DNA from: a virus
DNA: 64,000 nt
Reading direction: 5' to 3' (one strand)
Virus record (IMG/VR): IMGVR_UViG_3300040801_000905
Coordinates: 1 to 64,000 of that record
In this document: piece after piece, positions 1 through 64,000 of the stretch
Layout of the letters: every line of letters begins with the position of its first letter
Numbering within the stretch: position 1 is the stretch's first letter
Notes under the pieces: generated by a model
Told to the model about the DNA's origin: nothing
What the model saw: the letters and a program-made list of their open reading frames with translations, nothing else
Databases searched by the model: none
Translations under genes and position numbers: made by a program

Positions 1-1
1 T

Positions 2-1186
2 GAGGCGCATAGAAGCCTGTCCAAATCATACCGCGATTTAATTAATCACTTTCCAGATGCATATTTATTGGGGTTGTCTGCCACTCCAGTGCGGTCTGAT
101 GGGCGTGGATTAGGGCATGTGTACGATGCCATGGTAAATGCGCCGTCTGTTCGGGAGCTTATAGAAATGGGGTGGTTGGTGCAGCCGCGGTACTTCACCG
201 GAGCAACTGCCAACATGGATGGCGTTAAGACCCATGACTATGATTATGCTGCTGGAGAAAGAGAAGCTCGTATGAACAACGCTGTTTTGCGCGGTGACGT
301 AGTAGAGCAGTGGTTGAGGCACGCAGACAATCGAAAATCCATAGTGTTTGCATCAGGCGTCAAGCACTCACTGGCCCTAAAAGAAGACTTTGAAGCGGCT
401 GGAGTTCCAGCGATGCACATTGATGGAAACACATTAAACAGTGAGCGCATGGAGCTTATTGACGAATTTAGAAAATCAGATAAGTACAAAGTGTTATGCA
501 ATTGCATGATCGTAACAGAAGGTTTTGATGTTCCAGAGGTTGGCTGTGTAAGCATTGCATGTCCTACCAAGATTATCTCCAAGTATTTACAAATGGCGGG
601 CCGTTGTTTGCGTCCAGCAGAGGGGAAAACAGATTGCATCATTCTTGATCACGGCAACAATATCTTGAGGCACGGCTTTGTTGAAGACCCCATTCCTTGG
701 GAGTTGGATACGAACGGCAGACTGACTGATCGTATTCCTGCTGAACGCGATGAAATGCCGCGACAGTTTGAGTGTACAGCGTGCGGGTGTGTTTTCTCTG
801 GGAGGATTCGATGCCCTGAGTGTGGTACACGACTAGAGGTTCAGCCACAGCACGAACTGATTTCTACAGTGGAGGAATTAATAGAGGTGACGCGTGGTGC
901 CATGGGAGTTAAAGCATCAGATAAACAAAAGGTTTATACCATGGACCAAAAACGGAACTTCTATAAGCAGGTTATTGGTTACGCTAGTGGAATGAACCCA
1001 CGAGGGAAAAAATATTCAGAGGGTTGGGTAGCGCATACATATAGAGCAAAGTTTGGTGTGTGGCCCAGAGGGTTAGGTTTAGAAGCGGGGAATCCAGAAA
1101 AACCATCACAAGAAGTGATTGCTTTTATCAGGGCAAAGAACGCGGCTTATCACATAAGGAAAAATTACAATGAGCAACGCGCCTGA
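2..1186 (+). CDS. SF2 (DEAD/DEAH-type) DNA helicase, C-terminal part; 5' end lies upstream of the window
   Basis: The frame is open from nt 2 with no stop. 'LLGLSATP' (motif III, SAT) is at nt 62-85. 'VTEGFDVPEV' and 'QMAGRCLR' match helicase motifs V/VI. A CxxC...CxxC zinc ribbon (CTACGC...CPECG) lies near the C-terminus. Confidence 0.85.
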   Translation, partial: EAHRSLSKSYRDLINHFPDAYLLGLSATPVRSDGRGLGHVYDAMVNAPSVRELIEMGWLVQPRYFTGATANMDGVKTHDYDYAAGEREARMNNAVLRGDVVEQWLRHADNRKSIVFASGVKHSLALKEDFEAAGVPAMHIDGNTLNSERMELIDEFRKSDKYKVLCNCMIVTEGFDVPEVGCVSIACPTKIISKYLQMAGRCLRPAEGKTDCIILDHGNNILRHGFVEDPIPWELDTNGRLTDRIPAERDEMPRQFECTACGCVFSGRIRCPECGTRLEVQPQHELISTVEELIEVTRGAMGVKASDKQKVYTMDQKRNFYKQVIGYASGMNPRGKKYSEGWVAHTYRAKFGVWPRGLGLEAGNPEKPSQEVIAFIRAKNAAYHIRKNYNEQRA

Positions 1187-2156
1187 CATTATGAAACTGG
1201 CTCAAGGAAAGTGGCCATCTGTCCTCATGTCATGTGGATTAGAAGGCCGCTTTCTGACGGGGAAACACTCACCATGTCCTCTATGTGGTGGAAAGGACCG
1301 CTTTCGTTACATCGACAAGACAGGCGATGGTTGGTGGATTTGTAACCAGTGCGGTAGTGGAGATGGGATGGACTTGCTTATGGGATTTACGAATCAGAAT
1401 TTCGTACAGGCAAGAGACCAAATACGCCCAATTGTTGGTGGGTGTACATATTCAAAGCTACCAACGGTGATCGACAAAAAGGAGCGACAAAGACGGATGA
1501 AAAACACAGTAGAGCTGTGGGACAGTGGGATTAAAAACGATCCATTACTGCATGAATACATGGCTGACCGTGGATTAAAGCCAGAGGAATATGATGGTGC
1601 GGATTTGCGCGTAGCTCACAACGTGTCGTATTACGATGAGGATGGCAACCACAAAGGCAAGCTTTCAGTAATGCTAGCGAGAGTGTCAACACGAGACGGA
1701 AAGCTGGCGCTTATTCATCGTACATACCTTGCCAAAATGAAAGGTGGTGGGTTCAAAAAGAAAAAGAAAATGACCCAGAGAGTACGCGAATGGAAGGGGG
1801 GGTGTATCAGGCTATTTGGGACAAAGGATCAGAACAGGTTGATCGTTGCGGAAGGTATTGAAACTGCGCTATCTGTTCGTGCCCGCTTCTATCGCACGCA
1901 CGGCATTCTCATTCCATGCTGGGCTGCGGTAAATGCTAAAGCTATGGAGAACATGGCACTCCCAGAGCATCTAACAAACATCATGATAGCTGGTGATAGT
2001 GACGCATCATTCACTGGGCAGAAAGCCGCTATGTGTTTGGCAAATCGGCTGACAGTTCATGATAAGAGGCAGGTTAAGGTTATGCTGCCAGAAAAGTTAG
2101 AGACAGATTTTAATGACGAACTAAAGGAACAATATGGACAGGTATCAGATAGCTGA
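1170..2156 (+). CDS. DNA primase (zinc-ribbon + Toprim type, P4-alpha/TraC-like N-terminal architecture)
   Basis: 'CPLCGGKDRFRY...WWICNQCG' is a primase-type zinc ribbon. 'VAEGIETALS' and 'IAGDSD' are Toprim acidic motifs. The gene overlaps the helicase stop by 17 nt. Confidence 0.8.
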   Translation: MSNAPDIMKLAQGKWPSVLMSCGLEGRFLTGKHSPCPLCGGKDRFRYIDKTGDGWWICNQCGSGDGMDLLMGFTNQNFVQARDQIRPIVGGCTYSKLPTVIDKKERQRRMKNTVELWDSGIKNDPLLHEYMADRGLKPEEYDGADLRVAHNVSYYDEDGNHKGKLSVMLARVSTRDGKLALIHRTYLAKMKGGGFKKKKKMTQRVREWKGGCIRLFGTKDQNRLIVAEGIETALSVRARFYRTHGILIPCWAAVNAKAMENMALPEHLTNIMIAGDSDASFTGQKAAMCLANRLTVHDKRQVKVMLPEKLETDFNDELKEQYGQVSDS

Positions 2157-2553
2157 AACATCAAACGGGCCATGGCTTGAGTTAGTGGTGACAAACAATC
2201 CAGCACATGCATTGCAAAAAGCACGGGCGTCTTTCCCTGATTGGAACTTTATATATGTTGCAAAGATGCGACCAATAGAAGGCAAAGACTTGCTTCCTGA
2301 GCCTGAAATACTGATTGGCGAATTGACAGAAAGGGCTATAACAAAATATGGAAGCACAACAGCCAGCCAACTAATGGATGAAATAGACATCTATGCAATG
2401 CACTCAGAGCTGTGTCGTGCAGCAACAGGAAGTTTGTTAGATGCAGAGACAGACATACTGGTTCCAGCCACTATAAAGCGATATGGAAAAAATGAGCAAG
2501 CATCAGCCATGGACTTCATGAAAGCAAAACCGCGATTGGAGGATTTGATGTGA
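2134..2553 (+). CDS. hypothetical protein
   Basis: 139-aa ORF in the operon, overlapping both neighbours. No recognisable motif. Confidence 0.6.
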   Translation: MDRYQIAETSNGPWLELVVTNNPAHALQKARASFPDWNFIYVAKMRPIEGKDLLPEPEILIGELTERAITKYGSTTASQLMDEIDIYAMHSELCRAATGSLLDAETDILVPATIKRYGKNEQASAMDFMKAKPRLEDLM

Positions 2554-3242
2554 ACGAAGAACATTACGTTGCATATCACGGCTTTGCCTACCTGAAAGGG
2601 GCAACGGACAGCCACAAGACTGGACTCCAGATACAGCTGAGGCTAGATCATGAGCAGGATTACAAGGTATTCAAAGAGTTCAGGAAGCATCGTAAGGGTA
2701 AGGCAGGAAGTGGGCTGTACAGGGCGCTGACGAAGGCTGAGGGCAAGGAAGGGTGGTATGGCCCTGTTGATCTGAAGTTCTTGCGGTGGACGGTATCGTC
2801 TGCCAACGGTGCTGTAATCACATTTGAAATGGAAGACCCTGTGGAGTGGCGCAAGATGCGTGACGCTCCAGCTATTGACGCAGGGTACGAGGAGCATGAG
2901 CTGACCAAGACAGAGCTGATGCTGCTGGAGCTGGATCAAGAAGGAAAGCCAGTCAATGTAGAGCAGCGTGCCAAGCTGGAACAAATGGAGCTTAAACGAA
3001 AGTGGCCTAAAGGTGGAGCACAAAGCAAGCGTGCAGCACGCTTGTGCCAAGACCATGAGTTTATCAGGTGGGTGTTGGCAAAAACCGCTAGCACAGTGGT
3101 TGATCCAACGCCAGCTGAGATAGCGGATTGGGTGCGTAAAGAGGCCGATATTGACAGCAGAGCACAGCTTGATCATGACGATGCAGCTTTGCAGCGGTTT
3201 GAAGATAGGATCATGCGTCCTTTTTTACGCACTCAAATGTAG
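2550..3242 (+). CDS. hypothetical protein
   Basis: 230-aa ORF with a GTG start that overlaps the previous stop (GTGA). Charged, mixed composition typical of a real protein. Confidence 0.65.
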   Translation: MNEEHYVAYHGFAYLKGATDSHKTGLQIQLRLDHEQDYKVFKEFRKHRKGKAGSGLYRALTKAEGKEGWYGPVDLKFLRWTVSSANGAVITFEMEDPVEWRKMRDAPAIDAGYEEHELTKTELMLLELDQEGKPVNVEQRAKLEQMELKRKWPKGGAQSKRAARLCQDHEFIRWVLAKTASTVVDPTPAEIADWVRKEADIDSRAQLDHDDAALQRFEDRIMRPFLRTQM

Positions 3243-3299
3243 GGCAACACCTGCCCCTAATATGATATACTTAAATCTCATCATCAAAGGAGAAACACC

Positions 3300-3677
3300 A
3301 TGGCTCGTAAGGTAGAACTGTCAAAGAGCGCGATTGAAAACATTTTTCGTTTACGAACAAATGGGATGGCATTCAAAAAAATCGCAGACCGCTATCCGTG
3401 CAGTGATCATTTCATTAGAGACATCATTTCCCGCAAAGTTTATAGACACGTGGAAATTGATGCAGGGCTTGTGCATGGGGCGCAAAACGCTAAAGCGAAA
3501 TATTCACGGGCCAAGCACAAAGAAGAAAAAACAGTTGCTGACAAGTATGAACCCCTATCTCGCTTAATGCTGGCACAAGAAGGGCTGTCCAAAGCGTACA
3601 AGGAATGTTGTGAAGCGGGACTTAGTAGAAAATTTCTTGATCTTGCCTTGGTAGAGGTTCGTGCAAACCTTGACTAA
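3300..3677 (+). CDS. putative HTH DNA-binding protein (possible regulator)
   Basis: The N-terminal 'IENIFRLRTNGMAFKKIADRYPCSDHFIRDIISRKVYRHV' resembles short phage HTH modules. It is preceded by the CATCATCA-GGAG leader at 3279-3299. Confidence 0.6.
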   Translation: MARKVELSKSAIENIFRLRTNGMAFKKIADRYPCSDHFIRDIISRKVYRHVEIDAGLVHGAQNAKAKYSRAKHKEEKTVADKYEPLSRLMLAQEGLSKAYKECCEAGLSRKFLDLALVEVRANLD

Positions 3678-3945
3678 GGATGAACGAGCGTATCAAACAA
3701 GAGTTCGTGAATTGGGGTGCATCATCTGTGAGCGCCCCGCTTCCATTCATCACGTTCGTGCAGGAGTCGGTAAAGGACAGAAAGCCAGTGAGTATGATGT
3801 ACTCCCGCTTTGTCCAGACCATCACCAGCATGGAGGGTATGGAGTGGCATTTCACGCTGGCAAGAAAGTCTGGCAAGACACTTTTGGTGCAGAAGCTGAG
3901 CTGCTTAAACAGGTAAAGGAGAAGCTGGGTGAAGATCAAACTTAG
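3661..3945 (+). CDS. ref: Ref-like (RecA-dependent, HNH-type) nuclease
   Basis: 'LGCIICERPASIHHVR...VLPLCPDHHQHGGYGVAFHAG' matches the P1 Ref/DUF968-type Cys/His signature. GTG start. Confidence 0.65.
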   Translation: MQTLTKDERAYQTRVRELGCIICERPASIHHVRAGVGKGQKASEYDVLPLCPDHHQHGGYGVAFHAGKKVWQDTFGAEAELLKQVKEKLGEDQT

Positions 3946-4405
3946 CGCAGAGGAAATCTTTCAAGGCGCTGCTGTTGGGTGCATGAGGATGACCAAGGCC
4001 ATTAAGCGCGGCAATAACACCATCAACGACCCTGACCACAACATGCTGTGGCAGTACCATGTAGAGGGCGCTCTTGCTGAGATGGCTTTTGCCAAAGCTA
4101 TGAATAGGTACTGGTCTTCAGGTGACGTGCATGATGTAGACGTGGGCCACTGGGAGATACGGCAGACACCAAAACCTAAAAGTAAGGCTAAGCTGGTTGT
4201 TCGTGAGAGGGATAAACAGCTTGGGAAAATGGATAAGCCGTTCGCTCTGGTGTGCGGCAGGTACGGTGAATATGAGATTGCTGGATGGATGATGGGCCAT
4301 GACTGTCAGGTGCTGGGTGAACTGAAAGACCCAACAGGGACAGGCAGGCCAAAGGCATACTTTATTCCAGCGGAGAATCTAAAATCAATGGAGGATGTAA
4401 CATGA
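3929..4405 (+). CDS. hypothetical protein, possible PD-(D/E)XK-fold nuclease
   Basis: 158-aa ORF. '[12 protein letters not shown]' followed by '[12 protein letters not shown]' loosely fits an E...D...ExK/R pattern. This is a weak call. Confidence 0.35.
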
Positions 4406-4815
4406 GTGACCTAAACAAAGTGCAATTAATCGGGCGTTTAGGACAAGACCCAGAAACAAAATACACGGCAAGCGGTGCCGCAATCACCAACGCCAGTGTT
4501 GCCACGTCAGACCGCTGGAGAGACAAGCAGACAGGCGAAGACAAGGAACGCACAGAATGGCACAGGGTTGTGTTTTTCGGTAGGCTTGCAGAGGTGGCTG
4601 GAGAGTATCTAAGCAAGGGAAAGCAAGTGTATGTGGAAGGAAAGCTACAAACAGATAAGTGGCAAGACAAAGACGGCAATGACCGTTACACCACTAAGAT
4701 TATTGCCGACAACATGATCATGCTTGGTGGTAAAGGACAGCAAAACAATGAGCAAAAAGGCTTTAGGGCCGCGCCAGCTCAAGAAGAGGCTGGGAATGAG
4801 GATATTCCGTTTTAA
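4402..4815 (+). CDS. ssb: single-stranded DNA-binding protein
   Basis: '[42 protein letters not shown]...[42 protein letters not shown]' is an OB fold. The acidic tail ends in DIPF. Confidence 0.95.
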
Positions 4816-5645
4816 TGCCACGCAAGAAAAAACAAACCAAGAAGCTGAGCTTGTCCGAATTAATGGCAGGGGGGGAGAGTAATGCCAAAGATTTACAACA
4901 CAAAGAACCTGAAAAACAAAAATACCGTGAGAGATATAGAACGCCACGGCACAGGCTGATTCCCTTAAAAGGGGGGCAATACAACAGGCCACTAGCAAAT
5001 GATCCGGCGCGGGATATGAAATACAACGAGCTGGCACGTGAATTTGTTATGAATGGGTTGGATGGGGCGAAAGCTTACGCTGCCGTGTTTGGTGTTCCTG
5101 TTGAGCAGGCATATACCAGCGCAACCAACATATTTAATTCCTCGTGGATGCGGGCCAAGATCAATGAATACTTGTTGGGTCAGGACGGTGAGTTCACAGA
5201 AGAGCTAGATCGTGAATATATTGTGCGGCAACTGCTGTACATGATCGACAACAATATCTTGGATTACATCGCAGACGATGGCACATATCTGTCAGTAAAA
5301 GAGTTAAAAAGACTTCCTGAGTGGGCACAAAAGCAAATAAGAAAGCTGAGCGTGCATACAACCACCACCCCTGTGGCGATCAAAGATGATCAAGGGCAGG
5401 TGATTAGGGATGAAGAAGGGGAAATTCAATATGCAGAAGTAAGAGAGCAGCATGTGCATATTGAGTTGTATGACAAACAGAAAGCAATTGATCACTTAGC
5501 AAAGGTAATGCGTTGGATACAGAACACAGTAGACGTAAACCTTAATCTAATAACATCAGACACAATGCTCAAAGCTGAGAGCCGTGTTAAGAAATTACGG
5601 AGAGATGACATTGAAGGAAAAGCTGAGCGGATTACCTCAGATTGA
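4815..5645 (+). CDS. terS: terminase small subunit
   Basis: 'NELAREFVMNGLDGAKAYAAVFGVPVEQAYTSATNIFNSSWMRAKINEYL' is a Terminase_2-like HTH region. It has a basic N-terminus and sits just upstream of TerL. TAATG overlap with ssb. Confidence 0.75.
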   Translation: MPRKKKQTKKLSLSELMAGGESNAKDLQHKEPEKQKYRERYRTPRHRLIPLKGGQYNRPLANDPARDMKYNELAREFVMNGLDGAKAYAAVFGVPVEQAYTSATNIFNSSWMRAKINEYLLGQDGEFTEELDREYIVRQLLYMIDNNILDYIADDGTYLSVKELKRLPEWAQKQIRKLSVHTTTTPVAIKDDQGQVIRDEEGEIQYAEVREQHVHIELYDKQKAIDHLAKVMRWIQNTVDVNLNLITSDTMLKAESRVKKLRRDDIEGKAERITSD

Positions 5646-5868
5646 TGCTCAATTTGAGTACAAGGGAACGCCAGAATATGCCAATGAGCTATTGGATCAT
5701 TTGCTTAGGTTTTTTACGCTCAACCAGATAGCGTCTCACTGTGGCATTAGCAGGAGAAACCTGTCATACATGCGGCACGATGGGATAAAAAACTATCCCA
5801 TGCAGTTAACACTGGAAGTGTTGGCTGGTTATAAAGTGCTGGATTTTGATGACAGGACAAGCGGTTAA
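5584..5868 (+). CDS. small HTH protein between TerS and TerL (start uncertain)
   Basis: 'LNQIASHCGISRRNLSYMRHDG' is HTH-like. The GTG at 5584 overlaps terS by 62 nt; an alternative start is the ATG at 5605. The stop overlaps the terL start (TAATG). Confidence 0.5.
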   Translation: MLRNYGEMTLKEKLSGLPQIDAQFEYKGTPEYANELLDHLLRFFTLNQIASHCGISRRNLSYMRHDGIKNYPMQLTLEVLAGYKVLDFDDRTSG

Positions 5869-7340
5869 TGGCAGAACAAGCCGCAAGGTTTGAAAACGAA
5901 GAAGTAGCTACCGCGTATGCGGAGTGGATCATGTCGTTTCATGATGATCCATATGAATTTGTGTTAGCTATTTATCCGTGGGGAGAACCGGGGCCGTTAG
6001 AAGAATATGACGGGCCAGATGATTGGCAAACAAAAGTTCTTAAAGGTTTAGGCCAAGACATACAGTCTGGTAAAGATAATATACGAATCTGTGTAAGCTC
6101 TGGTCACGGTATAGGAAAGACCGCGCTTGTTGCATGGATCATTCACTGGTTTATGTCCACCCATCCCCATCCTCAATGTGTTGTTACCGCCAACACGGGC
6201 ACTCAGCTCACCACAAAGACATGGAGAGAGCTAAAAGTTTGGCAAAACCGCGCAGAAAACGGCTTCATGTTTGAGTGGTCTGCAACGTCATATAAGTACA
6301 GAGCAGCCCCAGAAACATGGTTTGCTATAGCCACAAAGTGGAGCGCACACAACTCTGAAGCTTTTGCAGGCACGCATGAGCGGTACGTCATGATGGTGTT
6401 TGATGAGGCTTCCGGTATTGATGACATTATTTGGGAAGTCGCCGCGGGAGCGTTTACATCACACGGTGGAATATGGCTAGCATTTGGGAACCCCACAAGA
6501 AATGTTGGAAGGTTTTACGAGGCGGCATTTGGTCGGCAACGTAAGCGCTGGGATACTTACATTATTGACTCGCGCAACGCAAAGATGAGAAATGATTCAC
6601 TCATTGAAGAGTGGCGTGAAGACTGGGGAGAAGATTCAGATTATTTTCGTGTGCGTGTACGTGGACTGCCACCGAAGCAGGGGCCGCTTCAGTTCATATC
6701 ATCAGCTATTACGCATCAGGCGGTTCAGAGACACATTGAGCAGGCAGCAATATCGGATCGCATACCAAGGCTTATGGGCTTTGATGTTGCCAGACAGGGG
6801 GATGATATGTCCTGTGTCCTTATGCGTCAGGGCAGAAAGATTATTGAGATGGCTGATGGGGACTACATAAAGAGATTTCAGATAAGAGACATTACTGCGC
6901 TATGCAACCATGTTTCTCAACTGATAGCCGAGAATTACCCAGACATTGTTTTCGTGGACGGCACGGGCATTGGTGCTGGAGCTGTAGATTACCTGCGTAT
7001 GTTAGGACATGACAATGTGGTTGAGGTCCATGGTGGTGAAGAAGCTATGGACAAAAAGGTTTTCATGAACAAGCGTATAGAGATGTGGGATCGGATGCGC
7101 CAGTGGTTAGATGGGGCAGATATTCCTGATGATTCTCAGCTGATAATAGACCTGACAACCCCTGAGTTTGCATTTCAAGATAAAACGCAAAAGATGAAGC
7201 TGGAGTCCAAGGAAGACATGAAGAAAAGGGGAGCGGACTCCCCTGATAGTGGTGATGCGTTAGCCCTTACTTTTTATCATAAGGTGCCAATAAAATCACA
7301 ATTTGTATCTGATTCTTCTTATGAGCCTGAGTGGGATTGA
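5868..7340 (+). CDS. terL: terminase large subunit
   Basis: Walker A-like 'SSGHGIGKTALVAW' and Walker B 'VMMVFDEASGI'. The C-terminal nuclease region has conserved acidic residues ('FDVARQGDD', 'VFVDGTGIG'). 490 aa. Confidence 0.9.
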   Translation: MAEQAARFENEEVATAYAEWIMSFHDDPYEFVLAIYPWGEPGPLEEYDGPDDWQTKVLKGLGQDIQSGKDNIRICVSSGHGIGKTALVAWIIHWFMSTHPHPQCVVTANTGTQLTTKTWRELKVWQNRAENGFMFEWSATSYKYRAAPETWFAIATKWSAHNSEAFAGTHERYVMMVFDEASGIDDIIWEVAAGAFTSHGGIWLAFGNPTRNVGRFYEAAFGRQRKRWDTYIIDSRNAKMRNDSLIEEWREDWGEDSDYFRVRVRGLPPKQGPLQFISSAITHQAVQRHIEQAAISDRIPRLMGFDVARQGDDMSCVLMRQGRKIIEMADGDYIKRFQIRDITALCNHVSQLIAENYPDIVFVDGTGIGAGAVDYLRMLGHDNVVEVHGGEEAMDKKVFMNKRIEMWDRMRQWLDGADIPDDSQLIIDLTTPEFAFQDKTQKMKLESKEDMKKRGADSPDSGDALALTFYHKVPIKSQFVSDSSYEPEWD

Positions 7341-7747
7341 AACTTAATGACGTGTCGGACACGAGCAGCGAGGTAGGGGCAGTCATCCACGTGCCGCGCT
7401 TTGTGGTTCATTGAGCACACCCATTCATCATCCTTGACTACGATCCAGTGGCCAGTAATGCAAATGACGCTAATCTGTCCAGACTTGCGGTAAGTAGAGT
7501 GAACCCACTCTTTTAGGGTGGGGCATTCTCTAAAATTCCGCGGGTAATATTCGCGCTGAATGTTTTTCCCCAGAGCAACCAAGGCGTGAGACATTTCTTC
7601 ATATGAAACAGCCTTGATGTACTTACGAAGAGACAGAGCTTTGATCGTCTCTTTGCATGTTGCTGTGTTTAGCCCTGTTGCTGCGGATAGTGCGCCAATA
7701 CCGCACCATAGGTGTCCTTTATAGGTATGGTTAACAAAAAGTGTCAT
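7319..7747 (-). CDS. papain-like (C39-like) Cys/His peptidase-domain protein, putative
   Basis: 'HLWCGIGALSAATGL' (Cys15) and 'ITGHWIVVKDD' (His100) have the spacing and local context of C39-type peptidases. The 3' end overlaps the terL 3' end convergently by 22 nt. Confidence 0.4.
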   Translation of the reverse strand: MTLFVNHTYKGHLWCGIGALSAATGLNTATCKETIKALSLRKYIKAVSYEEMSHALVALGKNIQREYYPRNFRECPTLKEWVHSTYRKSGQISVICITGHWIVVKDDEWVCSMNHKARHVDDCPYLAARVRHVIKFQSHSGS

Positions 7748-8007
7748 GACCGTGCCTCCGTCAGTATGGCGCGTGCGCCTTTAGTAATATGCATAGGTAG
7801 CCCCAAGCAGTTTGTGCGGCAAGACAGCTTTTGGGCTAGCAGTCGCAGTGTAACCTTCTCATGGAGAGGATTAACGTTGATCGAACCTTTCACTCGCTTG
7901 ACTTTCACGTGAGTGCCGTTGATGTAAACGACCTGTGACCACTTTGGGCCTTCTTTGATAACAGCAGGCCGAAAGCCTCCATCTATAAATACTCTTCCGT
8001 GTTTCAT
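7744..8007 (-). CDS. hypothetical protein (first gene of the reverse-strand cassette)
   Basis: 87-aa ORF. ATGA overlap with the downstream peptidase-like gene. Preceded by a CATCATCA-CGGAGG leader and a consensus promoter. Confidence 0.6.
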   Translation of the reverse strand: MKHGRVFIDGGFRPAVIKEGPKWSQVVYINGTHVKVKRVKGSINVNPLHEKVTLRLLAQKLSCRTNCLGLPMHITKGARAILTEARS

Positions 8008-8036
8008 GGTGTTGCCTCCGTTGATGATGAATACAC

Positions 8037-8065
8037 ATAATAGGGCAATAAATGCACTTTGTCAA
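8037..8065 (-). promoter_or_regulatory. sigma70-type promoter for the reverse cassette
   Basis: Minus strand reads TTGACA (8060-8065), an 17-nt spacer, then TATTAT (8037-8042). The gene start at 8007 is about 30 nt downstream. Confidence 0.7.
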
Positions 8066-8098
8066 TCTTAGTCATAGAAAAGAATTTACAAATAAGAG

Positions 8099-8127
8099 TT
8101 TACACAGAGCAAGAAGTGCACTATAAT
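8099..8127 (+). promoter_or_regulatory. sigma70-type promoter (rightward)
   Basis: TTTACA (8099-8104), a 17-nt spacer, then TATAAT (8122-8127). It lies 48 nt upstream of the ATG at 8176. Confidence 0.75.
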
Positions 8128-8175
8128 AGGTTCACGATTTGAAGTAAGGCGCATCATCAAACGAGGTAACTAGCC

Positions 8176-9051
8176 ATGACAGACTCAATCAAAGTAGTGA
8201 AGTTTGACCCGAACAATCCAGAAGAGTGGAAACCCATTCCATGGTACGAGATAAATAAACTGTCCAAAAAAGATCAAGAGTTATATGAAAAGGAACAGGA
8301 GAAACGTTACGCATGGGAAAAGGCTGAGCGCATTAAGATGGAGCAGCTTCCCCGTGAGTTTCCAGAGGGATACGGCAACACAGCCAAAACAGAGAACGCC
8401 ATGATTTTAGAGTTAGGCAACGCTCTGAAAAAAGAGGGCTTTGAAATCGTCTATACCACAGGTACTTACCATTCCGAAGCGCACACGATTCACGAGTCTT
8501 GGGCGGCGCGGGGAATCATTAAAAAAGATGAGCAGAATGTTGGACACTTTATTGTCTGGAAAGCAGGAAGCTGGCGTGCAAGGCCTATAGGATGGAAAAT
8601 TGTGACAAACCGCGGAAAAGGCTCTAATCCAAGGGCATGGAACAGTGAAGAGAAGCGTTTAAAGAACCTTCAGAATGCTGTTAAGTACATCAAGGAGACA
8701 GCTATCCCCCGCGCTGAAGTGGAAGATGAGCTGGATAAAGCTGAGGGCCAGCTGGAGCGCATGGCGTCAGCTAGCCATAAAGCACGTCTTGCGGCTAACC
8801 TACACAAGAAGGGGCTGTCGGGATCGGCTCAATACAGAAAAGATGACGGAACGCTATCAGACATCATGGATGCTATGTATACGGGTGACGCAGCAAAAGC
8901 TATGCAGTTAGTGGCAGAACATTACAAGCGATATGAAGAGCTGACTTGGGCTGCGGCTGCAATGGAAGAAAGAGAGGCAGAGTACCGAAATAACGTGGTT
9001 AAGCCCCTGCGAGAAAAAGCTAAAGAAGAAAGGCCGGAGGTTTATTCGTAA
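8176..9051 (+). CDS. hypothetical protein
   Basis: 291-aa ORF with its own promoter and leader. Charged, with a coiled-coil-like C-terminus. No motif recognised. Confidence 0.7.
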   Translation: MTDSIKVVKFDPNNPEEWKPIPWYEINKLSKKDQELYEKEQEKRYAWEKAERIKMEQLPREFPEGYGNTAKTENAMILELGNALKKEGFEIVYTTGTYHSEAHTIHESWAARGIIKKDEQNVGHFIVWKAGSWRARPIGWKIVTNRGKGSNPRAWNSEEKRLKNLQNAVKYIKETAIPRAEVEDELDKAEGQLERMASASHKARLAANLHKKGLSGSAQYRKDDGTLSDIMDAMYTGDAAKAMQLVAEHYKRYEELTWAAAAMEEREAEYRNNVVKPLREKAKEERPEVYS

Positions 9052-9071
9052 AAATAAATTATATATGGGGC

Positions 9072-9100
9072 TTGACGCGGTGAAAGGATTGCCCCATAAT
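9072..9100 (+). promoter_or_regulatory. sigma70-type promoter
   Basis: TTGACG (9072-9077), a 17-nt spacer, then CATAAT (9095-9100). The downstream initial transcribed sequence resembles the one after the 8122 -10 box. Confidence 0.65.
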
Positions 9101-9144
9101 AGATTCACTATCTGAGGTAACTGACTAACTAAAGGAGAACGACC

Positions 9145-9924
9145 ATGACATCACCTAATCTTATGCTTCATTGTGGCGCAGCGGAAGTTGCACGAACCGA
9201 TCTTGGAAACCCCAACATTGTTACGATGCCACCAAAGACCCGCACGTATTGCCCAGTAGGACACGAACCGTTTGTTAACTTGGTTCAAGACAAACTGGAA
9301 GAAGTTGGTTTCAGGTTTGGAGCGGAAGCCCACGCACTAACAAAAGAAGGAAACCGTTATTTTGGTTTGGTCCATCTGTTGTGCGGAAAGGAAAACGAAC
9401 AGCACGCCTTGGTTCTTGGAATCCGCAACTCACTGGACAAAAGTTTTCCTGCATCTTTGGCGTTTGGCGCACAAGTGTTTGTCTGCGACAACCTTTGCTT
9501 TAACGGAGAAATCAAAGTGGCCCGCAAACACACCACTAACATCTGGCGTGACTTGCCCTCTTTGATTGGAGCCGCGGTAAGCCAGACGGCATTGATGCGA
9601 GATAACATGGAAGACCGTTTTTCGTGCTATCAGGAACGCCCCTTGTCAACTAAGCAGGCAGACCACCTGATTCTTGAATCGTTACGCAATGGGGCTATTA
9701 ACACCAGCCGCGTGGAGCGAATTGTTAAAGAATGGGACGAACCGTCTCATGACTTTGGGCCACGAACTGTATGGCGTCTGCACAACGCAGTGACGGAAGC
9801 ATTGAAAGATGCACCGTTGCATGATGTTCCAAATCGGACCATGCAGCTTCATGCCATTCTTGATAGAGCGGCTGGCTTTACACCGCGTATGCCGATTGAG
9901 GGGGAGGTTGCAGTAGCAGCGTAG
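9145..9924 (+). CDS. DUF932-family (phage/plasmid-like) protein
   Basis: 'LVLGIRNSLDKSFPASLAFGAQVFVCDNLCFNGEIKVARKHTTN' matches the DUF932 core signature (xRNShDkS...G..vfvCsN...rH) as I remember it. Confidence 0.65.
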   Translation: MTSPNLMLHCGAAEVARTDLGNPNIVTMPPKTRTYCPVGHEPFVNLVQDKLEEVGFRFGAEAHALTKEGNRYFGLVHLLCGKENEQHALVLGIRNSLDKSFPASLAFGAQVFVCDNLCFNGEIKVARKHTTNIWRDLPSLIGAAVSQTALMRDNMEDRFSCYQERPLSTKQADHLILESLRNGAINTSRVERIVKEWDEPSHDFGPRTVWRLHNAVTEALKDAPLHDVPNRTMQLHAILDRAAGFTPRMPIEGEVAVAA

Positions 9925-9930
9925 TCCCCA

Positions 9931-9965
9931 GAGAGAAGGGGTTAAGGTTTTGCTCCCCTTCTCTC
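9931..9965 (+). terminator. perfect 11-bp hairpin after the DUF932 gene
   Basis: GAGAGAAGGGG (9931-9941) pairs with CCCCTTCTCTC (9955-9965) over a 13-nt loop. No U-tract follows. Confidence 0.45.
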
Positions 9966-9969
9966 ATTC

Positions 9970-9999
9970 GGGGCCGCAGCATACGCGGCCCCGCTTTCT
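9970..9999 (+). terminator. rho-independent terminator candidate
   Basis: GGGGCCGC (9970-9977) pairs with GCGGCCCC (9985-9992) over a 7-nt loop, followed by GCTTTCT. Confidence 0.6.
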
Positions 10000-10159
10000 A
10001 AGGAGGTGGAGCAGGCAGTCCTAAAAGAAGACGCTGTGGTACTGGGTAGCTACCTTACCAGAAGTATATTGGTTCGATGTCCATAATTGAGGCAAAGGTA
10101 GAGGCATCCGATACGAACCCTCACCCAATATACTTCACTGACAGGTGTCGGTAGTGACG

Positions 10160-10187
10160 CGGGGTTCGATTCCCCGCCACCCCACCA
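10160..10187 (+). ncRNA. tRNA-like 3' module (T-arm + acceptor 3' strand + discriminator A + CCA); no complete cloverleaf found
   Basis: CGGGG (10160-64), TTCGATT loop, CCCCG (10172-76), CCACCCC (10177-83), A, CCA (10185-87). Candidate partner strands GAGGTGG (10003-09) and GCGGTGG (10327-33) each match 6 of 7. Confidence 0.45.
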
Positions 10188-10399
10188 GTACACGTGGGAT
10201 CGTACCCACTAGTTCCGGTGGCGAATACGGAATGAATCGAAGGAGGCTAACAGCCTACGAAAACAGCCCCCGATAGCATGGGTAATGCAAGGAGTTGACA
10301 GCCCCTTGAGGAATCTCAAATCAGAAGCGGTGGAGGCTACCTCTGTTTAGTAGCCAAGGAAGCCAGCCAAGAAGCTGTCTCAAATTAAGGAGAAAGGTC

Positions 10400-10600
10400 A
10401 TGAGCAAGTGGACACACTATGTACGGGACAAGGAACACCCTGCAAGAGTAACAGTAGTTCAGGCTGTAGACCCATGCACTATTTGTGGAAAGACACACCT
10501 AAAGAAAGATGGAAGGGTAAGCGTGATGCCATGGGTTATGGCTGTGGTTATAGAAAAACTCAAGAGGATCAGTGATATACCACCAAAATCACCCCATTAA
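10400..10600 (+). CDS. hypothetical small protein
   Basis: 66 aa. Strong RBS: AAGGAGAAAGGTC-ATG. Confidence 0.6.
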   Translation: MSKWTHYVRDKEHPARVTVVQAVDPCTICGKTHLKKDGRVSVMPWVMAVVIEKLKRISDIPPKSPH

Positions 10601-10634
10601 ATGTTATACTGAGAGCAATCGACAGGAGAGCAGC

Positions 10635-10805
10635 ATGGCAACAAAGAAAGGATTTTCAAGTAAGCCAAAGACGCGCAAAACAACAATTAGACATCTTGTA
10701 AACTGGGGCAATCGAACCATGAAGCCTGAAAAAGAAGAACGTTATTACGAATTTGCCAATGGCACTAAAACGTTCAAGCAAGGTAAAGGCGCATACACTA
10801 AATAA
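10635..10805 (+). CDS. hypothetical small basic protein
   Basis: 56 aa from the internal ATG with an AGGAGAG RBS. The longer ORF-track start at 10572 overlaps the previous gene. Confidence 0.5.
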   Translation: MATKKGFSSKPKTRKTTIRHLVNWGNRTMKPEKEERYYEFANGTKTFKQGKGAYTK

Positions 10806-10830
10806 CACATCATCATCAAGGAGGTACGGC

Positions 10831-11193
10831 ATGTCAGAACACGCCACACCATTTTTCGGTGCAGACGCCGAAGCAGTTAAGGAAAGAGCCGCGGCATTTG
10901 AAGATTTGCGGCAAGCCTTTGACGAGCATGATTGTTCAGACCCAGATAGCTGGATGGCCATTGTTACTAATGGCAAAGCCATGATGCTTGCTGGAGAAGA
11001 ACAGATACCAAACGTTGTATATGGTTTAGGACACCTACTTATAACAGCGGTAGACGCAGCAGATAAAACAGGAAACCAAATGCTTTCCATGATGGCAAGA
11101 ATGGCCATGATGAAAGTATTGGAAGAATCGAAAGACTCATCATCAACAGAGGAAACAGGAAATGAAAACGATCACACTGACGCTTCCAGTTGA
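10831..11193 (+). CDS. hypothetical acidic protein
   Basis: The ATG at 10831 is preceded by the CATCATCA-AGGAGGTA leader (10811-10826). 120 aa. Confidence 0.65.
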   Translation: MSEHATPFFGADAEAVKERAAAFEDLRQAFDEHDCSDPDSWMAIVTNGKAMMLAGEEQIPNVVYGLGHLLITAVDAADKTGNQMLSMMARMAMMKVLEESKDSSSTEETGNENDHTDASS

Positions 11194-11593
11194 GGAAGCT
11201 ATTGACACCTTACGATTGTTACGTGCTGAGGCGCGATGCTTGATAGAGAACGGAGATGTCTTACCGGACATTGATGTGCTCAAGCGGGCGCAGAATGTGC
11301 TTTCAGCACGTGAACGAATTGTCACAGAGCTTGAGGCTATCGGATATATCGAAGAGATGCCATATGAGCCTCCACAAATGGGTTTAAATTTGACTGACCC
11401 AGACCGCTTGCAACATCCAGCCATTGATGAAGCACTTAGCCAAGCTGTTACATGCGAAGAAGACAGGACCACCAAGATGGAAAGTGTAGCTGTAAAGCAT
11501 GGCGTTCCCACCATGGTTATGGATGCTGGAGAAGTGGAATATGACTGCCTTGACTCCATACCAAAACGCGATGTGCTGGGGCGCAATTACTAA
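11162..11593 (+). CDS. hypothetical protein
   Basis: 143 aa. Preceded by CATCATCA-ACAGAGGAAAC (11137-11155), which lies inside the upstream gene. Confidence 0.65.
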   Translation: MKTITLTLPVEEAIDTLRLLRAEARCLIENGDVLPDIDVLKRAQNVLSARERIVTELEAIGYIEEMPYEPPQMGLNLTDPDRLQHPAIDEALSQAVTCEEDRTTKMESVAVKHGVPTMVMDAGEVEYDCLDSIPKRDVLGRNY

Positions 11594-11832
11594 TGAGCGA
11601 AATAACAAACGCAACAAGGATGAAAGTAATTGATGAACTATTGGCTGAATTGAAATCATTTGGCCATTACAGCGCAATTACTCATGTCAAAAGCTGCAAG
11701 AAACGGCTTGAGAGTCGAATGGGTAATGCGTCTGAATGGGAGTCAAAAACGAGAGGAAAAGGCCATGATAGACAAAACACAGATAGAGAAGTACACGGAA
11801 ACAATATCCAGCAAGCTGGAGGATTTGGCTGA
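11593..11832 (+). CDS. hypothetical protein
   Basis: 79 aa. TAATG overlap with the previous gene. Its 3' part overlaps the next ORF, so the true extent is uncertain. Confidence 0.45.
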   Translation: MSEITNATRMKVIDELLAELKSFGHYSAITHVKSCKKRLESRMGNASEWESKTRGKGHDRQNTDREVHGNNIQQAGGFG

Positions 11833-11929
11833 AGAGATAGAGCAAGAGTACCGCTACACAAGCATTGAAGAGCGGGCTGTTGCAGAAGCATGTGCTAGCA
11901 AAGTTAGGAAGCTTGCTGATGCTCTATAA
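11765..11929 (+). CDS. hypothetical small acidic protein
   Basis: The internal ATG at 11765 has a GAGAGGAAAAGG RBS. 'MIDKTQIEKYTETISSKLEDLAEEIEQEY...' looks helical. Confidence 0.45.
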   Translation: MIDKTQIEKYTETISSKLEDLAEEIEQEYRYTSIEERAVAEACASKVRKLADAL

Positions 11930-12284
11930 GGTAGAGCCAGTTTCTAAGCCGCGTCAAACGCAGCGTGACAAGTGGAAACCCTCAAAGTCTGCACTCAGGT
12001 ACAGAGCATTTGCAGATGAATGCAGGTTAAGGATGAAGGGGGTGGATTTGGATGGAGCAGATATTACGTTTTATCTACCCATTCCCCAAAGCTGGAGTAA
12101 GCGTAAGAAGCGTGAGATGAAGGGAGAGCCACACCGCCAGAAACCCGATCTGGACAACCTCATCAAAGCGCTGGGTGATGCACTGTATGGAGATGACTCA
12201 TGCATTGCATCTATCCAAGCAAGAAAGGTGTGGGCAACCGAAGGTGCAATATCAATCATCACTAAGGAGAAAGACCATGACTGA
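11919..12284 (+). CDS. rusA: RusA-like Holliday junction resolvase
   Basis: 'KPDLDNLIKALGDALYGDDSCI' matches the RusA catalytic 'DxDNxxKxxxDaL' region. Start placed at the ATG at 11919 (AGGAAG RBS) rather than 11865. Confidence 0.65.
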   Translation: MLYKVEPVSKPRQTQRDKWKPSKSALRYRAFADECRLRMKGVDLDGADITFYLPIPQSWSKRKKREMKGEPHRQKPDLDNLIKALGDALYGDDSCIASIQARKVWATEGAISIITKEKDHD

Positions 12285-12633
12285 CGCAAAAGTAGTAGCC
12301 ATTCAAACAGACAGTAGTGACCTGAGCAACATCAATGAATTGCTGAAAGAGCACGGCATTGACGCTGAAGGAGCTGTTGCCATTCCTATTGCCATCCCCA
12401 TCAACTCACTGGATGACATCTCAGTAGCCCTCAAGAATATCGGCATCAACGCGGATACGATGAGTACAGCTATCAAGAAAGAGCTGGAACCCAAGGAAGA
12501 AGAGCCTGAAGGTGAGATTGAAATGCTGCGTAAGGTAGTTGAAGAGCTAGCGGAAAGTAACGCCAATCTCAAAGAAAGCCTTAACAATGCATTGGAAAAA
12601 CTGATGAACGCTAAGGCTGTGCTAGGGAGCTGA
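12277..12633 (+). CDS. hypothetical acidic protein
   Basis: The ATG at 12277 has an AAGGAGAAAGACC RBS and overlaps the rusA stop. 118 aa. Confidence 0.6.
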   Translation: MTDAKVVAIQTDSSDLSNINELLKEHGIDAEGAVAIPIAIPINSLDDISVALKNIGINADTMSTAIKKELEPKEEEPEGEIEMLRKVVEELAESNANLKESLNNALEKLMNAKAVLGS

Positions 12634-12639
12634 TTCATC

Positions 12640-12707
12640 GGGCTGGCCCCTGCCCCTATTGTCCACGGCTGTGCGAAAGGTCACGCCATGGATGCAGGGG
12701 TTGGCCC
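12640..12707 (+). promoter_or_regulatory. long imperfect RNA stem-loop (RNase III-type processing site or attenuator candidate)
   Basis: GGGCTGGCCCCTGC (12640-53) pairs with GCAGGGGTTGGCCC (12694-12707): 11 Watson-Crick and 3 G-U pairs. An inner CCACGGC/GCCATGG stem is also possible. It sits just upstream of the RBS at 12713. Confidence 0.4.
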
Positions 12708-12726
12708 ACCACCAAGGAGAAAGGCC

Positions 12727-12924
12727 ATGTTATTTGAAATCTCAATGATCCTGTATGGTGCAGCGCTCTTTGTTTGGGTACAGCACTTAATGATTAAACA
12801 AGCAAGAGATGATCGCAAAGCACAAGAAGCGTATCAGTTGTTAAAAGGAAAGGTAGACGGTTTACAGCGAGTGTGTGAGATGCACCAGAAGATGCTGAAA
12901 ATGATGAGCAACACAAAACAGTGA
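12727..12924 (+). CDS. small membrane protein
   Basis: 65 aa. The N-terminal hydrophobic helix 'ISMILYGAALFVWVQHLMI' is followed by a charged tail. RBS AAGGAGAAAGGCC. Confidence 0.55.
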   Translation: MLFEISMILYGAALFVWVQHLMIKQARDDRKAQEAYQLLKGKVDGLQRVCEMHQKMLKMMSNTKQ

Positions 12925-12982
12925 AAAGAATGCACTATCAAAACAAGGTATAGAAAAAGCAAAAGTGATAGGGAAAGATTAT

Positions 12983-13043
12983 AGAGGCTTTCAATTCCAT
13001 TAACTTTTATGGGGGTGACCGAAACCCTGAAAGCCTCTTTTTT
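12983..13043 (+). terminator. rho-independent terminator (long-loop)
   Basis: AGAGGCTTTCA (12983-93) pairs with TGAAAGCCTCT (13028-38), followed by TTTTTT. The loop has an inner GGGGGT/ACCC hairpin. Confidence 0.6.
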
Positions 13044-13057
13044 ACAGGAGAGGAAGA

Positions 13058-13255
13058 ATGATTGACCTGATAGTGCGACTACGGAATTGGGAAAGGGTGT
13101 ATTCATGCGATGCAGGAAAGCCAGATGGAAGCCTTTACCTAGAAGCCGCCGACCAAATCGAAGAACTGGAAGCGGAGATAAAAAACTTAAAGGCAATCAT
13201 GCGTGGAGATGGTGGGACAAAGAAAGTTTCATTAAAGGACAAGGACGATGAGTGA
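13058..13255 (+). CDS. hypothetical protein
   Basis: 65 aa. RBS GGAGAGGAAG. Confidence 0.55.
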   Translation: MIDLIVRLRNWERVYSCDAGKPDGSLYLEAADQIEELEAEIKNLKAIMRGDGGTKKVSLKDKDDE

Positions 13256-13496
13256 CTTTGAGAATCAAACAAAAACTTACAAGCAATATTGGACGACACC
13301 GTACTGTTTTCGTCCGATGTCCTCGCGCCGCGTAAACTCTGTTAAAGAATTGAACCGCTTGATGGAACGCATAGCTGAACTGGAAGCAGCTATCAAGACA
13401 CACAAGGAAAGCTTTATTCAAGTTGGCATGAGCAGTATAGAGGACAAAAAGCTTTGGTCTGCGCTGGGAGATGAAGCGATTGATGCCGCGACATGA
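13248..13496 (+). CDS. hypothetical protein
   Basis: 82 aa. Overlaps the previous gene by 8 nt. Confidence 0.55.
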   Translation: MSDFENQTKTYKQYWTTPYCFRPMSSRRVNSVKELNRLMERIAELEAAIKTHKESFIQVGMSSIEDKKLWSALGDEAIDAAT

Positions 13497-13526
13497 TGTC
13501 CCGAAACGTGTGCTACAATTCAAAAA

Positions 13527-14087
13527 ATGAAGCCCGTGATTGACAACATCGAAACGCTTGATTTATCACGCCAATGTAGAACGTTGGGGTCAGGAAAGAA
13601 AGACCCATACGGAGAGGCAGAGGGGGAAGTAAAGACACCACATCAGTTGGATCAGTACAACCACGCAAGCACTGTCATTTTATGCAAGGACATTGCTGAC
13701 ATCCTTACCAAAACATATCCAGACTGGGCATGGGCTGTACAGCCACAAGAGTTTGGACAAGTCATCAATATATTCAACCTGAACCTGCACAGTGAGTATG
13801 CATATACCATACGCATGGTGGATATTATGTATGATCCAAGCAGGCGGCAAGCATACAAGGCTGGTGCAGAGATACTGAAACGCTTTGGGATGCCATATAA
13901 AATGGACCGTGAGCTGTTGGCCGCGGCTCCACGGGATGTGCGGAAAAACTGCATCCCAGACATATCAGATTTTGAGAGCAGGAAAGAAAAGCGTAATGCG
14001 GAACTGGCGCATATGCTGGCTACAGGGAAAGCACGGATTGTGGAAACAGAGGATGGGGGACGTTACCTAGAGGTAGATAACCGATGA
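13527..14087 (+). CDS. hypothetical protein (coupled to portal)
   Basis: 186 aa. ATGA overlap with the portal start. Confidence 0.65.
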   Translation: MKPVIDNIETLDLSRQCRTLGSGKKDPYGEAEGEVKTPHQLDQYNHASTVILCKDIADILTKTYPDWAWAVQPQEFGQVINIFNLNLHSEYAYTIRMVDIMYDPSRRQAYKAGAEILKRFGMPYKMDRELLAAAPRDVRKNCIPDISDFESRKEKRNAELAHMLATGKARIVETEDGGRYLEVDNR

Positions 14088-16510
14088 GCATTGGCCCAAG
14101 CAGTGAAGAAGCACTGGAAGACCCCATACGAAACCCAGTGCCGGAAGAAGGATACACGAACGAAGGTTCCGCTAAAGAAACAGCAGATGATGACCCCAGC
14201 AATGATTCTTTTTGGTTGAAGCGGGCTAGAGAAAGTCATCAAGCATCACAAACGTGGTTCGATGTGTCTATCAGGCGCAAAGCAGAAGACCACATGAGGC
14301 TGTTCAATAGTGAACATCCCCGCGGGTCGCGCTACAGTGATGAGTCATACCGTAAGCGCAGCAGGCTGTTCAGGCCGAAAACAAGAAGTGCAATACGCAA
14401 AACAGAGGCCGCAGGTGTGGCTGCATTCTTTGCAACACAAGATGCACTGACCTGTCAGCCACCTAATGCACGAGACCCCATACAGAAAGCGGGCGCTGAC
14501 TCCATGGCAGAGCTGTTGAACTACAGGCTACAGAATGATATTCCGTGGTTTGTGACATGCATAGGAGCCATCCAAGATGCTTCTAAGCAGGGTGTAGTGA
14601 TCAGCAGGCAGCAATGGAACTATCGTGAAGTTCAAGATGTGTATGATGAGGAAATAACGGATGCCATGACGGGCCAGTCTATGGGCAATCGCAGGACGTT
14701 TGAAAGGCGCGTAGTGGCAGATCATCCAGACATTGTTTTGCGTCCTATTGAGAATGTGCGGTTCTCACCAGCAGCTGATTGGCGCAACCCGATACAAACT
14801 AGCCCTTACCTTATTGACATGGAGCCATTCTATGTGGGGGACATTCTGGAGCGCGGGGAAGAAGGAGCGCAGGGGCAATACGATGTAGCGTTTCGTAAGC
14901 TGGATATCGCAACGATCAGATCAGCACTGAAACAGAGCTACGATCCTATCAGGCAAGCACGTGAAGGCCATCGTGAAGATCGTTACGAGGAAAATCACAG
15001 TGCTATTCAAGAGCACGATGCGGTCTGGGTGCATCACAACTATATGCGCGTAGACGGGCAGGATTGGTACTACGCCACTCTTGGCACAGAGATTATGCTG
15101 ACAGACGTGGTGCCTTTGGAGGAAACCACACCCCTGAAAGAGCGGCCATACACCATGGGCTTCATTGCGTTGGAAACACACAAGCCGTACCCCGCTGGGC
15201 TGGTGGAGCTGATGAGGCCAATTCAGGAAGAAATCAATGACATCACAAACCTACGAATCGACAACATCAGGCACGTTATTTCACCCCGCTATTTCGTTAA
15301 ACGGGGCAGCAGTGTCGATGTCCGATCCCTTCTCCGTAACATCGCTGGCGGTGTCACTGCCATGGAAGACCCGCAGAACGATGTACACATTAGACAGATT
15401 CAAGACACTACGGCTTCTTCTTTTCAAGAGCAGGACAGGCTCAGTGTGGAGGTTGACGAGCTGGCCGGAACAAGCAGCCAATCCTCAATTGCTGCAAACC
15501 ACAACATCAATGAGCGGGTAGGCAATACTCAGATGATGAAGGAAGACTCCAACCAGCTCACTGAAATGAACATCAGGACATTTGCTGAGACATGGGTAGA
15601 GCCTACGTTGCAGCAAGTTATGGAGCTGGAGCGGGCATTGGAGTCAGATGAAGTTGTTTTAGCGATTGTTGGGCAGCGCAGTAACATGGCACCAGAAATG
15701 GTATTTCGCATGATGGATATGCCAGTGCGCGTTACTGTCAACGTAGGATTTGGAGCAACCAACCCACAGCGCCGTTTGCAGAAGGTAGCTATGGCGTTTA
15801 GCACGTTGGCTCAAATCAACCCAAACCTGTTGGCACGAGCAGATGAGCGTGAGCTGGCGTCAGAAGTGTTGGGGGCTGTTGGGTTCAAGAGCGTAGAGCG
15901 TTTCTTCCCTCATCTTGCATCTGAAGGTAATGAAGACCCGCAGACCAAACAGCTGATGGAAGAGAATCAGCAGCTGAAAGCAATGCTTGAAGGTGAGCAA
16001 GGTAAGCATCAGGCGCAGCTTCAGGGTAAACAGATGGATGTACAGGGACGTGTGCAGATAGAGCAAATGCGTCTTGAGTATCAGCGTGAACGTGACCGCG
16101 GTGCAGATCAGCTTAAATACAACATTGAGCAGAATAAATGGAAAGGCATGTTGCTTGACCATGAAATCAAGCGAGAACAGAACGGGTTCCGCAGGCAGGA
16201 GCTGATAGAGCAGCGCAGAGCACTAAACCACACCATTGCGATGGATGAAAGACAGTACCAGATGGCCATGCGGGAGCAGCAGTACAACATGCAGCAGCCT
16301 GTAGAGAAAACACCTGACATTGGCAACACAGGACCAACCCCTGCCAAGGGAGCGCCTGAGCCGCAAGAGGTGAAGCCAAATGCTGGGCCAAACACAGACA
16401 ACCCCGGTGGTGGGAAAAGAATTGCCAGCACGCCTAAACTCAAAGGTGATGACATGGCAGGAGTAATATCACGAGGTGACTATGGTGTCATTCCCGGCAA
16501 GGAAGGATGA
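14084..16510 (+). CDS. portal protein
   Basis: 808 aa. Sits at the head of the structural block. The long Q/E/R-rich C-terminal coiled coil resembles the P22-type portal barrel. Size and synteny also fit: portal, scaffold, capsid. Confidence 0.75.
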   Translation: MSIGPSSEEALEDPIRNPVPEEGYTNEGSAKETADDDPSNDSFWLKRARESHQASQTWFDVSIRRKAEDHMRLFNSEHPRGSRYSDESYRKRSRLFRPKTRSAIRKTEAAGVAAFFATQDALTCQPPNARDPIQKAGADSMAELLNYRLQNDIPWFVTCIGAIQDASKQGVVISRQQWNYREVQDVYDEEITDAMTGQSMGNRRTFERRVVADHPDIVLRPIENVRFSPAADWRNPIQTSPYLIDMEPFYVGDILERGEEGAQGQYDVAFRKLDIATIRSALKQSYDPIRQAREGHREDRYEENHSAIQEHDAVWVHHNYMRVDGQDWYYATLGTEIMLTDVVPLEETTPLKERPYTMGFIALETHKPYPAGLVELMRPIQEEINDITNLRIDNIRHVISPRYFVKRGSSVDVRSLLRNIAGGVTAMEDPQNDVHIRQIQDTTASSFQEQDRLSVEVDELAGTSSQSSIAANHNINERVGNTQMMKEDSNQLTEMNIRTFAETWVEPTLQQVMELERALESDEVVLAIVGQRSNMAPEMVFRMMDMPVRVTVNVGFGATNPQRRLQKVAMAFSTLAQINPNLLARADERELASEVLGAVGFKSVERFFPHLASEGNEDPQTKQLMEENQQLKAMLEGEQGKHQAQLQGKQMDVQGRVQIEQMRLEYQRERDRGADQLKYNIEQNKWKGMLLDHEIKREQNGFRRQELIEQRRALNHTIAMDERQYQMAMREQQYNMQQPVEKTPDIGNTGPTPAKGAPEPQEVKPNAGPNTDNPGGGKRIASTPKLKGDDMAGVISRGDYGVIPGKEG

Positions 16511-16606
16511 AGAAGACCTGATTTATGATCCATTAGACACACTGCCGTTGTGGAAGAAGATGCAAGGTCAGGTGGAGTTACCACAAAGCAAGCACAGGAA
16601 AGCAAG

Positions 16607-16741
16607 ATGCCAGCGAAAAAGAAAGTCACGAAAAAGAAAGTAAGTTTGAAGAAGAAGCCGCTTGCAGCAGCGGTCAACTACAACGTCAGGAACAAGGCTG
16701 CTTTGGCCCTGATGGAAAGCAGAGAGAGGAAGCGCAGATGA
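16607..16741 (+). CDS. lysine-rich mini-protein (44 aa)
   Basis: 'MPAKKKVTKKKVSLKKKPLAAAV...'. RBS AGGAAAG. Its stop overlaps the next start (ATGA). Confidence 0.5.
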   Translation: MPAKKKVTKKKVSLKKKPLAAAVNYNVRNKAALALMESRERKRR

Positions 16742-17100
16742 AGCCAACAGCATTTAATAGGCGCGAACCAGCCATGGTGGTGCCAAACACAGAGCCAGAA
16801 CTATTGACTGATACAGGTGTTATTTCACCTGCCACGTACAAGACGTACTGGGGAACGACTGGTGCGGCAACTGCAACGCTGGCTGATGGAGTGTGTGATG
16901 GTCACGTCAAGGTGATCCAGATGATCGCAGACGTGGGTGATGCGGTGCTCACGCCGAACAGCCTGTATAACGGAACCACGATCACGTTTGCAGACGTGGG
17001 TGATGTGGCAGTGCTGTGTTGGTCACAGGACTACGGTGCATGGGTTATGATTGACGCATACAACATGGTAGACGGTGGGACGTTCCCAGTTAAGGCGTAA
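16738..17100 (+). CDS. hypothetical virion-module protein
   Basis: 120 aa with beta-rich composition. Confidence 0.6.
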   Translation: MKPTAFNRREPAMVVPNTEPELLTDTGVISPATYKTYWGTTGAATATLADGVCDGHVKVIQMIADVGDAVLTPNSLYNGTTITFADVGDVAVLCWSQDYGAWVMIDAYNMVDGGTFPVKA

Positions 17101-17119
17101 TTGAAAAGGAGAAAGGTTA

Positions 17120-17260
17120 ATGGCTAAGAAGAAAGTAGCTACGAAGAAAGGATTGAAGAGCGCATTTGAAAGACGCCGCGCCATGATGGATGAAGCGTCA
17201 GGGTATGGCCCAACTAAGAAAAAGAAAGTGGCCAAGAAAAAGGTATCGAGGAAGAAGTGA
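17120..17260 (+). CDS. lysine-rich mini-protein (46 aa, below the ORF-track cutoff)
   Basis: Hand translation: MAKKKVATKKGLKSAFERRRAMMDEASGYGPTKKKKVAKKKVSRKK. RBS AAAGGAGAAAGG. GTGA overlap with the next gene. Shares the KKKVxKKKVS motif with 16607-16741. Confidence 0.5.
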   Translation: MAKKKVATKKGLKSAFERRRAMMDEASGYGPTKKKKVAKKKVSRKK

Positions 17261-17466
17261 TTAAGAGCATTAAGATCAAGATAGGCAAGACCACTATTGA
17301 GATCACGCCTGAAGAGCTGGAAGAGTTGAAGCGGGACATACTTGAGCTTAGTCCAGAGCCTGTCGTGCTTCCTCCCGTAGTGCTGCCAAGCACACCTTCT
17401 GTACCTTGGGAAAAGCCATACTACTCCCCTGACACTATTCCGGTTTTTCCTACAATCATCTGTTGA
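17257..17466 (+). CDS. hypothetical Pro-rich protein
   Basis: 69 aa with a GTG start coupled to the upstream stop. Confidence 0.5.
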   Translation: MIKSIKIKIGKTTIEITPEELEELKRDILELSPEPVVLPPVVLPSTPSVPWEKPYYSPDTIPVFPTIIC

Positions 17467-17473
17467 GGTAGAC

Positions 17474-17743
17474 ATGCCAAAAGAAAGGCCAACTATTAAG
17501 AACCTGAGTAACTGTTCGTTTTGTGGTGATCACAAGGATGACGTGCCACTGATGATCACAAATGCTGAGGGTAATGCTGCGTGTTGTAGCACCTGTGCGC
17601 TGGCGATTATTGATCAAACGTACAAGTGGGCAGGTGGCATCTATCGGAGCTTGAGGGCAGAGACAGAACGCCGCAAGGCTGCGGAGAAAAAGATTATCAC
17701 TGGGGGATCAGTAGATGACGCGATCAATAAAGTCACAAGATGA
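17474..17743 (+). CDS. ClpX-type C4 zinc-finger-like protein
   Basis: 'NCSFCGDHKDDVPLMITNAEGNAACCSTCALAIIDQ' parallels the ClpX N-terminal '[35 protein letters not shown]'. Confidence 0.55.
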   Translation: MPKERPTIKNLSNCSFCGDHKDDVPLMITNAEGNAACCSTCALAIIDQTYKWAGGIYRSLRAETERRKAAEKKIITGGSVDDAINKVTR

Positions 17744-18116
17744 TCCGTTAGCTGGGTACAGGCGTACACCTGACGAATACGAAGAGCTGGAGCAAGAGCT
17801 AAGTGCTTTTCGTTCTATTGCAGCGAATGAAGTTAATGTGACGCTGTTGCGGTCAGTCATTCTGAAAGACGAATTGCAGCAGGAGTTGAAAGATGCTTCG
17901 TCACCGCTTTGTCATTTGGTTACACACGCGGTATCTGTTTATGAAGCGGCCCAGCAAGACTGGGTGGCTGAGGATAGAACGGACACTGATAAGGCTGTTG
18001 CTGCTCATGCCAACGCTCGTGCAGCTCGTTTGGTAATTGACTGGGTGACAGAGCAAATTGAAATAGGTAAACAAGCACAGCAAGAGCTGGAGGTAGAGGC
18101 CACAGATGAGCAATGA
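17715..18116 (+). CDS. hypothetical protein
   Basis: 133 aa, helical and acidic. Confidence 0.55.
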   Translation: MTRSIKSQDDPLAGYRRTPDEYEELEQELSAFRSIAANEVNVTLLRSVILKDELQQELKDASSPLCHLVTHAVSVYEAAQQDWVAEDRTDTDKAVAAHANARAARLVIDWVTEQIEIGKQAQQELEVEATDEQ

Positions 18117-19335
18117 AAAGATGAGCGCCAAGGAGCGCACGACTGAAGAGGCAGCTGAAATTCTGGAAACAGAGTTGCGGCCAGAAAACGAGACACCTGT
18201 ACCTACGGGCGATGAAGAGCAGCCTGTTGCTGCACCAGACCCGATGGAAGCACGCAAGCAGCTGTATGAGAAAGCACGCAAGCGAAGGAAGGAAACGGTG
18301 TCACGTGAGGCAGAAGAACACGTAGATGTTGAGTTGTTGCAGGCTATGCAAGAAGAAGCATCTGGTGGTGATAAGCCTGAGTCTGAAGTAGACACCAATC
18401 GTAAGGACAGATCAGACGAAGAGCGGGCCATTGCTGAAGCAATGGGTGAAGAAGAGCAATCGGAAGAAGAAAATACGAACTTAACTTCCGATAGTGCAGA
18501 ACCTTCCTTGACGAAAGCCAGTCCTGAAGATAAAGTTGCAGTTAAGATTCTGGGCAAAGAATACCTAGTCCCACAGCAGGACATTGATGATGCTGGCGGG
18601 ATTGAGTTGTACCAGAAGTCTCGTGCGGTAAATCTGAAGCTGCAACGCATAGCCACCTTAGAAAAGGCGCTCCCTGCGGAACCAGATAATGAGGCAGCGC
18701 ACGGGGAACAGCAAGAGACAGACCCATCCACGGACGGTCTTGGCGAAGCTGACATTGCTTCCTTGAGAGAGGAAGTTGTTGACGCGATGGTTGAGGGTGA
18801 AGATATGTCGGCCCTTGACGAAGTGCTAAAGAAAGCACTGACCAAGACTACGCCGACCATTAAGAATCCAAGACCAGCGCAACCGAACGAGATCAGTGTA
18901 ACTGAGCGTCAGATTATTGAAGACGCGAAGCGAGAGCTTTTAGAGCAGATGGAAGCTGATCGTGTAGCTACTAATGACATGATGCGCCAAGAGTATTCGG
19001 ACATCATGGGCGACCAAGAGTTGTTGCAGTTAGCCCAGCAGAGATTTGCAGTGCTGGGGTCAGACCCAAGCAACGAAGGACGCACACAGAAGGAGCTGGC
19101 ACGAGAAAGTGCAGAGTTTGTGCGGTCACTGGGCAAGCGGTTGTTGGTTGAGAAACCAGCTACCAGCCAAGTAGAGCAGGAACGACAGCAGCGCATCCAA
19201 CGCAAGAAGCGGCTACCGCGGGCATCAAGAGCAGACGCACCAGCAGCACCTGTATCTCAGGAACGTAAACCGATGTCGAACAGGGAATATCTGGCGCGGC
19301 TGCGAAAGATGCAAGGTCATGATCTAGCAGAGTAG
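18106..19335 (+). CDS. scaffolding protein (putative)
   Basis: 409 aa. Very acidic and helical (E/K/Q-rich). Lies directly upstream of the major capsid gene. Confidence 0.65.
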   Translation: MSNEKMSAKERTTEEAAEILETELRPENETPVPTGDEEQPVAAPDPMEARKQLYEKARKRRKETVSREAEEHVDVELLQAMQEEASGGDKPESEVDTNRKDRSDEERAIAEAMGEEEQSEEENTNLTSDSAEPSLTKASPEDKVAVKILGKEYLVPQQDIDDAGGIELYQKSRAVNLKLQRIATLEKALPAEPDNEAAHGEQQETDPSTDGLGEADIASLREEVVDAMVEGEDMSALDEVLKKALTKTTPTIKNPRPAQPNEISVTERQIIEDAKRELLEQMEADRVATNDMMRQEYSDIMGDQELLQLAQQRFAVLGSDPSNEGRTQKELARESAEFVRSLGKRLLVEKPATSQVEQERQQRIQRKKRLPRASRADAPAAPVSQERKPMSNREYLARLRKMQGHDLAE

Positions 19336-19371
19336 CAAGCCAGCCCCAGTTTGACGAAACTGGAGAAAGAA

Positions 19372-20352
19372 ATGGCTGGACAAGTATGGTCAGTGGACGT
19401 TCTCGGTGGCTTCATGTACTCCGATGAACTGTCCGACAAACTTCGTGTTGAGCTGCTCCCTGCCGTGAAGTTCCGTCAGCTGTGTGATGCACGGGACGCA
19501 ATGGATAAGGGTCTCAACAAGGGCGACCAGTACAACTGGAACGTCTATTCTCGTGTGGCAGACGGTGGCGATGTGCTGGATGAACAGCAGGCAATGCCGG
19601 AAACCAACTTCACTGTGACGCAGCAAAGCCTGAGCATTACGGAATATGGCAACAGTGTTCCGTATACTGGCAAGCTGGATGACCTGAGTCGCCATCCGGT
19701 GGAAGAAGTCATCAAGAAGGTTTTGAAGGTTGACGCCAAAGAAACCATGGATGGCGCTGCTCATGCACAATTTAACCTGACGGGACTTACCGTCACCCCC
19801 ACGGACGCATCTGCGGTTACGTTGGAAGAGGGAGGCTGCACGCTGACCAACAACAACGCAATGACCAAAGAGCACGTCAAGAACATCGTTGACATCATGA
19901 AAGAGCGGAACATTCCGACTTACATGGGTGATGACTACTACTGCATCGCATGGCCAACGACATTCCGCACGTTCAAGAATGATCTGGAAGGAATCAGCAT
20001 TTATGTTGAAACGGGCTTCCGGCACGTCATGAACGGTGAAATTGGACGCTACGAGTCGATGCGCTTTATTGAGCAGACGCATGTAGCCAAGGGTGGCGCA
20101 GTTGATTCAACCACGTGGAACTTCCGTACCCCCGATCTGTGGGACAACGCAGCATCGGACTGGGCGTTCTTCATGGGTGAAGACACTGTAGCTGAGGCTG
20201 TGGCAATTCCTGAAGAAATTCGCGGCAAGATTCCGACTGACTTTGGTCGGAGTCGTGGTATTGCTTGGTACTACTTGGGCGGTTTCGGTATTGTCCATGG
20301 TGGCACCGACTACGCCAATCAGCGGATTATCAAGTGGGAGTCCGCGGCTTAA
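19372..20352 (+). CDS. major capsid protein (HK97-fold type, putative)
   Basis: 326 aa from the ATG at 19372 (GGAGAAAG RBS). The position after the scaffold, high-expression codon/GC pattern and a strong downstream hairpin support the call. Confidence 0.75.
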   Translation: MAGQVWSVDVLGGFMYSDELSDKLRVELLPAVKFRQLCDARDAMDKGLNKGDQYNWNVYSRVADGGDVLDEQQAMPETNFTVTQQSLSITEYGNSVPYTGKLDDLSRHPVEEVIKKVLKVDAKETMDGAAHAQFNLTGLTVTPTDASAVTLEEGGCTLTNNNAMTKEHVKNIVDIMKERNIPTYMGDDYYCIAWPTTFRTFKNDLEGISIYVETGFRHVMNGEIGRYESMRFIEQTHVAKGGAVDSTTWNFRTPDLWDNAASDWAFFMGEDTVAEAVAIPEEIRGKIPTDFGRSRGIAWYYLGGFGIVHGGTDYANQRIIKWESAA

Positions 20353-20365
20353 CGATCCGGTCTGT

Positions 20366-20428
20366 GGCGACTGGCCTTGAGAGATGTAGTGCTTATGGCC
20401 TTTCCGCTACAGGATCGGGCCAGTCGCC
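20366..20428 (+). terminator. strong hairpin after the capsid gene (attenuator/terminator or processing site)
   Basis: GGCGACTGGCC (20366-76) pairs with GGCCAGTCGCC (20418-28), followed by GCTTTA. An alternative pairing, CGATCC (20353-58) with GGATCG (20412-17), crosses this stem. Confidence 0.5.
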
Positions 20429-20450
20429 GCTTTAACGAGAGGAAACAGAA

Positions 20451-20852
20451 ATGAGATCATATGATCAACCTGACCTGATGTCGTATAACCTTGGCAGCGT
20501 GGACTTCACGTCTGGCGGGCCGTTCACCATTCCGGTGCCGCCCGACTGCTCAGGTATGCGCGTAGTAGGTTACGCAATTGATACCGCAACTGTCGCGTTT
20601 ACCGCTGACACCACCGCAGCTGCTTTGCAGTTTGGTGATGGAACCGATGCTGACAAGTTTGGTCAGCTGGATGCAGCTGTAATTGGTGCTGGTGATTCAC
20701 TGCATGTAGTTAACGATGCTGGTGGAACGTCCGCAGACTATGCCAGCGCAGCTGGTGGGCGTCTGGACCAAGTGACCGTCACTGTTGTGGCCCCGACTGG
20801 TGGTACTCCCGGTGGTACTGGGAATCTCACCGTCTTCATGGCTTGGTACTAA
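20451..20852 (+). CDS. hypothetical virion protein (possible capsid decoration)
   Basis: 133 aa, Gly/Ala/Thr/Val-rich and beta-type. Lies directly after the capsid gene. Confidence 0.5.
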   Translation: MRSYDQPDLMSYNLGSVDFTSGGPFTIPVPPDCSGMRVVGYAIDTATVAFTADTTAAALQFGDGTDADKFGQLDAAVIGAGDSLHVVNDAGGTSADYASAAGGRLDQVTVTVVAPTGGTPGGTGNLTVFMAWY

Positions 20853-20864
20853 GGAGGTGCCCTG

Positions 20865-21058
20865 TGAAAGTAAATCGTAACAAGGCAATGAAAAAGTCTG
20901 GTTTGAAGGGTTCCTTCCCCAAGATGGGTGGTGGTTCTGTTCAGACTGGTTTGTCTGGACGCATGTCTATCAGCTCTGATACGGCTATGACGGATCGAGT
21001 TGGTGGTGCTCAGATGCCTGCTGCGGCAACCACGGTTCCGTTTAAAGGCAAAAAGTAA
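20865..21058 (+). CDS. hypothetical small protein
   Basis: The GTG at 20865 is 6 nt after AAGGAGGT. 64 aa, basic and Gly/Ser-rich. Confidence 0.45.
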
Positions 21059-21086
21059 GATTAGCTTGCGGGAAGCGGGCTAAACA

Positions 21087-21133
21087 AGATGGGTTAGTCT
21101 TGGTTCCCCCTCTGGGACTAGCCCATCTTTCTT
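21087..21133 (+). terminator. rho-independent terminator candidate
   Basis: AGATGGGTTAGTC (21087-99) pairs with GACTAGCCCATCT (21116-28): 13 bp with one G-U. Followed by TTTCTT. Confidence 0.55.
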
Positions 21134-21158
21134 ACAATGCCAAGCAGAGGAATTACCA

Positions 21159-21464
21159 ATGGATGATGCACTTCGACAGAACTATCTAAATCAGATTGAG
21201 CGGGTACAGGAGCAGCTTAATCGCTTGCGGGATATGGTCACTGGTAGTGACCCAGAGAAAGAACGTATCTCAATGTTGGTAGTAGGATTCCCTGATCTAT
21301 ACCTTAAAAATCCAGAGCAGTATGAGCGGCTCAAAGGGTATGCTGATCCAGAGAAACCACCCTTCACCCCAAGTGAAATCATGCGCGTTATGTATGGTAT
21401 GGGCGATACGCGTTTGACGTATGCCCAGCGTGAAGAGTGGCGCAAGATGCACGGAGACAACTGA
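21159..21464 (+). CDS. hypothetical protein
   Basis: 101 aa. Confidence 0.55.
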   Translation: MDDALRQNYLNQIERVQEQLNRLRDMVTGSDPEKERISMLVVGFPDLYLKNPEQYERLKGYADPEKPPFTPSEIMRVMYGMGDTRLTYAQREEWRKMHGDN

Positions 21465-21694
21465 TGGCAAAAGACAACCGGATTCGTAAGATGGGATCAG
21501 ATTATTTCATTGCAGAAGGATGTGATGATTATGATGATGAAGCTCAACGCAGTCACACGTCACCAGAAAGCCCTACTAACTTGAGGTATGCGCGTAGTCA
21601 CGCAGAGCTGGCAGGAAGAAAAGACCCAGCGTTGTCTGAGGGTGTTTCGTTTACTGAAAAGCTTGAAACGAGAGACTATTACAACTGGGACTGA
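21464..21694 (+). CDS. hypothetical protein
   Basis: TGATG overlap start at 21464. 76 aa. Confidence 0.5.
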   Translation: MAKDNRIRKMGSDYFIAEGCDDYDDEAQRSHTSPESPTNLRYARSHAELAGRKDPALSEGVSFTEKLETRDYYNWD

Positions 21695-21710
21695 CAAAGG
21701 AGAAAGGCCA

Positions 21711-22046
21711 ATGAAAGAGTTAGACAGAAACAGAAAGTACGGCGTGGTTTATGGCCATGCCGTCTATCATTTCATGCAGGATGGTGTGTATTTTGATGCA
21801 CAAGGAAAAGTAGTTGGTGGCAAAGAAAAAGCGTCAACAGCTAAAGCATCAGAAGACCCTCCGCAAGTAGTTGAGAATACCGCAGACAACTCTCCGCGCA
21901 TTGCAAAGCTAAACAAAATGGCTATCCCAAAGCTTAAGAGGCTAGTAAAGACAGTATCTGAGCAATTGGGTATTGATGCGCCCGAAGGTGGAAAAGGTGC
22001 AAAAGCAAGGTATGTGAGGTTCCTTGTGGATAACACCACAGATTAA
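21711..22046 (+). CDS. hypothetical protein with C-terminal Rho-N/HeH-like motif
   Basis: RBS AAAGGAGAAAGGCCA-ATG. 'LNKMAIPKLKRLVKTVSEQLGI' resembles SAP/HeH (Rho_N-like) helices. Confidence 0.5.
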   Translation: MKELDRNRKYGVVYGHAVYHFMQDGVYFDAQGKVVGGKEKASTAKASEDPPQVVENTADNSPRIAKLNKMAIPKLKRLVKTVSEQLGIDAPEGGKGAKARYVRFLVDNTTD

Positions 22047-22057
22047 AGGAGTCGCCA

Positions 22058-22798
22058 ATGGCACAGGATACCTACTTAGAGCTGGTGTCCGACATGATCA
22101 GAGAGACGGGGCTGAACGGTGGCAATGCCCCGTCTTCTATTGAGGGTGCGGAAGGTGATGCAGCAAAAGTCTGTTACTGGATTCAACAAGCAGACCTGTC
22201 GATTCAGCGTGAGAGGATTGACTGGCAGTTTCTTTGGGCGCGGCATGATGCAGTATTAACCGCTGATAGCAATGTTGTTCCCTCCCCTGTCGATACTAAT
22301 AGCAATAACACGGACACAAACCAGCATACGGTGCTAATCAATGCCATGCCGAAAGACAGGCTGGCTATTGTTGACACTAATGGGGAAGCATATTTCCCTG
22401 TATTCCTTGATTGGAATGAGTTCACGCCATTGTATGGCTTTGAAGTGCAAGACCCATCTAATTACCCATCATACTGGACCATTCGCCCAGACCGCACGAT
22501 CATGTTATCAGAGCCTGTTGAAAGTTCAGACATGATTTGCCGTTATGAATATTGGCGTAAGCCCCTCAAGTTACGTGAAGGAACAGACGTTAGTCGAATA
22601 CCAGATGATTACTCACGTCTAATCGTGGTCAGAGCAAAGATCATGTACGCAGAGCATGAGGATGCACCAGAAGTGGACGTTGGAGCTACAGCAGAATACG
22701 AGATTCTATTCAATCAAATGCTGGCCACACAAGCTCCGATGGCTGAATGGCATCGTCTTGAAAACGCAGACAGGTTGTTGCAAGTAGAGACGGCATAA
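22058..22798 (+). CDS. tail tubular protein A / adaptor (T7 gp11-like)
   Basis: The N-terminal 'YLELVSDMIRETGLNGGNAPSSIEGAEGDAAKVCYWIQQADLSIQRERIDWQFLW' parallels T7 gp11 '[49 protein letters not shown]'. Followed by a 715-aa gene. Confidence 0.65.
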   Translation: MAQDTYLELVSDMIRETGLNGGNAPSSIEGAEGDAAKVCYWIQQADLSIQRERIDWQFLWARHDAVLTADSNVVPSPVDTNSNNTDTNQHTVLINAMPKDRLAIVDTNGEAYFPVFLDWNEFTPLYGFEVQDPSNYPSYWTIRPDRTIMLSEPVESSDMICRYEYWRKPLKLREGTDVSRIPDDYSRLIVVRAKIMYAEHEDAPEVDVGATAEYEILFNQMLATQAPMAEWHRLENADRLLQVETA

Positions 22799-24945
22799 TG
22801 TTTCGCTTAGCAAGAGCAAGAGCAGCGTCAAACAGGGCAAAAGGCAGGCGTACTGCTGTTTTGACAAGAGACAAAATAGACCTGAAGGGTGGTCTCAATT
22901 TTATTGATGCAGCTGATGGCATACCTCCCGGCATGTTGTTGGCTTGCCGCAATTATGAGCCGCATTATCAAACAGGCGCATATCGGCGTGTAGCTGGATT
23001 TGAAGCATTTGATGGACAGCCAAGACCACACTTGGCTGAGTATTGGCGTGTAAATCTTTCAGCTATTTCAAATGGTCCATTTCAGCATGGGGAAACTGTT
23101 ACAGACGGAACTGAAACAGCCATTGTTGTTTATTACGAGGCAAATGCTGAAGCTGCTGATGGAACAGGCTACATCATTGTCAGTGAGCTAACGAACGATG
23201 TAGATGCAGGTGCAACATGGACAGGGCAAACGTCAGGAGCTACAGCAACCAGCACGTCAGATACAGAGTTTGAAGGGCAAGATGATGAAGATGAGCATGA
23301 TCAGGCGCAGCTAGCTGCTGAAGACTATCGGCGGGCAAACATCACAAAAGTAGGTGAAGGAACGTGTGAGGGGGCGGTCAGAGGGATAAACATTTACAAG
23401 AACGCCATATACGCGTTCAGAAATGAAATCGGTGGCGCAAAAGGGACGATGTGGAAGTCCACGCCAACAGGATGGGAGCAAATAGACCTTGGTTACAAGG
23501 TTAGATTCATAGAAGCATCTCATCAGCCAAACGAAGGGGAAACATTAACAGGAGCAATAAGTGGTGCGAGTTGCCAAATCAGGCGCTCTGTTTTGTCACA
23601 AGGATTCTGGACAGGAGACGGAGAGGGCTATTTTATTGCGACAAGCATTACAGGGACTTTCGTAACAGGTGAAGACCTTGAGGTTGGTGGAGAAGTAATA
23701 GCAAAAGCCAACACAGTATTGGCTCAACAAGCACAAGAACTCCCGCCCAATGGGAAGTACAGGTTCAGAAATTACAATTTCGGGGGCCACACATCAACGT
23801 ATCGTATGTACGGTGTTAACGGTGTTGGCAATTCGTTTGAGTATGACGGAACGGTTTTCACGCTTATTGAAACAGGCATGGCGTTTGATCAGCCCACCCA
23901 CATAGGTGTGCACAGAGGTCAGTTGTTATTGGGCTATGTGGGTGGGTCTTTACAACATTCTGGCAAGAATAACCCTCTGAGTTTTCAGCCAGTGCTGGGG
24001 GCGAATGAGATACTGGCTGGCGATGAGATTACTGGCTTCATCGAAGAAGTTGGTGATGTTTCATTTGTATTCACACGCAACAAAACATTTCGGCTTGAAG
24101 GGTTTGTCCAAGAGAACGTGCAGTTGAAGCTGCACAACTCTGAGACAGGGGCCATTCCCGACACGATTCAAAGAATTGGAAAGTCTGTTTATCTTGATGA
24201 CAGGGGCTTTACACAGCTACCTACAACAGATGCGTTTGGAGATTTTGCATCCAGTCAGGTATCTCTGCTCATTGATCCTTTGATTCAAGGTTTTCTTAAA
24301 AAGTCTTCAATAGAAGGATCAATCGTTAACCGCGGCCTGAGTGTTTACCGATGTTTTTTCAGTGATGTTGGGGCAATCAGTATTGGATTTTCTGGCAACA
24401 AGGTTAATGGCATTACGATGGTGGATTATGGGTTAAGTATTACCGATACCGCCAACGGTGAAATGCAGAATGAATACGGAAATACAGTAGAAAGAAGTTT
24501 TGTCTGCGACAGTGATGGATGGGTATATGAAATTGATGTTGGGAGAAACTTCAACGGAAACTCACTGGAAGCGTATTTCGTAACGGCATATCATTTTTCT
24601 GGCTCACCTGAAACAAACAAACGTTACCGCAGAGCAACGATATACCTCACGGGAAGTGGGCGTACAACGCTGCAAGTGTCTGCTGATTACAATTACAACG
24701 AAGATTCACAGAATTTCGAGCGAATATTAGATGAAGCCATTCCATTGGGAGGTGGTCGATACGGAATCGACAGGCACGGAGAGTTTTTGTATTCACGCGC
24801 CAGTCAGGGAGACATACGGGTTACGATGGATTCGCACGCACGAAATGTTTCTTTAATCGTGTATCACAACCAAATAAACGAAGAGCCACACGTGTGTTAT
24901 GCAATTCAGTATCACATTAGTGGTAGAAGGCTGGTTAGGGAATAA
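22798..24945 (+). CDS. tail tubular protein B / nozzle (gp12-like, putative)
   Basis: 715 aa. TAATG-coupled to the gp11-like gene. Size and synteny fit. 'DLKGGLNFIDAADGIPPG' N-terminal motif. Confidence 0.55.
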   Translation: MFRLARARAASNRAKGRRTAVLTRDKIDLKGGLNFIDAADGIPPGMLLACRNYEPHYQTGAYRRVAGFEAFDGQPRPHLAEYWRVNLSAISNGPFQHGETVTDGTETAIVVYYEANAEAADGTGYIIVSELTNDVDAGATWTGQTSGATATSTSDTEFEGQDDEDEHDQAQLAAEDYRRANITKVGEGTCEGAVRGINIYKNAIYAFRNEIGGAKGTMWKSTPTGWEQIDLGYKVRFIEASHQPNEGETLTGAISGASCQIRRSVLSQGFWTGDGEGYFIATSITGTFVTGEDLEVGGEVIAKANTVLAQQAQELPPNGKYRFRNYNFGGHTSTYRMYGVNGVGNSFEYDGTVFTLIETGMAFDQPTHIGVHRGQLLLGYVGGSLQHSGKNNPLSFQPVLGANEILAGDEITGFIEEVGDVSFVFTRNKTFRLEGFVQENVQLKLHNSETGAIPDTIQRIGKSVYLDDRGFTQLPTTDAFGDFASSQVSLLIDPLIQGFLKKSSIEGSIVNRGLSVYRCFFSDVGAISIGFSGNKVNGITMVDYGLSITDTANGEMQNEYGNTVERSFVCDSDGWVYEIDVGRNFNGNSLEAYFVTAYHFSGSPETNKRYRRATIYLTGSGRTTLQVSADYNYNEDSQNFERILDEAIPLGGGRYGIDRHGEFLYSRASQGDIRVTMDSHARNVSLIVYHNQINEEPHVCYAIQYHISGRRLVRE

Positions 24946-25490
24946 TGGCAGGATTAGAACCATATACTTCTACATATAACGATGTAGATGGCAGCACAAT
25001 AGATGCCAGTGACTTGGTAAACGAATTTTACCGTGTGGCGTACTACCTGAACTTGTGGGGCGGTGCAATTGGAGCTATTGGCAAAGATACGAGTTACGAG
25101 ACGTACATTGAAAAAGTGGAAGGGGAGCTGGCAGAAATACTGCCAGCACGTGGGCTTATACAGCGGCTTGATGTTGCTGCTGGTGTCAACGAATTTGAAG
25201 TAGCAATACGAGAACACACTGATGGTGCTCCATTCAGGGTGTACACCACGATACGGTGTCTTAACAAAGATACGCGGTTTATGGTGCGTGCTCCATCTGG
25301 CCAGTCACACGTGTTTGGCGTTAACAGGACCACATACATGCCGTCACAAGTGATCGCAGATGGCGCATATACCGCGGCGATTATATGTACCTATGGCGCT
25401 GAAGAAGGCGTAATGGTTCAAGTGTTTGCTGCGAACCCTGAAGAGGGCAGTGTTGATAAAAACGACATACTTCAGTTGGTGGCTCAATAA
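24945..25490 (+). CDS. tail-associated protein
   Basis: 181 aa. Its N-terminus shares the '...(N/D)EF..I(E)..F' motif with the next two genes. Confidence 0.5.
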   Translation: MAGLEPYTSTYNDVDGSTIDASDLVNEFYRVAYYLNLWGGAIGAIGKDTSYETYIEKVEGELAEILPARGLIQRLDVAAGVNEFEVAIREHTDGAPFRVYTTIRCLNKDTRFMVRAPSGQSHVFGVNRTTYMPSQVIADGAYTAAIICTYGAEEGVMVQVFAANPEEGSVDKNDILQLVAQ

Positions 25491-26062
25491 TGGCTGATTG
25501 CGTATACGTTCCGCAGATTACGGCTGAATTTGGCAAGACCGTGACTGACGATGAAATCAACCGCGAGTTTCAAGAGATCGAGCGGGTGTTTGATTGCTTT
25601 GCAAAAAGCATTGGGTCTAATACTGAGACAGAAGAAAACATCACTGACAACGGCATAGTAGACAATTCCTACACCATTGATCCAGCGTTTGGAACGATTC
25701 AATACCTTGAGATTCAGGGTGACACAGAGCTGGACATTGAGACGCCTGAATTAGATGACCCGAAACTAATTACGCTGGTTATTGCTAATGCAGGCAGTGT
25801 TGAAACAGGCACTTACGGTAAGTTCAATTTTAAAAGCGGAACGGTGTGGACACATGACCGTGACGGGGCCATGGATGGAAAGCCATGGAATATGTACGCA
25901 AATCTGGACGGCAGCACCAATGGGACGCAATACACGGGCTTTTATGGTGGCATTGTGCAGTGTATTCATGACGGAGCTGGCTGGATTTACCTTGTCTTTG
26001 CGCGGCATCATCTGGACATCTTCAGTGCTCCGAATCCAGATGACATCTACGATTGGAGATAA
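25490..26062 (+). CDS. tail-associated protein
   Basis: 190 aa. The N-terminal 'DDEINREFQEIERVFDCF' is similar to the fibre N-termini. Confidence 0.5.
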   Translation: MADCVYVPQITAEFGKTVTDDEINREFQEIERVFDCFAKSIGSNTETEENITDNGIVDNSYTIDPAFGTIQYLEIQGDTELDIETPELDDPKLITLVIANAGSVETGTYGKFNFKSGTVWTHDRDGAMDGKPWNMYANLDGSTNGTQYTGFYGGIVQCIHDGAGWIYLVFARHHLDIFSAPNPDDIYDWR

Positions 26063-26064
26063 TC

Positions 26065-29016
26065 GTGGCGAACTCGTTTTATACCAATAACTTCAAAGGA
26101 AGAGCAGGCCGAAAAGAACGGGCCAAGCATATTGTCGATGAGTTCAAAGCGATTGAAGATGGTTTTGCGCTACTGCAAAGCTACAACATCAATTCAACGC
26201 TAACCATACACACCAACACAGTACAGCAGTCAGGCTTCATTACTATTCGGCCTGACTTTGGTTATTTGCAAGAGCTTTATATCCAGTCGAACACAACCAT
26301 CGTGATGGGCAACCCCCAAAACGAATCACAGTATCGGGTTTCGCTGATGATCCACGGTGCCGGATACGTGATTGTTAACAACTGGGGAGCACAAACGTGG
26401 AAAGAATATGGGGGGACGCAGGATAACTGGTGGGAGTTGTTTACTGGTGATGGGCCAAACGCTTCCATGCTGTTGGACTTTTTTTGGGACATTTGTACGC
26501 GCACATGGATATGTGTCGCCAGCTCCAAAAACGTATTCAATTCAGCGGGTGGGCGCAACGCTGTAGAGTTGATGTATCCGTTGCTATGCAACCTTACGGA
26601 TGTGGCAGATACGGACACGTGGGGTTATACACGTAGCGGAAATGGTCAGACGCTAGACCAAAATCAACACTACCACTACCTTGGTACAAATCAGCCGCGG
26701 CATAGTGGTGTACGTTGGGTAGAGAACTGGTCTCCAACAGCCAGTGATCTTACATCAGCAGCATGGGTTGCCACGGATTGTTCTGTTAGCACTATCACGG
26801 AAGGCGGGCCAAACAGCGAAGACGTACAGGAGCTGACTTTTACTGCAACCAACGGCAAGCTGGCGTCATACATCCTTCCGTCTTTTGGGCGGGCAACCAC
26901 AGACAATGACCCTATCAAGGTTGCTGTGCGCTTTTTGGCAAAGGCAACATCAGGAACTGCGGCAGTGCGCGTGGTTAATTCCCTGTGTGGGAAGACTAAT
27001 CTTTCTCCACCTGTTCATGATGCGGCGCAGGTGGCGCTGAGCGATGAGTGGGTAACATATGGTTGTGTTCTCAACATTCTGAAAGACGGTAACGATACTA
27101 AGTCATTAGCTCTTGATCAGTTTTATCCAAAGCTATTGATGGAAGTGGCGTTTATGTCTCCATCAGGATCAGCGGGAGACCCTATACAAATTACTGACGT
27201 TCAAATTGAAGTGCTTCGGTATCTGGATGATGAGATGGTGGGAGAGCTACAGGAAACCACTATTGGATCATCCATTGCACTGCTGGGCACAGGAACTGGT
27301 AATTGGGATGATGGAACCAAGCAGCTTGAGCTTCCAACAGTCGGCACGTCCGTTGATCTGAGCAGCACACTGGAAGCAGGCAAAACATACTTAGTCGATG
27401 CGCGGTTGCAAAGCGGAACTGCTGCTGACATTCGTATGCAAAACAATGTCACGGTGTGGGGCGCAGGTTCAGCGGGAGATGGGCTGTATGTCCAAGATGC
27501 ACCGTTTACATTTCAGTATGACGGTGGACAGCTGACTTTCGTATTGATGGATGGCATTTCCTCAATTTACTTGGTGGACATTTACGAAGTAAGTGGAGAC
27601 CGTGGCGCGTACTGCACGGAAAACCCATACGATATCGTTTCCTTTGTAACGGGGAATTACCATCTGACGGAATCAACTCCGCGTGTTCCCTATGACAGTG
27701 GCGTGTTGTTTGGCACGGCAAGAGAGATTGCCTCAACCAACCTGATTGCATACGAGTATTACCGTACATTCACCCTGTGGGACCAACAGGGTTTGGGCGG
27801 TGTTACTGCTGCTGATTGTCGTAATCCGGTATTTCAATCTGAGTTTGGAATTGATGGCAGGCCATCACGGGGAACCATCTTGCAGGGTGCAAGCCGTGTA
27901 CAAGAAGGTTATATCACGCGAGACTTTTCAATTACCCCAGCGGCAACAGGCTATGACATTCAGATGTGGCTGCGGCGAACATATGACGTTGAAGGAAACA
28001 TCGTCTACACACCGCAATATGGTGATGTGACTACAGAAGCTTCACGGTATGTTGATTTTGAAGCTGAGCTACTGGGAGGAACCAGCACGATTGAGTCTGG
28101 GCGTATACGCGTTGACTTACAAACCAGCACGATTGGTGGCTTGCCTTCTGGCTACAACTACCAGCTTGGTGTTTACGTGCTCAATGATTGGCTGTTGTGC
28201 ATTATTTCGTTACAAAACGATGGGACGCATGACACGTTTCGGTTCAGGGTGTACCCGTCTAGTGGAAACGTAGCTGACCCAAGTGTGGTCAAAACAGACC
28301 TTACAGGCTGGTGTGTAATTGATTGGGCGCAGCTGGAAGCGACAGGCGGTACGTTCTTTGCCAGCTCTCCAGTCATTGGCGGTGACACAAGGAACACGGA
28401 GAACTTCACTACCAATCTTCCTGATGGTGAGATATATGCCACGTTTGATGACAACAGCTATTACGAAGTAGGGAAGCTGGTTGCCACCGCAGTGAGTGGA
28501 GATATCATTTGGGAGTGGGATGATTACGTTCACAAGAACTTGTTGTTTTCGACCACGAGTCTAGCCAGCGGGACCGTGTACAACATGCACGAGTTTGGGT
28601 TGGTTGACGATGCAAGCCCTCCGCAAAACGATTTACAAATTTTAACTACTACACTGTATCCGGTAGAAGTTACGGAATCGCTTGTTCCAACGCTTACGCC
28701 ATCTGATGGATACATGATTTTAATACCAGAAGATTTTGCAGATGCTGGTGGTGTGCACGTCTCGACAGAGTTAGACACTATTTTGCTTTATGGCACGGCT
28801 GATCCAGATGAGGCAGAAGCAGGTGGGGTTCATGTGACAACGACTCTTACTTCGTTGTTGATTGAAGGGACTGCAAATCCAGATGAAGCTGATGCAGGTG
28901 GACTGCACGTATCAACAACACTAACAAGTTACTTAATAACCGCGGATACGCCTGACGAATCTCTTGATATAAGCATTGTGTTAGATGCATCAGGATGTTC
29001 AATGACGGCTGTTTAG
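26065..29016 (+). CDS. tail fibre protein
   Basis: The GTG at 26065 is 6 nt after GGAG. The N-terminal 'ANSFYTNNFKGRAGRKERAKHIVDEFKAIEDGFALL' is fibre-type. 983 aa, with three 25-aa repeats at the C-terminus. Confidence 0.65.
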   Translation: MANSFYTNNFKGRAGRKERAKHIVDEFKAIEDGFALLQSYNINSTLTIHTNTVQQSGFITIRPDFGYLQELYIQSNTTIVMGNPQNESQYRVSLMIHGAGYVIVNNWGAQTWKEYGGTQDNWWELFTGDGPNASMLLDFFWDICTRTWICVASSKNVFNSAGGRNAVELMYPLLCNLTDVADTDTWGYTRSGNGQTLDQNQHYHYLGTNQPRHSGVRWVENWSPTASDLTSAAWVATDCSVSTITEGGPNSEDVQELTFTATNGKLASYILPSFGRATTDNDPIKVAVRFLAKATSGTAAVRVVNSLCGKTNLSPPVHDAAQVALSDEWVTYGCVLNILKDGNDTKSLALDQFYPKLLMEVAFMSPSGSAGDPIQITDVQIEVLRYLDDEMVGELQETTIGSSIALLGTGTGNWDDGTKQLELPTVGTSVDLSSTLEAGKTYLVDARLQSGTAADIRMQNNVTVWGAGSAGDGLYVQDAPFTFQYDGGQLTFVLMDGISSIYLVDIYEVSGDRGAYCTENPYDIVSFVTGNYHLTESTPRVPYDSGVLFGTAREIASTNLIAYEYYRTFTLWDQQGLGGVTAADCRNPVFQSEFGIDGRPSRGTILQGASRVQEGYITRDFSITPAATGYDIQMWLRRTYDVEGNIVYTPQYGDVTTEASRYVDFEAELLGGTSTIESGRIRVDLQTSTIGGLPSGYNYQLGVYVLNDWLLCIISLQNDGTHDTFRFRVYPSSGNVADPSVVKTDLTGWCVIDWAQLEATGGTFFASSPVIGGDTRNTENFTTNLPDGEIYATFDDNSYYEVGKLVATAVSGDIIWEWDDYVHKNLLFSTTSLASGTVYNMHEFGLVDDASPPQNDLQILTTTLYPVEVTESLVPTLTPSDGYMILIPEDFADAGGVHVSTELDTILLYGTADPDEAEAGGVHVTTTLTSLLIEGTANPDEADAGGLHVSTTLTSYLITADTPDESLDISIVLDASGCSMTAV
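28744..28968 (+). repeat. 3 x 75-nt in-frame tandem repeat (AGG[VL]HV[ST]T.L...L..GTA.PDEA-)
   Basis: AGGVHVSTELDTILLYGTADPDEAE / AGGVHVTTTLTSLLIEGTANPDEAD / AGGLHVSTTLTSYLITADTPDESLD. Confidence 0.85.
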
Positions 29017-29024
29017 GAGTAAAT

Positions 29025-29963
29025 ATGCATTACTTAAAATATAAAGATATTTTGGTCCCTGTTGTTAACGGACTTAAACCGCGGTTTCAAGGGCAGGTAA
29101 GGGGGATTCTGCGTGATGCCATGGGTAACGTAGTTCAAGATACAGGGTGGGGTCCAAATTTAATAACAGATTATGGCTTAACTGCCATGCGCTCAAATTC
29201 TGTTTGGTCGTATTGGCAGATTGGGAGTAGTGATCAAGCTCCAGCGTTTACAGATGTAGCACTGGTATCACCTTTCCAGACTGCGTATCACAATATGCAC
29301 CCTCTGGCCAACCCGTTTACATCAACCAATCTGGGTGCGCCAGATTATGCTGTTGAACAAACCATGGTTGTTCGCTTCGCATCAGGTACGGCTGGAACCA
29401 TAAGAGAGTGTGGGTGTGGAGGCAATGGTGCTGATTTATCTATGAGAACTCTTGTTCCTACGCCTGTTGTAAAAGGAATAGACAATGTTTTCGATCTAAC
29501 GTATCGAATGACAACTTATCCCGATCTGACAGATCGAACGGATACCGTAACAATTGAAGCAGAAACATATAACGTTTTAGTAAGGGCGCAGGATGTTGAT
29601 AATACTGGCAGCCCACAGGGGGCATTTAACGGCTTTGCCCAAAGTACCTTTTCTAACGGAAATGTTTCAGATTATTCACTTGGAGCTACCCCAGCAGATG
29701 ATCCAACGGGTGGAACTGACGCTGACAGTACAAATTATTATCAAATTATTGGTAATGGTTCTGGCTATGAAACAGTTCAACTGGTTGTAGGGCTTGATAG
29801 CGGAAATTTCCCCAGCGGAGTGAGCTTAATTACGCTAAATAATCCCGGTCAAACTGGAATAATTGGCGTTCAATATAGAAGGGCTTCAGATAACGCGTTC
29901 TTGCCAAAAGATGAAACGAAAGTTTTAACCTTGCAATTTAATAACACGTGGGGAAGACACTGA
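29025..29963 (+). CDS. tail protein, paralog 1
   Basis: The ATG at 29025 follows AGGAG. It shares collinear motifs with the next gene. Confidence 0.6.
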   Translation: MHYLKYKDILVPVVNGLKPRFQGQVRGILRDAMGNVVQDTGWGPNLITDYGLTAMRSNSVWSYWQIGSSDQAPAFTDVALVSPFQTAYHNMHPLANPFTSTNLGAPDYAVEQTMVVRFASGTAGTIRECGCGGNGADLSMRTLVPTPVVKGIDNVFDLTYRMTTYPDLTDRTDTVTIEAETYNVLVRAQDVDNTGSPQGAFNGFAQSTFSNGNVSDYSLGATPADDPTGGTDADSTNYYQIIGNGSGYETVQLVVGLDSGNFPSGVSLITLNNPGQTGIIGVQYRRASDNAFLPKDETKVLTLQFNNTWGRH

Positions 29964-30928
29964 TGATTATTCAGCCACGTAAAACCATTTTACTCCCTTG
30001 CACCACACTGGTGGAAATGAAAGGGTTTTTCCGTTTTCAACTTGTTAATAAATACAGCGGAAAATGCAGAGTAGATACAGGATTTTTCCCTAACAAGCTA
30101 CTCACGTCAGGCATGAACGAAATGGTAAATCAGGCGAACTGGTTAACGTGGGTTCATGTAGGAACAAACTCTACTCCACCTACTGCACTGGATACCCAGT
30201 TGCTTGGGTTTGTCGCAGGGTCATCTACTATTGAAAGCGAAGCAGTTGCCGCGCAATCGTCTGCACCTTATTACGCATACAAACGAAAAACATTTCGTAT
30301 TAGCAATCCCGCTATTGCAAACCAAAATCTCAGTGAAGCAGGTGTAGGCTGGGGTAGCTCAGGAAGTACGTTGATTTCTCGTGCTTTGATACTTGATCCG
30401 CAAACACAAGAAACCACCACGGTTACACCACTTCCAGATGAGATACTAGATGTAACGTATGAAATGCGTTATTACCCACCTACAGCTGATGTTACTGGGC
30501 CACAAGTTACGCTTGATGGTGTGACATATGACACCACAACCCGTGCAGCCATGGTTACAGATAATTCATGGGGTAATAACATTGGAACGTCCATTGCGAT
30601 AAATAATTCTGCACTTTCAGCGAATCAAGCATGGACGGGTGATCTTGGTGCTATAACAGAGTTGCCTAGCGGGACCGCATACAACATGGATGGGTTAAAC
30701 GCGACTAATGCAGCCTACCAAAATAATTCATTTGAAAGAAATATGTCTGTAAACATTGGTGCTGCTGGATGGAATGCAGCAGGAGGGATTCGTTCTGTAT
30801 CTGTTTGGACAACTGCGGGACGCTTCCAAACGCGGTTTGGCTCAAACCCCGGCGACAATACTATTCCAAAGACAAACTCATACACCATGCAGCTGTCATG
30901 GACAATTTCATGGGCAGAGAAAGTCTAA
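29963..30928 (+). CDS. tail protein, paralog 2
   Basis: TGATG overlap start. Motifs such as 'FPNKLLTSGMN', 'VGTNSTPPTALDTQL' and 'ILDVTYEMRYYP' parallel paralog 1. Confidence 0.6.
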   Translation: MIIQPRKTILLPCTTLVEMKGFFRFQLVNKYSGKCRVDTGFFPNKLLTSGMNEMVNQANWLTWVHVGTNSTPPTALDTQLLGFVAGSSTIESEAVAAQSSAPYYAYKRKTFRISNPAIANQNLSEAGVGWGSSGSTLISRALILDPQTQETTTVTPLPDEILDVTYEMRYYPPTADVTGPQVTLDGVTYDTTTRAAMVTDNSWGNNIGTSIAINNSALSANQAWTGDLGAITELPSGTAYNMDGLNATNAAYQNNSFERNMSVNIGAAGWNAAGGIRSVSVWTTAGRFQTRFGSNPGDNTIPKTNSYTMQLSWTISWAEKV

Positions 30929-31548
30929 TGGCGATACCTGAAGACAGAATGTCAACAAGTGTAGTGATTAATGATTGGCTACCGCCTGATGAGCGCTATC
31001 GAACACTAGATGTTGACTATGAGGCTGGCCCTATTGCCTTGAACGATCCAACGGCTGGATTGGCGTACCAGCCATGGGAGCTGACATGGGACTTAGGTAC
31101 GGGCAATTTTACGGTTACGCCAGAAACGACAGGTTCTCCGTCTGTGGTGTTGAACAGCGGTGGGGCAAATGTTACCCAGCTAAGCTTGGCGTTTGATCAG
31201 AACGGGCACGTGAATGTTGCTTATACCGCAAACACAGGAACATTTTTATATTGGTATGACTCGCTGATCAGTAACTGGGTTACGACACAACTTCCAGCAG
31301 CGGTATTTATGCCAACACTGACACTGGATGACAAACGGATCACACAAACAAATGCCAGTGACATCATGTTGTGGTGGACTGAAGAACAGCCGGATGGCAC
31401 GTATAATCTATACAGGGCATATCAGCGAGACCGATTTAACCCGCTGGTGCCAAAAGAAATGGCCACAGACATCAACCCTTACATCTACAAGCTGGGGATG
31501 CATAAGGGATTTAGACTACAGCTTGGGTTGAGCGACAGAGTATTGTGA
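30928..31548 (+). CDS. tail-associated protein
   Basis: TAATG overlap start at 30928. 206 aa. Confidence 0.55.
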   Translation: MAIPEDRMSTSVVINDWLPPDERYRTLDVDYEAGPIALNDPTAGLAYQPWELTWDLGTGNFTVTPETTGSPSVVLNSGGANVTQLSLAFDQNGHVNVAYTANTGTFLYWYDSLISNWVTTQLPAAVFMPTLTLDDKRITQTNASDIMLWWTEEQPDGTYNLYRAYQRDRFNPLVPKEMATDINPYIYKLGMHKGFRLQLGLSDRVL

Positions 31549-31558
31549 GGAAACAGTA

Positions 31559-33013
31559 ATGGCAACTTTTACGAAACCAGCAGGTGATGGAGAGCAAGTC
31601 GATTTTCTGGGTAAAACAACCACAGAAAAGGACAAACAGACATCTACCAAGGCGACAACGGAGCAAACGGAAAGCTCTACGCCATCGCTGAGAGAGTGGG
31701 CAGATTCAAAGGGCATCTCAGGGCCACTAGTTAAACACGGCAGTTTTTTATACACCAGTGGTGGCATGTTCCGCATTGGAGATGATGGTGTTCCATATGG
31801 TGGGGGCGCACAATTAAGTTCTGGCACACCAAATGAAAATAATACTGTAACGATGCAGGATTATATGAACATGCCGCGCCCAACAACACAGGCAAACATT
31901 TGGGATATTGCTAATAATCAAACCAAGAATACATCTTCAGCTACGTCCAGCACGCAGAGCACAGGCGATGCAGTAGTTACACAATCAAAAACCGATCCCA
32001 CCAAAAAAGAAGACCCAGATCAGTTTGGTGATAAGACAGGGGATGACTATGGCGTAGGAGGCGAAACCACTGATGATGCAATTATTGGAGACGCGCCAGC
32101 GACTGAAACTGAAGAAGGAAATACCATTCCTGATGGTATGGACTATGAAGTTCCAGAAGCTTCTGATGCGTTTGTGCCAGAGGGGTCTGGAACGGCAGAT
32201 GTAGAACAAACGACATGGGATGTAACAGATGAGCAAACCGTAGCGGGTCAATTTGAAGACCTATATGATCGGGACAGCCCCATCTTTGAGCAGGCGCGGC
32301 AAAGAGCTATTCGACAGCATCTTGCTTCTGGTGGTCAAAACAGTGCTATGGCAGCTGGATTTGGTGAAGCTGCGGCGATGGATAAAGTGTTTCAGATCGC
32401 GCAAGCAGACGCAGCAACGTATGCACGTTCTGCTGAGTTTAACGCAGCCATGGCGAACCAGTATTCATTGGCAGAACAACGTTTCATTCAGAATGCTTTG
32501 CTATCAGAGCAAGCTTTTCAGCAAGCAAAAAGCCTGCAAACACAACGCATCGCTGCTCAGCTGGAGTCTATAGTTTTAGACTATAAGGGGCGCAGTGCTC
32601 TCATGGATAAGGAGCTAGACATCTGGCAAAAGCAGGCTGCTAAGCAGTTTGAATATGACATGAGCAAGCTTAGTTTTCAGCTGGAGGGCGAGAAACAAAT
32701 GATTAACATGCAGGCGTTGGCAAACTTTTATAGCAACGGCTTTGCATCAGTAATGCAGATCGCTGGCAATCCGAATTTGTCAGCAAAACAATCTAAAGCT
32801 GCGATGGAAGAAGGAATGGCATGGTTCAATACACAGCTAAATGCATTCCGTGCCATCTTGTATGGCAATACTACACAAACATCAACAGGTCAGGATTTTC
32901 TTAATTACAACTGGGCAACAGGTGAGAATGAAGGAACTGTACCAACCGATGGGAGTGGCTACCCCAATTGGGGAGATTGGAATAATTATCCCGGTGGTGT
33001 GATTAATCCATAG
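31559..33013 (+). CDS. virion protein (unknown role)
   Basis: 484 aa. The N-terminal half is acidic and disordered; the C-terminal half is Q/A-rich and helical. Confidence 0.6.
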   Translation: MATFTKPAGDGEQVDFLGKTTTEKDKQTSTKATTEQTESSTPSLREWADSKGISGPLVKHGSFLYTSGGMFRIGDDGVPYGGGAQLSSGTPNENNTVTMQDYMNMPRPTTQANIWDIANNQTKNTSSATSSTQSTGDAVVTQSKTDPTKKEDPDQFGDKTGDDYGVGGETTDDAIIGDAPATETEEGNTIPDGMDYEVPEASDAFVPEGSGTADVEQTTWDVTDEQTVAGQFEDLYDRDSPIFEQARQRAIRQHLASGGQNSAMAAGFGEAAAMDKVFQIAQADAATYARSAEFNAAMANQYSLAEQRFIQNALLSEQAFQQAKSLQTQRIAAQLESIVLDYKGRSALMDKELDIWQKQAAKQFEYDMSKLSFQLEGEKQMINMQALANFYSNGFASVMQIAGNPNLSAKQSKAAMEEGMAWFNTQLNAFRAILYGNTTQTSTGQDFLNYNWATGENEGTVPTDGSGYPNWGDWNNYPGGVINP

Positions 33014-33021
33014 GAGGATAC

Positions 33022-33483
33022 GTGATCAGAAAGGCCGAACTGGAAGACGTACCTTACATAGCAAACGATACAGCATTAAGACTACATGCAAGACTTGGTT
33101 CAACAAAAGAGGCAGAGATACATAAGCCAACGATGTTCAGGGTTATGGAGCATTTTGTCAGGGCCAACGACAAATTGTTTATTGTGTCTGAGCATGAAGA
33201 GATTATCCGCGGTTTTCTCATGGCCAGTATTGAACCGTTTTGGTGGGCAGACCCGATGCGCGGACGCAGGTATGTTACGGATTGGGCGTTCTACTCTGAA
33301 ATCAGAGGGGATGGTGTGTTGATGCTGAAAGCTATGCAAGAGTGGGCGTGGATGCAGCCAAGAGTAATTGAGGTTGCTGTAGCTACCAATGTGCCTAAAG
33401 GCCGCGGCGTAGTAGAGGCTATGTTTAACAAAGCAGGAATGGAGCAGGTAGGAGGCAGGTTCAAGGTAAGCAAGCCTGAGTGA
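33022..33483 (+). CDS. GNAT-family N-acetyltransferase
   Basis: 'IRKAELEDVPYI' start, 'IRGDGVLMLKAM' (R/Q-x-x-G-x-G/A acetyl-CoA motif), 153 aa. GTG start after AGGAGGA. Confidence 0.65.
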   Translation: MIRKAELEDVPYIANDTALRLHARLGSTKEAEIHKPTMFRVMEHFVRANDKLFIVSEHEEIIRGFLMASIEPFWWADPMRGRRYVTDWAFYSEIRGDGVLMLKAMQEWAWMQPRVIEVAVATNVPKGRGVVEAMFNKAGMEQVGGRFKVSKPE

Positions 33484-33484
33484 A

Positions 33485-34699
33485 ATGGCAACAAAAGGAC
33501 TAAGAAAATACTCAACCACGCTGTTTACTGGGACGCTATCTGGTGGCGTCACGGAATGGTCTGGGCGGCTGTTGAACCATAGCAACTTGACAAACCACCA
33601 GTTGGTTATGACGGCCAGCGAAACAATCACAGAAGGGACTGGAGATTATAAAGTTTTTATTCTGCCTGATGCTGATGACGTTGGAGCGGCTGTAGATACG
33701 GGTCTTGTTTTGAGCTTGGGTGGTAAGGACTCAGCCATTGTTAATTTCACAGGTGTTATTCGCGGCATCAAATTAAAAACATCTAACCCGATTGATTTGC
33801 CGAATGTAAAACTAAGCGCGGTAATTTCATCGTTTTCAAGGTATAGACAGTCTGTACTTTACTCAGGAGAAGAAGAAAAGAGAGACACTGTTTCAACAGA
33901 GCTGGAAGGTTTCAACCTGAACAATGATATATCGTGGACCACACCGAATCACTCTAACATGATATATCACCAGTTGAGCCTGTCATCAGAAGAGCCACAG
34001 ACGGATGCTGTATACGAAGTAAGAATAATCCCTGAATCAGAAAGACCGCTTGAAACGAGTGTGTCACTAGGTATTGAGTTAGATTTTGCAGGAAACCAGT
34101 CGGCCATGGTGTATTTCGGCAGTGTAATGACTGGAATACACCTTAGAAAAATCAGCGGTGATACAACCAACAAAAATATAGAGGTAATTTTATCGTCATC
34201 TGTGGAGCGATACGATGAGGTTGTAACGCGCTACATAACTATTGAGCAAGACCCAGTTATTGATAATCACATCAATAACTTCAGCAACCCTCACCAAGTT
34301 ACATATGATCAACTGTTGGGTGACAAGCCAGAAGATGGCTATGCCCTTGTCAGGGCAGTTATTCCACCGCTAAAGGAATTTATTGTTCATGCTGACCATC
34401 AGTATCTGGTGTGGGAATCTTTGGATATAGAAGGAAGCGTCACAATTCAACCTGATGGCGAGGTTGTTGTGCTGCATGATAGGCCAGAAGAGTCGCTAGA
34501 AGACCCCGATTTCACTTATAATTTAGATGGAGAAATGATCCAGATAGATTATGCCGATGGGTCACAGAAAGTATTCACATACGATGTGAATGGTAATTTG
34601 ATACAAGTCGATTCTTTGCGGGATGGAACCACGCATAGAAAAACATTTACATACACCGGAGGGGGTGAGCTTGATTATATAACTGGAAGCTGGACATAA
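33485..34699 (+). CDS. tail/fibre protein with C-terminal YD-type repeats
   Basis: 404 aa. The last 64 aa are 'FTYNLDGEMIQIDYADGSQKVFTYDVNGNLIQVDSLRDGTTHRKTFTYTGGGELDYI'. Confidence 0.6.
   Translation: MATKGLRKYSTTLFTGTLSGGVTEWSGRLLNHSNLTNHQLVMTASETITEGTGDYKVFILPDADDVGAAVDTGLVLSLGGKDSAIVNFTGVIRGIKLKTSNPIDLPNVKLSAVISSFSRYRQSVLYSGEEEKRDTVSTELEGFNLNNDISWTTPNHSNMIYHQLSLSSEEPQTDAVYEVRIIPESERPLETSVSLGIELDFAGNQSAMVYFGSVMTGIHLRKISGDTTNKNIEVILSSSVERYDEVVTRYITIEQDPVIDNHINNFSNPHQVTYDQLLGDKPEDGYALVRAVIPPLKEFIVHADHQYLVWESLDIEGSVTIQPDGEVVVLHDRPEESLEDPDFTYNLDGEMIQIDYADGSQKVFTYDVNGNLIQVDSLRDGTTHRKTFTYTGGGELDYITGSWT
34505..34696 (+). repeat. YD (Rhs-type) repeat motifs in protein
   Basis: About three units of the pattern xFxYDxxGNLxxxxxxDGxxxxFxY. 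Confidence 0.55.
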
Positions 34700-34713
34700 A
34701 GGAGAACTAACCC

Positions 34714-36669
34714 ATGGCATTAGATGCAACAGATTGGACCATTGACCGTGCAACGGGCAATATCCGCTACATTGGAGATGATCATAACGGAACGGCACCA
34801 ACATATGCATCAGTCATTGAAATGCATAGGTTTCTTCAAGATAAAGCTGATGATCCTGAATTTTCTGGTGATGATGAACTAGACATCATTGATAACACTC
34901 CGTCAGATCGCTCAACGGACAACATTATCACGCTTATTAATGGTTTCAATATCAATGATGCATCAGCTGAACATCTTTATGATGGCTCAATTATTCAATC
35001 AGGTGGTGACACCATTTACGATGGCATCGTTAATTTTGGCAACCCCGGAGTTATCGTGCAGCTTATCCAGAATGGATCAGTTGTCACAGATGACTGGTGG
35101 AACTACAGCATTGGCGGTTCGCATACAGGGGCGGCTGACGCAACAACCCTGACGGACTCAACCAAAAGCTGGACGACCAATGAATTGGTCGGCTATTTTA
35201 TTTACAACACCACGGACGGCAGTTTTGGCCTGATTACAGCAAACGATGCAACTACCGTTACTGCTGATTTGTATGGTGGAACAGACAACGATTGGGATAA
35301 TGCAGACGCATATCTAATTGCTAAAGGGTTGAACTCACTGCCTTCATCGGGTATTTCGCACCGTTTTATGGTTAAGGTCCGCGATGCAGGGGCAAACATT
35401 GACGGCAAGCGACTGATTGGTATTACACGCAGGTGGGGCTATACATATGCAGAGTTCAGCATTTCTGCCGGAACGACAAACGGTAACAACGTACTAGCCC
35501 TTTCTGATTCGGCTGACCTTAATAACACTACTGATTACGACACGGTATCTGGCTGGACAACGATTACCAACCAGACAGAAGGTTACGTTTTGCTTGATGT
35601 CAACAATGACACCACAGATGAAGCGTATTACAGCGAATGGAACCGCGACACCTACACAATCAATCAGTTCTACGAGCGCATGAAGTATCTAACCACAGAC
35701 AGTTCAACCGAAACATTGTATGGACTGAATGGAGAGCTTTTCCGCGGTATTACGCACGAGCTAGATGTAGATGGTGGCTCAGGTACATGGGGAACACCGG
35801 AGCATGAAGAAATTTCATGGGGCACTGGAGCTACAGCTGGCACTGCGCGGTTGTTAGCAGTAGATAACAAGACAGGAACTTCAACCACCAAAATCTGGTT
35901 TCAGATGCTGACTGGGGTAGTTCCAGCAGACAACCTGACTATTACGGGAGGAACGTCAAGCGCCACGGCGGTTGCAGATCGCTCAACGGGTACGTTGACA
36001 GAACGTCCTATTAGTGCACCGTTTGTTGGGCAGTCTACGGGTTCTGCGTTGATTGGCTCTTACGGATTCTCGCTAGAAACGGCAGATTTGGGCGTTAATG
36101 ACACGGTGTTTGATTTAACTAACACTGCATACAACCCTCCGAACAATGTTACGTTCACGGTCAATGGCGTAGTGTCTGGCGAAGACTATGTGCTGGTTAC
36201 AAATGATTCATCTGGTATTGACTTTACCCAGATGGCCACGGATACCACGCTGAACGGGGCAGCAGAAACATCTGTATCAATTAATCCAGCACCGGGAATC
36301 CCCGCAGACACACCAGCTACTGCTGGAACGACAAGCAGCATTCGTATTGAGCGTGATGACGGATTGTATTCCTTGCACCGATACACCGCTCGTGATTTGT
36401 CCACAGATACGTTTACGATTCCATCACATAACTTCAGTACAAATCCTGCGACAGCACCAGCAAACGTGTTTATCGCATACATTGATAAGCTGGCTGGTAG
36501 CACAAGCGAAAGCTTCCAGACAGTGTATGACGCAGATCGCACTTTGTTCATCAGGGTTAGGGATGGTGGCACAGCGGGTGATTTAGAGGGAATCAAGACG
36601 GCTGAAACAACGGGGTCACTTGGTTCAAATGGTGGTTCAGTTACGATTAACCGAATCAGTGATGTGTAA
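34714..36669 (+). CDS. tail fibre/spike protein
   Basis: 651 aa, Thr/Gly/Asn/Asp-rich and beta-type. RBS AAAGGAG. Confidence 0.6.
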   Translation: MALDATDWTIDRATGNIRYIGDDHNGTAPTYASVIEMHRFLQDKADDPEFSGDDELDIIDNTPSDRSTDNIITLINGFNINDASAEHLYDGSIIQSGGDTIYDGIVNFGNPGVIVQLIQNGSVVTDDWWNYSIGGSHTGAADATTLTDSTKSWTTNELVGYFIYNTTDGSFGLITANDATTVTADLYGGTDNDWDNADAYLIAKGLNSLPSSGISHRFMVKVRDAGANIDGKRLIGITRRWGYTYAEFSISAGTTNGNNVLALSDSADLNNTTDYDTVSGWTTITNQTEGYVLLDVNNDTTDEAYYSEWNRDTYTINQFYERMKYLTTDSSTETLYGLNGELFRGITHELDVDGGSGTWGTPEHEEISWGTGATAGTARLLAVDNKTGTSTTKIWFQMLTGVVPADNLTITGGTSSATAVADRSTGTLTERPISAPFVGQSTGSALIGSYGFSLETADLGVNDTVFDLTNTAYNPPNNVTFTVNGVVSGEDYVLVTNDSSGIDFTQMATDTTLNGAAETSVSINPAPGIPADTPATAGTTSSIRIERDDGLYSLHRYTARDLSTDTFTIPSHNFSTNPATAPANVFIAYIDKLAGSTSESFQTVYDADRTLFIRVRDGGTAGDLEGIKTAETTGSLGSNGGSVTINRISDV

Positions 36670-36671
36670 CC

Positions 36672-37094
36672 ATGCAATCCTGCGGGAGTTGCACATTTTG
36701 TTGTAGGCATTTGCAGCTTAATGAGATTCCAAGTGCTATTGGCGAATTGTGCAGACATTGTACGGAAGGGGAGGGCTGTCAAATTTATGACAGCCGCCCC
36801 GATGAATGCAGGCAGTACCAATGTATGTGGAGCCAGATGGACAATGTTGGAGAAAGTTTGCGTCCGGATAAAAGCGGGATCGTATTTGATCGGGCTGGAG
36901 AAGATGTAATTACCGCCCGATTGGAAAAAGGGCTTGAATTATCTTCGTTGATTGAAAATCAAATCGCTTCCTTTATGCAGGAAGGGTTTTCCGTTGTCGT
37001 ATTTCAGGGAGCGCAAAAGTTAGGTTATTTGCAAGACCATCATTCCAGAGATTATGTGTACAAGGTGATTCATGGCCGCGCCAAGTTACACTGA
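36672..37094 (+). CDS. CxxCxxCC cysteine-cluster protein (YkgJ/FliB-type zinc/iron-chelating domain)
   Basis: 'CGSCTFCC' is an exact CxxCxxCC. Further Cys residues: 'CRHCTEGEGCQIYDSRPDECRQYQC'. Confidence 0.7.
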   Translation: MQSCGSCTFCCRHLQLNEIPSAIGELCRHCTEGEGCQIYDSRPDECRQYQCMWSQMDNVGESLRPDKSGIVFDRAGEDVITARLEKGLELSSLIENQIASFMQEGFSVVVFQGAQKLGYLQDHHSRDYVYKVIHGRAKLH

Positions 37095-38958
37095 AGATTT
37101 AACTGACCTTGCAACCGGAGATGAATCTACCGGATGGGTAGAAATGACCGGAACGATTGGCGGCGAAGCGTATAACACACAAGGCGCTCCCGCTTATGAA
37201 GACCCTGATTATCCGTTTATTCAGGGCCAATACTCTGTTACCCAAGACTGCACCAAAGATAGTTCTATTGGTTCACTGGCCTATAACAACGGGGCAGGAA
37301 CAGGTGGACACGGTACAGATGGCGCATACCTTGTGTGGCAGAACTACATGGTTGCCAGTAACCTTCAAAACTATGCCAATGGCGGTTTCCAGATCGTTGT
37401 CGGTTCTGGAACAGGCGACTTTTATGCGTGGTATGTCGGTGGGGTGGACAAATCGCCATATCCTTATGGTGGTTGGTTTAATGCAGCGGTAAACACTACG
37501 GTAACTGCCGATGGTACAGCCGGAACACCTACTGCCACAGAGCAGTACATTGGTGGCGCTGTATTTGTCACTACGGGTTCATCGAAGGGCGAAGTCCATA
37601 ATGTTGATGCGATTCGTTATGGACGTTGTTCAGCCATTTTTGAGTTTGGCGATTTGGCTAACGGCTATGCAACGATGGCTGGCTTTGCCGCGCAAAACGA
37701 TTCCAACACTAATCGGTGGGGGCTGATTCAGGCAACAGGTGGTGGCTATCTCTGGAAAGGCCGCATGAGTTTAGGGACAGCGACAAATGCTGTTGATTTC
37801 CGTGATTCAAACAAGGTGGTGTTTATTGATTGGACTCCAAAGGTCACGGCTAACTTCAATCTGATTGAGTGCCTGAACACAAGCAGCAACATTGAAATGA
37901 TTGGGTTTACGTTTCAGGTGTTGGATACCACGACTGCCTCCAGAGGCAGATTTCTGATGACAGACCAATGTGACGTTGATCTTACTGGCTGCACCTTTGT
38001 TGACATGGATACCTTTGTTTTCGACAAGGGCACAACCAAGACAGTTACGGTTGAGGAATGTACGTTTCGGCGCTGCAATGAGATTACAGGTGGGGGTGCG
38101 TTATTCAATGGAACATCTATTATTGCTTGCCGCGCTGATGCTGACGGTGCGTGCCTGACGTGGAACGTAGCAACAGACCCTGATGGTTACATGGATAACA
38201 TGGTAATCAACAGCACCGATTCCACGAACGCGATACACGCTATCGAATTTGGCACAACTGCTCCTACGTCTATAACGTTACGCGGTATAGACTTCGCAGG
38301 GTTTAATGCCACAACAGGTCAGAATGACAGCACGTTTAATGTGCTGCGAACCACAGGAACGGTGACGATCAATTTGATTGGCTGTTCGTCTGATGTAAGT
38401 CTGACCAATTCCTACAAAACCGCTGGCGCTACGGTGGTGATTGTAACGGACCCTGTTACCACAACGGTTGTAGCGCAAACGGCTGATGGCACGAAGGTTG
38501 AGAACGCCAGAGTGTTCTTGGAAACGGATACGGGCGGTTCATTGCCCTATCAAGCAAGTGTTTCGATCACGCAATCGGCTGGTACAGCTACGGTCAGTCA
38601 TACAGCGCATGGGTTCTCAACAAACCAGTACGTTGTGATCCGTGGCGCAAACGAAGAAGAATACAACAAGGTCGCTCAGATCACGGTGACAGGTGCAAAT
38701 TCGTACACCTACAGCGTAGACAGCGGGGCATCATCGCCAGCAACCGGGTCGCCTGTTTGCAGCGCGGTAATTTGCTATGGTCTTACAAGTGCAGCCGGAA
38801 CAGTAACAGATAGCCGAACCTTTGCTTCTGCACAACCAGTTAAGGGTTGGATCAGAAAATCGACCAGCAGTCCGTACTACAAAACCGCCCCGCTTTCGGG
38901 AAGTATTAGCAACACAGCCGGAGCAACATTTACTGGCGTAATGATTTTGGATGAATGA
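37072..38958 (+). CDS. tailspike-like protein (probable parallel beta-helix)
   Basis: 628 aa. Periodic hydrophobic/Asn/Thr/Gly rungs, for example 'VDLTGCTFVDMDTFVFDKGTTKTVTVEECTFRRCNEITGGGALFNGTSIIAC'. Confidence 0.55.
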   Translation: MAAPSYTEDLTDLATGDESTGWVEMTGTIGGEAYNTQGAPAYEDPDYPFIQGQYSVTQDCTKDSSIGSLAYNNGAGTGGHGTDGAYLVWQNYMVASNLQNYANGGFQIVVGSGTGDFYAWYVGGVDKSPYPYGGWFNAAVNTTVTADGTAGTPTATEQYIGGAVFVTTGSSKGEVHNVDAIRYGRCSAIFEFGDLANGYATMAGFAAQNDSNTNRWGLIQATGGGYLWKGRMSLGTATNAVDFRDSNKVVFIDWTPKVTANFNLIECLNTSSNIEMIGFTFQVLDTTTASRGRFLMTDQCDVDLTGCTFVDMDTFVFDKGTTKTVTVEECTFRRCNEITGGGALFNGTSIIACRADADGACLTWNVATDPDGYMDNMVINSTDSTNAIHAIEFGTTAPTSITLRGIDFAGFNATTGQNDSTFNVLRTTGTVTINLIGCSSDVSLTNSYKTAGATVVIVTDPVTTTVVAQTADGTKVENARVFLETDTGGSLPYQASVSITQSAGTATVSHTAHGFSTNQYVVIRGANEEEYNKVAQITVTGANSYTYSVDSGASSPATGSPVCSAVICYGLTSAAGTVTDSRTFASAQPVKGWIRKSTSSPYYKTAPLSGSISNTAGATFTGVMILDE

Positions 38959-39317
38959 TGAACATTGCAGCGTTATTCGCCGGATGGAACTTGTGTCGTA
39001 CTGGCAACGTACTTGGTATTGAAGAATTATATCCAGACGAGGAAGAAACAATGCATTTTGGACCAACAGATAAAGAAGAAGAATTGAGTGAAATAACGGC
39101 TGAAGAGCTTGAAGCTAAGCGAACGGCACGAAAAACATCTACGATTGCTGGGTTGAGTATTGAGGTACAAATACAAAAACAGCAAATCAAAAAGCTTTGG
39201 GATAGACAGAAGAGTATTGAGGGGCTAATGAATACGATACTTCAAGAAATGAAAATGTTGAAAGAACTTCACGCCAAGCAGCTTAATGCGGTATTGAATG
39301 GTGGCCCTACGGAATAA
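38955..39317 (+). CDS. hypothetical coiled-coil protein
   Basis: 120 aa. ATGA overlap. Confidence 0.5.
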   Translation: MMNIAALFAGWNLCRTGNVLGIEELYPDEEETMHFGPTDKEEELSEITAEELEAKRTARKTSTIAGLSIEVQIQKQQIKKLWDRQKSIEGLMNTILQEMKMLKELHAKQLNAVLNGGPTE

Positions 39318-39319
39318 TC

Positions 39320-39826
39320 ATGGCGCTGTCTTTTGACTATCTGAATAAAATCGTCAGTGTGCCGCAGTCAGACTGCACACTGGTGACGGGGACAGTTTAT
39401 TCATTAGACACAAATTGGTTTAAAAACGAAATAAACAAAGAGTTGTCAGACGAAACGCACATATGGGTAGATGATATTTATGCTCACAACACCACTTACA
39501 CCATTGCTGGAGTGGTCTATGCAAGATCAATTTCCATTATTAATGGATGGATGGTGCGCTTTACACCTGATGCTCAATGGTCCGTAATCCTTGAAGGATC
39601 AAACAATGACATCTGGGACGTAGCTGGTGGCATTTTGTTTCAGAATCAGGTTCAGGTTATTCCGACAAACTCAGCAGGGTTGATTCAGGTATCGACAGGG
39701 GGAGGAACTACCGCAGCAGAAATATGGCAACACATTTTAACCAGCGGGCAGGAAGCGCAAGCTGAGCTTATTAAGGCGCGGCTTAATGCAGGCAATGCTT
39801 TTGCTGTAAGCGCATCACAGGATTAG
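39320..39826 (+). CDS. tail-associated protein
   Basis: 168 aa. Confidence 0.55.
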   Translation: MALSFDYLNKIVSVPQSDCTLVTGTVYSLDTNWFKNEINKELSDETHIWVDDIYAHNTTYTIAGVVYARSISIINGWMVRFTPDAQWSVILEGSNNDIWDVAGGILFQNQVQVIPTNSAGLIQVSTGGGTTAAEIWQHILTSGQEAQAELIKARLNAGNAFAVSASQD

Positions 39827-39830
39827 GGAA

Positions 39831-41078
39831 ATGAGCAGACTTACTGTATATGAAGGACCATCACCCGCAACACCACCTGCTGGTGCCATTTCTATATACG
39901 CCAAGATAGACGGCAGACTGTATTGGATGACAAGCGATGGAACAGAGATTCCATTTTATCCTGTCGGAGCTGGGACCGGAGACCTTTTAGCAAATGGGAC
40001 TGTTCCATTAACCAGCAATTGGGACGTTGGTTCTTATGAAATTACCATGCTGCGGGGTCATTTCGACACTACAACGGGACAGCCATTTACTGTAGCCAGT
40101 AATGACCGTGTTGTTGGCCTTAATGCTGATATGCTAGACGGATATCAAGCATCTGATTTTCAGCTTGCAGGAACGTACCTTACTTCAGATGATATTGACA
40201 CGCTAGCTGAACTGAATGCCCTTATTACAGATGCTACATTGGGGGATGCGTCTGATTTTGCTACCGCAGCTCAAGGCGCAAAAGTCGACCTGATCACCAT
40301 TACCCAAGCAGTTGACCTTGACCAGATTGAGACGCGGGTCAATCAGCTAGACGCAGCCGTAGTTCTTGTAGGCAGTTGGGACGCATCGGCTGGAACGTTC
40401 CCCGGAGGGGGCACAGCACAAACAGGTGAAAGCTACATCATTTCTGTGGCGGGCACTGTAGATGGCGTAGATTTCAGCATTAATGATCGCATCGTGGCGC
40501 TGACCGATGATGCATCTACAACTGTGTACGCCAATAATTGGCTCAAGCTGGACTATACCGATCAGGTGCTTTCAGTGGCTGGTTTAACTGGAGCTATTCT
40601 GGCATCAGCGCTGCGTACTGCTATCAATGTTGAAGACGGGGCAACTGCCGATCAAACAGATTCAGAAATTGAAACTGCATACAACAATCAGGTTGCTGTT
40701 GTTTCCCAGTCAGACGCTGAAGCGGGGGTAAGTGCTAGCGTATATAGGTGGACACCGCAACGTGTTAGTCAGGCTATTGCGGCATTAACAGCATCATCAA
40801 AAAATAATGTCCAAACTGGAACAACCTATACCATTCAATCCAGCGACAATGGCAAAAACATCATATTCAACAACGCAGCTGACATCGCTGTTACATTGCC
40901 TGATACTTTGGATTTAAATTTTCAGTGCACCGTTATTCAAGTAAACACAGGGATTCCTACGGTGACGCCGAATACCGACACAATCAATGGAGCCGGAACA
41001 GGTGTTGCCCCTGTTGAACAATGGAAAGCCATGTACCTGACTCAGTACGCCGCGACTGAATGGCTGGCGCTGCTGTAA
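39831..41078 (+). CDS. tail fibre-like protein
   Basis: 415 aa with Gly/Thr/Ala/Asp-rich fibre-type composition. Confidence 0.55.
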   Translation: MSRLTVYEGPSPATPPAGAISIYAKIDGRLYWMTSDGTEIPFYPVGAGTGDLLANGTVPLTSNWDVGSYEITMLRGHFDTTTGQPFTVASNDRVVGLNADMLDGYQASDFQLAGTYLTSDDIDTLAELNALITDATLGDASDFATAAQGAKVDLITITQAVDLDQIETRVNQLDAAVVLVGSWDASAGTFPGGGTAQTGESYIISVAGTVDGVDFSINDRIVALTDDASTTVYANNWLKLDYTDQVLSVAGLTGAILASALRTAINVEDGATADQTDSEIETAYNNQVAVVSQSDAEAGVSASVYRWTPQRVSQAIAALTASSKNNVQTGTTYTIQSSDNGKNIIFNNAADIAVTLPDTLDLNFQCTVIQVNTGIPTVTPNTDTINGAGTGVAPVEQWKAMYLTQYAATEWLALL

Positions 41079-44000
41079 TGTTCCTTCAGGCTATCAAAGG
41101 AATCATTAGCCGAATAACGGGCGGCGATCCTGTAGGCAATTCTGCGGTAGTTAGTGTAGAAGTGGTTGAACTCTATACTGGTACAGCGTGGTCAGCAAAC
41201 TTGACGAAGGGGCAAGACCCAACACAATGTGTGCCATTTGCAACATGGCATATGGGTCCAACCACTACTCCCGCAGATTCACCAGACTATCTTTGTTATG
41301 ACATTGACATTTATGACAATAGTGGCACGCCTGCTGTGCAAATATCCCGTAGATCAGCTAGCGGACAGCATACAGTAACAATATATGTCGTTGAGTTTAA
41401 CGAGGACATTAAAGTACAAAAAATTGCAGGACAGACAGGTTTCAGCACGTTAGAGACTTTGACCTGTGCGGTTGTAGACCAAAGTAAGGCTTTCATAATT
41501 GACACAGCGAAGGCGGTTGATAGTGGAACATTAGATGATCATGACGATTATCATTTTAAGGTTTATTTTGTAGACAATACCACTATAGGCTTCGCAAGGG
41601 CTGGGGCACCTAATTGGCGGTGGTATCACATTTGCTATGTTGTGGAGGACATTAGCACCAATAACGATCATTTCACCGTCCAAGCAGTCAATATCACTGC
41701 AACCGGGGCTGGGACACAAGACGGAACAATTACAACGGCAGTAGACCCAGATACTACAATGATTGTAGTTACGAGTGATACCAATAATGGCGGCACTGAT
41801 GCTAGACAGTCTGCTTGGACTGCTCGTTTATTTAACAGCACAACAGTGCGGATTGAACAAACATCTACAACCACCAGTAATCTCACCGCGTTTGTGGTTG
41901 AGTGGATAGATGGCACACGAGTATTACGTGGACAGCACACATATTCAGGTCTTGACAATGATGATGGTACTCATCAGGAGTCATATACATTTGGGGGTAG
42001 CGATACGGTTGATGTCGATAGGTCCATTGTCCATAGTACCCGACATCAAATTGCAAGTTATGGGGTAAGTTTGACGTTAGGCGACTTAGCCTACGATCAC
42101 ATAGAAATGCAGCAAATGTTTAGTCTTGCTGCTGATGGAACAGGTGTTTTGGTTGACCTGCATGACTCTCTTAATGGTTTCACGTGTTCTGCCTATTGGG
42201 AGGCCATTGAGTTCGTACAAGGTGGTCCATGGACACCTGCACGTTTAACGGGGTTGTACACATGGGTTGAAGTTGGGGATATTGCTGACTTTTATCAGGA
42301 CAGCGCAAAAACTACAGCGGTCACAAGTAATGGTGATCCTGTTGGTGCGTGGGTAGATAAATCAGGTAATGGGCGAGATTTTATACAAGCAACAAACGAT
42401 AATCTTAAACCAACATACCAAACCAATTATGTTACGTTTTCAAATGCCGATGGGGCAGAAGATTATTTGTCAAGGGGGTTCTATTCTACTGTAGATGAGT
42501 GGATGTGCGGAATAAGGGCTTATAGAGCAACCGCAAGCACAGGAAATTGTGTTTGGTTTAGCATTGGAAGTTCTATAACTGACACCACACCATTTCTGTT
42601 AATTATGCATAGCGGTACTGAGTTTAGGGTGTACTGCGATGGGAATTACTACTGGGATACGACAAAAGCAGAAGATACTTGGACAACAGCTATTGTAAGA
42701 GTAACAAAACCATCAACGAATTATCTGATAGATGTTTGGCTAGATGGAACCAAGTTGACTCAACATGATGCAGGAACGTCAATGGCGTTCACTGATTCGC
42801 AGAATATGTTTATGAATAGTCACTCAGGAACGGCAGTTGGAGATCGAGTGGCTGGACTCGTTCTCGCGCATGGAACATTCACGGATCAAGACGCCGAGAA
42901 TTTAAGTGATTATTTGGATGTACTGGAAGTCCCAAGTGGGATCATTTCATTCCTTGCTAATTTCGATGCCACGCATACTGGCGCTGATTGTGTCAACTAT
43001 GTTGCTGATAGCGGTGGTAATGGGACTGGCTCTTATTTTGGCGTTCCTTTCAATATAGATGCAGGATATGTGGAAATAGGTACTACGTCTGGAGTCGAAC
43101 AGGGGCTTATCTGGCCTCACGTTGACTTTGGTACGAATTACGATATTGAGTACAGGGTTTGTGTGTTTATCAATACCGTTCAGGGTGGTCAATACCTTCA
43201 GTTTGCTACCAGCAATCCAAATGCCGATGACGCAATCATATTCGGACTTGGCGAAAATGAAGCACGTTTATGGGTAGCTGGTGGCGGTTCTGGAAGCATC
43301 ACAAATACCTACTCATTCACTGACAACAACGCCACTTGGTACAAGATTAAGCTTGAGGTTCGCAACCAGACAGCTACGTCAGCCGATGTTGAACTGTTCG
43401 TTGACGATGAGCAGGGTGGCGGTTTTGTCAGTCAAGGTACAACAAGCGTAACAGGACACAATTTCGGCGGCAGCAACAACAAGATCGGGCCACGTACTTG
43501 GTATACCTCTGGCGGTTATAGCGGGATGCCGATATATGACTACATCAAAGTGACACCCATTGAGGTTCCAAGCGGAATCAGCCCATTCTTAAAAGACACG
43601 TTCACCGACACTGACAGCACATTACTGAGCGCACACACGGCTGATACGGGAGAGTCGTGGGATTACATAAGCGGCTCTACTCCACAGATATTAAACAATA
43701 CTTGTGATGCCACTGGAACCGTCAATTTTATGATTGAGGGCAGCTATCGAGATTGCATTACTACTGCACAGCTAAGAACAGGTGGTACGCAACAAGCTAC
43801 GGGCCGTTATTGGTGTCAGGATAACAACTTTCAAAACGGATTTCATATTTGGGCTGATGACGCTTATTTACAATTCCGTGCTGGTGGCACAAATTGGAAC
43901 GACTACTCCAATGCAAAAAACAATACGGTTTATGAAGTAGTAACTGCTGTAAAAGGTGATTACTGCGATGTTTGGATTGATGGAGAACATCTTTTCACCT

Positions 44001-44755
44001 ACAAGGATGCAGGGTTTTTCACTAACGGAAGGCATGGGTTCCGATTCTATAACCCCGACTCAACGCAGTATGTTGATGACCTTGAAATGTACACATGCTT
44101 AGTCAGCCCGACACAAGTTACCGATTGCTTGTTCTGGCTTGATGCTTCTGATCGAGGCACAACTACAAATCAATGGGATGACAAGTCTGGAAACGGCAAC
44201 CACTTTGTCTCAACCAATGCGGCTTACTTTCCAACGTTCGCTGGCGGCGCAGCCACTTTTGACGGATCACTCACCTTTTTGGAGGGGCCAGACCTTTCGG
44301 CCTTGACTGAAGGTGAAATCTTCCTTGTTATGAATCGCTATGCTGATACCAGCGAATCAGGGGGAAACACAGGCTGGATGCATTTTGGGACGGACACTGT
44401 TCAAAATGATCATTTCGCTTATCTGAATAGTATTTATACCGACTTTGGTGTGACATCAAGACAGGGAATAGGTAATCCAACTGGAAGTCTGGCTACAGAT
44501 ATGGTTGTCAATATATCTGTTGACTCAACAAGCGGGTTTGATTTCTCACTGTCGGGCCTCATTAACGGTCTGACCGTTCACAGATTCAACAATGCATCCG
44601 TGACAGTTGACTTTAGTAGCGCACCGACTCTTGGAAAATCTGATGGGGCGTACTATTTTCAAGGGGACATTAAAGCGGTGGTGATGTACAGCAGGAAACT
44701 TACAACGGTAGAGCGTGCCTTAGTGACTGCGTACCTAAAAGACACGCATTTTTAA
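41078..44755 (+). CDS. large receptor-binding-type protein with LamG/concanavalin-like domains
   Basis: 'WVDKSGNGRDF' (about 42355) and 'WDDKSGNGNHF' (about 44176) are the typical LamG-type signatures of phage fibres. TAATG start at 41078. 1225 aa. Confidence 0.65.
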   Translation: MFLQAIKGIISRITGGDPVGNSAVVSVEVVELYTGTAWSANLTKGQDPTQCVPFATWHMGPTTTPADSPDYLCYDIDIYDNSGTPAVQISRRSASGQHTVTIYVVEFNEDIKVQKIAGQTGFSTLETLTCAVVDQSKAFIIDTAKAVDSGTLDDHDDYHFKVYFVDNTTIGFARAGAPNWRWYHICYVVEDISTNNDHFTVQAVNITATGAGTQDGTITTAVDPDTTMIVVTSDTNNGGTDARQSAWTARLFNSTTVRIEQTSTTTSNLTAFVVEWIDGTRVLRGQHTYSGLDNDDGTHQESYTFGGSDTVDVDRSIVHSTRHQIASYGVSLTLGDLAYDHIEMQQMFSLAADGTGVLVDLHDSLNGFTCSAYWEAIEFVQGGPWTPARLTGLYTWVEVGDIADFYQDSAKTTAVTSNGDPVGAWVDKSGNGRDFIQATNDNLKPTYQTNYVTFSNADGAEDYLSRGFYSTVDEWMCGIRAYRATASTGNCVWFSIGSSITDTTPFLLIMHSGTEFRVYCDGNYYWDTTKAEDTWTTAIVRVTKPSTNYLIDVWLDGTKLTQHDAGTSMAFTDSQNMFMNSHSGTAVGDRVAGLVLAHGTFTDQDAENLSDYLDVLEVPSGIISFLANFDATHTGADCVNYVADSGGNGTGSYFGVPFNIDAGYVEIGTTSGVEQGLIWPHVDFGTNYDIEYRVCVFINTVQGGQYLQFATSNPNADDAIIFGLGENEARLWVAGGGSGSITNTYSFTDNNATWYKIKLEVRNQTATSADVELFVDDEQGGGFVSQGTTSVTGHNFGGSNNKIGPRTWYTSGGYSGMPIYDYIKVTPIEVPSGISPFLKDTFTDTDSTLLSAHTADTGESWDYISGSTPQILNNTCDATGTVNFMIEGSYRDCITTAQLRTGGTQQATGRYWCQDNNFQNGFHIWADDAYLQFRAGGTNWNDYSNAKNNTVYEVVTAVKGDYCDVWIDGEHLFTYKDAGFFTNGRHGFRFYNPDSTQYVDDLEMYTCLVSPTQVTDCLFWLDASDRGTTTNQWDDKSGNGNHFVSTNAAYFPTFAGGAATFDGSLTFLEGPDLSALTEGEIFLVMNRYADTSESGGNTGWMHFGTDTVQNDHFAYLNSIYTDFGVTSRQGIGNPTGSLATDMVVNISVDSTSGFDFSLSGLINGLTVHRFNNASVTVDFSSAPTLGKSDGAYYFQGDIKAVVMYSRKLTTVERALVTAYLKDTHF

Positions 44756-44807
44756 AAATAGACAAAAATGTCTAGGAAATGTTTGGTAAAATCAGGAGAG
44801 AAAGGGA

Positions 44808-45209
44808 ATGCTTTGGAGTGGTTTAATGGAACAAGCAATAGGGGCGTTAAAGGACGAAAAAATATCCCTGTCTCTTTTGGCAGCTGTGTGTCTTTTAGCA
44901 TGGTATTCCATCACGTGGGCAGGGCAAACATTTGTAGAAATGGAAGAGTTTGAAGACCACACAGAAGAGGTGGGTGAAAAGCTCAACAATCTTACATCGG
45001 TGCTACAAACACACGTTGAAGAATATCGCATTACAGAAGCATCACGAAACATACGTGAGCTGAAGCGTGACATACAAATTGCTGAGCAATTAGAAAGTCC
45101 TGAGTATGAAATTGAAAAGATGCAAGAACAGTTGGTTCATGCAGAGGAATACAAGAGGTGCCTTATTAGACGAGGACCAAATTGCAAGCATTTACGCTGG
45201 CCAGAATGA
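44808..45209 (+). CDS. membrane-anchored coiled-coil protein (holin or i-spanin candidate)
   Basis: A single N-terminal TM helix 'ISLSLLAAVCLLAWYSITWAG' is followed by a charged helical domain. ATGA-coupled to the endolysin. Confidence 0.5.
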   Translation: MLWSGLMEQAIGALKDEKISLSLLAAVCLLAWYSITWAGQTFVEMEEFEDHTEEVGEKLNNLTSVLQTHVEEYRITEASRNIRELKRDIQIAEQLESPEYEIEKMQEQLVHAEEYKRCLIRRGPNCKHLRWPE

Positions 45210-45532
45210 GTGAGTTGGGAAACAAACGGCGAATGTTTTCAAAGATGCTGGTGCGCTTGTGTCTTGAGGCTGAACGTTTAGGTTATGAGTATTCGTTTGA
45301 GTATACAAAACGATGTGAGTCGTGCCCGATTGGGCACCCTCAAAGCACACATAACGTAGGCTTAGCCGCAGACCTCAACCTGTACAAGCGTAATTCAGAT
45401 GGAGAATTGGTGTATATTAGGACGGGGGAAGGGCACGATCAACTGCATGATTACTGGGATCATATTGGGGGAGCAGAACGCATCGAGAACGATGCGAACC
45501 ATTACTCTTTAGAATGGCAAGGAGTCAGGTAA
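45206..45532 (+). CDS. endolysin, M15-family zinc peptidase (VanY/L-Ala-D-Glu peptidase type)
   Basis: 'STHNVGLAADL' (H-x6-D) and 'DANHYSLEW' (distal His). Start placed at the ATG at 45206, which overlaps the upstream stop. Confidence 0.8.
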   Translation: MSELGNKRRMFSKMLVRLCLEAERLGYEYSFEYTKRCESCPIGHPQSTHNVGLAADLNLYKRNSDGELVYIRTGEGHDQLHDYWDHIGGAERIENDANHYSLEWQGVR

Positions 45533-45948
45533 TGGCAAAGTTCCTTCAGGTTTGTGATTTCGATATTTTCAATGACGAAACAGGGGAGTGGGCACCAGAA
45601 GACAACTGGTGGACCAAGGGCGACTGTGTTTACCAAAGTGATCTTCTTGGGGAAGACGGAAAGCCCTTAGTAATCACGGTTCCATCAGGTTTTATGACAG
45701 ACCTTGCCAGCATCCCCAAATTTCCACCTGCACTTAGAACGCTGTTTATCAGAAACGGAAACCACCGCATTGCAGCTGTGGTTCATGATTATCTTTGTCG
45801 CACAAAACTGGTAAAACGCACCGTAGCAGACAAAGTTTTTCTGGAAGCAATGAAGCTCGTTGGGATTAATAGAGTAAGGCGCAGGCTGATGTATTGGGGA
45901 GTGTCTGTTCTGACGCTTTTCATGCGATTGAAAGGAGACGCACAATGA
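45532..45948 (+). CDS. DUF1353-family protein
   Basis: 'VPSGFMTDLASIPKF...AAVVHDYLC' matches the DUF1353 signature. TAATG start with an AAGGAG RBS. Confidence 0.65.
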   Translation: MAKFLQVCDFDIFNDETGEWAPEDNWWTKGDCVYQSDLLGEDGKPLVITVPSGFMTDLASIPKFPPALRTLFIRNGNHRIAAVVHDYLCRTKLVKRTVADKVFLEAMKLVGINRVRRRLMYWGVSVLTLFMRLKGDAQ

Positions 45949-46256
45949 TGGTTCAACGAAATGAAGCGTTGAGGTACACCATATTGGTACTGCTAGCGCT
46001 TTTATGGATTGTTTTGGTAACGGTTTTGTCTGGGTGTGCTACATACGAAGTTTCACGTTGTGATGAAAACGGTATTTGCAGCACGGCAAATATTGTATCG
46101 CCACGTAAATTTAAAAGTATTGCCTTTAGTTACAATGGAGAAAAAAGGACATTTGAGCTTCAGGCAGGTGATGTAGGCACCGATGTCACAGCAATATCCA
46201 CATTGGCCAATGTTATACTCATGCAAGCGGAACAAAATCAAGGAGATGACCAATGA
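45945..46256 (+). CDS. lipoprotein (o-spanin-like or exclusion candidate)
   Basis: Signal peptide with lipobox 'LVTVLSGC'. ATGA start. 103 aa. Confidence 0.6.
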   Translation: MMVQRNEALRYTILVLLALLWIVLVTVLSGCATYEVSRCDENGICSTANIVSPRKFKSIAFSYNGEKRTFELQAGDVGTDVTAISTLANVILMQAEQNQGDDQ

Positions 46257-47176
46257 GCGGCTTGGTCAGGGGCATTAAAAAAGTATTCAAAAAAATAACA
46301 AATTTCGTAAAAAAATATTGGAAGTACATCGTAATTGCGGTGGCTGTTTATTTCACGGCAGGTGTTGCCCTTAGCTATTTCGGAGGTACTGCTAGCTTTG
46401 CTAGTGCTATGCCGGGATTTGGCACAGGGGGGTTGTTCAGCAAAGCCGCTGTAGCAATGGGGTTCCAAGGGTCAGCGGGTGTTGCGTCTGGGCTATCCAT
46501 GACATCAGGCGCATGGGCTGGGGCTGCTGGTGCAGCATACGGCTCTACGTTGACGGCAGCTGAAATAGCAGCAGCTCAGACTGGACTTGGGGTTGGAACG
46601 GCAGGGGTTGGAAGCACAACCGCGTCTGTTGCAGGTGGAGCTGGAACAGCACAGCCTGTAGTTGGTGTGGCAGGAACAGACATTGGTATTGGTGCTGGCT
46701 CTGGCGCATCTGCTGGCACAGCTAATATGTCAACAGCGCTGGGTACGGCGGGGGGTAAAGCAGCCGCAACTACTGGTGCAACTACTGGTGCAATGTCAGC
46801 AACTGATGCGGCCATGAAAGCCATGTCAGGGGCGATGAAAATGCAGGCCGCATCCACGTTGTTACAGACAGCCGGAGGTTTGCTGGCAGACGATCCATAT
46901 AAAGAGCAACACAAGCTTCAGTGGGGGCAGGCATTTGGCGTAGACCGCAGCGGCAACCGTCAATTTGGATGGTCAACAGGAGAGTCACCCGCGGCAGGGC
47001 CAAACCAAGCTAGCCCTTATGCTCAGCAGCCTGCGTACAGCACGCAAGGCAGTGGTGGCAGCATGTTTGCAGCACAAGGTGGCGGGCAAGAGTTTATTGC
47101 TTCACCTCAACAGGCCGCAGCTCAAGCTGCTCCACAGGGCGATTTCATAGTCCAGCCAAAACCAGCGGGAGGCTAA
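46253..47176 (+). CDS. Gly/Ala-rich membrane-anchored internal virion-like protein
   Basis: N-terminal TM helix 'YIVIAVAVYFTAGVALSYFGG' followed by about 250 aa of low-complexity G/A/T/S sequence. Confidence 0.6.
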   Translation: MSGLVRGIKKVFKKITNFVKKYWKYIVIAVAVYFTAGVALSYFGGTASFASAMPGFGTGGLFSKAAVAMGFQGSAGVASGLSMTSGAWAGAAGAAYGSTLTAAEIAAAQTGLGVGTAGVGSTTASVAGGAGTAQPVVGVAGTDIGIGAGSGASAGTANMSTALGTAGGKAAATTGATTGAMSATDAAMKAMSGAMKMQAASTLLQTAGGLLADDPYKEQHKLQWGQAFGVDRSGNRQFGWSTGESPAAGPNQASPYAQQPAYSTQGSGGSMFAAQGGGQEFIASPQQAAAQAAPQGDFIVQPKPAGG

Positions 47177-47177
47177 C

Positions 47178-47942
47178 ATGGCTGAGTTTATTCAACAGGC
47201 CGCAGCTCAAGAGGCACAAACACAGGGATCACCAACGGATTTCTTGTCTCCACAGCAGCAGAACCAAATGGCCGATCAAGCCGCTGCATCAGTAGCGCCT
47301 GAACAACAGCCGCCAGCAGGAATGCCGTCAGGTGCGGGGCTTGGTGCTACACAAGAAAACCCCGTTACAGCACCCGAAGAAGAAGCAAGCCCAGAAGAGC
47401 AAAAGCAGTACGATGATCTCTTTATGCGGGCAATGGCTCTCATTAATGACACAAGGGCAAAGGGTCAAGAGCCGTCACCAGCTGATGCGTTGATCGCATT
47501 GATGTCTGAAAAAGGGAAAGCGGCCCATGAGTCGATTGGCAAAGCCGCTGGCATGGTAATGCAAATCCTTATAGATATGTCAAAGCGCAACGGGGTGGAA
47601 TATTCCGGCCCTGTATTGCAAGAAGTGGCTTTAGACTGTTGTGAAGAGTTGGCTGAAATTGCAAAGCTGTCTGGTGCTATTTCAAACATGCCAGAACAGG
47701 ACAGTCCAGAGTGGGCAAAGCTAATGGAGCTAACGGCACTGGAGGCTGCAAAGCACATCGGAGAATGGATGCTGCAAACAGGGCAGGCAGATCGACAAGG
47801 GCATATGCAAGAAATACAGCAGCAAATGAAACGTGAAGCAGACGCTGGTGAGCTGGAAGATTGGGGCATGGAAGAACTTGATCCGCAAATCAGGCAGCGA
47901 GTGGCTGGAGCAATTCAAGACGGCCAGACAGGAGGCAGATAA
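47178..47942 (+). CDS. acidic internal virion-like protein
   Basis: 254 aa, acidic and helical. Coupled to both neighbours. Confidence 0.55.
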   Translation: MAEFIQQAAAQEAQTQGSPTDFLSPQQQNQMADQAAASVAPEQQPPAGMPSGAGLGATQENPVTAPEEEASPEEQKQYDDLFMRAMALINDTRAKGQEPSPADALIALMSEKGKAAHESIGKAAGMVMQILIDMSKRNGVEYSGPVLQEVALDCCEELAEIAKLSGAISNMPEQDSPEWAKLMELTALEAAKHIGEWMLQTGQADRQGHMQEIQQQMKREADAGELEDWGMEELDPQIRQRVAGAIQDGQTGGR

Positions 47943-48937
47943 TGGGACTCAATTGGTCAGAAGGACTCAAAGCCGCAGGGAAAGGGCTAGGCCAAATGGC
48001 TGGCATGAAAATGCAGGAAGCCGATTGGAAATACAAAGAGATGGCCCAGCAGAACAGGCAGCGTTTTCAAGCTCAAGAAGCTGAAACGCAGCGCGAATTT
48101 CTGAGTGCAGAGAACAAAACCAAGAGAGATTGGGAAACTCCATTTAAGGAAGAAGGATTAGATATTCAGCGCGAAGGTCAAGCGTTGAGACTTGAAGAGT
48201 TGAAACTGCAAGGTTTGCGTTATGAAACATCAGAGCGTCAAACAGATGAGCGGATTGATATTGAGCGCACACGTGCTGAAACAGCTCAGCAGGCACAAGT
48301 TGCGCGTAATGCCGATCAGCGCATGAAAGAATATGAAAGTGACATGAAGCTGTTGCAAGAACGCATTGATGTTTTGCAAGAAAAAACCAGTGGCATTTTG
48401 GTAGACAAAGAAGACCCTGCTTATCAAAAAGATGTGACTGAGCTTCAACAGTTACAAGTGGAACGAGATTCCATTACACAGCAGTACAAATGGGATACTG
48501 ATGTAGTGAAGCTTGGAGCGGAAAAAGAAGCTGCCTACGATGAGGCTAGAGCATTCCTTGGTGAAAGAAGTGAAAAAGCTCATGACCTTAGTATGAAATG
48601 GGCCAAGATGACGGAAGAGCAAAAAGCCAAAGTGCCAGAGCTAGGGGAAGAGCTTCTAAAGACACACCCGAACCCTAATAGCCCAGCGGCAAAAAAGCAG
48701 GCATATGGTGCAGCCATTGACCAAGTATACGGTGGTAGCAGCAAGCTCACGAACCCACAGTCAAAATCTAATCAGGTTAAACCGATAGAAGAAGCCGCGG
48801 TTGAAAAGAAAAAAATGCCAGAAGTTAGTGAACGAGGAAAGGCGGCATTTAATGCATTTCAGAACTATAAAGCACCAGAGAAAGAGCCAGACCAGTTAGC
48901 GCAGCGTGAGTTTATTTCTGAAAGTATGCGCGGATAA
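47942..48937 (+). CDS. coiled-coil internal virion-like protein
   Basis: 331 aa, E/K/Q-rich. TAATG start. Confidence 0.55.
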   Translation: MGLNWSEGLKAAGKGLGQMAGMKMQEADWKYKEMAQQNRQRFQAQEAETQREFLSAENKTKRDWETPFKEEGLDIQREGQALRLEELKLQGLRYETSERQTDERIDIERTRAETAQQAQVARNADQRMKEYESDMKLLQERIDVLQEKTSGILVDKEDPAYQKDVTELQQLQVERDSITQQYKWDTDVVKLGAEKEAAYDEARAFLGERSEKAHDLSMKWAKMTEEQKAKVPELGEELLKTHPNPNSPAAKKQAYGAAIDQVYGGSSKLTNPQSKSNQVKPIEEAAVEKKKMPEVSERGKAAFNAFQNYKAPEKEPDQLAQREFISESMRG

Positions 48938-48977
48938 ACATTAACCTATTAAAGCCCATGAGGGGCTGGGAAAGGGA

Positions 48978-51900
48978 ATGTCAAAAGTAAATTGGGACGA
49001 TTATTCGTCTATTGGTAAGCCGGAAGATGAAGTGGAAGTATCTTCCGCAACAGCAACCCCTGAAGCCACAGATTCTGTTGGTATCAACTGGGAAGATTAC
49101 GCGGATATTGGCAACTCAGTCGGCTTGCCAATTGAAGCCACACCTGAAGCAGAAGTAACTCAACCGGAACAGCCCCCTGTAGAAGATGAGTATGGTGTTG
49201 GAGACTTTGCATCTGACACCGGATCGGCATTTGGTTTAGGTGCAGGAGCCTTAGCAAAAGGGGCTGGAAAGTTATTTGACTGGGTTGGTATGGACGATGC
49301 TGGAGAGGCGTTAAAAAGCATCGGCCAAAGTGCAGTTGAGTATTATTACAAAGGCTTATCAGATGAAGCAAAAGCCGAGATGGACAAAGAGTTTGTCACG
49401 GTCAAAGAGGGGGGGAAATGGTACAACCCATTAGATTGGCAGCGCCCTGAAGACGCTGCTGGTATTTTTGCTGCGTATTTGATGGGTGTTGAGTCCTTAC
49501 CTGCCACCGTAGTTGGAATGGGCGTTGGCGGTAAAATTGGCCAAGGCTTGTATTCTGTTGCCAGCAGAACAGGCACCATGAAAGCACTTCAGGTTGTGGC
49601 TGACAAAGGTGCACGGGCAGCAGCATCTGGGGCCAGCGCAACAAACAAACTAGTTCGCGCAGGAAAGCGTGCTGAAAAAATACAAAAGCTGGCTGGTGGA
49701 GCTGCTGGCGCTACTGGCTATGGCATAGGTGAAGCCCTTCCTGCTGCTGGCATGGCTGGTGTTCAAGTTGAAGAACAAATCATGGCTATGGACCATGATG
49801 ATCTGTACAAAAACTCATCTCATTATCGTGAATATTTTGATGCCACATCGGGCTTAGATATGTCGATGGATGAGCGCATCAATGACGCTAAGCAAAACAT
49901 TGCAGACATAGCTTCATCTGAAGCTGGCTTAGAAGCGGGCATATGGACTGGCATTCTTGGTGCTCCGATGGGTGTGGCATCAGCTCCGCTATTCAATAAG
50001 GCAGTGCCGTGGGCATTTAAGGGAGGTAAGGTTCGTGGGGCGCTTACAGAAGGCGCAGGCGAAGCTATGCAGGAGTTCGCTCAGTCTGGAACAGAGCAAT
50101 ATGTTTCAAATGTTGCTATTAAAGAATATGCAGACGAAACACTGGATGTTACACGAGACGTAGTAAACGCAGCAGTTGGTGGCGCTGTATCTGGTTTTGG
50201 AATGGGCGCAGCATTTGGTGCAGCTGGCACTCCGTCTAAAGGTGAAAATCAAGACGGCGTTCAGCCTGATCCAAAGCTTTTGGCTGATGCTGAAAAAATG
50301 AACGTGTTTGCTCAGCGTGCCGTTGCAGGACTAGTGGAAACTCATGGACGTTCTTTGGAAGAAGCCATGGAACTGGTTCAGCCAGTTATTGACCAATGGG
50401 CACAATCACAAAAAATTCTTCCTGCCATAACTGATTTGCGTTTTATAGAAAAGTATGGGAAAGAGCGGCAGGTTGGAGTAGAAGAAGAGGTTGTTGATGC
50501 ACCAGAAGAACGCACAGAAGAGGGGGGGCAGGAAACAGAACGTGCCGCACAAGAACCCTCAAGAGAGGGTGGGTCCACCGAAGAACCTGCCACCGAAGAA
50601 CCTACCGCAGAAGAGCCTGCCGCAGAAGAACCTGTTGCAGAAGAGCCTGTTGCAGAAGAAAGAGCAGAAGCGCCAGATGTTGGTGTGGCTAGGAGTGTCG
50701 TTGAGACAGCAAAGGAAGAGTTTAAAAAGGCTGATGAGGCTTGGCAGGACAACCTGACTCCAGAAAATGAGCAAAAAATGCTGGAGGCTAGTGCTGCTAG
50801 GTATGAGGCTGAGGCAGAGCTGGATCGTGCAGAGACAATAAGGCGAACTACAAATCCTCCAGATGTTATTGACCTCAAAACAAATGAGTGGGTAACTCCG
50901 AAGGCGGGCACTGTTGATGAGGGTGAGGCTAAGTACCAAGAGCGTGTCAATAAGATGGGCGACAATCACCCGTCAGCCAGAGCTGCAAGAATACGTAAGT
51001 CACTAAAGGATCAGCCGCCTGTTTCACGTGAAACATCTGGCGAAACAACCACTGAAGACGCTGGCATAGACAAAGAAAATATAGAGTCACAACCGCCAGC
51101 AAATGATGCGCGTTATTCGCTCAGACAGAGGCTGAATGAATATGAAAAACGCACCGAAAGCAACGTTACAAAGTTTGTTAGGCGCGGTAAGAAAGAGCTA
51201 ACAAAAGAAGATGCTCAGGGTTGGGCTAACGAAGCTGTCCGGTTAGTTAATGACTGGTATAAAAACCCCATTCCAGAAGAGGCTTGGGAGCTAGACGAAA
51301 AAGGGATGCCAACAAAAATGGTATCTCTTCCAGAAGAAGCGGCTCCAGCTTATGCTGAATTGTTCATCACTAATGAAAAAGTGACAAAAGAACAAATACA
51401 ACAGTGGGCTAAAAACAGAACATTTAAAAAAGGAAGTACGCTTGAAATTGGACGGCAGTTAGCAAAGGCTGCTGCCAAAAATGATATGCAGGCTGTGGCA
51501 GATATTATTCAAAATCTGCCTATACAAGAAAAAAAATCACAAATAAAAGATTTCAATGCTGAATTTTTGCGGGCTTTAGCTATTAAGGCAGACGCCCCAA
51601 GCGAGGTAATCAGAAGCAAGCCTGAAACAATTGAATACCTATTGCGATATAAAGCTGGCTCACAGCTTCCGTTATTTTCGCTTAAAGAGGGTGAGGCTGG
51701 GCCATGGGTAACGGCGTCTAATGGAGAAGGTGATTTATACATTACGCGCCATGGTGCCCGCGCAGGAACGCCGCATAAAACACGACAGTCTTCCAACGAT
51801 TTAGTCTTACGTATTGATGAAGCGCAGCTCAACAAAGATTACACATATTATCTTCTTCAATATTTGCAAAAGAAAATTGCAAGTAGGGCGCGTGGCACGG

Positions 51901-54900
51901 CGCAGCAAGCCATTAGAGCTGGGGATGTTGATAGCGTTTTGACGGAATACTTTGCGAGTCAAAGCCCGCGGTATTCAATTAAAGAGCTAGCGCGAAGAGT
52001 AAAAGCATCTGAGCGCATGGTGGAGTACAACAAGGAAAGAGCAGAAAAAAATGGCCACCTTGTTAAAACACTTATGCGAACAGACTGGAGCGCTGTTGAA
52101 GCAGCAGTAGATGCTGCTACAGCAGGGGCTGTAAGTGCAAATGAAGTACAGGATGCCATCATTGAGTGGATGATGTATGGCACCAACAGCAAATATTTTA
52201 AGCGATGGTTTGGTAAATCAAAAACCACGGATTACTGGGGTGAACCTATACGGTTTTTTCACGGGACTGGATTTGACATTACGGAGTTCTCGCCCAGCCG
52301 TGGGTTTGTTTCATTAACTACTGATCCAGACTTTGCCTCAAAGTTTGCTGATGAGTTTAGGTTGGAGGCCAATCGTCCAACCGTATACCCATTGTATGTT
52401 GCTGCGGAAAAAATATTTGATTACCGCAACAGAAAAATGAGAAGAAGCTTGGTGCGTTACTTGAAGGGGATCAACGCCAAAGATTACGGGTCGTTGATTC
52501 AAGAAGTAAAAGCAGGCAAGTGGACCGCTTTGGAGTCTGCTCCCGTTCAAAAGTTTTTAACTGAGCGAAGCTACGATGCTTTTTGGATGATGGAAGGCGG
52601 GAGCATGAACATTGGTGTTTTTGATCCGCGTAACATCAAGTCCGCAGTAGGCAATGTTGGTACGTTCAGCAGGCAAACAACACATCTGTCTTATGCGCTT
52701 AAAGCGCCGGGGACAGACGATGTTTTTTATTCCACAATTGAGCGATGGGTTGCAGAAAAAATGCCCCCCAGAATGCCTAAAGCAGATTTTGCAGCGGCAT
52801 TTACTACGCCAAAGGCACTGGAAAAAAAGGGTGTAAAGAAAGAAGAAGTGGCCGATATGGGGGTGATGGAATGGGTCAAGAGTTTAGAAGGAGATATTGT
52901 CACAAAAGAACAGGCTCTTGAGTTTGCACGTAAAGCACGTGTTGAATTACGTGAAATAGAAATAAGACCAGATGCACTAGCTATTGATAGATCAACGTTT
53001 GATGAAGCGTCCGCTGTTCAGCAAATTGAAAATATTTACCAGTTTGCACGTGATTTACTTATAGACACACAAGCGGACCCACTGGTTATCGACTCAGTTA
53101 TTGATCGGTTGAAGGAAGAAGGTGTTCGTGCATTAGACGATGTGTTGCCAGCATCACAGGTAGCCAAAATCAGCAAAAAACTGGATCAGGCACGACTGGA
53201 TTTGTGGCAAGCAGAATATTTTGCTGCTCAGCAGAACAGCAACAAAGACCGAATCAAGGTTGGTGATACAACGTATGAAGACTGGACCCTGATTAAAGGG
53301 GCGCGGCCAACATATCGTGAGTTTTTGATGATGATTCCATCATCAGAACAGCGGCCAGAATATAAAACGCGCCACTGGAAAGACACTAATGTTTTGATTC
53401 ATATGCGCCTGCATGGTCAATATGATTCAGATACAGGTAAAACGACATTAATTATCGAAGAAATCCAGTCGGACCTTCATCAGCATGGATATCGTTATGG
53501 GTATACACCGTCTGATTTATCTCAACAGGATTACGATGAAATAAATGAGGCAACTGGCAAGGTGCCAAAAGCACCATTGCAAGAAGCATGGAAGATGGTG
53601 GGCTTAAAGCGCATGATCCGATACGCTGTTGAAAACGGATATGACTCAGTTTCATGGACAACGGGGCAGCACCACCAAGAGCGATACACCTTAAAAGGGA
53701 GCGGCGTAGAGCGCGTTGAACTGGAAACGCGTGAAGCTGGAGACCATACACAGTATCGGGTGGCTTTGTTTGGGGCAACTGATCAGCTGTATGCACCACA
53801 ACCGTGGGTGCGTAAGCATCGTTTGGGTGATTTTATCACCGAAGAGCTGATTGATAAGCTGTTCGCAAAAATAGAAAGCGGTGGGGCAGCAGAGCTATCT
53901 GGCGAAGAGTTGTGGTGGGATGCCAAGGGCATGAAGTGGTTTTATGATAGCGCCCTAAAAAAACAAGCCGCAAAGTACATTAAGAAATGGGGTAGCAAAG
54001 TAGAGCTGCGTCCTGTCGCCATAGTTAATGCAGCAAACGATCAGGTCACAGAAAACTTGTGGACCTTCGACATTACAGAACAAATGCGTGAGTCTGTAAT
54101 GCAAGGCCAGCCAATGTATAGCTTGGCACCAAATGTGGCAGCTGAAATTAGTCGCCGCATAGAGATGGCGCAGCTACGAGCATATATAGATAAACACATT
54201 CATGCAGACACTAAGCCACGCGCAGCTCTTGCGCGGTTAAACGAGGGTGTCGTTCAAGGGTTGTATAGCGAAGAAATATTGCGTCATTCGGGCGCTGTCA
54301 TGCATGTAAAAGACAGGGTAAAAATGCTGATGGAGGTCAGCGAACGGATGCTCGGAACCCCTATCACTACACGCACATCGTTATCTAAAAGGGTAGTAGA
54401 GCAGGAAATTAATCGCATCAAGCGGGAGTGGGAAAATCCTCCGCAAGTATACGTGTGGGATGATTGGACTGGCCTTCCGCATCACATCAAAATGCATGTC
54501 GCAAGCAGGGGCTATCAAGACCGCGTTGAGGGAGTAGTAGACCCACAGGACGGGTCTGTACATATTGTCGCTGAAAACATCGGAACAATGTCCAGATTGC
54601 ATGAAGTGTTTGTTGAAGAAACACTTGGTCATCATGGCTTGCGTTCGTTTTTTGGTGAAAGCCTTATACCTTTTCTTGATGAAGTTATTCCAGTGATGCG
54701 TGACTCAGAAGGCTGGGTTCGTTTGCATACAGAGTATGAGCATCTGCAACCCGCTAATAAAGAGCAGCGCGTTAAACAATTAATGTCAGCGTATGGTTTT
54801 ACCAAGCAAGAGGCAGAGACAGAGTTTGCGGTTGAAGAGCGCACCAAGGAATGGGTAACTGCTGAAGAACTGCTGGCCAAGATGGATGTTGAGCAGGGAA

Positions 54901-57900
54901 TATGGGAAAAGTTTGTAGGCTGGATGCGCGAATTTTTTAGGAGGTTTGGTCTTCTTAACGGTTACACCGAAAATGATTTCCGTACACTTATGGCAAAGGT
55001 CCACAACCACGTCATGAACGGGACAACCCCGCACGCGTGGGGAAAGAGACACAAATCAGGGGTTATGTACGCGGGTCAGGTGGCATACAGTTTATACGGG
55101 GGCAAAGATGGAATTTTGTTGTCGAAGCTAGAAGAGGCCATAAAGAAACTTGACCCTAAATCAAAGCCAAAAAATTACCTGATCAGAATAAAAGGCAGCA
55201 AGGAAGAAAATTGGATGACGTATGGTGCGCCATCTAATTTGCAAGCTGTACAAAGCCTAGGGTTTAGTGAGTCAGAGCTTCAAATGACTGGGGTTACTGA
55301 TTGGCTAAATGAGCAACATCGTGTTGCGCCAAACAAGTCAATTACCAGAGACCAAATACTGGAGGTTTTTAATAAGACCAAGCCAAAACTTAATGTTGTG
55401 TCTCGTACTGGACATTTCCTGTTTCCAACAATTCCTCTGGCAGAAGTTATAGAAGTTGTTCCAAAGGCCGCGAGAAGAGAATTTGACATAGCAAGCGCAC
55501 AAGAAAATCTTGGATATTTTTCGGATCGGCTTACTGAAGTGTTGAATGATCCTGAACAAAAAATACTGAAGGAGCTGTTTAATGCGGCTCCAGATGAGCA
55601 AGTCACCCCTTCTTTTTTATGGTACAGAGGCGCTGTAAATATGCCGTTTGGAGCTGGTGGTGTTCCTAGTTTAGATGAGTTTAAACAGCGTGGAATATCA
55701 ACAGAAGAAATATCTCAAGCGGTTGGATTGCGTAATTTAAACGCGCCCTTAACGAGAGAAAACTCAACGGCAGAAATGCGCGGGATTGTTGCTGATAGAT
55801 TAGTGCAGAGAGCACAAAACAAGGGAGATGAATATATAAGTTATATGTTTAAAGCTATCGTCACATCTCCATATTTTCCTATGAGGGGAGACGTAAAAAT
55901 AAGTGTGGCAATGGATGATGATGGTCTTCCTGTTGCTGCTTACAGAACCTCATCAAGTATGCAAGAAGCTTTTTTAAAGCCGTTTAATGAAGCAATTGAC
56001 AAATATCGGCGTATGAAAAAAGCGGATCAAGAACAATATGAGCAGGCTACTCAAAGAGCTTTAGAAACACAAAGTAATGAACCACCCCTGACTATGCGAG
56101 GCGTGTATCAGCAAGCACCGATTCCTTCAATGGGTGAGTATTTTACTCAGGTGTTGCAAAACATGATTCAGGAAGAGGTAAATGATCGGTTAAGCAACAA
56201 TGAATGGGAAACGATGACGCCAGAAGCTCTATTCCCTAATTTCCCAGCACTAGGGGAAAAAATAATGATTGGGGTTCGTGGTGCAGTATCAGCTACGAAT
56301 AAACCAGTTTTCATTGAACGCTCCGAAGGTTCGGCAAAATCTGCTTCAGACTATGCGCAATACACATTACAAGGCGGGCAGGCTTTAGACGTTATATCTT
56401 TGCAAATGTACGGACGTAACCAAAACACAGGTTATGCACACTACGACAGAGAAGATGTTGTTCATGCCCGTGTAAAAACCCGTGTTGGGCCTAATGGTGA
56501 AAAAATACTTGGCATTGAAGAAGTCCAATCTGACTGGGCAAGCAATTACCGAAAAGCTCACGTAGAAAGAGCAGAATATTACAAGTGGGCAGATAAACAC
56601 GCAGCAACAGTGGTTCGTGCTGCTGTTAAATTGTATCAATCACACGGAATTTACTCTCATGACATGACACCTGAAACAGTCCAGTCATGGAGGAACTGGG
56701 TTGAGAGTGAAAGCCCAGCAGCCGTACAGATACGCGCTCGTATGGCAGCGGACAGAATATCATTATCTTCTCTTCTTGATACAGGGATAGGCTCATTTGC
56801 TGCTATTGAAGCGTTAAGTCAAGTTGATAAAACACTGGCCAGCGAATTAAAAACGGCTGCGCTGGAACTCAAAGGATTAAAGAAAAGTTTTGAATATATG
56901 CCATGGGTTGGCAACTACATGGACTTGATGTTGTCTGCGCTTGTGGGGTATGCGAGGCAAACAGGCTTTGATGTTGTAGCGTGGCCTGAAGGTAGTCACG
57001 TGGCGCGAATATATGGAAGCTATATGGGCGAAGAGGTAAACGGTCTTCGTATCAATCCACAACAAATGGTTGTATACGGTTCAATGACTGGCCCTAATGA
57101 ACCGTCCAACAATACCGCATGGACAGAGATTGCTGGAACGCTTCGCACAGGACAACATCGTGTTTACACGGCAGATTATTTGGGTGAAGTTATTGATGAA
57201 GGTGGGGTAAATGCAGAGGTAGCTAAGGCAGCTGTAGAGGCTCTTCAGGCATGGATAGATAACCCAGATTATCGAAACAACCCTGTAACCAATCAAGAAG
57301 ACCAAACAAAAACATGGAAGTATAAGGTTGAGACTGACATAGGCAATAGATATTTACGGGTTTCTGAGAATGGAGACCTGTTAATTATGTTGCCAGAAGA
57401 GCGTCTATGGAATGCCCGACTGCATAAGCTGTTGTACAACAGGCTTTTGCCTCAAGCAGCACGGGCTATTGCCAAAGATACCAAGGCAATGAAAAAGCGT
57501 GGTGAGGTATCGACTGGCCATGTTTATGTAGAAGACGCTTATAACGTACAGTGGCGCGGCAGAAGGCGGGATGAGAATGTTGATGACTGGGCAAACCCAA
57601 ATGACCACCAAGATGTAGAAATGGAAGGACGCCCGACCCAGTATCCAGAACAACTAGAAGTTCTTATGTATGGCAGAGACGGTGGTTCATACAGAAGAAG
57701 CCTGCGCGACTGGATTGCAAACACTCCAACACGTCAAATACAAAGGTATTCCCAATCTGATGAAGCTGTTCTTATAAACGAGCAGATAGTAAGGGATATG
57801 GGGCAACATACCGTTGAGCTTAAATTAGATGGAATCATTCACACTCATGGAGCTGATTACGATGACATTAATCCTATGGTTGGTATGTTTGACTTCAGTG

Positions 57901-60900
57901 TTGTTGGGCGGGATGGAAACCATTCCGTTTTAATTCCTGTTGGCGACTATAACAACAGTCCAGTTGGGGCAAGATACACTGACTACACACAATACAATGA
58001 TAGTGCCCGTGCGCCCATGCTTTACCGTATGGGTTATCAAATAATGAAATACGTTTGGGGAATTGAAAATCCAAATCCCTTAATCATTTCGCCCAACACA
58101 TGGCGAAGACTAATGGAGCAATTTCGTATTGGTTTGGCAGACTTTGAAGATCATGGCTTTGAAGTGAATGAAAATTGGGTTCAGTTCGGTGAAGAAGTTA
58201 TGAAAAACAACTGGGAGGAATCCAAAGACAATTTTGAAGTAGAGGCAGAAGAAAGATTTAGTCAGATGGAGCCTGAAGAATATGACCCTGTATATTGGGG
58301 TTTTGACTACGACATATATACATCACTTGATGATGGCTTAGAAGATGACGCGCCAGATTTTGAACGTAGATTCAGCCATGAATTTGAATTTGGACTAAGC
58401 CAAGAAACAATTGATTTATTAAAAGAGCACGGCACTTTAAAAGATAAAGGCGCGGCTGCGGTGTTGCTTTCTATTATGTCTGAATCACCGCTGGCCATGG
58501 AACACGCGGACTATCAAGCTGTTGCTGATTTGTGGAATGAACTTGATACACCGCCAAGAGAAATCGCTGAAAAAATACCGCCCGCATACATAGAAAGATA
58601 TGGGGCAGTTGAGCTGGAGGAGAGACAACAAGAGCAAGAGCTTATTCCGTATGGCATCGACAACCCTCAGCGTTCAGAACAGGTTTGGCACGCCATATTT
58701 ATTAATGACAGGGTAAAGGAGCGTGATATTTTCGTACCGTTTTCATTGAGAAATGACGGTAATGAAAAGGCGCGGTCTATTGTTAACCAAAAAATAGCAA
58801 AATCACACAGCCAAATGACAGTGCTGGATCGTGTTACGCATTGGACCCACGTTGTTCATGACAAAATAAAAACAGGTGATCTGATGTGGGGAATGAAGCA
58901 GGGGCTGCTTGATTCTGCCGCAAGTGTTGAACGATGGGAGCGTGAAATATTTGGTGAAGTTCAGGATGCTGCGGTATCTCCATACAAGATGATGCATATG
59001 ACAAAAAATCTTGCATCAGTTATGGCCGCAATATCCAAGGCAGGCATACCGGAAATGCGTGATGGTGTGTTTCAGCCCGTTGATGGAAGAAAGGGTTTTA
59101 TTGAAATCTTTCGCCCTGTTTATGAGCACCCAGATGGTGACTTACAAGAACTGTGGGAAGGCTATGCAGCTGCACGCCGTTCTGATGAATTGCTAGAGCA
59201 GACCAATCCTGACGGAACTGATAGAGAAAAACTATTCAGTCGTGAAGAGGTTGATGAACTGTTGCAGTTGGGTGAAAAATATCCTGTTTTCAAAACGGTG
59301 TTTGATGAGTGGACTGAGTTCAATAATCAGCTGCTAGACCTTGCTGTTAGTGAAGGTGTATTAAGTGCAGTAGAGCGAGACGCTTGGGCTAAGAACGCAT
59401 ACGTCCCCTTCTATCGTGCCATGGAAGAAATAGAAGGCGTTGATCAACGCACTGGTATGGGCCGCACCAAGGCTGGTGTGGCAGGACAGCACCCGCTTAT
59501 TAAACGGTTGCGTGGTAGTAAGCAAAAGCTTGGAAACATCACAGAAAATCTTTGGTTCAACACTGCTAGCTTGATTGACAAGGTTTACAAGAACCATGCA
59601 ATGAATCGTGTTGTTGATATGTTGGATGGTGTGGCGATGAAAGAAATCGACATGCCATGGGAGGCCATCAGAGTAAGTAACAGTCAAATTGCACAAGCAC
59701 TAAAAAGCGCAGGCATTCTTACTGGAGATGCTGAAGCACAAGTACGCGCAATGTCAGCAGAACAGAAGATGACGTGGAATACCATTTTCCGCAGGGTGCG
59801 GCCAACTGCTGATAATGTTGTTGGTGTAATGCGTGAAGGAAAGATGCGTTATTACGAAGTTCAAGATGAACACTTGCTTGTAACCCTAACTGGCATGGGG
59901 GCTGAAAGCATGGTCGGCTTGATGAAGGCTATGGGAATGTCCAAGTCTTTGTTGACGCGCATGATTACCATTGATCCCGGCTTTATGCTTGCCAACTGGT
60001 TACGTGACACGCTGTCTGCGTGGGTTACATCTGACGCCAACTTTATTCCAGTTAAAGATTCTATTGCTGCTATGGGCAGTGTCTTTAAAGAAGACGGTAG
60101 CTTCGTAAAGATGATGATGTCTGGTGCAGGTGGTGGTGGTTTTTACGATCTGACGGGAGGTAACGTAACAAAGGTTCTTGATGAAGAGTTGAGCAAGGGA
60201 GCGCATCGTTGGCTAGGAAAGGCGTGGAAGGGGTATATGAAAATTGGTGCTGCGTCAGAAAACTCCAATCGTCTGGCCATTGCAAATCAAATCCTAAAGA
60301 AAGGTGGCAGTGCTGCGGAAGCCATGTATCAGGCACAAGACATCATGAACTTCACCATGTCTGGTGACTATGCCGCAATACGATTCCTGATTCGTACTGT
60401 CCCATTTTTGAACGCACGGATGCAGGGCTTGTACCGCCTTTACCGCGGTGCTCGTGACAACCCTGTTGGTTTTACCATTAAAGGCGCGGCCCTAATGTCA
60501 GCGTCATTGGCATTGCTGGCTAAGAATTGGGACGATGATGATTATGAGGAAACCGATGAATGGCTGAAAGATCGTGACTGGAGCTTTTATGTAAATGGAA
60601 TGCACTACACCATACCAAAACCGTTTGAGGTTGGGTTGTTGTTTGGCACTCTTCCAGAACGGCTGGTGCGTGCGCTGCTTGGGCGAGATGATTTGGATGT
60701 AAGCAAGGATGCGCTAATGCGCGGCATCGGAGAAACGCTTGCTTTCAATCCTATCCCGCAGCTTATTAAACCAATGTATGAGTTGGGCGCAAACAAGAAC
60801 CTGTTCACAGGAAAAAAGATTGTTAATCTCTCTATGAGCGGTTTGGAATATCCCTATCAAGCCACTCCATGGACCTCCCCTGTAGCCAAACATATTGGTC

Positions 60901-61496
60901 AGGCAGTGCCTGAAGCTTTAGGGCCAGCGCAAAGTCCACTGCGAATCCAACACACCATACGTGCATACACTGGAACGGTTGGTCTGTACACGCTTAATTC
61001 AGTTGACTGGCTGGTGCGTAAAATGGATGGGGACTTGCCCCCACAACCTACGCGCAAGTGGTGGGAAAGACCCGTGATTAATAGAATCGTAAAGGGTCCA
61101 ACAGAAACTACGCGATATAACAAATATGAAGATAAGCTGTATGATTTGATTGATCAATCAAATAAAGCGCAGCGGACGTTTAACATGCTGGCTAAACAAC
61201 AGCGTATTGAAGAAGCCAAAAAAATTGCGGCCAAGCGTAAGCATTTGATTAACCCAGACATCAACGCAGAAACTGGTCAGCCGCGGAACCGTGATGCGGT
61301 TACTCCGCGTACAGAGTTGATGAAGGTGCAAAAAGCTTTACGTGATATCAATGAGGCTCAACGTGCCATCATGAATCACAAGACTATGAGCAGTGATAAG
61401 AAGCGGGCTATGTTGGACAAGCTTACGGCACGCAAGAACAAAATCTTGTCCAATTCAAGTAACCTTATCGAAAAAATCAATCAAATGAAGCCGTAA
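48978..61496 (+). CDS. giant (4172 aa) mosaic virion/ejection protein with an ART-like domain ('polyvalent protein' type)
   Basis: A single uninterrupted ORF. The position is equivalent to T7 gp16. The N-terminus has a Gly-zipper hydrophobic region. Other features: 'WFGKSKTTDYWGEPIRFFHGT...SLT...MMEGG..NIGVFDPRNIKSAVGNVGTF', two copies of an 'EE(I/V)QSD...G(Y/F)D.V.W..G' module, and an approximately 900-aa C-terminal domain ('AYVPFYR', 'ENSNRLA', 'VPFLNARMQG'). Confidence 0.85.
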   Translation: MSKVNWDDYSSIGKPEDEVEVSSATATPEATDSVGINWEDYADIGNSVGLPIEATPEAEVTQPEQPPVEDEYGVGDFASDTGSAFGLGAGALAKGAGKLFDWVGMDDAGEALKSIGQSAVEYYYKGLSDEAKAEMDKEFVTVKEGGKWYNPLDWQRPEDAAGIFAAYLMGVESLPATVVGMGVGGKIGQGLYSVASRTGTMKALQVVADKGARAAASGASATNKLVRAGKRAEKIQKLAGGAAGATGYGIGEALPAAGMAGVQVEEQIMAMDHDDLYKNSSHYREYFDATSGLDMSMDERINDAKQNIADIASSEAGLEAGIWTGILGAPMGVASAPLFNKAVPWAFKGGKVRGALTEGAGEAMQEFAQSGTEQYVSNVAIKEYADETLDVTRDVVNAAVGGAVSGFGMGAAFGAAGTPSKGENQDGVQPDPKLLADAEKMNVFAQRAVAGLVETHGRSLEEAMELVQPVIDQWAQSQKILPAITDLRFIEKYGKERQVGVEEEVVDAPEERTEEGGQETERAAQEPSREGGSTEEPATEEPTAEEPAAEEPVAEEPVAEERAEAPDVGVARSVVETAKEEFKKADEAWQDNLTPENEQKMLEASAARYEAEAELDRAETIRRTTNPPDVIDLKTNEWVTPKAGTVDEGEAKYQERVNKMGDNHPSARAARIRKSLKDQPPVSRETSGETTTEDAGIDKENIESQPPANDARYSLRQRLNEYEKRTESNVTKFVRRGKKELTKEDAQGWANEAVRLVNDWYKNPIPEEAWELDEKGMPTKMVSLPEEAAPAYAELFITNEKVTKEQIQQWAKNRTFKKGSTLEIGRQLAKAAAKNDMQAVADIIQNLPIQEKKSQIKDFNAEFLRALAIKADAPSEVIRSKPETIEYLLRYKAGSQLPLFSLKEGEAGPWVTASNGEGDLYITRHGARAGTPHKTRQSSNDLVLRIDEAQLNKDYTYYLLQYLQKKIASRARGTAQQAIRAGDVDSVLTEYFASQSPRYSIKELARRVKASERMVEYNKERAEKNGHLVKTLMRTDWSAVEAAVDAATAGAVSANEVQDAIIEWMMYGTNSKYFKRWFGKSKTTDYWGEPIRFFHGTGFDITEFSPSRGFVSLTTDPDFASKFADEFRLEANRPTVYPLYVAAEKIFDYRNRKMRRSLVRYLKGINAKDYGSLIQEVKAGKWTALESAPVQKFLTERSYDAFWMMEGGSMNIGVFDPRNIKSAVGNVGTFSRQTTHLSYALKAPGTDDVFYSTIERWVAEKMPPRMPKADFAAAFTTPKALEKKGVKKEEVADMGVMEWVKSLEGDIVTKEQALEFARKARVELREIEIRPDALAIDRSTFDEASAVQQIENIYQFARDLLIDTQADPLVIDSVIDRLKEEGVRALDDVLPASQVAKISKKLDQARLDLWQAEYFAAQQNSNKDRIKVGDTTYEDWTLIKGARPTYREFLMMIPSSEQRPEYKTRHWKDTNVLIHMRLHGQYDSDTGKTTLIIEEIQSDLHQHGYRYGYTPSDLSQQDYDEINEATGKVPKAPLQEAWKMVGLKRMIRYAVENGYDSVSWTTGQHHQERYTLKGSGVERVELETREAGDHTQYRVALFGATDQLYAPQPWVRKHRLGDFITEELIDKLFAKIESGGAAELSGEELWWDAKGMKWFYDSALKKQAAKYIKKWGSKVELRPVAIVNAANDQVTENLWTFDITEQMRESVMQGQPMYSLAPNVAAEISRRIEMAQLRAYIDKHIHADTKPRAALARLNEGVVQGLYSEEILRHSGAVMHVKDRVKMLMEVSERMLGTPITTRTSLSKRVVEQEINRIKREWENPPQVYVWDDWTGLPHHIKMHVASRGYQDRVEGVVDPQDGSVHIVAENIGTMSRLHEVFVEETLGHHGLRSFFGESLIPFLDEVIPVMRDSEGWVRLHTEYEHLQPANKEQRVKQLMSAYGFTKQEAETEFAVEERTKEWVTAEELLAKMDVEQGIWEKFVGWMREFFRRFGLLNGYTENDFRTLMAKVHNHVMNGTTPHAWGKRHKSGVMYAGQVAYSLYGGKDGILLSKLEEAIKKLDPKSKPKNYLIRIKGSKEENWMTYGAPSNLQAVQSLGFSESELQMTGVTDWLNEQHRVAPNKSITRDQILEVFNKTKPKLNVVSRTGHFLFPTIPLAEVIEVVPKAARREFDIASAQENLGYFSDRLTEVLNDPEQKILKELFNAAPDEQVTPSFLWYRGAVNMPFGAGGVPSLDEFKQRGISTEEISQAVGLRNLNAPLTRENSTAEMRGIVADRLVQRAQNKGDEYISYMFKAIVTSPYFPMRGDVKISVAMDDDGLPVAAYRTSSSMQEAFLKPFNEAIDKYRRMKKADQEQYEQATQRALETQSNEPPLTMRGVYQQAPIPSMGEYFTQVLQNMIQEEVNDRLSNNEWETMTPEALFPNFPALGEKIMIGVRGAVSATNKPVFIERSEGSAKSASDYAQYTLQGGQALDVISLQMYGRNQNTGYAHYDREDVVHARVKTRVGPNGEKILGIEEVQSDWASNYRKAHVERAEYYKWADKHAATVVRAAVKLYQSHGIYSHDMTPETVQSWRNWVESESPAAVQIRARMAADRISLSSLLDTGIGSFAAIEALSQVDKTLASELKTAALELKGLKKSFEYMPWVGNYMDLMLSALVGYARQTGFDVVAWPEGSHVARIYGSYMGEEVNGLRINPQQMVVYGSMTGPNEPSNNTAWTEIAGTLRTGQHRVYTADYLGEVIDEGGVNAEVAKAAVEALQAWIDNPDYRNNPVTNQEDQTKTWKYKVETDIGNRYLRVSENGDLLIMLPEERLWNARLHKLLYNRLLPQAARAIAKDTKAMKKRGEVSTGHVYVEDAYNVQWRGRRRDENVDDWANPNDHQDVEMEGRPTQYPEQLEVLMYGRDGGSYRRSLRDWIANTPTRQIQRYSQSDEAVLINEQIVRDMGQHTVELKLDGIIHTHGADYDDINPMVGMFDFSVVGRDGNHSVLIPVGDYNNSPVGARYTDYTQYNDSARAPMLYRMGYQIMKYVWGIENPNPLIISPNTWRRLMEQFRIGLADFEDHGFEVNENWVQFGEEVMKNNWEESKDNFEVEAEERFSQMEPEEYDPVYWGFDYDIYTSLDDGLEDDAPDFERRFSHEFEFGLSQETIDLLKEHGTLKDKGAAAVLLSIMSESPLAMEHADYQAVADLWNELDTPPREIAEKIPPAYIERYGAVELEERQQEQELIPYGIDNPQRSEQVWHAIFINDRVKERDIFVPFSLRNDGNEKARSIVNQKIAKSHSQMTVLDRVTHWTHVVHDKIKTGDLMWGMKQGLLDSAASVERWEREIFGEVQDAAVSPYKMMHMTKNLASVMAAISKAGIPEMRDGVFQPVDGRKGFIEIFRPVYEHPDGDLQELWEGYAAARRSDELLEQTNPDGTDREKLFSREEVDELLQLGEKYPVFKTVFDEWTEFNNQLLDLAVSEGVLSAVERDAWAKNAYVPFYRAMEEIEGVDQRTGMGRTKAGVAGQHPLIKRLRGSKQKLGNITENLWFNTASLIDKVYKNHAMNRVVDMLDGVAMKEIDMPWEAIRVSNSQIAQALKSAGILTGDAEAQVRAMSAEQKMTWNTIFRRVRPTADNVVGVMREGKMRYYEVQDEHLLVTLTGMGAESMVGLMKAMGMSKSLLTRMITIDPGFMLANWLRDTLSAWVTSDANFIPVKDSIAAMGSVFKEDGSFVKMMMSGAGGGGFYDLTGGNVTKVLDEELSKGAHRWLGKAWKGYMKIGAASENSNRLAIANQILKKGGSAAEAMYQAQDIMNFTMSGDYAAIRFLIRTVPFLNARMQGLYRLYRGARDNPVGFTIKGAALMSASLALLAKNWDDDDYEETDEWLKDRDWSFYVNGMHYTIPKPFEVGLLFGTLPERLVRALLGRDDLDVSKDALMRGIGETLAFNPIPQLIKPMYELGANKNLFTGKKIVNLSMSGLEYPYQATPWTSPVAKHIGQAVPEALGPAQSPLRIQHTIRAYTGTVGLYTLNSVDWLVRKMDGDLPPQPTRKWWERPVINRIVKGPTETTRYNKYEDKLYDLIDQSNKAQRTFNMLAKQQRIEEAKKIAAKRKHLINPDINAETGQPRNRDAVTPRTELMKVQKALRDINEAQRAIMNHKTMSSDKKRAMLDKLTARKNKILSNSSNLIEKINQMKP
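50580..50660 (+). repeat. 5 x 15-nt in-frame tandem repeat (EEP[AT/TA/AA/VA/VA])
   Basis: gaagaacctgccacc / gaagaacctaccgca / gaagagcctgccgca / gaagaacctgttgca / gaagagcctgttgca. Confidence 0.9.
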
Positions 61497-61504
61497 GGCT
61501 GCGC

Positions 61505-61543
61505 CCCCTGCCACGCCATGAGTAAGCGGGACCGTGGCAGGGG
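61505..61543. terminator. 11-bp hairpin between convergent operons
   Basis: CCCCTGCCACG (61505-15) pairs with CGTGGCAGGGG (61533-43) over a 17-nt loop. No clear U-tract on either side. Confidence 0.45.
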
Positions 61544-61570
61544 ACGACTTTCAGAGGTAACTATCCCGCC

Positions 61571-62434
61571 TTATAGTTCATCGCGTTCAATGTCAGTGCG
61601 TTTGGCCCAATTTGGCCTTGTAATTGGCACAACGTGGTTTGTGTATCCAGCCCACTCATCGTTCATCATGCAGAAATTTATTGCTGCCATGGAAGAGGTG
61701 TAGCTGTCACGTCCTGCTTCAATGTCTTCATCGGTTAGCTCATAAAATGCCATAAGCCGCGGGTCTGCCTCAAACGTATTACGCTTGTCAGGCTTTTCCA
61801 TTACGCCAAAAACAAACCTCTGCACTGGCTTGCCACAAGCGCGAACGCCGTCTATGTAGAAAGCAGCTTGTATGTGGTATGAGAAGTTAGCAATAGCTTT
61901 GGAAAACCCATACGGGCTTGCGTCTATTGCTGTCTTCAAATCAAAAATAGTTCCTGATTCTTCGTCATACCAGTCAAGCTTGCATTTGCAGCGCATTGCA
62001 TAAACCGGATCATCCCACATAAATACAGGCTGTGGTACGCCGCGTTTCATGAGGTCAGCCATGACTGGGTTGTTGCGTACTGCCAAGGCTGTGGTTAAAG
62101 CTTCTTTGTGGGCGTCATTAGATACCAGTGCTACATGATTAGCTTTGGCGTGCTTAACCAAAGAAGCCCATTCTTCGCGTCCAGCTTTGGTGCGCTTATT
62201 GATGTCGGGAGCAATGATGAACTGCTTGTCGAACTCTTCTGGTTCAAAGATCAAGCAGTCCACCATGCTTCCCATTAGCAGAGCCGCTGTCGGCTCGGCA
62301 GGTGGCGAATCCAAATATGAGCGGAGGTGCCATGGTGTTTTGGCGTCAATAATTTTCAGCCATGTAGAGCTTACCGCGGTTCTATCCGCATGATATTCGG
62401 GGTTGGATACCCCTAATTGCATTCCAGTTTTCAT
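61571..62434 (-). CDS. RecE-like PD-(D/E)XK exonuclease (DUF3799-type)
   Basis: 'GTIFDLKTA' (D-x-K) and 'YHIQAAFYIDG' motifs. Paired with recT upstream. Confidence 0.7.
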   Translation of the reverse strand: MKTGMQLGVSNPEYHADRTAVSSTWLKIIDAKTPWHLRSYLDSPPAEPTAALLMGSMVDCLIFEPEEFDKQFIIAPDINKRTKAGREEWASLVKHAKANHVALVSNDAHKEALTTALAVRNNPVMADLMKRGVPQPVFMWDDPVYAMRCKCKLDWYDEESGTIFDLKTAIDASPYGFSKAIANFSYHIQAAFYIDGVRACGKPVQRFVFGVMEKPDKRNTFEADPRLMAFYELTDEDIEAGRDSYTSSMAAINFCMMNDEWAGYTNHVVPITRPNWAKRTDIERDEL

Positions 62435-62660
62435 GGTCTACTACCTCATTGATGATGTTGTCTTCAGAATCAGTGTCTGAATCGGTTGTGATCGCTCTTC
62501 CGTCAAGATGCCACTGGCGATAGATGTGCCCTTGCAGGATAAAACCTGAAGCAACAGTACCCCTCACCTCGTGGATGAAAGCTATACAGCCCCCCTCTGT
62601 GCAGTATTTTCTTCCTGCTTGGAGTCGGACTGTCCCAAGTGAGACGATCTTTCTTTCCAT
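62382..62660 (-). CDS. hypothetical overlapping ORF (doubtful)
   Basis: 92 aa. Overlaps the recT 3' end by 79 nt and the exonuclease 5' end by 53 nt. No good alternative start. Confidence 0.25.
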   Translation of the reverse strand: MERKIVSLGTVRLQAGRKYCTEGGCIAFIHEVRGTVASGFILQGHIYRQWHLDGRAITTDSDTDSEDNIINEVVDHENWNAIRGIQPRISCG

Positions 62661-63577
62661 TGTGCCAAGCCTTTTTCTAGCGTTGACTTAACGTCCGTGT
62701 ACATTGATTGCGGAACAACCCTGATCCCGCTAGGAAAGCCTAAACTGTTGGCAATCCCGTTCATTGTTGCGGCTTGTGCTGCACGATTTACACCAGCCGC
62801 GTCCATAATATCCCTGAACTCTTTTAGCTGTTCTACAGTCAGCGTTTCCTTGTTCAGTTCGTTGACCGGAGTATTGTTTTCAAATTCCATTGGGTCTGTC
62901 CGGTCAACAGCTTCCATCATGGCAACCAAATTTGGATTGGTCATTTTGGGGAAATGCTTCCACGCTCTACGCAGAACGCTTTTTTTGTACATTTCCTCTC
63001 TAAAAGCACCCTTCCAAACAAACGGCACTTGGCCATTGTTCTTACGTGCGGCAGCATCACGACACCCTGAAAGGGCATTTCTGTCCATCACCTCAATGAT
63101 GGTTCGCCCACTTGTCAACCATGCAATACAGTAAGCATGAGTGACATCGCCGCGGTTTCCAGTAGCTTCTTCGTGCTGAATGTTACGTCCATCCTTGTCA
63201 GTGTAAACTTTGAATGTGTCCTTTTCACGCACAACACCACATTGGATTCCTTCAATCATTCCGGTGCGGTATGCAACTTGTTCCAGACCCATGTAGCTGG
63301 GGCTGGCAGTGCATTCCTTTCCATATGGGATAAGATAAGCTAAGCGCATTGCTGGGCTTAGCGTCAATCCCATTATCCCAAGATCAATCAACGCTCTTGA
63401 GATTGTCTGCGGATCACACTTTCTTATCTTGTCGTTGGTTCTATAAAGCTCCAACGCATAAGCAAGTTCAGTATTCCAATCCATCTCATCGTTGAGACGG
63501 ACGCGATTAAATTCACGGCAGCTGGCCCCTTTGCGGACCATCTGTTTGCGAACGTCTACCAAAGAATTATTAGTCAT
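62582..63577 (-). CDS. recT: RecT-family single-strand annealing protein
   Basis: 'RLAYLIPYGKECTASPSYMGLEQVAYRTGMIEGIQCGVVREKDTF' is the RecT core pattern. 331 aa. Confidence 0.85.
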   Translation of the reverse strand: MTNNSLVDVRKQMVRKGASCREFNRVRLNDEMDWNTELAYALELYRTNDKIRKCDPQTISRALIDLGIMGLTLSPAMRLAYLIPYGKECTASPSYMGLEQVAYRTGMIEGIQCGVVREKDTFKVYTDKDGRNIQHEEATGNRGDVTHAYCIAWLTSGRTIIEVMDRNALSGCRDAAARKNNGQVPFVWKGAFREEMYKKSVLRRAWKHFPKMTNPNLVAMMEAVDRTDPMEFENNTPVNELNKETLTVEQLKEFRDIMDAAGVNRAAQAATMNGIANSLGFPSGIRVVPQSMYTDVKSTLEKGLAQWKERSSHLGQSDSKQEENTAQRGAV

Positions 63578-63605
63578 TATGTGTTACCTCCATGATGATG
63601 TATCC

Positions 63606-63634
63606 ATTATAGCGCAAGGATTGCACTAGGGCAA
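63606..63634 (-). promoter_or_regulatory. sigma70-type promoter of the recT operon
   Basis: Minus strand reads TTGCCC (63629-34), a 17-nt spacer, then TATAAT (63606-11). It is followed by the CATCATCA-TGGAGGTAACAC leader. Confidence 0.6.
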
Positions 63635-63693
63635 CAGGTGCTGTGGATAACGATTCTTATATTATGAGAAAAGACGTTATTAAAATATGAGAA

Positions 63694-63720
63694 TAAAAAA
63701 ACCCCCTCCGAAGAGGGGGT
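63694..63720 (-). terminator. rho-independent terminator (leftward transcripts)
   Basis: ACCCCCTC pairs with GAGGGGGT over a cgaa loop. On the minus strand it is followed by T7 (the plus-strand A-run at 63694-63700). Confidence 0.75.
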
Positions 63721-63812
63721 TAGGCACACTCTCATCATCAAAGAGGGTACTGACTAATGTCTCGTTGGAAGACATCACGGCTAGTATACAAGATATTGTG
63801 TCGAAAAAGAAG

Positions 63813-63845
63813 AAACCCCCCAAGATGTGGGGGGTTTCATTTACT
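63813..63845. terminator. bidirectional rho-independent terminator
   Basis: AAACCCCCC pairs with GGGGGGTTT (63813-63837). T-rich tails lie on both strands. Confidence 0.7.
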
Positions 63846-64000
63846 GCTTGCAAGGCGTTGATCAAGACAGTAATGTAGATAGTGCGACCTAACCTACGAG
63901 GCAAATATATCACGTCCACCAGTCTTTGTCATACTTTCTCAGACATTATCGGACTGTATCGGACATCCTCGTAGACTAGATCGCCAGCCCGACACGCTGT

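Follow-up and report, generated by a model that had tools for sequence, protein, structure and literature searches.

A conserved RNA module with covarying helices, adjoining a tRNA 3′-end look-alike, in an accessory slot of a metagenomic phage

A gap of 475 nt that holds no gene but ends one of its segments in what looks like the 3′ end of a tRNA raises the question of what kind of element occupies it, and whether the tRNA-like segment belongs to a working molecule. The gap lies at positions 9925-10399 of a phage sequence, here called W, of which we analysed a window of 64,000 nt (the whole stretch of DNA under study, corresponding to nearly all of a 64.7-kb metagenomic phage contig); the loci of relatives used for comparison carry L-numbers. 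A first-pass annotation, made from the sequence alone, had described the gap as a structured non-coding region, probably a functional RNA, in which a complete tRNA could not be built. That description was right. No open reading frame of 60 aa or more is present on either strand, the longest being 47 aa, and the gap folds better than shuffled sequences on both strands (z = −3.7 and −4.3). The best explanation that we can offer, and one that taken as a whole we regard as evenly balanced between right and wrong, is that the gap is made of three unrelated pieces: a pair of hairpins, an insert, and a conserved RNA module inside that insert.

The surrounding genome has no cultured relative. The gap region found no match by blastn among phage records (50,697; INPHARED) and E. 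coli genomes, and the best tblastn matches of a neighbouring gene in cultured phages are only about 30% identical. Genes on the + strand encode a helicase, a primase, SSB, the small and large terminase, a DUF932 protein, many small ORFs, RusA, an SU10-type portal and adaptor, structural proteins and a polyvalent protein of 4172 aa, while RecT and a PDDEXK-like domain protein (DUF3799) are encoded on the − strand at the right end. RecT, the PDDEXK-like protein and RusA are the recombination genes present. Pfam scans, which covered the ORFs of at least 100 aa that are not nested in a longer ORF together with several shorter ones, detected no integrase, recombinase family or reverse transcriptase, and no CCA-adding enzyme, RNA ligase or Ro-like protein. 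The features of the locus are as follows.

9072-9100: promoter-like site TTGACG-17-CATAAT before the DUF932 gene
9145-9924, + strand: DUF932-family gene, upstream neighbour (Pfam PF06067, E = 1.3e-5)
9931-9965, + strand: hairpin 1, inverted repeat with an 11-bp stem, at the end of the DUF932 unit
9969-9993, + strand: hairpin 2, inverted repeat with a 9-bp GC stem, then GCTTTCT
9999-10005, + strand: TAAGGAG, orphan Shine-Dalgarno, left junction of the insert (the same 7-mer recurs at 10386-10392)
10006-10188, + strand: lineage-specific 5′ block of the insert, structured, unalignable to relatives
10159-10187, + strand: tRNA 3′-end look-alike GCGGGG-TTCGATT-CCCCGC, CCACCCC, A, CCA (from the sequence; in W only)
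10189-10381, + strand: conserved structured RNA module, 193 nt, eight helices (nhmmer and covariation)
10386-10392, + strand: TAAGGAG, right junction of the insert, working Shine-Dalgarno for the ATG at 10400
10400-10600, + strand: 66-aa ORF starting with that ATG, first gene downstream

The leftmost piece belongs to the upstream gene. The two strong hairpins reported in the first pass are perfect inverted repeats of 11 bp and 9 bp. Hairpin 1 is kept, with an altered stem sequence, in two relatives that lack the insert (L048 and L069), and hairpin 2 is nearly identical in L048. Hairpin 2 is terminator-like with a weak U tract, and the terminator scan did not call it because its tail has fewer than five T. 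Together these conserved hairpins at 9931-9993 would end the DUF932 transcription unit.

Comparison with the closest relative, L048, delimits the insert. Its DUF932 protein is 88% identical to that of W at the amino-acid level, compared with 60% for the more distant relative L001, and its small ORF encodes a homologue (P0002) that is 79% identical to the 66-aa product, compared with about 30% for the L001 orthologue; the 66-aa ORF itself has no Pfam or PHROG match. The intergenic spacer of L048 is only 92 nt and consists of the same two hairpins followed by GCTTTCTTACAGGAGAAGGGCT-ATG. The two phages are collinear up to GCTTTCT(T)A, diverge, and rejoin from AGGAGAA(A/G)GG...ATG, and this collinearity on both sides means that W carries about 387 extra nucleotides (~10006-10392). 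The insert is bracketed by copies of TAAGGAG, the left one with no start codon at a usable distance behind it.

What stands at this position differs from relative to relative. Gaps of 64-84 nt follow the DUF932 gene in three of them (L053, L055 and L069), protein genes occupy the place in others (199 aa in L050, 146 aa in L052, 143-155 aa in L073-L076), and L068 holds a different long hairpin element. Such varied contents mark a hypervariable accessory position just after the hairpin and Shine-Dalgarno. The insert would then be a cassette acquired through recombination at a Shine-Dalgarno microhomology, in a slot that is empty in some sister phages and filled with protein-coding 'morons' or other hairpins in others; the TAAGGAG copies on either side point to this route, and the phage encodes RecT. 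Alternatively, the repeat could be a transposition-type target duplication, or a coincidence among common Shine-Dalgarno-like words, of which a third, AAGGAGG, lies at 10240-10246.

Other origins for the insert were considered and set aside. A MITE or transposon is not indicated, as neither terminal inverted repeats nor a second copy turned up. Group I and group II introns have no Rfam match here. By inspection, no placement of the boundaries within the 7-nt repeat gives the U before the 5′ splice site and the terminal G of a group I intron, none gives the GUGYG and AY ends of a group II intron, and no domain-V-like hairpin was seen. A decayed protein gene is equally unsupported: tblastn of all ORFs found in the slot of relatives against the gap returned nothing.

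The insert is itself composite. Its 5′ block contains a perfect 10-bp palindrome, GGTAGCTACC, at 10045-10054 and a long hairpin with a perfect 12-bp stem (10061-10072 / 10125-10136), and it folds with z = −3.5. Against L001 it reaches about 45% identity over 92 alignable nucleotides, shares no consensus structure, and shows no protein remnant by tblastn. A common origin of this block and its L001 counterpart was accordingly rejected: both have a long hairpin, yet they are unalignable and have no common structure.

It is in the remainder of the insert that conservation is found. L001, a distant relative, has a gap of 357 nt at the same place which includes the module and is identical to those of L045, L046 and L070-L072. 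The 3′-terminal 190-205 nt of this gap match W with E ~1e-28 (nhmmer). Nucleotide identity between W and L001 is 76% in the module, compared with 62% in the DUF932 gene and 43% in the small ORF. Eight helices make up the module.

10194-98 / 10205-09, + strand: helix P1
10212-17 / 10228-33, + strand: helix P2, with the invariant loop GUGGCGAAUA
10244-48 / 10252-56, + strand: helix P3
10263-67 / 10374-78, + strand: helix P4, the long-range closing helix, invariant in sequence
10269-71 / 10280-82, + strand: helix P5, with the invariant loop GAUAGCAU
10290-94 / 10302-06, + strand: helix P6
10307-10 / 10315-18, + strand: helix P7
10335-40 / 10350-55, + strand: helix P8, the 'D-arm' of the first-pass annotation

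Covariation was assessed in an alignment of W, L001 and a truncated third variant, L067. Of 38 base pairs, 14 have changes on both sides, and every testable pair cell (81/81) is a standard pair. In slid controls the double-change pairs numbered 0-2 and pairing was 31-48%; not one of 500 shuffles attained the observed values. Compensatory changes support seven of the eight helices, P4 being invariant, and even the partial L067 sequence adds compensatory changes in P1. The differences between W and L001 lie mostly in stems; loops and junctions are almost invariant, namely GUGGCGAAUA, GAAU-GAAGG, ACGAAAACAGC, GAUAGCAU, UAAUGC and GAAGCG-UGGAGG. The G-U pairs in P6, P8 and the closing pair of P2 would be A-C mismatches on the − strand, which places the RNA on the + strand, like the genes. 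With two full variants and one truncated variant, the core of the fold and any pseudoknots are poorly defined.

The edges of the module are sharp. In L067 the module (TACAC-P1) starts directly after TTTAAGG, giving a sharp 5′ edge, and the sister phage L068 diverges into other sequence after TTCTAAGG. At the 3′ side, the L001 module ends at GCTGTC and is followed by TATCAACACAGGAG, which is native pre-ORF sequence and is also found in L068. We consider the module, on this comparative evidence, very probably a genuine structure under selection. In the first pass it had been noticed only as 'further hairpins' and as the 'D-arm-like hairpin'. The selected part of the gap is the 193-nt module, not the tRNA-like hairpin.

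The module is previously undescribed. Neither it nor its L001 copy matches any of 4227 Rfam families (Rfam 15) at E values up to 10, and a literature search for its motif words returned unrelated primer sequences only. A likeness between E. coli 4.5S RNA and P8 with the junction after it was considered and discarded, there being no Rfam SRP match and the L001 copy being divergent there. Pattern scans, exact and degenerate, of IMG/VR, JGI metagenomes and GTDB genomes yielded the L001 contig and otherwise nothing but chance hits inside coding sequence; a model of the module (R1), run over 477 kb of related loci, added no further copy. Contig look-ups through homologues of the DUF932 protein and the small ORF yielded the partial third variant and the identical L001 copies. 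In all collections searched, the known copies thus amount to three variants: W (the same as L049), L001 with its identical copies, and the partial L067.

What, then, is the tRNA-like segment? The 3′ module claimed in the first pass is present exactly as described: CGGGG-TTCGATT-CCCCG at 10160-10176, then CCACCCC, a discriminator A and an encoded CCA ending at 10187, so that a T-arm with a GTTCRANNC loop is joined to a 3′ NCCA. Simulation of 600 Markov windows puts the expectation for a T-arm-like hairpin by itself at 0.285 per 64 kb, which is unremarkable; with a correctly spaced CCA the expectation drops to 0.0067 per window, which is unusual but a post-hoc figure. The rest of a tRNA is missing. 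No D-arm or anticodon arm lies upstream, where the first pass could build none, a result in which ARAGORN, Rfam and blastn agree. Within tRNA distance there is no GGGGTGG, and among local candidates for the 5′ strand the best forms 5 of 7 pairs with the acceptor strand. The two 6-of-7 acceptor complements to which attention had been drawn carry no meaning, as there are 172 such matches to GGGGTGG in the window, the frequency expected by chance. Phage tRNAs resemble W by blastn against phage genomes only over 10159-10192, with nothing upstream.

Conservation gives the same picture. The relatives have other GC hairpins in place of the tRNA-like piece, CCCCC-GAA-GGGGG in L001 and CCCCCC-16 nt-GGGGGG in L067, and hence the element conserves neither the T-loop nor the acceptor strand nor the ACCA; the conservation in related phages that the first pass had made a test is missing from both other variants. 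The segment sits exactly at the junction of the W-specific block and the shared module. After the GC hairpin, W (10179-10189) and L001 (4814-4824) share an identity of 11 nt, CACCCCACCAG, which is either a recombination junction or a coincidence. An 8-nt complementarity between the T-loop (10165-10172) and a module junction (10234-10241) was also considered and dismissed, being absent from L001 and at chance level.

Judging from position and comparison, the T-arm/ACCA segment is most likely the remnant of a tRNA 3′ end at a junction of mosaic recombination, or else a chance look-alike. The relic is the more economical reading, because the fragment lies at the junction of block and module and because the clade has tRNA genes near the slot (in L001 a tRNA-Leu stands 50 nt upstream of the DUF932 gene). 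Chance is the alternative, and at p ~0.007 per window pure chance is not comfortable. A decayed tRNA, as suggested, is possible for this 28-nt fragment only. That the T-arm forms no part of a working tRNA-like molecule we hold to be very likely, and a local structural role for the T-loop hairpin in the W variant is possible.

Two readings would give the fragment a function of its own. According to the one, it is the 3′ end of a functional tRNA-like RNA, or of a tmRNA-like or permuted molecule whose acceptor is closed by GAGGTGG (10003-10009) or GCGGTGG (10327-10333). The perfect T-arm consensus with its correctly spaced A-CCA speaks for such a molecule, and so do weak Rfam matches at E values up to 10 (mascRNA-menRNA at 21.7 bits, permuted tmRNA at 16.1 bits, beta-tmRNA at 14.7 bits) and the permuted tmRNA candidates that ARAGORN offers at its 70% threshold. 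These matches are driven by the T-arm, however, and fall far short of the gathering scores of 42.5, 47 and 84; matches of the tRNA clan all remain below 15 bits and cover the T-arm only. Nothing in the window reaches an Rfam gathering threshold, and runs at E values up to 10 on the gap region, L001 and L068 gave nothing relevant. At default settings ARAGORN calls no tRNA or tmRNA in the window, and its relaxed runs (-ps70, -ps50) return mutually inconsistent calls, among them a 'tRNA-Ser' with a 56-nt intron beside the permuted tmRNAs, which we treated as noise. A tmRNA would require a G3:U70 alanine identity pair, which is impossible as position 70 of CCACCCC is C, and the tag AKEASQEAVSN obtained at relaxed threshold is not a conserved frame in L001. 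The proposed closing partners fare no better. GAGGTGG, which was to produce a tmRNA-like topology, is a chance-level match; GCGGTGG falls in the conserved junction that precedes P8, and its counterpart in L001, a variant lacking the T-arm, is GCGATGG. The D-arm-like hairpin GGCTAC/GTAGCC at 10335-10355 is a real helix, only it is P8 of the module and not the D-arm of a permuted gene. With a T-arm that neither L001 nor L067 conserves, and with none of the CCA-adding, RNA-ligating or Ro-like proteins encoded, the tRNA-like or tmRNA reading is largely refuted by non-conservation, and we judge it very improbable. The idea of a new tRNA-like non-coding RNA is not supported either.

According to the other, the fragment would serve as an attP core through which the phage integrates into a host tRNA gene ending in ...GGTTCGATTCCCCGCCACCCCA. 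It does span the T-arm to the CCA, exactly the part that many integrases use, and among its blastn neighbours are unannotated positions close to the ends of temperate actinophage genomes. Against this, the 25-mer has no exact match in IMG/VR or in 185,579 species genomes (one for each species in GTDB), a set in which the true host may be unrepresented; IMG/VR gives a single 20-mer match, to an unrelated element; the ORFs of at least 100 aa show no integrase or recombinase domain; and the fragment is missing from the closest relatives. An attP core is thus extremely improbable.

For the module, position offers the main clue to function. In both full copies it ends 8-10 nt before the Shine-Dalgarno of the next gene, and a scan for promoters and terminators found no sigma-70-like promoter or terminator between module and ORF. 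The module would be transcribed with the small-ORF operon, as part of its leader, and would be a cis-acting regulatory domain that binds a ligand or protein and controls the translation or stability of the message. We put such an action on the downstream operon at close to an even chance, and no higher. Among the properties of the riboswitch or cis-leader class, only the position in a 5′ leader, 8-10 nt from the Shine-Dalgarno, and the architecture fit; neither a convincing alternative pairing that hides the Shine-Dalgarno nor a terminator-type expression platform was found. Orthologues of the 66-aa ORF occur in relatives both with and without the module, and sister phages express theirs in its absence. 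A dedicated riboswitch would not usually show this distribution, and an accessory RNA acting in trans would account for it just as well.

The main rival to cis action takes up this last point: the module, perhaps together with the 5′ block, may be a stand-alone accessory RNA 'moron' that is cut from a polycistronic transcript and acts in trans, for example in anti-defence or host targeting, in which case the T-arm/ACCA hairpin could be a processing or 3′-end-protecting signal for the fragment before it. Its cassette-like presence and absence, in a hypervariable slot where sister phages hold protein morons, speaks for this, as do the sharp fall of identity at both module ends, the different 5′ flanks of the three variants and a downstream ORF that does not need the module in relatives. 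Weighing on the other side, the scans detected neither a promoter nor a terminator belonging to the module, every known copy stands at the same place 8-10 nt from a Shine-Dalgarno, and neither the 477 kb of related loci nor the pattern scans of IMG/VR, JGI and GTDB revealed a second copy or another context. We consider the stand-alone RNA rather unlikely, three variants being a small basis for choosing between cis and trans. A more ambitious reading, in which the module represents a new class of phage RNA (a ligand-dependent riboswitch or ribozyme, or an RNA directed against defence systems) that passed from one phage lineage to another as a cassette through Shine-Dalgarno microhomologies and recruited a tRNA-derived T-loop/ACCA hairpin for processing or docking, is doubtful. 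The hairpins might also form in DNA, as a replication origin, a packaging site or a single-stranded DNA recombination site, since both strands fold significantly better than shuffles, the region holds the 10-bp palindrome at 10045-10054 and several direct repeats, and single-stranded DNA tolerates G-T pairs as well. Eight short helices with near-invariant unpaired junctions are nevertheless typical of a folded RNA rather than of iterons or protein-binding repeats; the wobble pairing is strand-specific; and L048, the closest relative, replicates and packages without the module. A DNA-level element is accordingly highly improbable.

Set beside known systems, the module is closest in appearance to orphan riboswitch candidates and structured 5′ leaders. 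It shares with them the location on the + strand shortly before a Shine-Dalgarno and a four- or five-way junction closed by the long-range helix P4, in which stems covary and loops and junctions are near-invariant; unlike them, it has no recognisable expression platform, and the orthologous genes of sister phages lack it. Large 'ornate' phage RNAs such as GOLLD and ROOL often lie near tRNA genes. The module resembles these in being phage-borne, multi-helix and accessory in distribution, in a clade with tRNA genes close by, but it is far smaller (193 nt, and no more than ~390 nt when the 5′ block is counted), has one known genomic context, and has no Rfam match to GOLLD, ROOL or HEARO. The W fragment beside it shares with tRNA 3′ halves the G53-C61 pair, T54 T55 C56 R57 A58, a 7-nt acceptor strand, the discriminator A and the encoded CCA. 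It differs from tRNA 3′ halves and attP cores in having no acceptor 5′ strand, D-arm, anticodon arm, host match or integrase, and from mascRNA in having two mismatches in the 7-bp stem. As in permuted ssrA genes, which encode two-piece tmRNA, a T-arm/CCA piece is followed later by a G-rich word like a 5′ acceptor strand; in W, unlike in those genes, that word lies in a junction of a different, conserved RNA.

The tRNA-like segment calls for caution, since a mosaic junction may hold a perfect T-arm with CCA that belongs to no tRNA-like molecule. If the module works as a regulatory or trans-acting RNA, it would add a new complex fold to the few structured RNAs that phages encode. It would also be an accessory cassette made of RNA alone, in the hypervariable slot where sister phages hold protein genes. 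Its eight helices within 193 nt, and the very strong covariation obtained from few sequences, make the module a good candidate for biochemical screening for ligands or partners.

The tRNA 3'-end look-alike of the window phage, which lies in the phage-specific 5' block (10006-10188) of its RNA insert, has a T-arm, CGGGGTTCGATTCCCCG, that recurs identically in L058, an unrelated viral contig. The phage itself carries no tRNA genes, and a tRNA gene was located in L001, a more distant phage that shares the conserved RNA module.

L058:545-640, minus strand, element of ~100 nt with the T-arm CGGGGTTCGATTCCCCG
L001:3821-3953, tRNA-Leu(GAG) gene with promoter, 50 nt upstream of DUF932

The ends of the L058 element, GGGTGTGG and CCACACCC, could pair in a predicted 8-bp acceptor-like stem; ARAGORN made no call on this element. 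Immediately before the L001 tRNA gene stands a strong sigma-70-like promoter (TTGACA-17-TACGAT).

The window phage and L001 also share an identical 11-mer, CACCCCACCAG (window:10179-10189; L001:4814-4824), preceded in both by a GC-rich hairpin and differing between the two in its offset from the shared module. Its chance expectation is estimated at ~0.04, and this 11-mer may mark a recombination junction. The 5' block of the window phage also holds the following palindrome, a candidate protein-binding or restriction-type site, immediately 5' of a long hairpin with a 12-bp stem (10061-10136).

window:10045-10054, perfect 10-bp palindrome GGTAGCTACC

At the site of the insert, the sister phage L068 carries a different element of ~125 nt, followed by a 110-aa basic ORF. 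An Rfam search with this element gave no matches; possibly it represents a further cassette of structured RNA.

L068:1058-1185, element with long closing stem AAGGATGATGGCGGG...CCCGCCATCCTT

Elsewhere, the window encodes a polyvalent protein. Its residues 1087-1230 form an ADP-ribosyltransferase domain (ART-PolyVal), and an LPD38 domain lies close to its C-terminus.

window:48978-61496, 4172-aa ORF, 'polyvalent protein'

A purine-rich/pyrimidine-rich hairpin 3' of the DUF932 stop codon is retained throughout the clade, including the closest relative, L048, and the related phage L069.

window:9931-9965; L048:5916-5952; L069:2200-2240, post-DUF932 hairpin

Its stem sequence is altered between relatives, and a proper U tract is missing. 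The hairpin may serve in RNA stability or attenuation instead of being simply a terminator.

Follow-up and report, generated by a model that had tools for sequence, protein, structure and literature searches.

A 4172-residue, cysteine-free phage protein, probably of the polyvalent and ejection type, that joins an N4 gp50-type N-terminal domain to an LPD38-type C-terminal domain

Results

The giant gene and its setting

In the viral sequence analysed here (the window, 64,000 nucleotides; positions 1 to 64,000 of IMG/VR record IMGVR_UViG_3300040801_000905), a single open reading frame running from ATG to stop encodes a protein of 4172 amino acids (Table 1). By simple arithmetic the chance of 4172 open sense codons is about (61/64)^4172, or roughly 1e-87, and both the GC content and the skew of the gene are like those of the adjoining genes. 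The reading frame had been claimed to be uninterrupted, and it is real, with collinear counterparts in the relatives L004, P0023 and P0024; because P0023 shares the N-terminus, the start codon is also supported. The size, estimated beforehand at about three times that of T7 gp16, is 4172 against 1318 residues, a factor of 3.2.

The gene is the final plus-strand gene of the structural block. Genes for terminase, portal, capsid and tail fibre lie upstream on the same strand, RecE-like and RecT genes lie downstream on the opposite strand, and no convincing intrinsic terminator was found directly 3' of the giant gene. Immediately before it are three translationally coupled genes (46253..48937), whose products are candidate partner ejection proteins. 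The 307-residue product has an N-terminal transmembrane helix followed by a Gly/Ala/Ser-rich region, and the 331-residue product is of the charged coiled-coil type. None of the three matched a Pfam or PHROG family; the 254-residue product weakly matches PTXU04_00023, which occupies the syntenic position (E 0.002). A series of small genes followed by a giant gene that closes the virion block is also seen in PTXU04, Vibrio 1.232.O and Thalassomonas BA3. The original prediction had placed the gene where gp16 lies in T7-like phages, after three coupled genes; the gp16-like position stands, but the phage is not T7-like and belongs to the lineage of PTXU04 and Vibrio 1.232.O.

A megablast search of the gene against phage genomes gave no match, an exact-sequence lookup of the protein returned no record and a scan against NCBIfam found no family. 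Neither the whole protein nor the C-terminal or module profile retrieved anything relevant from PDB sequences, and when the four slices left without an assignment were scanned against Pfam at relaxed settings, the matches were at noise level only. [quoted passage not shown]

Table 1. Coordinates of the giant gene, its domains and the preceding genes in the window
Feature	Residues	Nucleotides	Strand	Remarks
Upstream gene 1	307 aa	46253-47176	+	translationally coupled
Upstream gene 2	254 aa	47178-47942	+	translationally coupled
Upstream gene 3	331 aa	47942-48937	+	translationally coupled
Whole gene	4172 aa	48978..61496	+	polyvalent/ejection-type protein (probable), 0 Cys, 12.5 kb
Tandem short motif	5-13 and 37-45	48990..49112	+	NWDDYSSIG, NWEDYADIG
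NTD	~75-480	49200..50417	+	Gly/Ala-rich, amphipathic; homologous to the NTD of N4-type virion RNA polymerases
Acidic low-complexity linker	~500-565	50475..50672	+	5x EEPxx, aa 535-559
Lineage-specific region	566-1074	50673..52199	+	x[FY]S[LI] junction motifs at aa 712, 899, 998
ART-PolyVal domain	~1075-1236	52200..52685	+	candidate triad H1095, Y1140, D1200
Module A	1237-1735	52686..54182	+	helical FYS...GVKxEE subdomain and enzyme-like core
Zincin-like metallopeptidase-type domain	~1736-2050	54183..55127	+	EETLGH (aa 1880-1885) replaces HExxxH
Module B	~2091-2699	55248..57074	+	second, diverged copy; ~300-aa insertion (aa ~2150-2450)
Poorly conserved region	2700-3250	57075..58727	+	from conservation profile and motif alignment
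Conserved C-terminal domain	~3251-4172	58728..61493	+	mostly alpha-helical
LPD38	3853-4033	60534-61076	+	Pfam PF18857, E 3.8e-34

A mosaic protein with a constant C-terminal end

The three collinear relatives are independent metagenomic proteins of 3991 (L004), 4260 (P0023) and 4555 (P0024) residues. They share residues ~1005-4167 and differ in their N-terminal cargo, which includes, for example, InPase, and remoter LPD38 giants have helicase, methylase and GNAT domains instead. Across the relatives the cargo changes and the C-terminal domain stays constant. The earlier description of the protein as clearly modular is confirmed, all six of the listed modules being present, and several unrelated domains are combined in the one frame: the N4-type NTD, ART-PolyVal, two module copies, a zincin-like domain and LPD38. 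The lineage-specific region has no Pfam or PDB match, is shared only in part with P0023 and is absent from L004 and P0024. The poorly conserved region, for which Pfam gave no match, ends at a conserved junction motif, VPFSL (aa 3254). For roughly half of the chain no activity is assigned.

The N-terminal motif, the NTD and the linker

The three N-terminal elements originally described, a duplicated motif, a Gly/Ala 'zipper' region and an acidic EEPxx linker, are all found. The motif occurs as NWDDY at residue 5 and NWEDY at residue 37, and analogous duplications are found in P0023 and P0024, each with its own version, and in Vibrio 1.232.O gp28 and PTXU04 gp25. As a guess, it could be a capsid or core targeting signal. 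The 'zipper' corresponds to small-xxx-small runs between residues 78 and 417, which fall in the NTD. This domain matches phrog_2206, annotated 'virion RNA polymerase' (E 6.7e-12), finds virion RNA polymerases (vRNAPs) of N4-like phages by tblastn (E 5e-5) and is 31% identical to residues 246-431 of the IME11 vRNAP; an HMM built from three polyvalent NTDs matches residues 113-499 of the same polymerase (E 2e-14). On the evidence of these alignments, the Gly/Ala-rich NTD is homologous to the membrane-binding NTD of N4-type vRNAPs. In N4 gp50 the NTD binds lipid, leads ejection and is followed by a low-complexity linker of ~100 residues (PMC13434306); the acidic linker of the 4172-residue protein, with its five EEPxx repeats, is placed in the same way.

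The ART-PolyVal domain

An ART-like domain had been proposed, and Pfam identifies it as ART-PolyVal (PF18760, aa 1087-1230, E 4.4e-13), with a score of 50.6 bits against a curated cutoff of 31.2 and coverage of profile positions 3-140 of 140. In an alignment of 25 copies of the family, H1095 (in FFHGT), Y1140 (in PLYV) and D1200 (in SYDAF) align with the conserved HGT, vYl and yDg columns. By alignment, this corresponds to the H-Y-D configuration of the ART-PolyVal / Tox-ART-HYD2 clade, in which the histidine lies in strand 1, the tyrosine in strand 2 and the aspartate in strand 5 (PMC5512222). The domain is the only one in the protein with a recognisable, intact catalytic site, and it is predicted to be an ADP-ribosyltransferase. 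A second ART, of the R-S-E type, was considered in the module B insertion (WYRG ... TSSS ... QEE) and was dropped for want of profile support.

A module present twice

A module of several hundred residues had been said to occur twice, and matches of family HMMs to both copies bear this out. A family HMM built without the window sequence matches module A over residues 1237-1735 (E 3e-35 and 1e-58). For module B, this HMM matches residues 2091-2527 (E 4e-10), with a weak collinear piece at 2647-2679, and a second HMM matches residues 2448-2699 (E 1.5e-24). P0001 bridges the two copies, and the second copy is found in all three of the relatives. Direct likeness between A and B is at the motif level only (EEIQSD at 1494, EEVQSD at 2514), and the duplication is therefore ancient. 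Self-BLAST of the protein detected collinear short motifs and no long internal repeat, so that the duplication is demonstrated through the family HMMs.

The core of module A carries the motifs YTLPGG-NYRE, HW-PNVLAH-R, IEEIQSDWHQ, VPDAPF, GYD-AWTTG and GGEGMKGFYD, and 28 columns, many of them polar, are invariant in 15 sequences. The conservation of polar columns across such distant proteins suggests an enzyme. The family is very widespread, occurring in thousands of giant proteins; Pfam does not detect it, and our searches found no Pfam family or solved structure for it. With the AF2 model of module A (pLDDT 77, pTM 0.69), nearly all top Foldseek matches in the PDB were GNATs, at weak scores (E 0.01-0.1, TM <=0.34). 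The predicted fold of the core is possibly GNAT-like; no sequence-profile match to any PDB chain was obtained, and the canonical Q/RxxGxG/A acetyl-CoA loop is not evident. A Walker-A reading of DTGKT (aa 1485-1489) was rejected, as the upstream glycine is missing.

A zincin-like domain with an altered motif

Between modules A and B lies a zincin-like domain, whose phmmer matches are domains carrying HExxGHxGLR. The EExxGH variant is conserved in L004, P0023 and P0024. An HMM of the domain matches Vibrio gp28 (7e-21) and PTXU04 gp25 (2e-18), both of which have HExxxH, and weakly matches residues 2158-2330 of the IME11 vRNAP, which has HELVH. No intact HExxH or HExxxH is present anywhere in the 4172 residues. 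A zincin-like metallopeptidase with an intact motif, used for processing, is common among phage-type polyvalent proteins, although not universal. Given that the first histidine of the motif is missing here, self-processing is doubtful. A clade of HEXXXH peptidases has been described in polyvalent proteins (PMC5512222).

The C-terminal domain and LPD38

A C-terminal domain of approximately 900 residues had been described; we find one of ~920 residues, with LPD38 inside it and a single hydrophobic helix (aa 3829-3848). The LPD38 match reaches 118.9 bits, the cutoff being 27, and this family has been reported solely in phage-type polyvalent proteins (PMC5512222). The domain is the best-conserved part among the relatives, is common to the giant proteins of PTXU04, Vibrio 1.232.O and other phages, and matched 52 phage records by tblastn. 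Its AF2 model (pLDDT 77.8, pTM 0.71) gives 73 matches at E<=1e-3 in BFVD, with TM up to 0.85, which are C-terminal chunks of phage polyvalent proteins. Short LPD38 homologues (784-1400 aa) were considered as stand-alone versions of the domain and set aside; P0014, at the least, is truncated where its contig stops.

A relation to T7 gp16 was sought by several routes. Foldseek of the C-terminal model against the PDB returned nothing at E<=1e-3. The solved gp16 models are partial and represent the post-ejection state, and this miss is therefore weak evidence. A profile of 22 C-terminal sequences gave an hhalign probability of 0.2% against T7 gp16 and of 0.6% against residues 2100-3450 of the IME11 vRNAP, and the C-terminal profile did not retrieve gp16 from the PDB sequences. 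The domain does match BA3_0002 (tblastn E 2e-29, 26.6% over 561 aa). Hardies et al. list BA3 gene 0002 as a member of the extended T7 IVP-D family, and H66 gp60 is a proven virion protein (PMC4819975). Since the profile and PDB comparisons are negative, the IVP-D link of the C-terminal domain rests on the published transitive searches and on gene position.

Absence of cysteine

The protein contains no cysteine in 4172 residues, compared with 0.91% in its neighbours (P ~3e-17). T7 gp15, T7 gp16, one N4-like vRNAP and every LPD38 giant that we checked are likewise free of cysteine.

Discussion

From these observations we conclude that the protein is probably a phage-type large polyvalent protein with a second role: in this podovirus, which belongs to the PTXU04/Vibrio 1.232.O lineage, it would also be the final internal-virion (ejection) protein and the largest of them. 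The polyvalent-protein match originally proposed is upheld by two Pfam families of Iyer et al. 2017, ART-PolyVal and LPD38, both above curated cutoffs. By analogy, it probably travels inside the capsid and enters the host together with the DNA. The case for ejection is strengthened by the N4-gp50-type NTD, by the LPD38 protein of phi24B virions and by the total absence of cysteine. The phi24B protein, gp47, is abundant in purified virions and invisible by cryo-EM (bioRxiv 10.64898/2026.04.10.717836), and plating efficiency falls strongly when PTXU04 gp25, which has the C-terminal domain in common, is knocked down (PMC11879866). The gene adds a very large member to an already described class of polyvalent and ejection proteins, and is no new kind of system.

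Four known systems invite comparison. The LPD38 giants phi24B gp47, PTXU04 gp25, Vibrio 1.232.O gp28 and BA3_0002 are alike in being single giant polypeptides that close the virion block, with an HExxxH-type peptidase domain upstream of the LPD38 domain, variable enzymatic cargo and no cysteine; the C-terminal domain is 26-36% identical over ~560-655 residues to those of PTXU04, Vibrio 1.232.O and BA3. The 4172-residue protein is, however, larger, has two copies of the ART-associated module and EExxGH in its peptidase domain, and carries an N4-gp50-type NTD that is not detectable in the others tested. It also lacks the DarB-like helicase and methylase cargo: we found no Pfam match to an SF2 helicase or an N6-adenine methylase and no DPPY/NPPY or DEAH-type motif, whereas Vibrio 1.232.O gp28 carries helicase and methylase domains. 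N4 gp50 and the other Schitoviridae vRNAPs share the homologous N-terminal ~390 residues followed by a low-complexity linker, a zincin-like domain, a length of ~3500-4200 residues, freedom from cysteine and a gene that comes last in the virion block, behind those for smaller ejection proteins; by contrast, the 4172-residue protein has no RNA polymerase domain, the C-terminal domains show no detectable likeness, and the portal and gene order of the phage are not N4-like. T7 gp16 (internal virion protein D, of the gp14/15/16 ejectosome) is similarly the last and largest product after smaller coupled genes, is without cysteine and has an alpha-helical C-terminal domain, and there is published transitive homology via BA3_0002 and the phiRIO-1/F116 groups; yet we found no direct profile or fold similarity, and our protein lacks a lytic transglycosylase and carries predicted cytoplasm-directed enzymatic domains. 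T4 Alt, of ~680 residues, resembles it in concept as an ART delivered with the DNA that modifies host proteins at the start of infection, but Alt belongs to the R-S-E clade, has a single function and is packaged via a capsid-targeting sequence, whereas the ART described here is one domain within a giant chain and falls in the H-Y-D (Tox-ART-HYD2) clade.

The protein might instead be essentially structural, a part of a trans-envelope ejectosome or internal core like T7 gp16, whose middle is a spacer or forms a channel, whose ART is at most a minor passenger and which has no multi-effector function. We consider this unlikely. It agrees with conservation that is far stronger in the C-terminal domain than elsewhere, with the fast evolution of the middle and with the degenerate peptidase motif; PTXU04 gp25, moreover, is required for plating on a laboratory strain and has no Pfam domain beyond LPD38. 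Against it stand the intact catalytic triad of the ART, the 28 columns of module A, many of them polar, that are invariant across distant proteins and suggest an enzyme, and the clearly enzymatic cargo that relatives swap in (InPase, helicase, methylase, GNAT, RelA/SpoT). That the protein is a diverged N4-type vRNAP is hardly credible: phrog_2206 and the tblastn matches do point to vRNAP genes, but the matches cover only residues ~113-499 of the polymerase, which is its NTD, and searches of PHROG, Pfam and PDB sequences, together with tblastn and hhalign, matched neither the polymerase core nor its C-terminal domain. The centre of the protein is filled by the ART, the repeated modules and the peptidase-like domain. 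An N4-type vRNAP, the alternative identity named in the original prediction, is excluded, the likeness being confined to the NTD.

We also find it very improbable that the protein is never injected and acts late, in the cytoplasm of the cell that makes it, where it might, for instance, modify progeny DNA or host proteins or block late defence. An observation in favour is that gp25 was not reported in the gel analysis of PTXU04 virions, where four abundant bands were identified and gp25 was not among them. The gene nevertheless closes a virion operon in which it is coupled to small transmembrane and coiled-coil proteins, its product has an N4-type injection domain and the cysteine-free composition of proven ejected proteins, and virions have been found to contain an LPD38 homologue.

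If the protein is a polyvalent ejection protein, as we favour, it would be expressed late with the virion genes and packed inside the capsid, the LPD38-containing C-terminal domain being the part needed for assembly and ejection. At infection it would leave through the tail unfolded, as beads on a string, with the three small proteins encoded upstream; the N4-gp50-type NTD would insert into or bind the inner membrane, and the acidic linker may act as a flexible tether. The cargo would then refold on the cytoplasmic side, where the ART-PolyVal domain may ADP-ribosylate host targets and the two enzyme-like module copies may act on their substrates. The peptidase-like domain, whose metal ligand is altered, could either cut the chain at the recurrent x[FY]S[LI] motifs (aa 712, 899, 998, 1250, 1713 and 3254) or be a non-catalytic scaffold. 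The absence of cysteine would keep the chain free of disulfides in storage and while it crosses the oxidising periplasm.

The genes for large polyvalent proteins rank with the largest and most poorly understood of phages, and few polyvalent or ejected giants have experimental data (phi24B gp47, PTXU04 gp25, N4 gp50). The protein described here joins two groups that have been studied separately, through its N4 gp50-type injection domain and its LPD38-type C-terminal domain, and it offers experimental handles in an ART with an intact triad, a repeated module, a peptidase with a natural ligand substitution and a cysteine-free signature. We tentatively hypothesize, as a possibility that we do not hold to be the probable one, a hybrid delivery chassis in which a membrane-inserting NTD of the N4 gp50 type and a C-terminal domain of the LPD38 type enclose a space for exchangeable cargo, in which the ART and two copies of an unnamed, very widespread enzyme-like module with a possibly GNAT-like core take the place of the Schitoviridae RNA polymerase. 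If so, N4 virion polymerases and LPD38 polyvalent proteins would both derive from a single injected carrier, the recurrent x[FY]S[LI] motifs would be processing signals, the duplicated N-terminal motif would be a targeting signal, and a composition almost devoid of cysteine would be a general, usable hallmark for predicting phage proteins that travel through the tail. Should both the signature and the chassis hold, they would help to predict injected proteins and anti-host effectors directly from phage genomes.

A single large gene closes the virion block

The giant ORF runs unbroken through 4172 codons in the window. An open frame of this length would arise by chance with a probability of (61/64)^4172, or ~1e-87 by our own arithmetic; its base composition is that of the neighbouring genes; and three independent metagenomic relatives, L004 (IMG/VR, 3991 aa), P0023 (4260 aa) and P0024 (4555 aa), share its architecture collinearly, with 41-47% identity across aa ~900-4170. 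On these three grounds we rule out an assembly artefact or a fusion, and the original prediction of one 12.5-kb, 4172-aa ORF stands.

Every gene upstream of it lies on the + strand. The portal is closest to that of Vibrio phage 1.232.O (36%), with four Escherichia phage records also among its matches, and the virion block of the podovirus PTXU04 (PMC6563267), of Vibrio 1.232.O and of Thalassomonas BA3 also ends with a giant gene (2197-3292 aa) after three to four small genes. Of the three coupled genes preceding the giant gene here, the product of the first has a transmembrane helix at its N-terminus, ahead of a Gly/Ala/Ser-rich stretch, and that of the third is of charged coiled-coil type. 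Four small ORFs (44808-46256), between the gene for a 1231-aa virion protein and the candidate ejection-protein genes, look like a lysis/spanin-type cassette within the virion block. The genes downstream, RecE-like and RecT, are on the - strand; a RecT-type neighbourhood likewise adjoins the relatives in L004 and in a further locus, L005. Two strong G+C-rich, terminator-like hairpins with T-runs lie on the - strand at 63700-63840, just past the RecT gene start.

Features of the virion block and of the giant ORF product (aa numbering)
Feature	Position	Strand	Remarks
Large terminase	5868-7340	+	
Portal	14084-16510	+	
Paralogous tail-fibre genes	28995-29963, 29948-30928	+	adjacent, overlapping; both match phrog_4176
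Small ORF	in 44808-46256		TM + coiled-coil protein
Small ORF, 116 aa	in 44808-46256		H..G.A.D-like motif; no Pfam match
DUF1353 protein	45514-45948		E 1e-23
Small lipoprotein-like ORF	in 44808-46256		LSGC lipobox
Three genes (307, 254, 331 aa)	immediately upstream of giant gene	+	translationally coupled
Giant ORF	48978-61496	+	4172 aa
RecE-like PDDEXK exonuclease (DUF3799, phrog_412) and RecT annealing protein	61571-63577	-	convergent with giant gene
Tandem motif NW(D/E)DY..IG	aa 5-13, 37-45 (48990-49112)	+	
Gly/Ala-rich domain	aa ~75-480		homologous to N4-type virion RNA polymerase N-terminal domain
Acidic linker	aa ~500-565		five EEPxx units
Lineage-specific region	aa 566-1074		no assigned family
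ART-PolyVal	aa 1075-1236		Pfam
Module A	aa 1237-1735		
Zincin-like peptidase-type domain	aa ~1736-2050		
Module B	aa ~2091-2699		diverged second copy, ~300-aa insertion
Poorly conserved region	aa 2700-3250		no assigned family
C-terminal domain with LPD38	aa ~3251-4172		Pfam

Domain architecture

All the modules named in the original prediction (a duplicated N-terminal motif, a Gly/Ala region, an acidic EEPxx linker, an ART-like domain, a module present twice and a C-terminal domain of ~900 aa) were located. P0023 and P0024 have their own duplicated versions of the N-terminal motif, as do distant LPD38 giants (LLNLSFLG and LLDVSFLG in Vibrio gp28; DLS...DFSGIG in PTXU04 gp25). Such a short hydrophobic/acidic tandem, its letters lineage-dependent, recurs at the extreme N-terminus of several LPD38 giants that are only distantly related (loci L001 7060-7200 and L002 10351-10500); a role in targeting or docking is possible.

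The Gly/Ala-rich domain matches a PHROG profile (E 6.7e-12) and, by tblastn, N4-type virion RNA polymerases (vRNAPs; E 5e-5), with 31% identity to aa 246-431 of the N4-like IME11 vRNAP; an HMM built solely from the three polyvalent proteins matches IME11 vRNAP aa 113-499 (E 2e-14). The N4 counterpart is lipid-binding, with predicted membrane-spanning helices followed by a low-complexity linker of ~100 aa, and is proposed as the leading part in ejection (PMC13434306). Iyer et al. reported no relatives of this region beyond vRNAPs (PMC5512222).

The ART-PolyVal domain keeps the conserved H-Y-D positions (H1095, Y1140, D1200). Elsewhere among giants, homologues of the peptidase-type domain have HExxGHxGLR and belong to Iyer et al.'s HEXXXH clade (PMC5512222); in the giant ORF and its closest relatives EExxGH takes its place. 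The domain's HMM matches Vibrio gp28 (7e-21) and PTXU04 gp25 (2e-18), both HExxxH, and weakly IME11 vRNAP aa 2158-2330, the site of a HELVH motif, in the same vRNAP region where Iyer et al. put the N4 MPTase (PMC5512222).

The C-terminal domain is the best conserved part, 50-88% of its positions being common to at least three of four proteins vs 4-50% in the middle. By tblastn, 52 phage records encode giant proteins with this domain at the C-terminus; among their hosts are Vibrio, Escherichia, Aeromonas, Shewanella, Thalassomonas, Pelagibacter, Bacillus and cyanobacteria. Its AlphaFold2 model (pLDDT 77.8, pTM 0.71) matches the predicted last chunks of phage polyvalent proteins (73 matches, E<=1e-3, TM up to 0.85) with RelA/SpoT, methylase or lytic transglycosylase cargo; structure and profile searches gave no PDB match. 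Direct profile comparisons with T7 gp16 and with an N4-like vRNAP C-terminal domain were negative, and therefore the published placement of Thalassomonas BA3_0002 in the extended IVP-D family (PMC4819975) is the sole gp16 link besides gene position.

A widespread repeated module

When aa 1250-2449 served as query in an exhaustive HMMER search (E<=1e-3), 7938 cluster representatives were returned, the majority matching the module-A core. These are mostly proteins of 2000-7500 aa, frequently with two or three copies; two of six scanned with Pfam (1718 and 3239 aa) had multiple copies and 2-5 ART-PolyVal domains (P0026 and P0041 are among the proteins noted). The module goes unrecognised in searches of Pfam, NCBIfam and PDB sequences, and it appears to be a major polyvalent-protein domain missing from the catalogues. 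Across 15 diverse sequences it keeps 28 columns invariant; many of these are polar (YRE, H, R, E-QSD-HQ, P-AP, W, GM-YD, K), which suggests an enzyme. Foldseek with its AlphaFold2 model (pLDDT 77, pTM 0.69) gave weak matches only, nearly all GNAT acetyltransferases (E 0.01-0.1), and we treat a GNAT-like fold as a lead rather than a finding. An x[FY]S[LI] motif recurs at module borders (aa 712, 899, 998, 1250, 1713, 3254; nt ~51111, 51672, 51969, 52725, 54114, 58737), with aa 1713 and 3254 kept in all four full-length relatives; these sites could cap domains or be points of processing.

Absence of cysteine

The giant ORF contains no Cys in 4172 residues vs 0.91% in the window's other 35 ORFs (P ~3e-17). 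L004, P0023, Vibrio gp28, PTXU04 gp25, BA3_0002, IME11 vRNAP (0/3450) and T7 gp15 and gp16 are also Cys-free, as are 98 of 150 module-bearing giants (193 Cys in 467,846 residues over the whole set). A near-total lack of Cys is seen in proven or suspected ejected phage proteins (loci L001, L002, L004, L006, L007 and L008 besides the window); we found no description of this signature in the literature searched. It would fit storage and unfolded movement through the tail and the oxidising periplasm. Four consecutive ORFs without clear family (31559-36669; 484, 153, 404 and 651 aa), with a weak RHS-repeat hint at 33485-34699, and a 409-aa ORF without family match (18106-19335), taken to be the capsid gene, are also Cys-free.

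Interpretation

The reading with the best support, which we consider probable, is that this polyvalent protein is packaged and injected and serves at the same time as the largest ejection protein. Among homologues, phi24B gp47, with LPD5, LPD1, LPD38 and metallopeptidase domains, is plentiful in virions by proteomics, not visible by cryo-EM, and proposed as an encapsidated ejection protein (bioRxiv 10.64898/2026.04.10.717836); plating efficiency falls strongly when PTXU04 gp25 is knocked down (PMC11879866); N4 gp50 is ejected, its N-terminal domain being a membrane anchor (PMC13434306); and H66 gp60 is a virion protein (PMC4819975). The principal competing reading gives the protein a mostly structural role and little in the way of effector function. 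The refuting case named in the original prediction, an N4-type polymerase, is excluded, and both the observation and the polyvalent-protein interpretation of that prediction hold.

The giant protein is a very large, new example of an already known class. The new elements are its N4-type N-terminal domain, the repeated module's identity and wide distribution, the variant peptidase domain, the junction motifs, the N-terminal motifs and the Cys-free signature.

Follow-up and report, generated by a model that had tools for sequence, protein, structure and literature searches.

The giant phage protein of 4172 residues encoded in the window, the whole 64,000-nucleotide stretch of IMG/VR virus record IMGVR_UViG_3300040801_000905 analysed here, features a single ADP-ribosyltransferase (ART) domain of the H-Y-D type, related to Tox-ART-HYD2, which probably enters the host together with the injected DNA and modifies a molecule there. 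The domain is an ordinary addition to the already known ART-PolyVal family. The protein combines at least two unrelated domains in one large polypeptide among virion or late genes, as is characteristic of polyvalent proteins; these are the ART-PolyVal domain, an LPD38 domain, and a region resembling the N-terminus of N4 polymerases (Table 1). An earlier note, made from the sequence alone, had proposed an ART-like domain at positions 52195-52675, inside a giant protein. The peptide is indeed present, as residues 1073-1230 of the 4172-residue ORF, but its codon frame begins one base earlier, at 52194, so that translation from 52195 runs into stop codons.

The assignment of the domain to the family named 'ART in polyvalent proteins', which that note had also made, is borne out by Pfam. 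The PF18760 (ART-PolyVal) profile matches the whole protein at residues 1087-1230 with E = 4.4e-13 and 50.6 bits, where the curated gathering cut-off is 31.2 bits, and the match covers profile positions 3-140 of 140. The excised domain scores higher, with E = 8.1e-15 and 56.3 bits. The match is far above chance. An exhaustive phmmer (HMMER) search gave 3834 relatives, counted at the 50% cluster level, with E <= 1e-3, of which 1016 have E <= 1e-10, and these relatives are for the most part giant multi-domain proteins. A word-indexed protein search with the ART domain as query returned nothing at E <= 1e-3. Members of alignment A1 show weak matches to DUF3990 (six members, best E = 5.6e-6), PARP (two members) and RES (one member), all of which are families of the ADP-ribosyl clan. 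As elsewhere in the family, the domain forms part of a giant phage protein whose gene has a late or structural context. The window contains one copy of the domain, whereas many relatives carry 2-9. The full-length tandem copies in a relative number nine at most, and one protein has as many as 19 matched stretches. Pseudomonas phage vB_PaeM_USP_25 is an isolated relative in which the domain is present.

Table 1. Features of the window, with nucleotide positions counted from its first letter and residues numbered in the 4172-residue protein
Feature	Residues	Position	Strand	Remarks
SU10-like portal gene		14084..16510	+	Pfam SU10_portal, E = 3.3e-39; marks the structural module
Giant ORF	4172 aa	48978..61496	+	Phage polyvalent protein; closes the structural module; uninterrupted reading frame
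N-terminal region	230-653	49665..50936	+	Resembles N4-like virion RNA polymerases in their N-terminal part
ART-PolyVal domain	1072-1240	52191..52697	+	Pfam match at 52236-52667
Strand-1 His of HGT	H1095	52260..52262	+	Predicted to bind NAD+; model strand 28-32
Strand-2 position, usually aromatic	S1112	52311..52313	+	Position of PARP1 Y896; clade-specific
Second aromatic, helix after strand 2	F1123	52344..52346	+	Position of PARP1 Y907; model helix 52-61
Variable alpha-helical insert	1152-1196	52431..52565	+	Between the halves of the ART core; model helices 87-131
Predicted catalytic acid	D1200	52575..52577	+	SYDA, family GYDG; just before model strand 136-141
Glu of the earlier note	E1206	52593..52595	+	Far end of the strand opened by D1200
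Family-specific C-terminal motif	K1221-S1222 ... N1226	52638..52655	+	F.P.QIKSA.GN.G.F
C-terminal module	3300-4172	58875..61493	+	Most conserved part of the protein
LPD38	3853-4033	60534-61076	+	Pfam E = 3.8e-34

The columns of 272 full-length domain copies agree with the family signature that the earlier note had given (WFG.S...d..G.P..vyHGT and.IKSa..N.G.F). The protein shares with ART-PolyVal the N-terminal signature F.RWFG.S..D..G.P..(Y/F)HGT and the C-terminal signature F.P.(Q/N)IKSA.GN.G.F, the latter including IKSAVGNVGTF at residues 1220-1230 (52635-52667). On the N-terminal side the conserved columns are W1077 (257 copies), F1078 (255), S1081 (262), G1088 (261) and P1090 (263), followed by H1095 (262), G1096 (236) and T1097 (232) of the HGT motif; on the C-terminal side they are K1221 (269), S1222 (267), N1226 (259), G1228 (260) and F1230 (213). 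Residues H1095, F1104, D1200, K1221 and S1222 are invariant across alignment A1. The set of His, Asp, Lys, Ser and Asn is intact in this copy and in 223 of the 272 copies. As in the family, the His lies in strand 1 and an Asp opens the strand that follows the helical insert, whose columns are poorly conserved and contain many gaps.

The three elements on which the ART proposal was built, H-G-T at 52260-52268 (residues 1095-1097), S-L-T at 52311-52319 (residues 1112-1114) and a Glu at about 52593, lie exactly where they had been placed, but of the proposed H/S/E triad only H1095 corresponds to a residue of the family. S1112 has the right structural position, in strand 2, but its column is aromatic in 214 of the 272 copies (93 Phe, 84 Tyr and 37 Trp) and holds Ser in 12. 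The Tyr of strand 2 that is described for the family by Iyer et al. 2017 is absent here, and it is found in just 31% of copies, so it is a typical and not a defining feature. The following helix carries F1123 in a column with 141 Tyr and 90 Phe. When the family profile is compared by hhalign with the PARP1 catalytic fragment, S1112 falls opposite Y896 and F1123 opposite Y907, in a weak match whose probability of 3% is not significant on its own. E1206 is rejected as the catalytic residue because its column holds Glu in 118 of the 272 copies (43%), whereas that of D1200 holds Asp in 247. From the order of the secondary structure elements and from conservation, D1200 is predicted to be the canonical catalytic acid. 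This agrees with the H-Y-D configuration, in which strand 5 supplies the Asp, reported for the family (Iyer et al. 2017, PMC5512222).

The copy in the window differs from the family norm in having Ser in place of Tyr, Phe or Trp in strand 2 and Asn in place of the near-invariant Gln before IKS; the latter column holds Gln in 254 of the 272 copies and Asn, as at N1219, in 4. Other deviations are S1198 for Gly (6 of 272), A1201 for Gly (17 of 272) and F1094 for Tyr (30 of 272). Judged from the alignment, S1112 leaves membership at the HMM level intact but makes the clade atypical. The loss of this one nicotinamide-stacking aromatic means that NAD+ binding could be weaker. S1112 and N1219 occur together only in the window protein, in its relatives P0001, P0014 and P0015, and in the relative encoded at IMG/VR locus L005. 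P0001, a 4260-residue representative, and P0015 are both colinear with the window protein, and in each the identity across the ART domain exceeds that across the whole protein, at 60% against 48% for P0001 and 48% against 39% for P0015. The protein of L005 has 4491 residues and is 43% identical across the ART domain, and the minus-strand ORF that follows its gene is about the size of the ORF that follows the giant gene of the window. A scan of IMG/VR with the four-sequence clade alignment yielded four loci, whereas scans with the single domain or with a 36-sequence alignment gave no usable matches. The DNA of the region had no match among 50,697 phage records, and an exact-sequence look-up of the 4172-residue protein found no recorded entry.

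The domain has the ART fold, with the split beta-sheet that binds NAD+ in the H-Y-E/D (diphtheria toxin/PARP-like) division of the superfamily, in an AlphaFold model compared with known structures by Foldseek. The AF2 model of residues 1066-1246 has a pLDDT of 90.1 and a pTM of 0.86, and its best match in the PDB is 6KYF (AcrIF11), with E = 2e-4 and TM-scores of 0.47 and 0.58. The next matches are MbcT (E = 0.05), NatT (E = 0.09) and KptA/Tpt1 (E = 0.13), followed by PARP1/2/4/10/13, tankyrases and a PE-like toxin; the TM-scores of the PDB ART matches are modest, from 0.3 to 0.58. Foldseek against a viral library gave 74 matches at E <= 1e-3, and among the matches listed many are annotated as ART-PolyVal. 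The structure 6KYF is that of AcrIF11Pae1, which has been proven by experiment to be an ART; its active site is H-F-H-D, and it has, like the present domain, a variable helical region (PMC12421852). The two proteins are alike in combining a minimal ART core with such an insert and in an active site, predicted for the present domain, that ends in Asp, which in AcrIF11 is non-canonical. Their resemblance is in fold only, as sequence similarity is undetectable: PDB searches, by phmmer with the domain sequence alone and separately with a family profile, returned chance-level matches and did not recover 6KYF, and from these negative searches AcrIF11 is judged to have neither the WFG.S nor the QIKS motif. 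AcrIF11 is also encoded by phages or plasmids and directed against the host, where it modifies N250 of Cas8f/Csy1, but it is free-standing, has about 130-140 residues, and is expressed after entry from an acr locus. Among other Foldseek hits, 9k3a_B comes from the pre-ejectosome of cyanophage A4; of the A-4L proteins compared as candidates for this chain, gp28 has no profile similarity and gp27 shares only a short HGT ... G.YFS motif (hhalign probability 7%).

Virion delivery is plausible because the giant protein that contains the ART domain is encoded by the final gene of the structural module. Other ORFs in the window include an SU10 adaptor, a capsid protein and a small terminase, and among 45 other ORFs of the window, examined for partner genes, there is no macrodomain, ADP-ribosylhydrolase or NAD+ synthesis gene. 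The C-terminal module is 60-80% identical to that of orthologues and contains one hydrophobic segment, at residues 3830-3848 in a hydropathy scan. LPD38 is confined to phage polyvalent proteins, and the LPD38 module ends 45 of the 150 top ART-PolyVal proteins and is also present in giant proteins of isolated phages. One of these is phi24B gp47, an LPD38-bearing protein of 2811 residues that was detected by mass spectrometry in purified virions and for which a role in ejection has been proposed (bioRxiv 10.64898/2026.04.10.717836). Another is gp25 of the E. coli podophage PTXU04, in which the giant gene likewise ends the structural module. Both share LPD38 as the conserved terminal module, and like the N4 virion RNA polymerase both are very large and encoded late in the structural module or by its last gene. 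The effector set of such giant ejected proteins of podoviruses varies from protein to protein: the ART domain is absent from PTXU04 gp25, and in phi24B gp47 its place is taken by LPD5, LPD1 and a MuF-C peptidase. The N-terminal region matches phrog_2206 'virion RNA polymerase' (E = 6.7e-12), and this similarity to N4-like polymerases spans only positions 258-625 of the 3406 in the profile and leaves the polymerase core unmatched. From its gene position and these distant homologues, the protein would be packaged and ejected, and Iyer et al. 2017 (PMC5512222) predicted just such an injected role for ARTs that occur in polyvalent proteins.

In the reading that we hold to be reasonably probable, the protein contributes one ART-PolyVal domain of the H-Y-D type that is delivered by the virion and carries out NAD+-dependent ADP-ribosylation of a host macromolecule. 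The giant protein would be made late and packed in the capsid, that of a podovirus whose portal is SU10-like, where the C-terminal LPD38 module may anchor or organise it, and it would be ejected into the cell alongside the DNA. Inside the cell the domain would bind NAD+, with a nicotinamide pocket formed by H1095 and the strand-2/helix element S1112 ... F1123, and D1200, which opens the strand after the helical insert, may stabilise an oxocarbenium-like transition state. ADP-ribose would then be transferred to a host macromolecule, the likeliest being a protein from an immune system or from the transcription machinery, prior to any phage gene expression. ADP-ribosyltransferase activity is a prediction for the whole ART-PolyVal family, since no biochemical or other experimental study of any member was found in the literature.

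The logic proposed here is the one followed by T4 Alt, with which the domain had been compared beforehand: a head-packed ART that is injected with the DNA and acts on host proteins such as RNA polymerase before phage genes are expressed. The analogy stands as one of function and not of kinship, because Alt belongs with VIP2 to a separate R-S-E clade, whereas ART-PolyVal is placed in the H-Y-D clade (Iyer et al. 2017, PMC5512222); Alt shows no sequence match to the H-Y-D domain and is a separate protein rather than part of a polyvalent giant. That the domain is itself an Alt-like R-S-E enzyme using HGT, SLT and E1206 is extremely improbable. S-L-T does lie at strand 2 and a Glu does follow it. 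In R-S-E enzymes strand 1 carries an Arg, strand 2 carries S-T-S and the acid belongs to a (Q/E)xE motif, and the domain instead has H1095, S-L-T and S-Y-D1200. The Ser is a rare, clade-specific replacement of an aromatic residue, D1200 and not E1206 is near-invariant, and the Pfam scan gave no match to the ART, ADPrib_exo_Tox or Alt-type (R-S-E) families. The alignment contradicts this assignment. An active NAD+-using domain could also act on a non-protein substrate, modifying DNA or RNA as DarT does or degrading NAD+ in the manner of RES/MbcT-type toxins. The presence of MbcT, NatT and KptA/Tpt1 among the nearest folds, the weak RES match in one family member, and a family-invariant K-S ... 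N motif with no assigned role are all in keeping with such a substrate. RES and KptA enzymes rely on conserved Arg residues, however, and strand 1 bears the family His and not Arg. Additionally, the best solved match, AcrIF11, modifies a protein, the family is placed among protein-modifying ARTs (Iyer et al. 2017, PMC5512222), and a drain on NAD+ upon entry would be expected to hurt the replication of the phage itself. A non-protein substrate is considered unlikely.

It is quite unlikely that the domain is a catalytically dead relic, retained by a capsid-packed giant protein for a structural or binding role. The rare substitutions S1112, N1219, S1198 and A1201 and the multiple copies in relatives would fit such a relic, and degenerate copies do exist, as about a fifth of these copies lack the Asp or the His. 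This copy, however, keeps all five of the family-invariant residues, its domain identity exceeds the average of the protein, and the conservation of the S1112/N1219 pair in five diverged proteins favours a maintained variant pocket over decay; AcrIF11, moreover, is active despite its non-canonical site (PMC12421852). An active domain could also go undelivered and act late inside the cell on host or phage proteins while the giant protein stays unpackaged. No MuF or other known head-targeting domain was detected in the protein, and neither a Pfam peptidase nor an HExxH motif was found that would indicate a processing metallopeptidase; a zincin-like metallopeptidase is common but not universal in polyvalent proteins, and that no zincin partner was detected in the same protein is a point of difference from ART-PolyVal. 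The C-terminal module, modelled by AF2 over residues 3300-4105 (pLDDT 66), has no Foldseek match in the PDB below E = 0.8 and thus no structural match to known ejection proteins. Against these points stand the place of the gene at the end of the structural module, the like position of LPD38-type giants in podophages, one of them found in virions, and the resemblance of the N-terminal region to the packaged N4-type polymerase, which together make action without delivery highly unlikely.

For the annotation of genomes, the domain is an ordinary one that can be recognised correctly. The corrected assignment makes D1200, and not E1206, the residue whose mutation is predicted to abolish activity, and the single copy, the complete set of family-invariant residues and the confident model make this domain a tractable construct for a first biochemical test. 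Of the enzymatic domains predicted in giant proteins that phages and conjugative elements are presumed to inject, ART-PolyVal is one of the commonest, and in fold T4 Alt is less close to it than the anti-CRISPR ART AcrIF11. This likeness allows a further and doubtful possibility, that the virion-delivered domain is a pre-packaged anti-defence enzyme that, like AcrIF11, would ADP-ribosylate and disable a host immune complex before any phage transcription, within seconds after entry. If so, the clade-specific pocket with S1112 and N1219 would represent a changed target or cofactor specificity, and the thousands of ART-PolyVal copies in giant phage proteins, often in tandem, would amount to a large store of anti-defence enzymes, each activity with its own target.

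The giant protein of the window is encoded by a single unbroken ORF of 4172 codons and features two Pfam-A domains, ART-PolyVal (PF18760), an ADP-ribosyltransferase (ART) domain, and the C-terminal LPD38 (PF18857; aa 3853-4033, E = 3.8e-34). PF18760 matches aa 1087-1230 with E = 4.4e-13 and 50.6 bits (cut-off 31.2) over positions 3-140 of its 140, and the match rises up to 56.3 bits (E = 8.1e-15) when the domain is excised. The peptide quoted as ART-like in an earlier note is present at aa 1073-1230; its motif coordinates are all exact, and its start at 52195 is off by one base, the codon frame running from 52194; read from 52195, the translation runs into stop codons. When 1.84 billion cluster representatives were searched exhaustively by phmmer with aa 1048-1253, 3834 relatives emerged at E <= 1e-3, 1016 of them at E <= 1e-10. 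The best 150 of the 3834 are mostly proteins of ~1500-5800 aa, many with multiple copies of the domain, and 272 near-full-length copies were taken from them. PF18760 is matched by all 36 sequences of a diverse alignment of the domain (A1), a few of which also match, weakly, the Pfam families DUF3990, PARP or RES, presumably of the same ADP-ribosyl clan. Judged by sequence, the single copy in the window is an ART-PolyVal member by the operational definition of the family (HMM match, both flanking motifs, His and Asp), and the aromatic residue typical of strand 2 is replaced.

The AlphaFold2 model of aa 1066-1246, with A1 as input, has a mean pLDDT of 90.1 and a pTM of 0.86. Its top PDB match by Foldseek is 6KYF (E = 2e-4, TM 0.47/0.58), which is the anti-CRISPR AcrIF11Pae1, determined by experiment to ADP-ribosylate N250 of Csy1 with the key residues H-F-H-D instead of the canonical H-Y-Y-E (PMC12421852). 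AcrIF11 is the nearest solved protein in fold; sequence homology to it is not detectable, and sequence-only searches of the PDB with the domain found nothing. The link between AcrIF11 and the ART domains of polyvalent proteins is made neither in PMC12421852 nor in a 2022 survey of viral NAD+ systems. The next match is 9k3a_B (E = 4e-4), a chain of the cyanophage A4 pre-ejectosome, followed at E 0.05-0.75 by MbcT, NatT, KptA, PARP1/2/4/10/13, tankyrases and a PE-like toxin. Against predicted viral structures, 74 matches reached E <= 1e-3; of those listed, many carry ART-PolyVal or polyvalent-protein labels. With a significant HMM match and a similar fold both found, the ART call of the earlier note is upheld, and the family and fold assignment, taken alone, is close to certain. 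The A4 pre-ejectosome structure paper nowhere mentions ADP-ribosylation. An ART-like motif, LYHGT ... GSGTYFSKSSQAA, is found at aa 1424-1458 of gp27 of Anabaena phage A-4L (L003, NC_024358; 20116-25269, minus strand); gp27 resembles the family profile weakly (hhalign probability 7%) and gp28 shows no similarity to it. If the 9k3a_B match is real, an ART-like domain would already have been imaged, unnoticed, within a podovirus capsid.

The near-invariant columns of the 272 copies, in giant-protein numbering, are W1077, F1078, S1081, D1085, G1088, P1090, H1095, G1096, T1097, F1104, A1120, P1138, Y1140, P1146, D1200, F1215, P1217, K1221, S1222, N1226, G1228 and F1230; H1095, F1104, D1200, K1221 and S1222 are strictly invariant in A1. 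The ART-PolyVal active site is described as a His on strand 1, a Tyr on strand 2 and an Asp on strand 5 (Iyer et al. 2017, PMC5512222). The H/S/E triad proposed earlier agrees with this in part. H1095 is retained, and S1112 falls on core strand 2 of the model but is atypical there, the column being F in 93, Y in 84, W in 37 and S in 12 of the 272 copies. E1206 is displaced as the acid: no more than 118 of 272 copies have Glu in its column, and its place is the distal end of a strand that D1200, an Asp in 247 of 272, directly precedes in the model. A weak hhalign alignment (probability only 3%) with a PARP1 catalytic fragment identical to PDB chains pairs S1112 with Y896 and F1123 with Y907, which is consistent at most. 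Because of alignment conservation, strand positions and the published His-Tyr-Asp layout, the working set is H1095, S1112 (atypical), F1123 and D1200; strand order and conservation suggest the pocket geometry.

Features of the giant gene and its downstream neighbors in the window
Feature	Position	Strand	Residues or remark
Giant ORF	48978-61496	+	4172 codons
Hydrophobic segment 1	49464-49520		aa 163-181
Hydrophobic segment 2	50160-50225		aa 395-416
Proline-rich stretch	50577-50660		aa 534-561
HGT	52260-52268	+	aa 1095-1097
SLT	52311-52319	+	aa 1112-1114
E1206	52593-52595	+	Glu of the earlier note
IKSAVGNVGTF	52635-52667	+	C-terminal motif of ART domain
LIIEEIQSD	53457-53474		aa 1494-1499
VF.EE.LGH.GLR..F	54606-54656		aa 1877-1893
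ILGIEEVQSD	56517-56534		aa 2514-2519
LPD38-containing module	58875-61493	+	aa 3300-4172, ~870 aa
Exonuclease VIII-like gene	61571-62434	-	phrog_412, E = 3.7e-71
RecT gene	62582-63577	-	Pfam, E = 2.6e-25

Among the 272 copies, the S1112 and N1219 pair is confined to the window protein and the three representatives nearest to it, P0001, P0014 and P0015; a 4491-aa protein of IMG/VR contig L005 has it as well. Column 1219 is Gln in 254 of 272. Identity to the colinear P0001 is 60% in the ART domain versus 48% in the whole protein, and to the colinear P0015 48% versus 39%. Tandem arrays in P0005, P0008, P0057 and other relatives hold up to 9 full-length ART-PolyVal copies and up to 19 matched stretches per protein. 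The H-D-K-S-N set is complete in 90 of the 116 copies from proteins with at least 4, giving one polypeptide many apparently competent ART domains.

The window is a segment of a phage genome (47% G+C) with a replication module (helicase, Toprim/zinc-ribbon primase, SSB, RusA) and virion genes (small terminase, SU10-like portal and adaptor, capsid protein); a comparison of its DNA with a phage collection found no related DNA. The giant gene is the last of the plus-strand structural block, and the exonuclease VIII-like and RecT genes converge on its end. In L005 a minus-strand ORF of similar size directly follows the giant gene, and in Pseudomonas phage USP_25 minus-strand SSB and exonuclease genes are located farther downstream, beyond lysis and recombinase genes. 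The LPD38 module is the best-conserved part of the giant protein (60-80% identity to orthologues) and is mostly alpha-helical with one hydrophobic segment, aa 3830-3848; its model (pLDDT 66) has no fold match in the PDB. Of the 150 top ART-PolyVal proteins, 45 close with this module, a median of 6 residues short of the C-terminus, and it is also terminal in giant proteins of isolated Vibrio, Escherichia, Aeromonas, Thalassomonas, Pelagibacter, Bacillus and other phages. GenBank names for these proteins include 'N-6 adenine-specific DNA methylase', 'DarB-like antirestriction', 'putative portal', 'virion structural protein' and 'hypothetical'. E. coli podophage PTXU04 gp25 (2197 aa), in the same place after the structural genes, features LPD38 and lacks the ART domain. 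The 4899-aa protein of Pseudomonas phage vB_PaeM_USP_25 combines an N6-methylase, a helicase, LPD23, a putative metallopeptidase and ART-PolyVal. From such cross-phage sequence comparisons we infer that the LPD38 module is a constant chassis, before which effector domains are swapped among phages.

Elsewhere in the giant protein, aa 230-653 match the N-terminal part only of N4-like virion RNA polymerases, the polymerase core not being matched, and aa ~676-900 are least conserved against P0001 (14-26% identity). Two moderately hydrophobic segments near the N-terminus, the second Gly/Ala-rich, may contact the membrane as parts of an ejection protein, and an acidic, proline-rich tandem stretch, TEEPATEEPTAEEPAAEEPVAEEPVAEE, located ahead of the poorly conserved aa ~676-900, is probably a flexible linker. 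The IEEIQSD and IEEVQSD motifs, ~1000 residues apart in comparable surroundings, hint at a duplicated domain; in a self-BLAST of the giant protein the pair goes unseen at E <= 1. The Glu/His-rich motif at aa 1877-1893 is kept in both long orthologues and is not a canonical HExxH zincin. A processing metallopeptidase in the giant protein was found neither as a Pfam match nor as an HExxH motif.

The nearest experimental support for delivery comes from a distant relative only, gp47 (2811 aa) of Stx phage phi24B, which features LPD5, LPD1, LPD38 and a MuF-C peptidase, is abundant in the virion by mass spectrometry but invisible in the cryo-EM map, and has been put forward as an ejection protein packed in the capsid (bioRxiv 10.64898/2026.04.10.717836). 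In line with the virion delivery raised in the earlier note, the giant protein would likewise be packed inside the capsid and ejected together with the DNA, and its ART domain would spend NAD+ on ADP-ribosylating some host macromolecule, in all likelihood a protein, as soon as infection begins. This whole chain is judged moderately probable; that the enzyme is active but left out of the virion appears quite improbable. There is a small but real chance that it uses NAD+ on a substrate other than protein, or is an NADase. A search of 45 other ORFs of the window turned up no macrodomain, no ADP-ribosylhydrolase and no gene of NAD+ synthesis.

A catalytically dead structural module is unlikely. 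One of the five H-D-K-S-N residues is lost in about a fifth of the 272 copies, but the full set is intact in the giant protein, as in 223 of 272, and the conservation pattern of the sequences fits better with a maintained, slightly altered pocket than with decay. The Alt-type H/S/E reading is contradicted by the alignment and is scarcely tenable. Kinship to T4 Alt, which the earlier note named as an analogue, fails as well, since Alt, ModA and ModB belong to a separate R-S-E clade and ART-PolyVal to the Tox-ART-HYD2 clade (Iyer et al. 2017, PMC5512222); the giant-protein ART would share with Alt the delivery logic but not relatedness.

This member of the known ART-PolyVal family carries a small clade-specific variation, and the presence of the domain in such a protein would not surprise a specialist. 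A look through the literature found no biochemical work on an ART-PolyVal protein. For the family, the window protein offers a construct with one clean copy of the domain, along with an amended mutagenesis plan.
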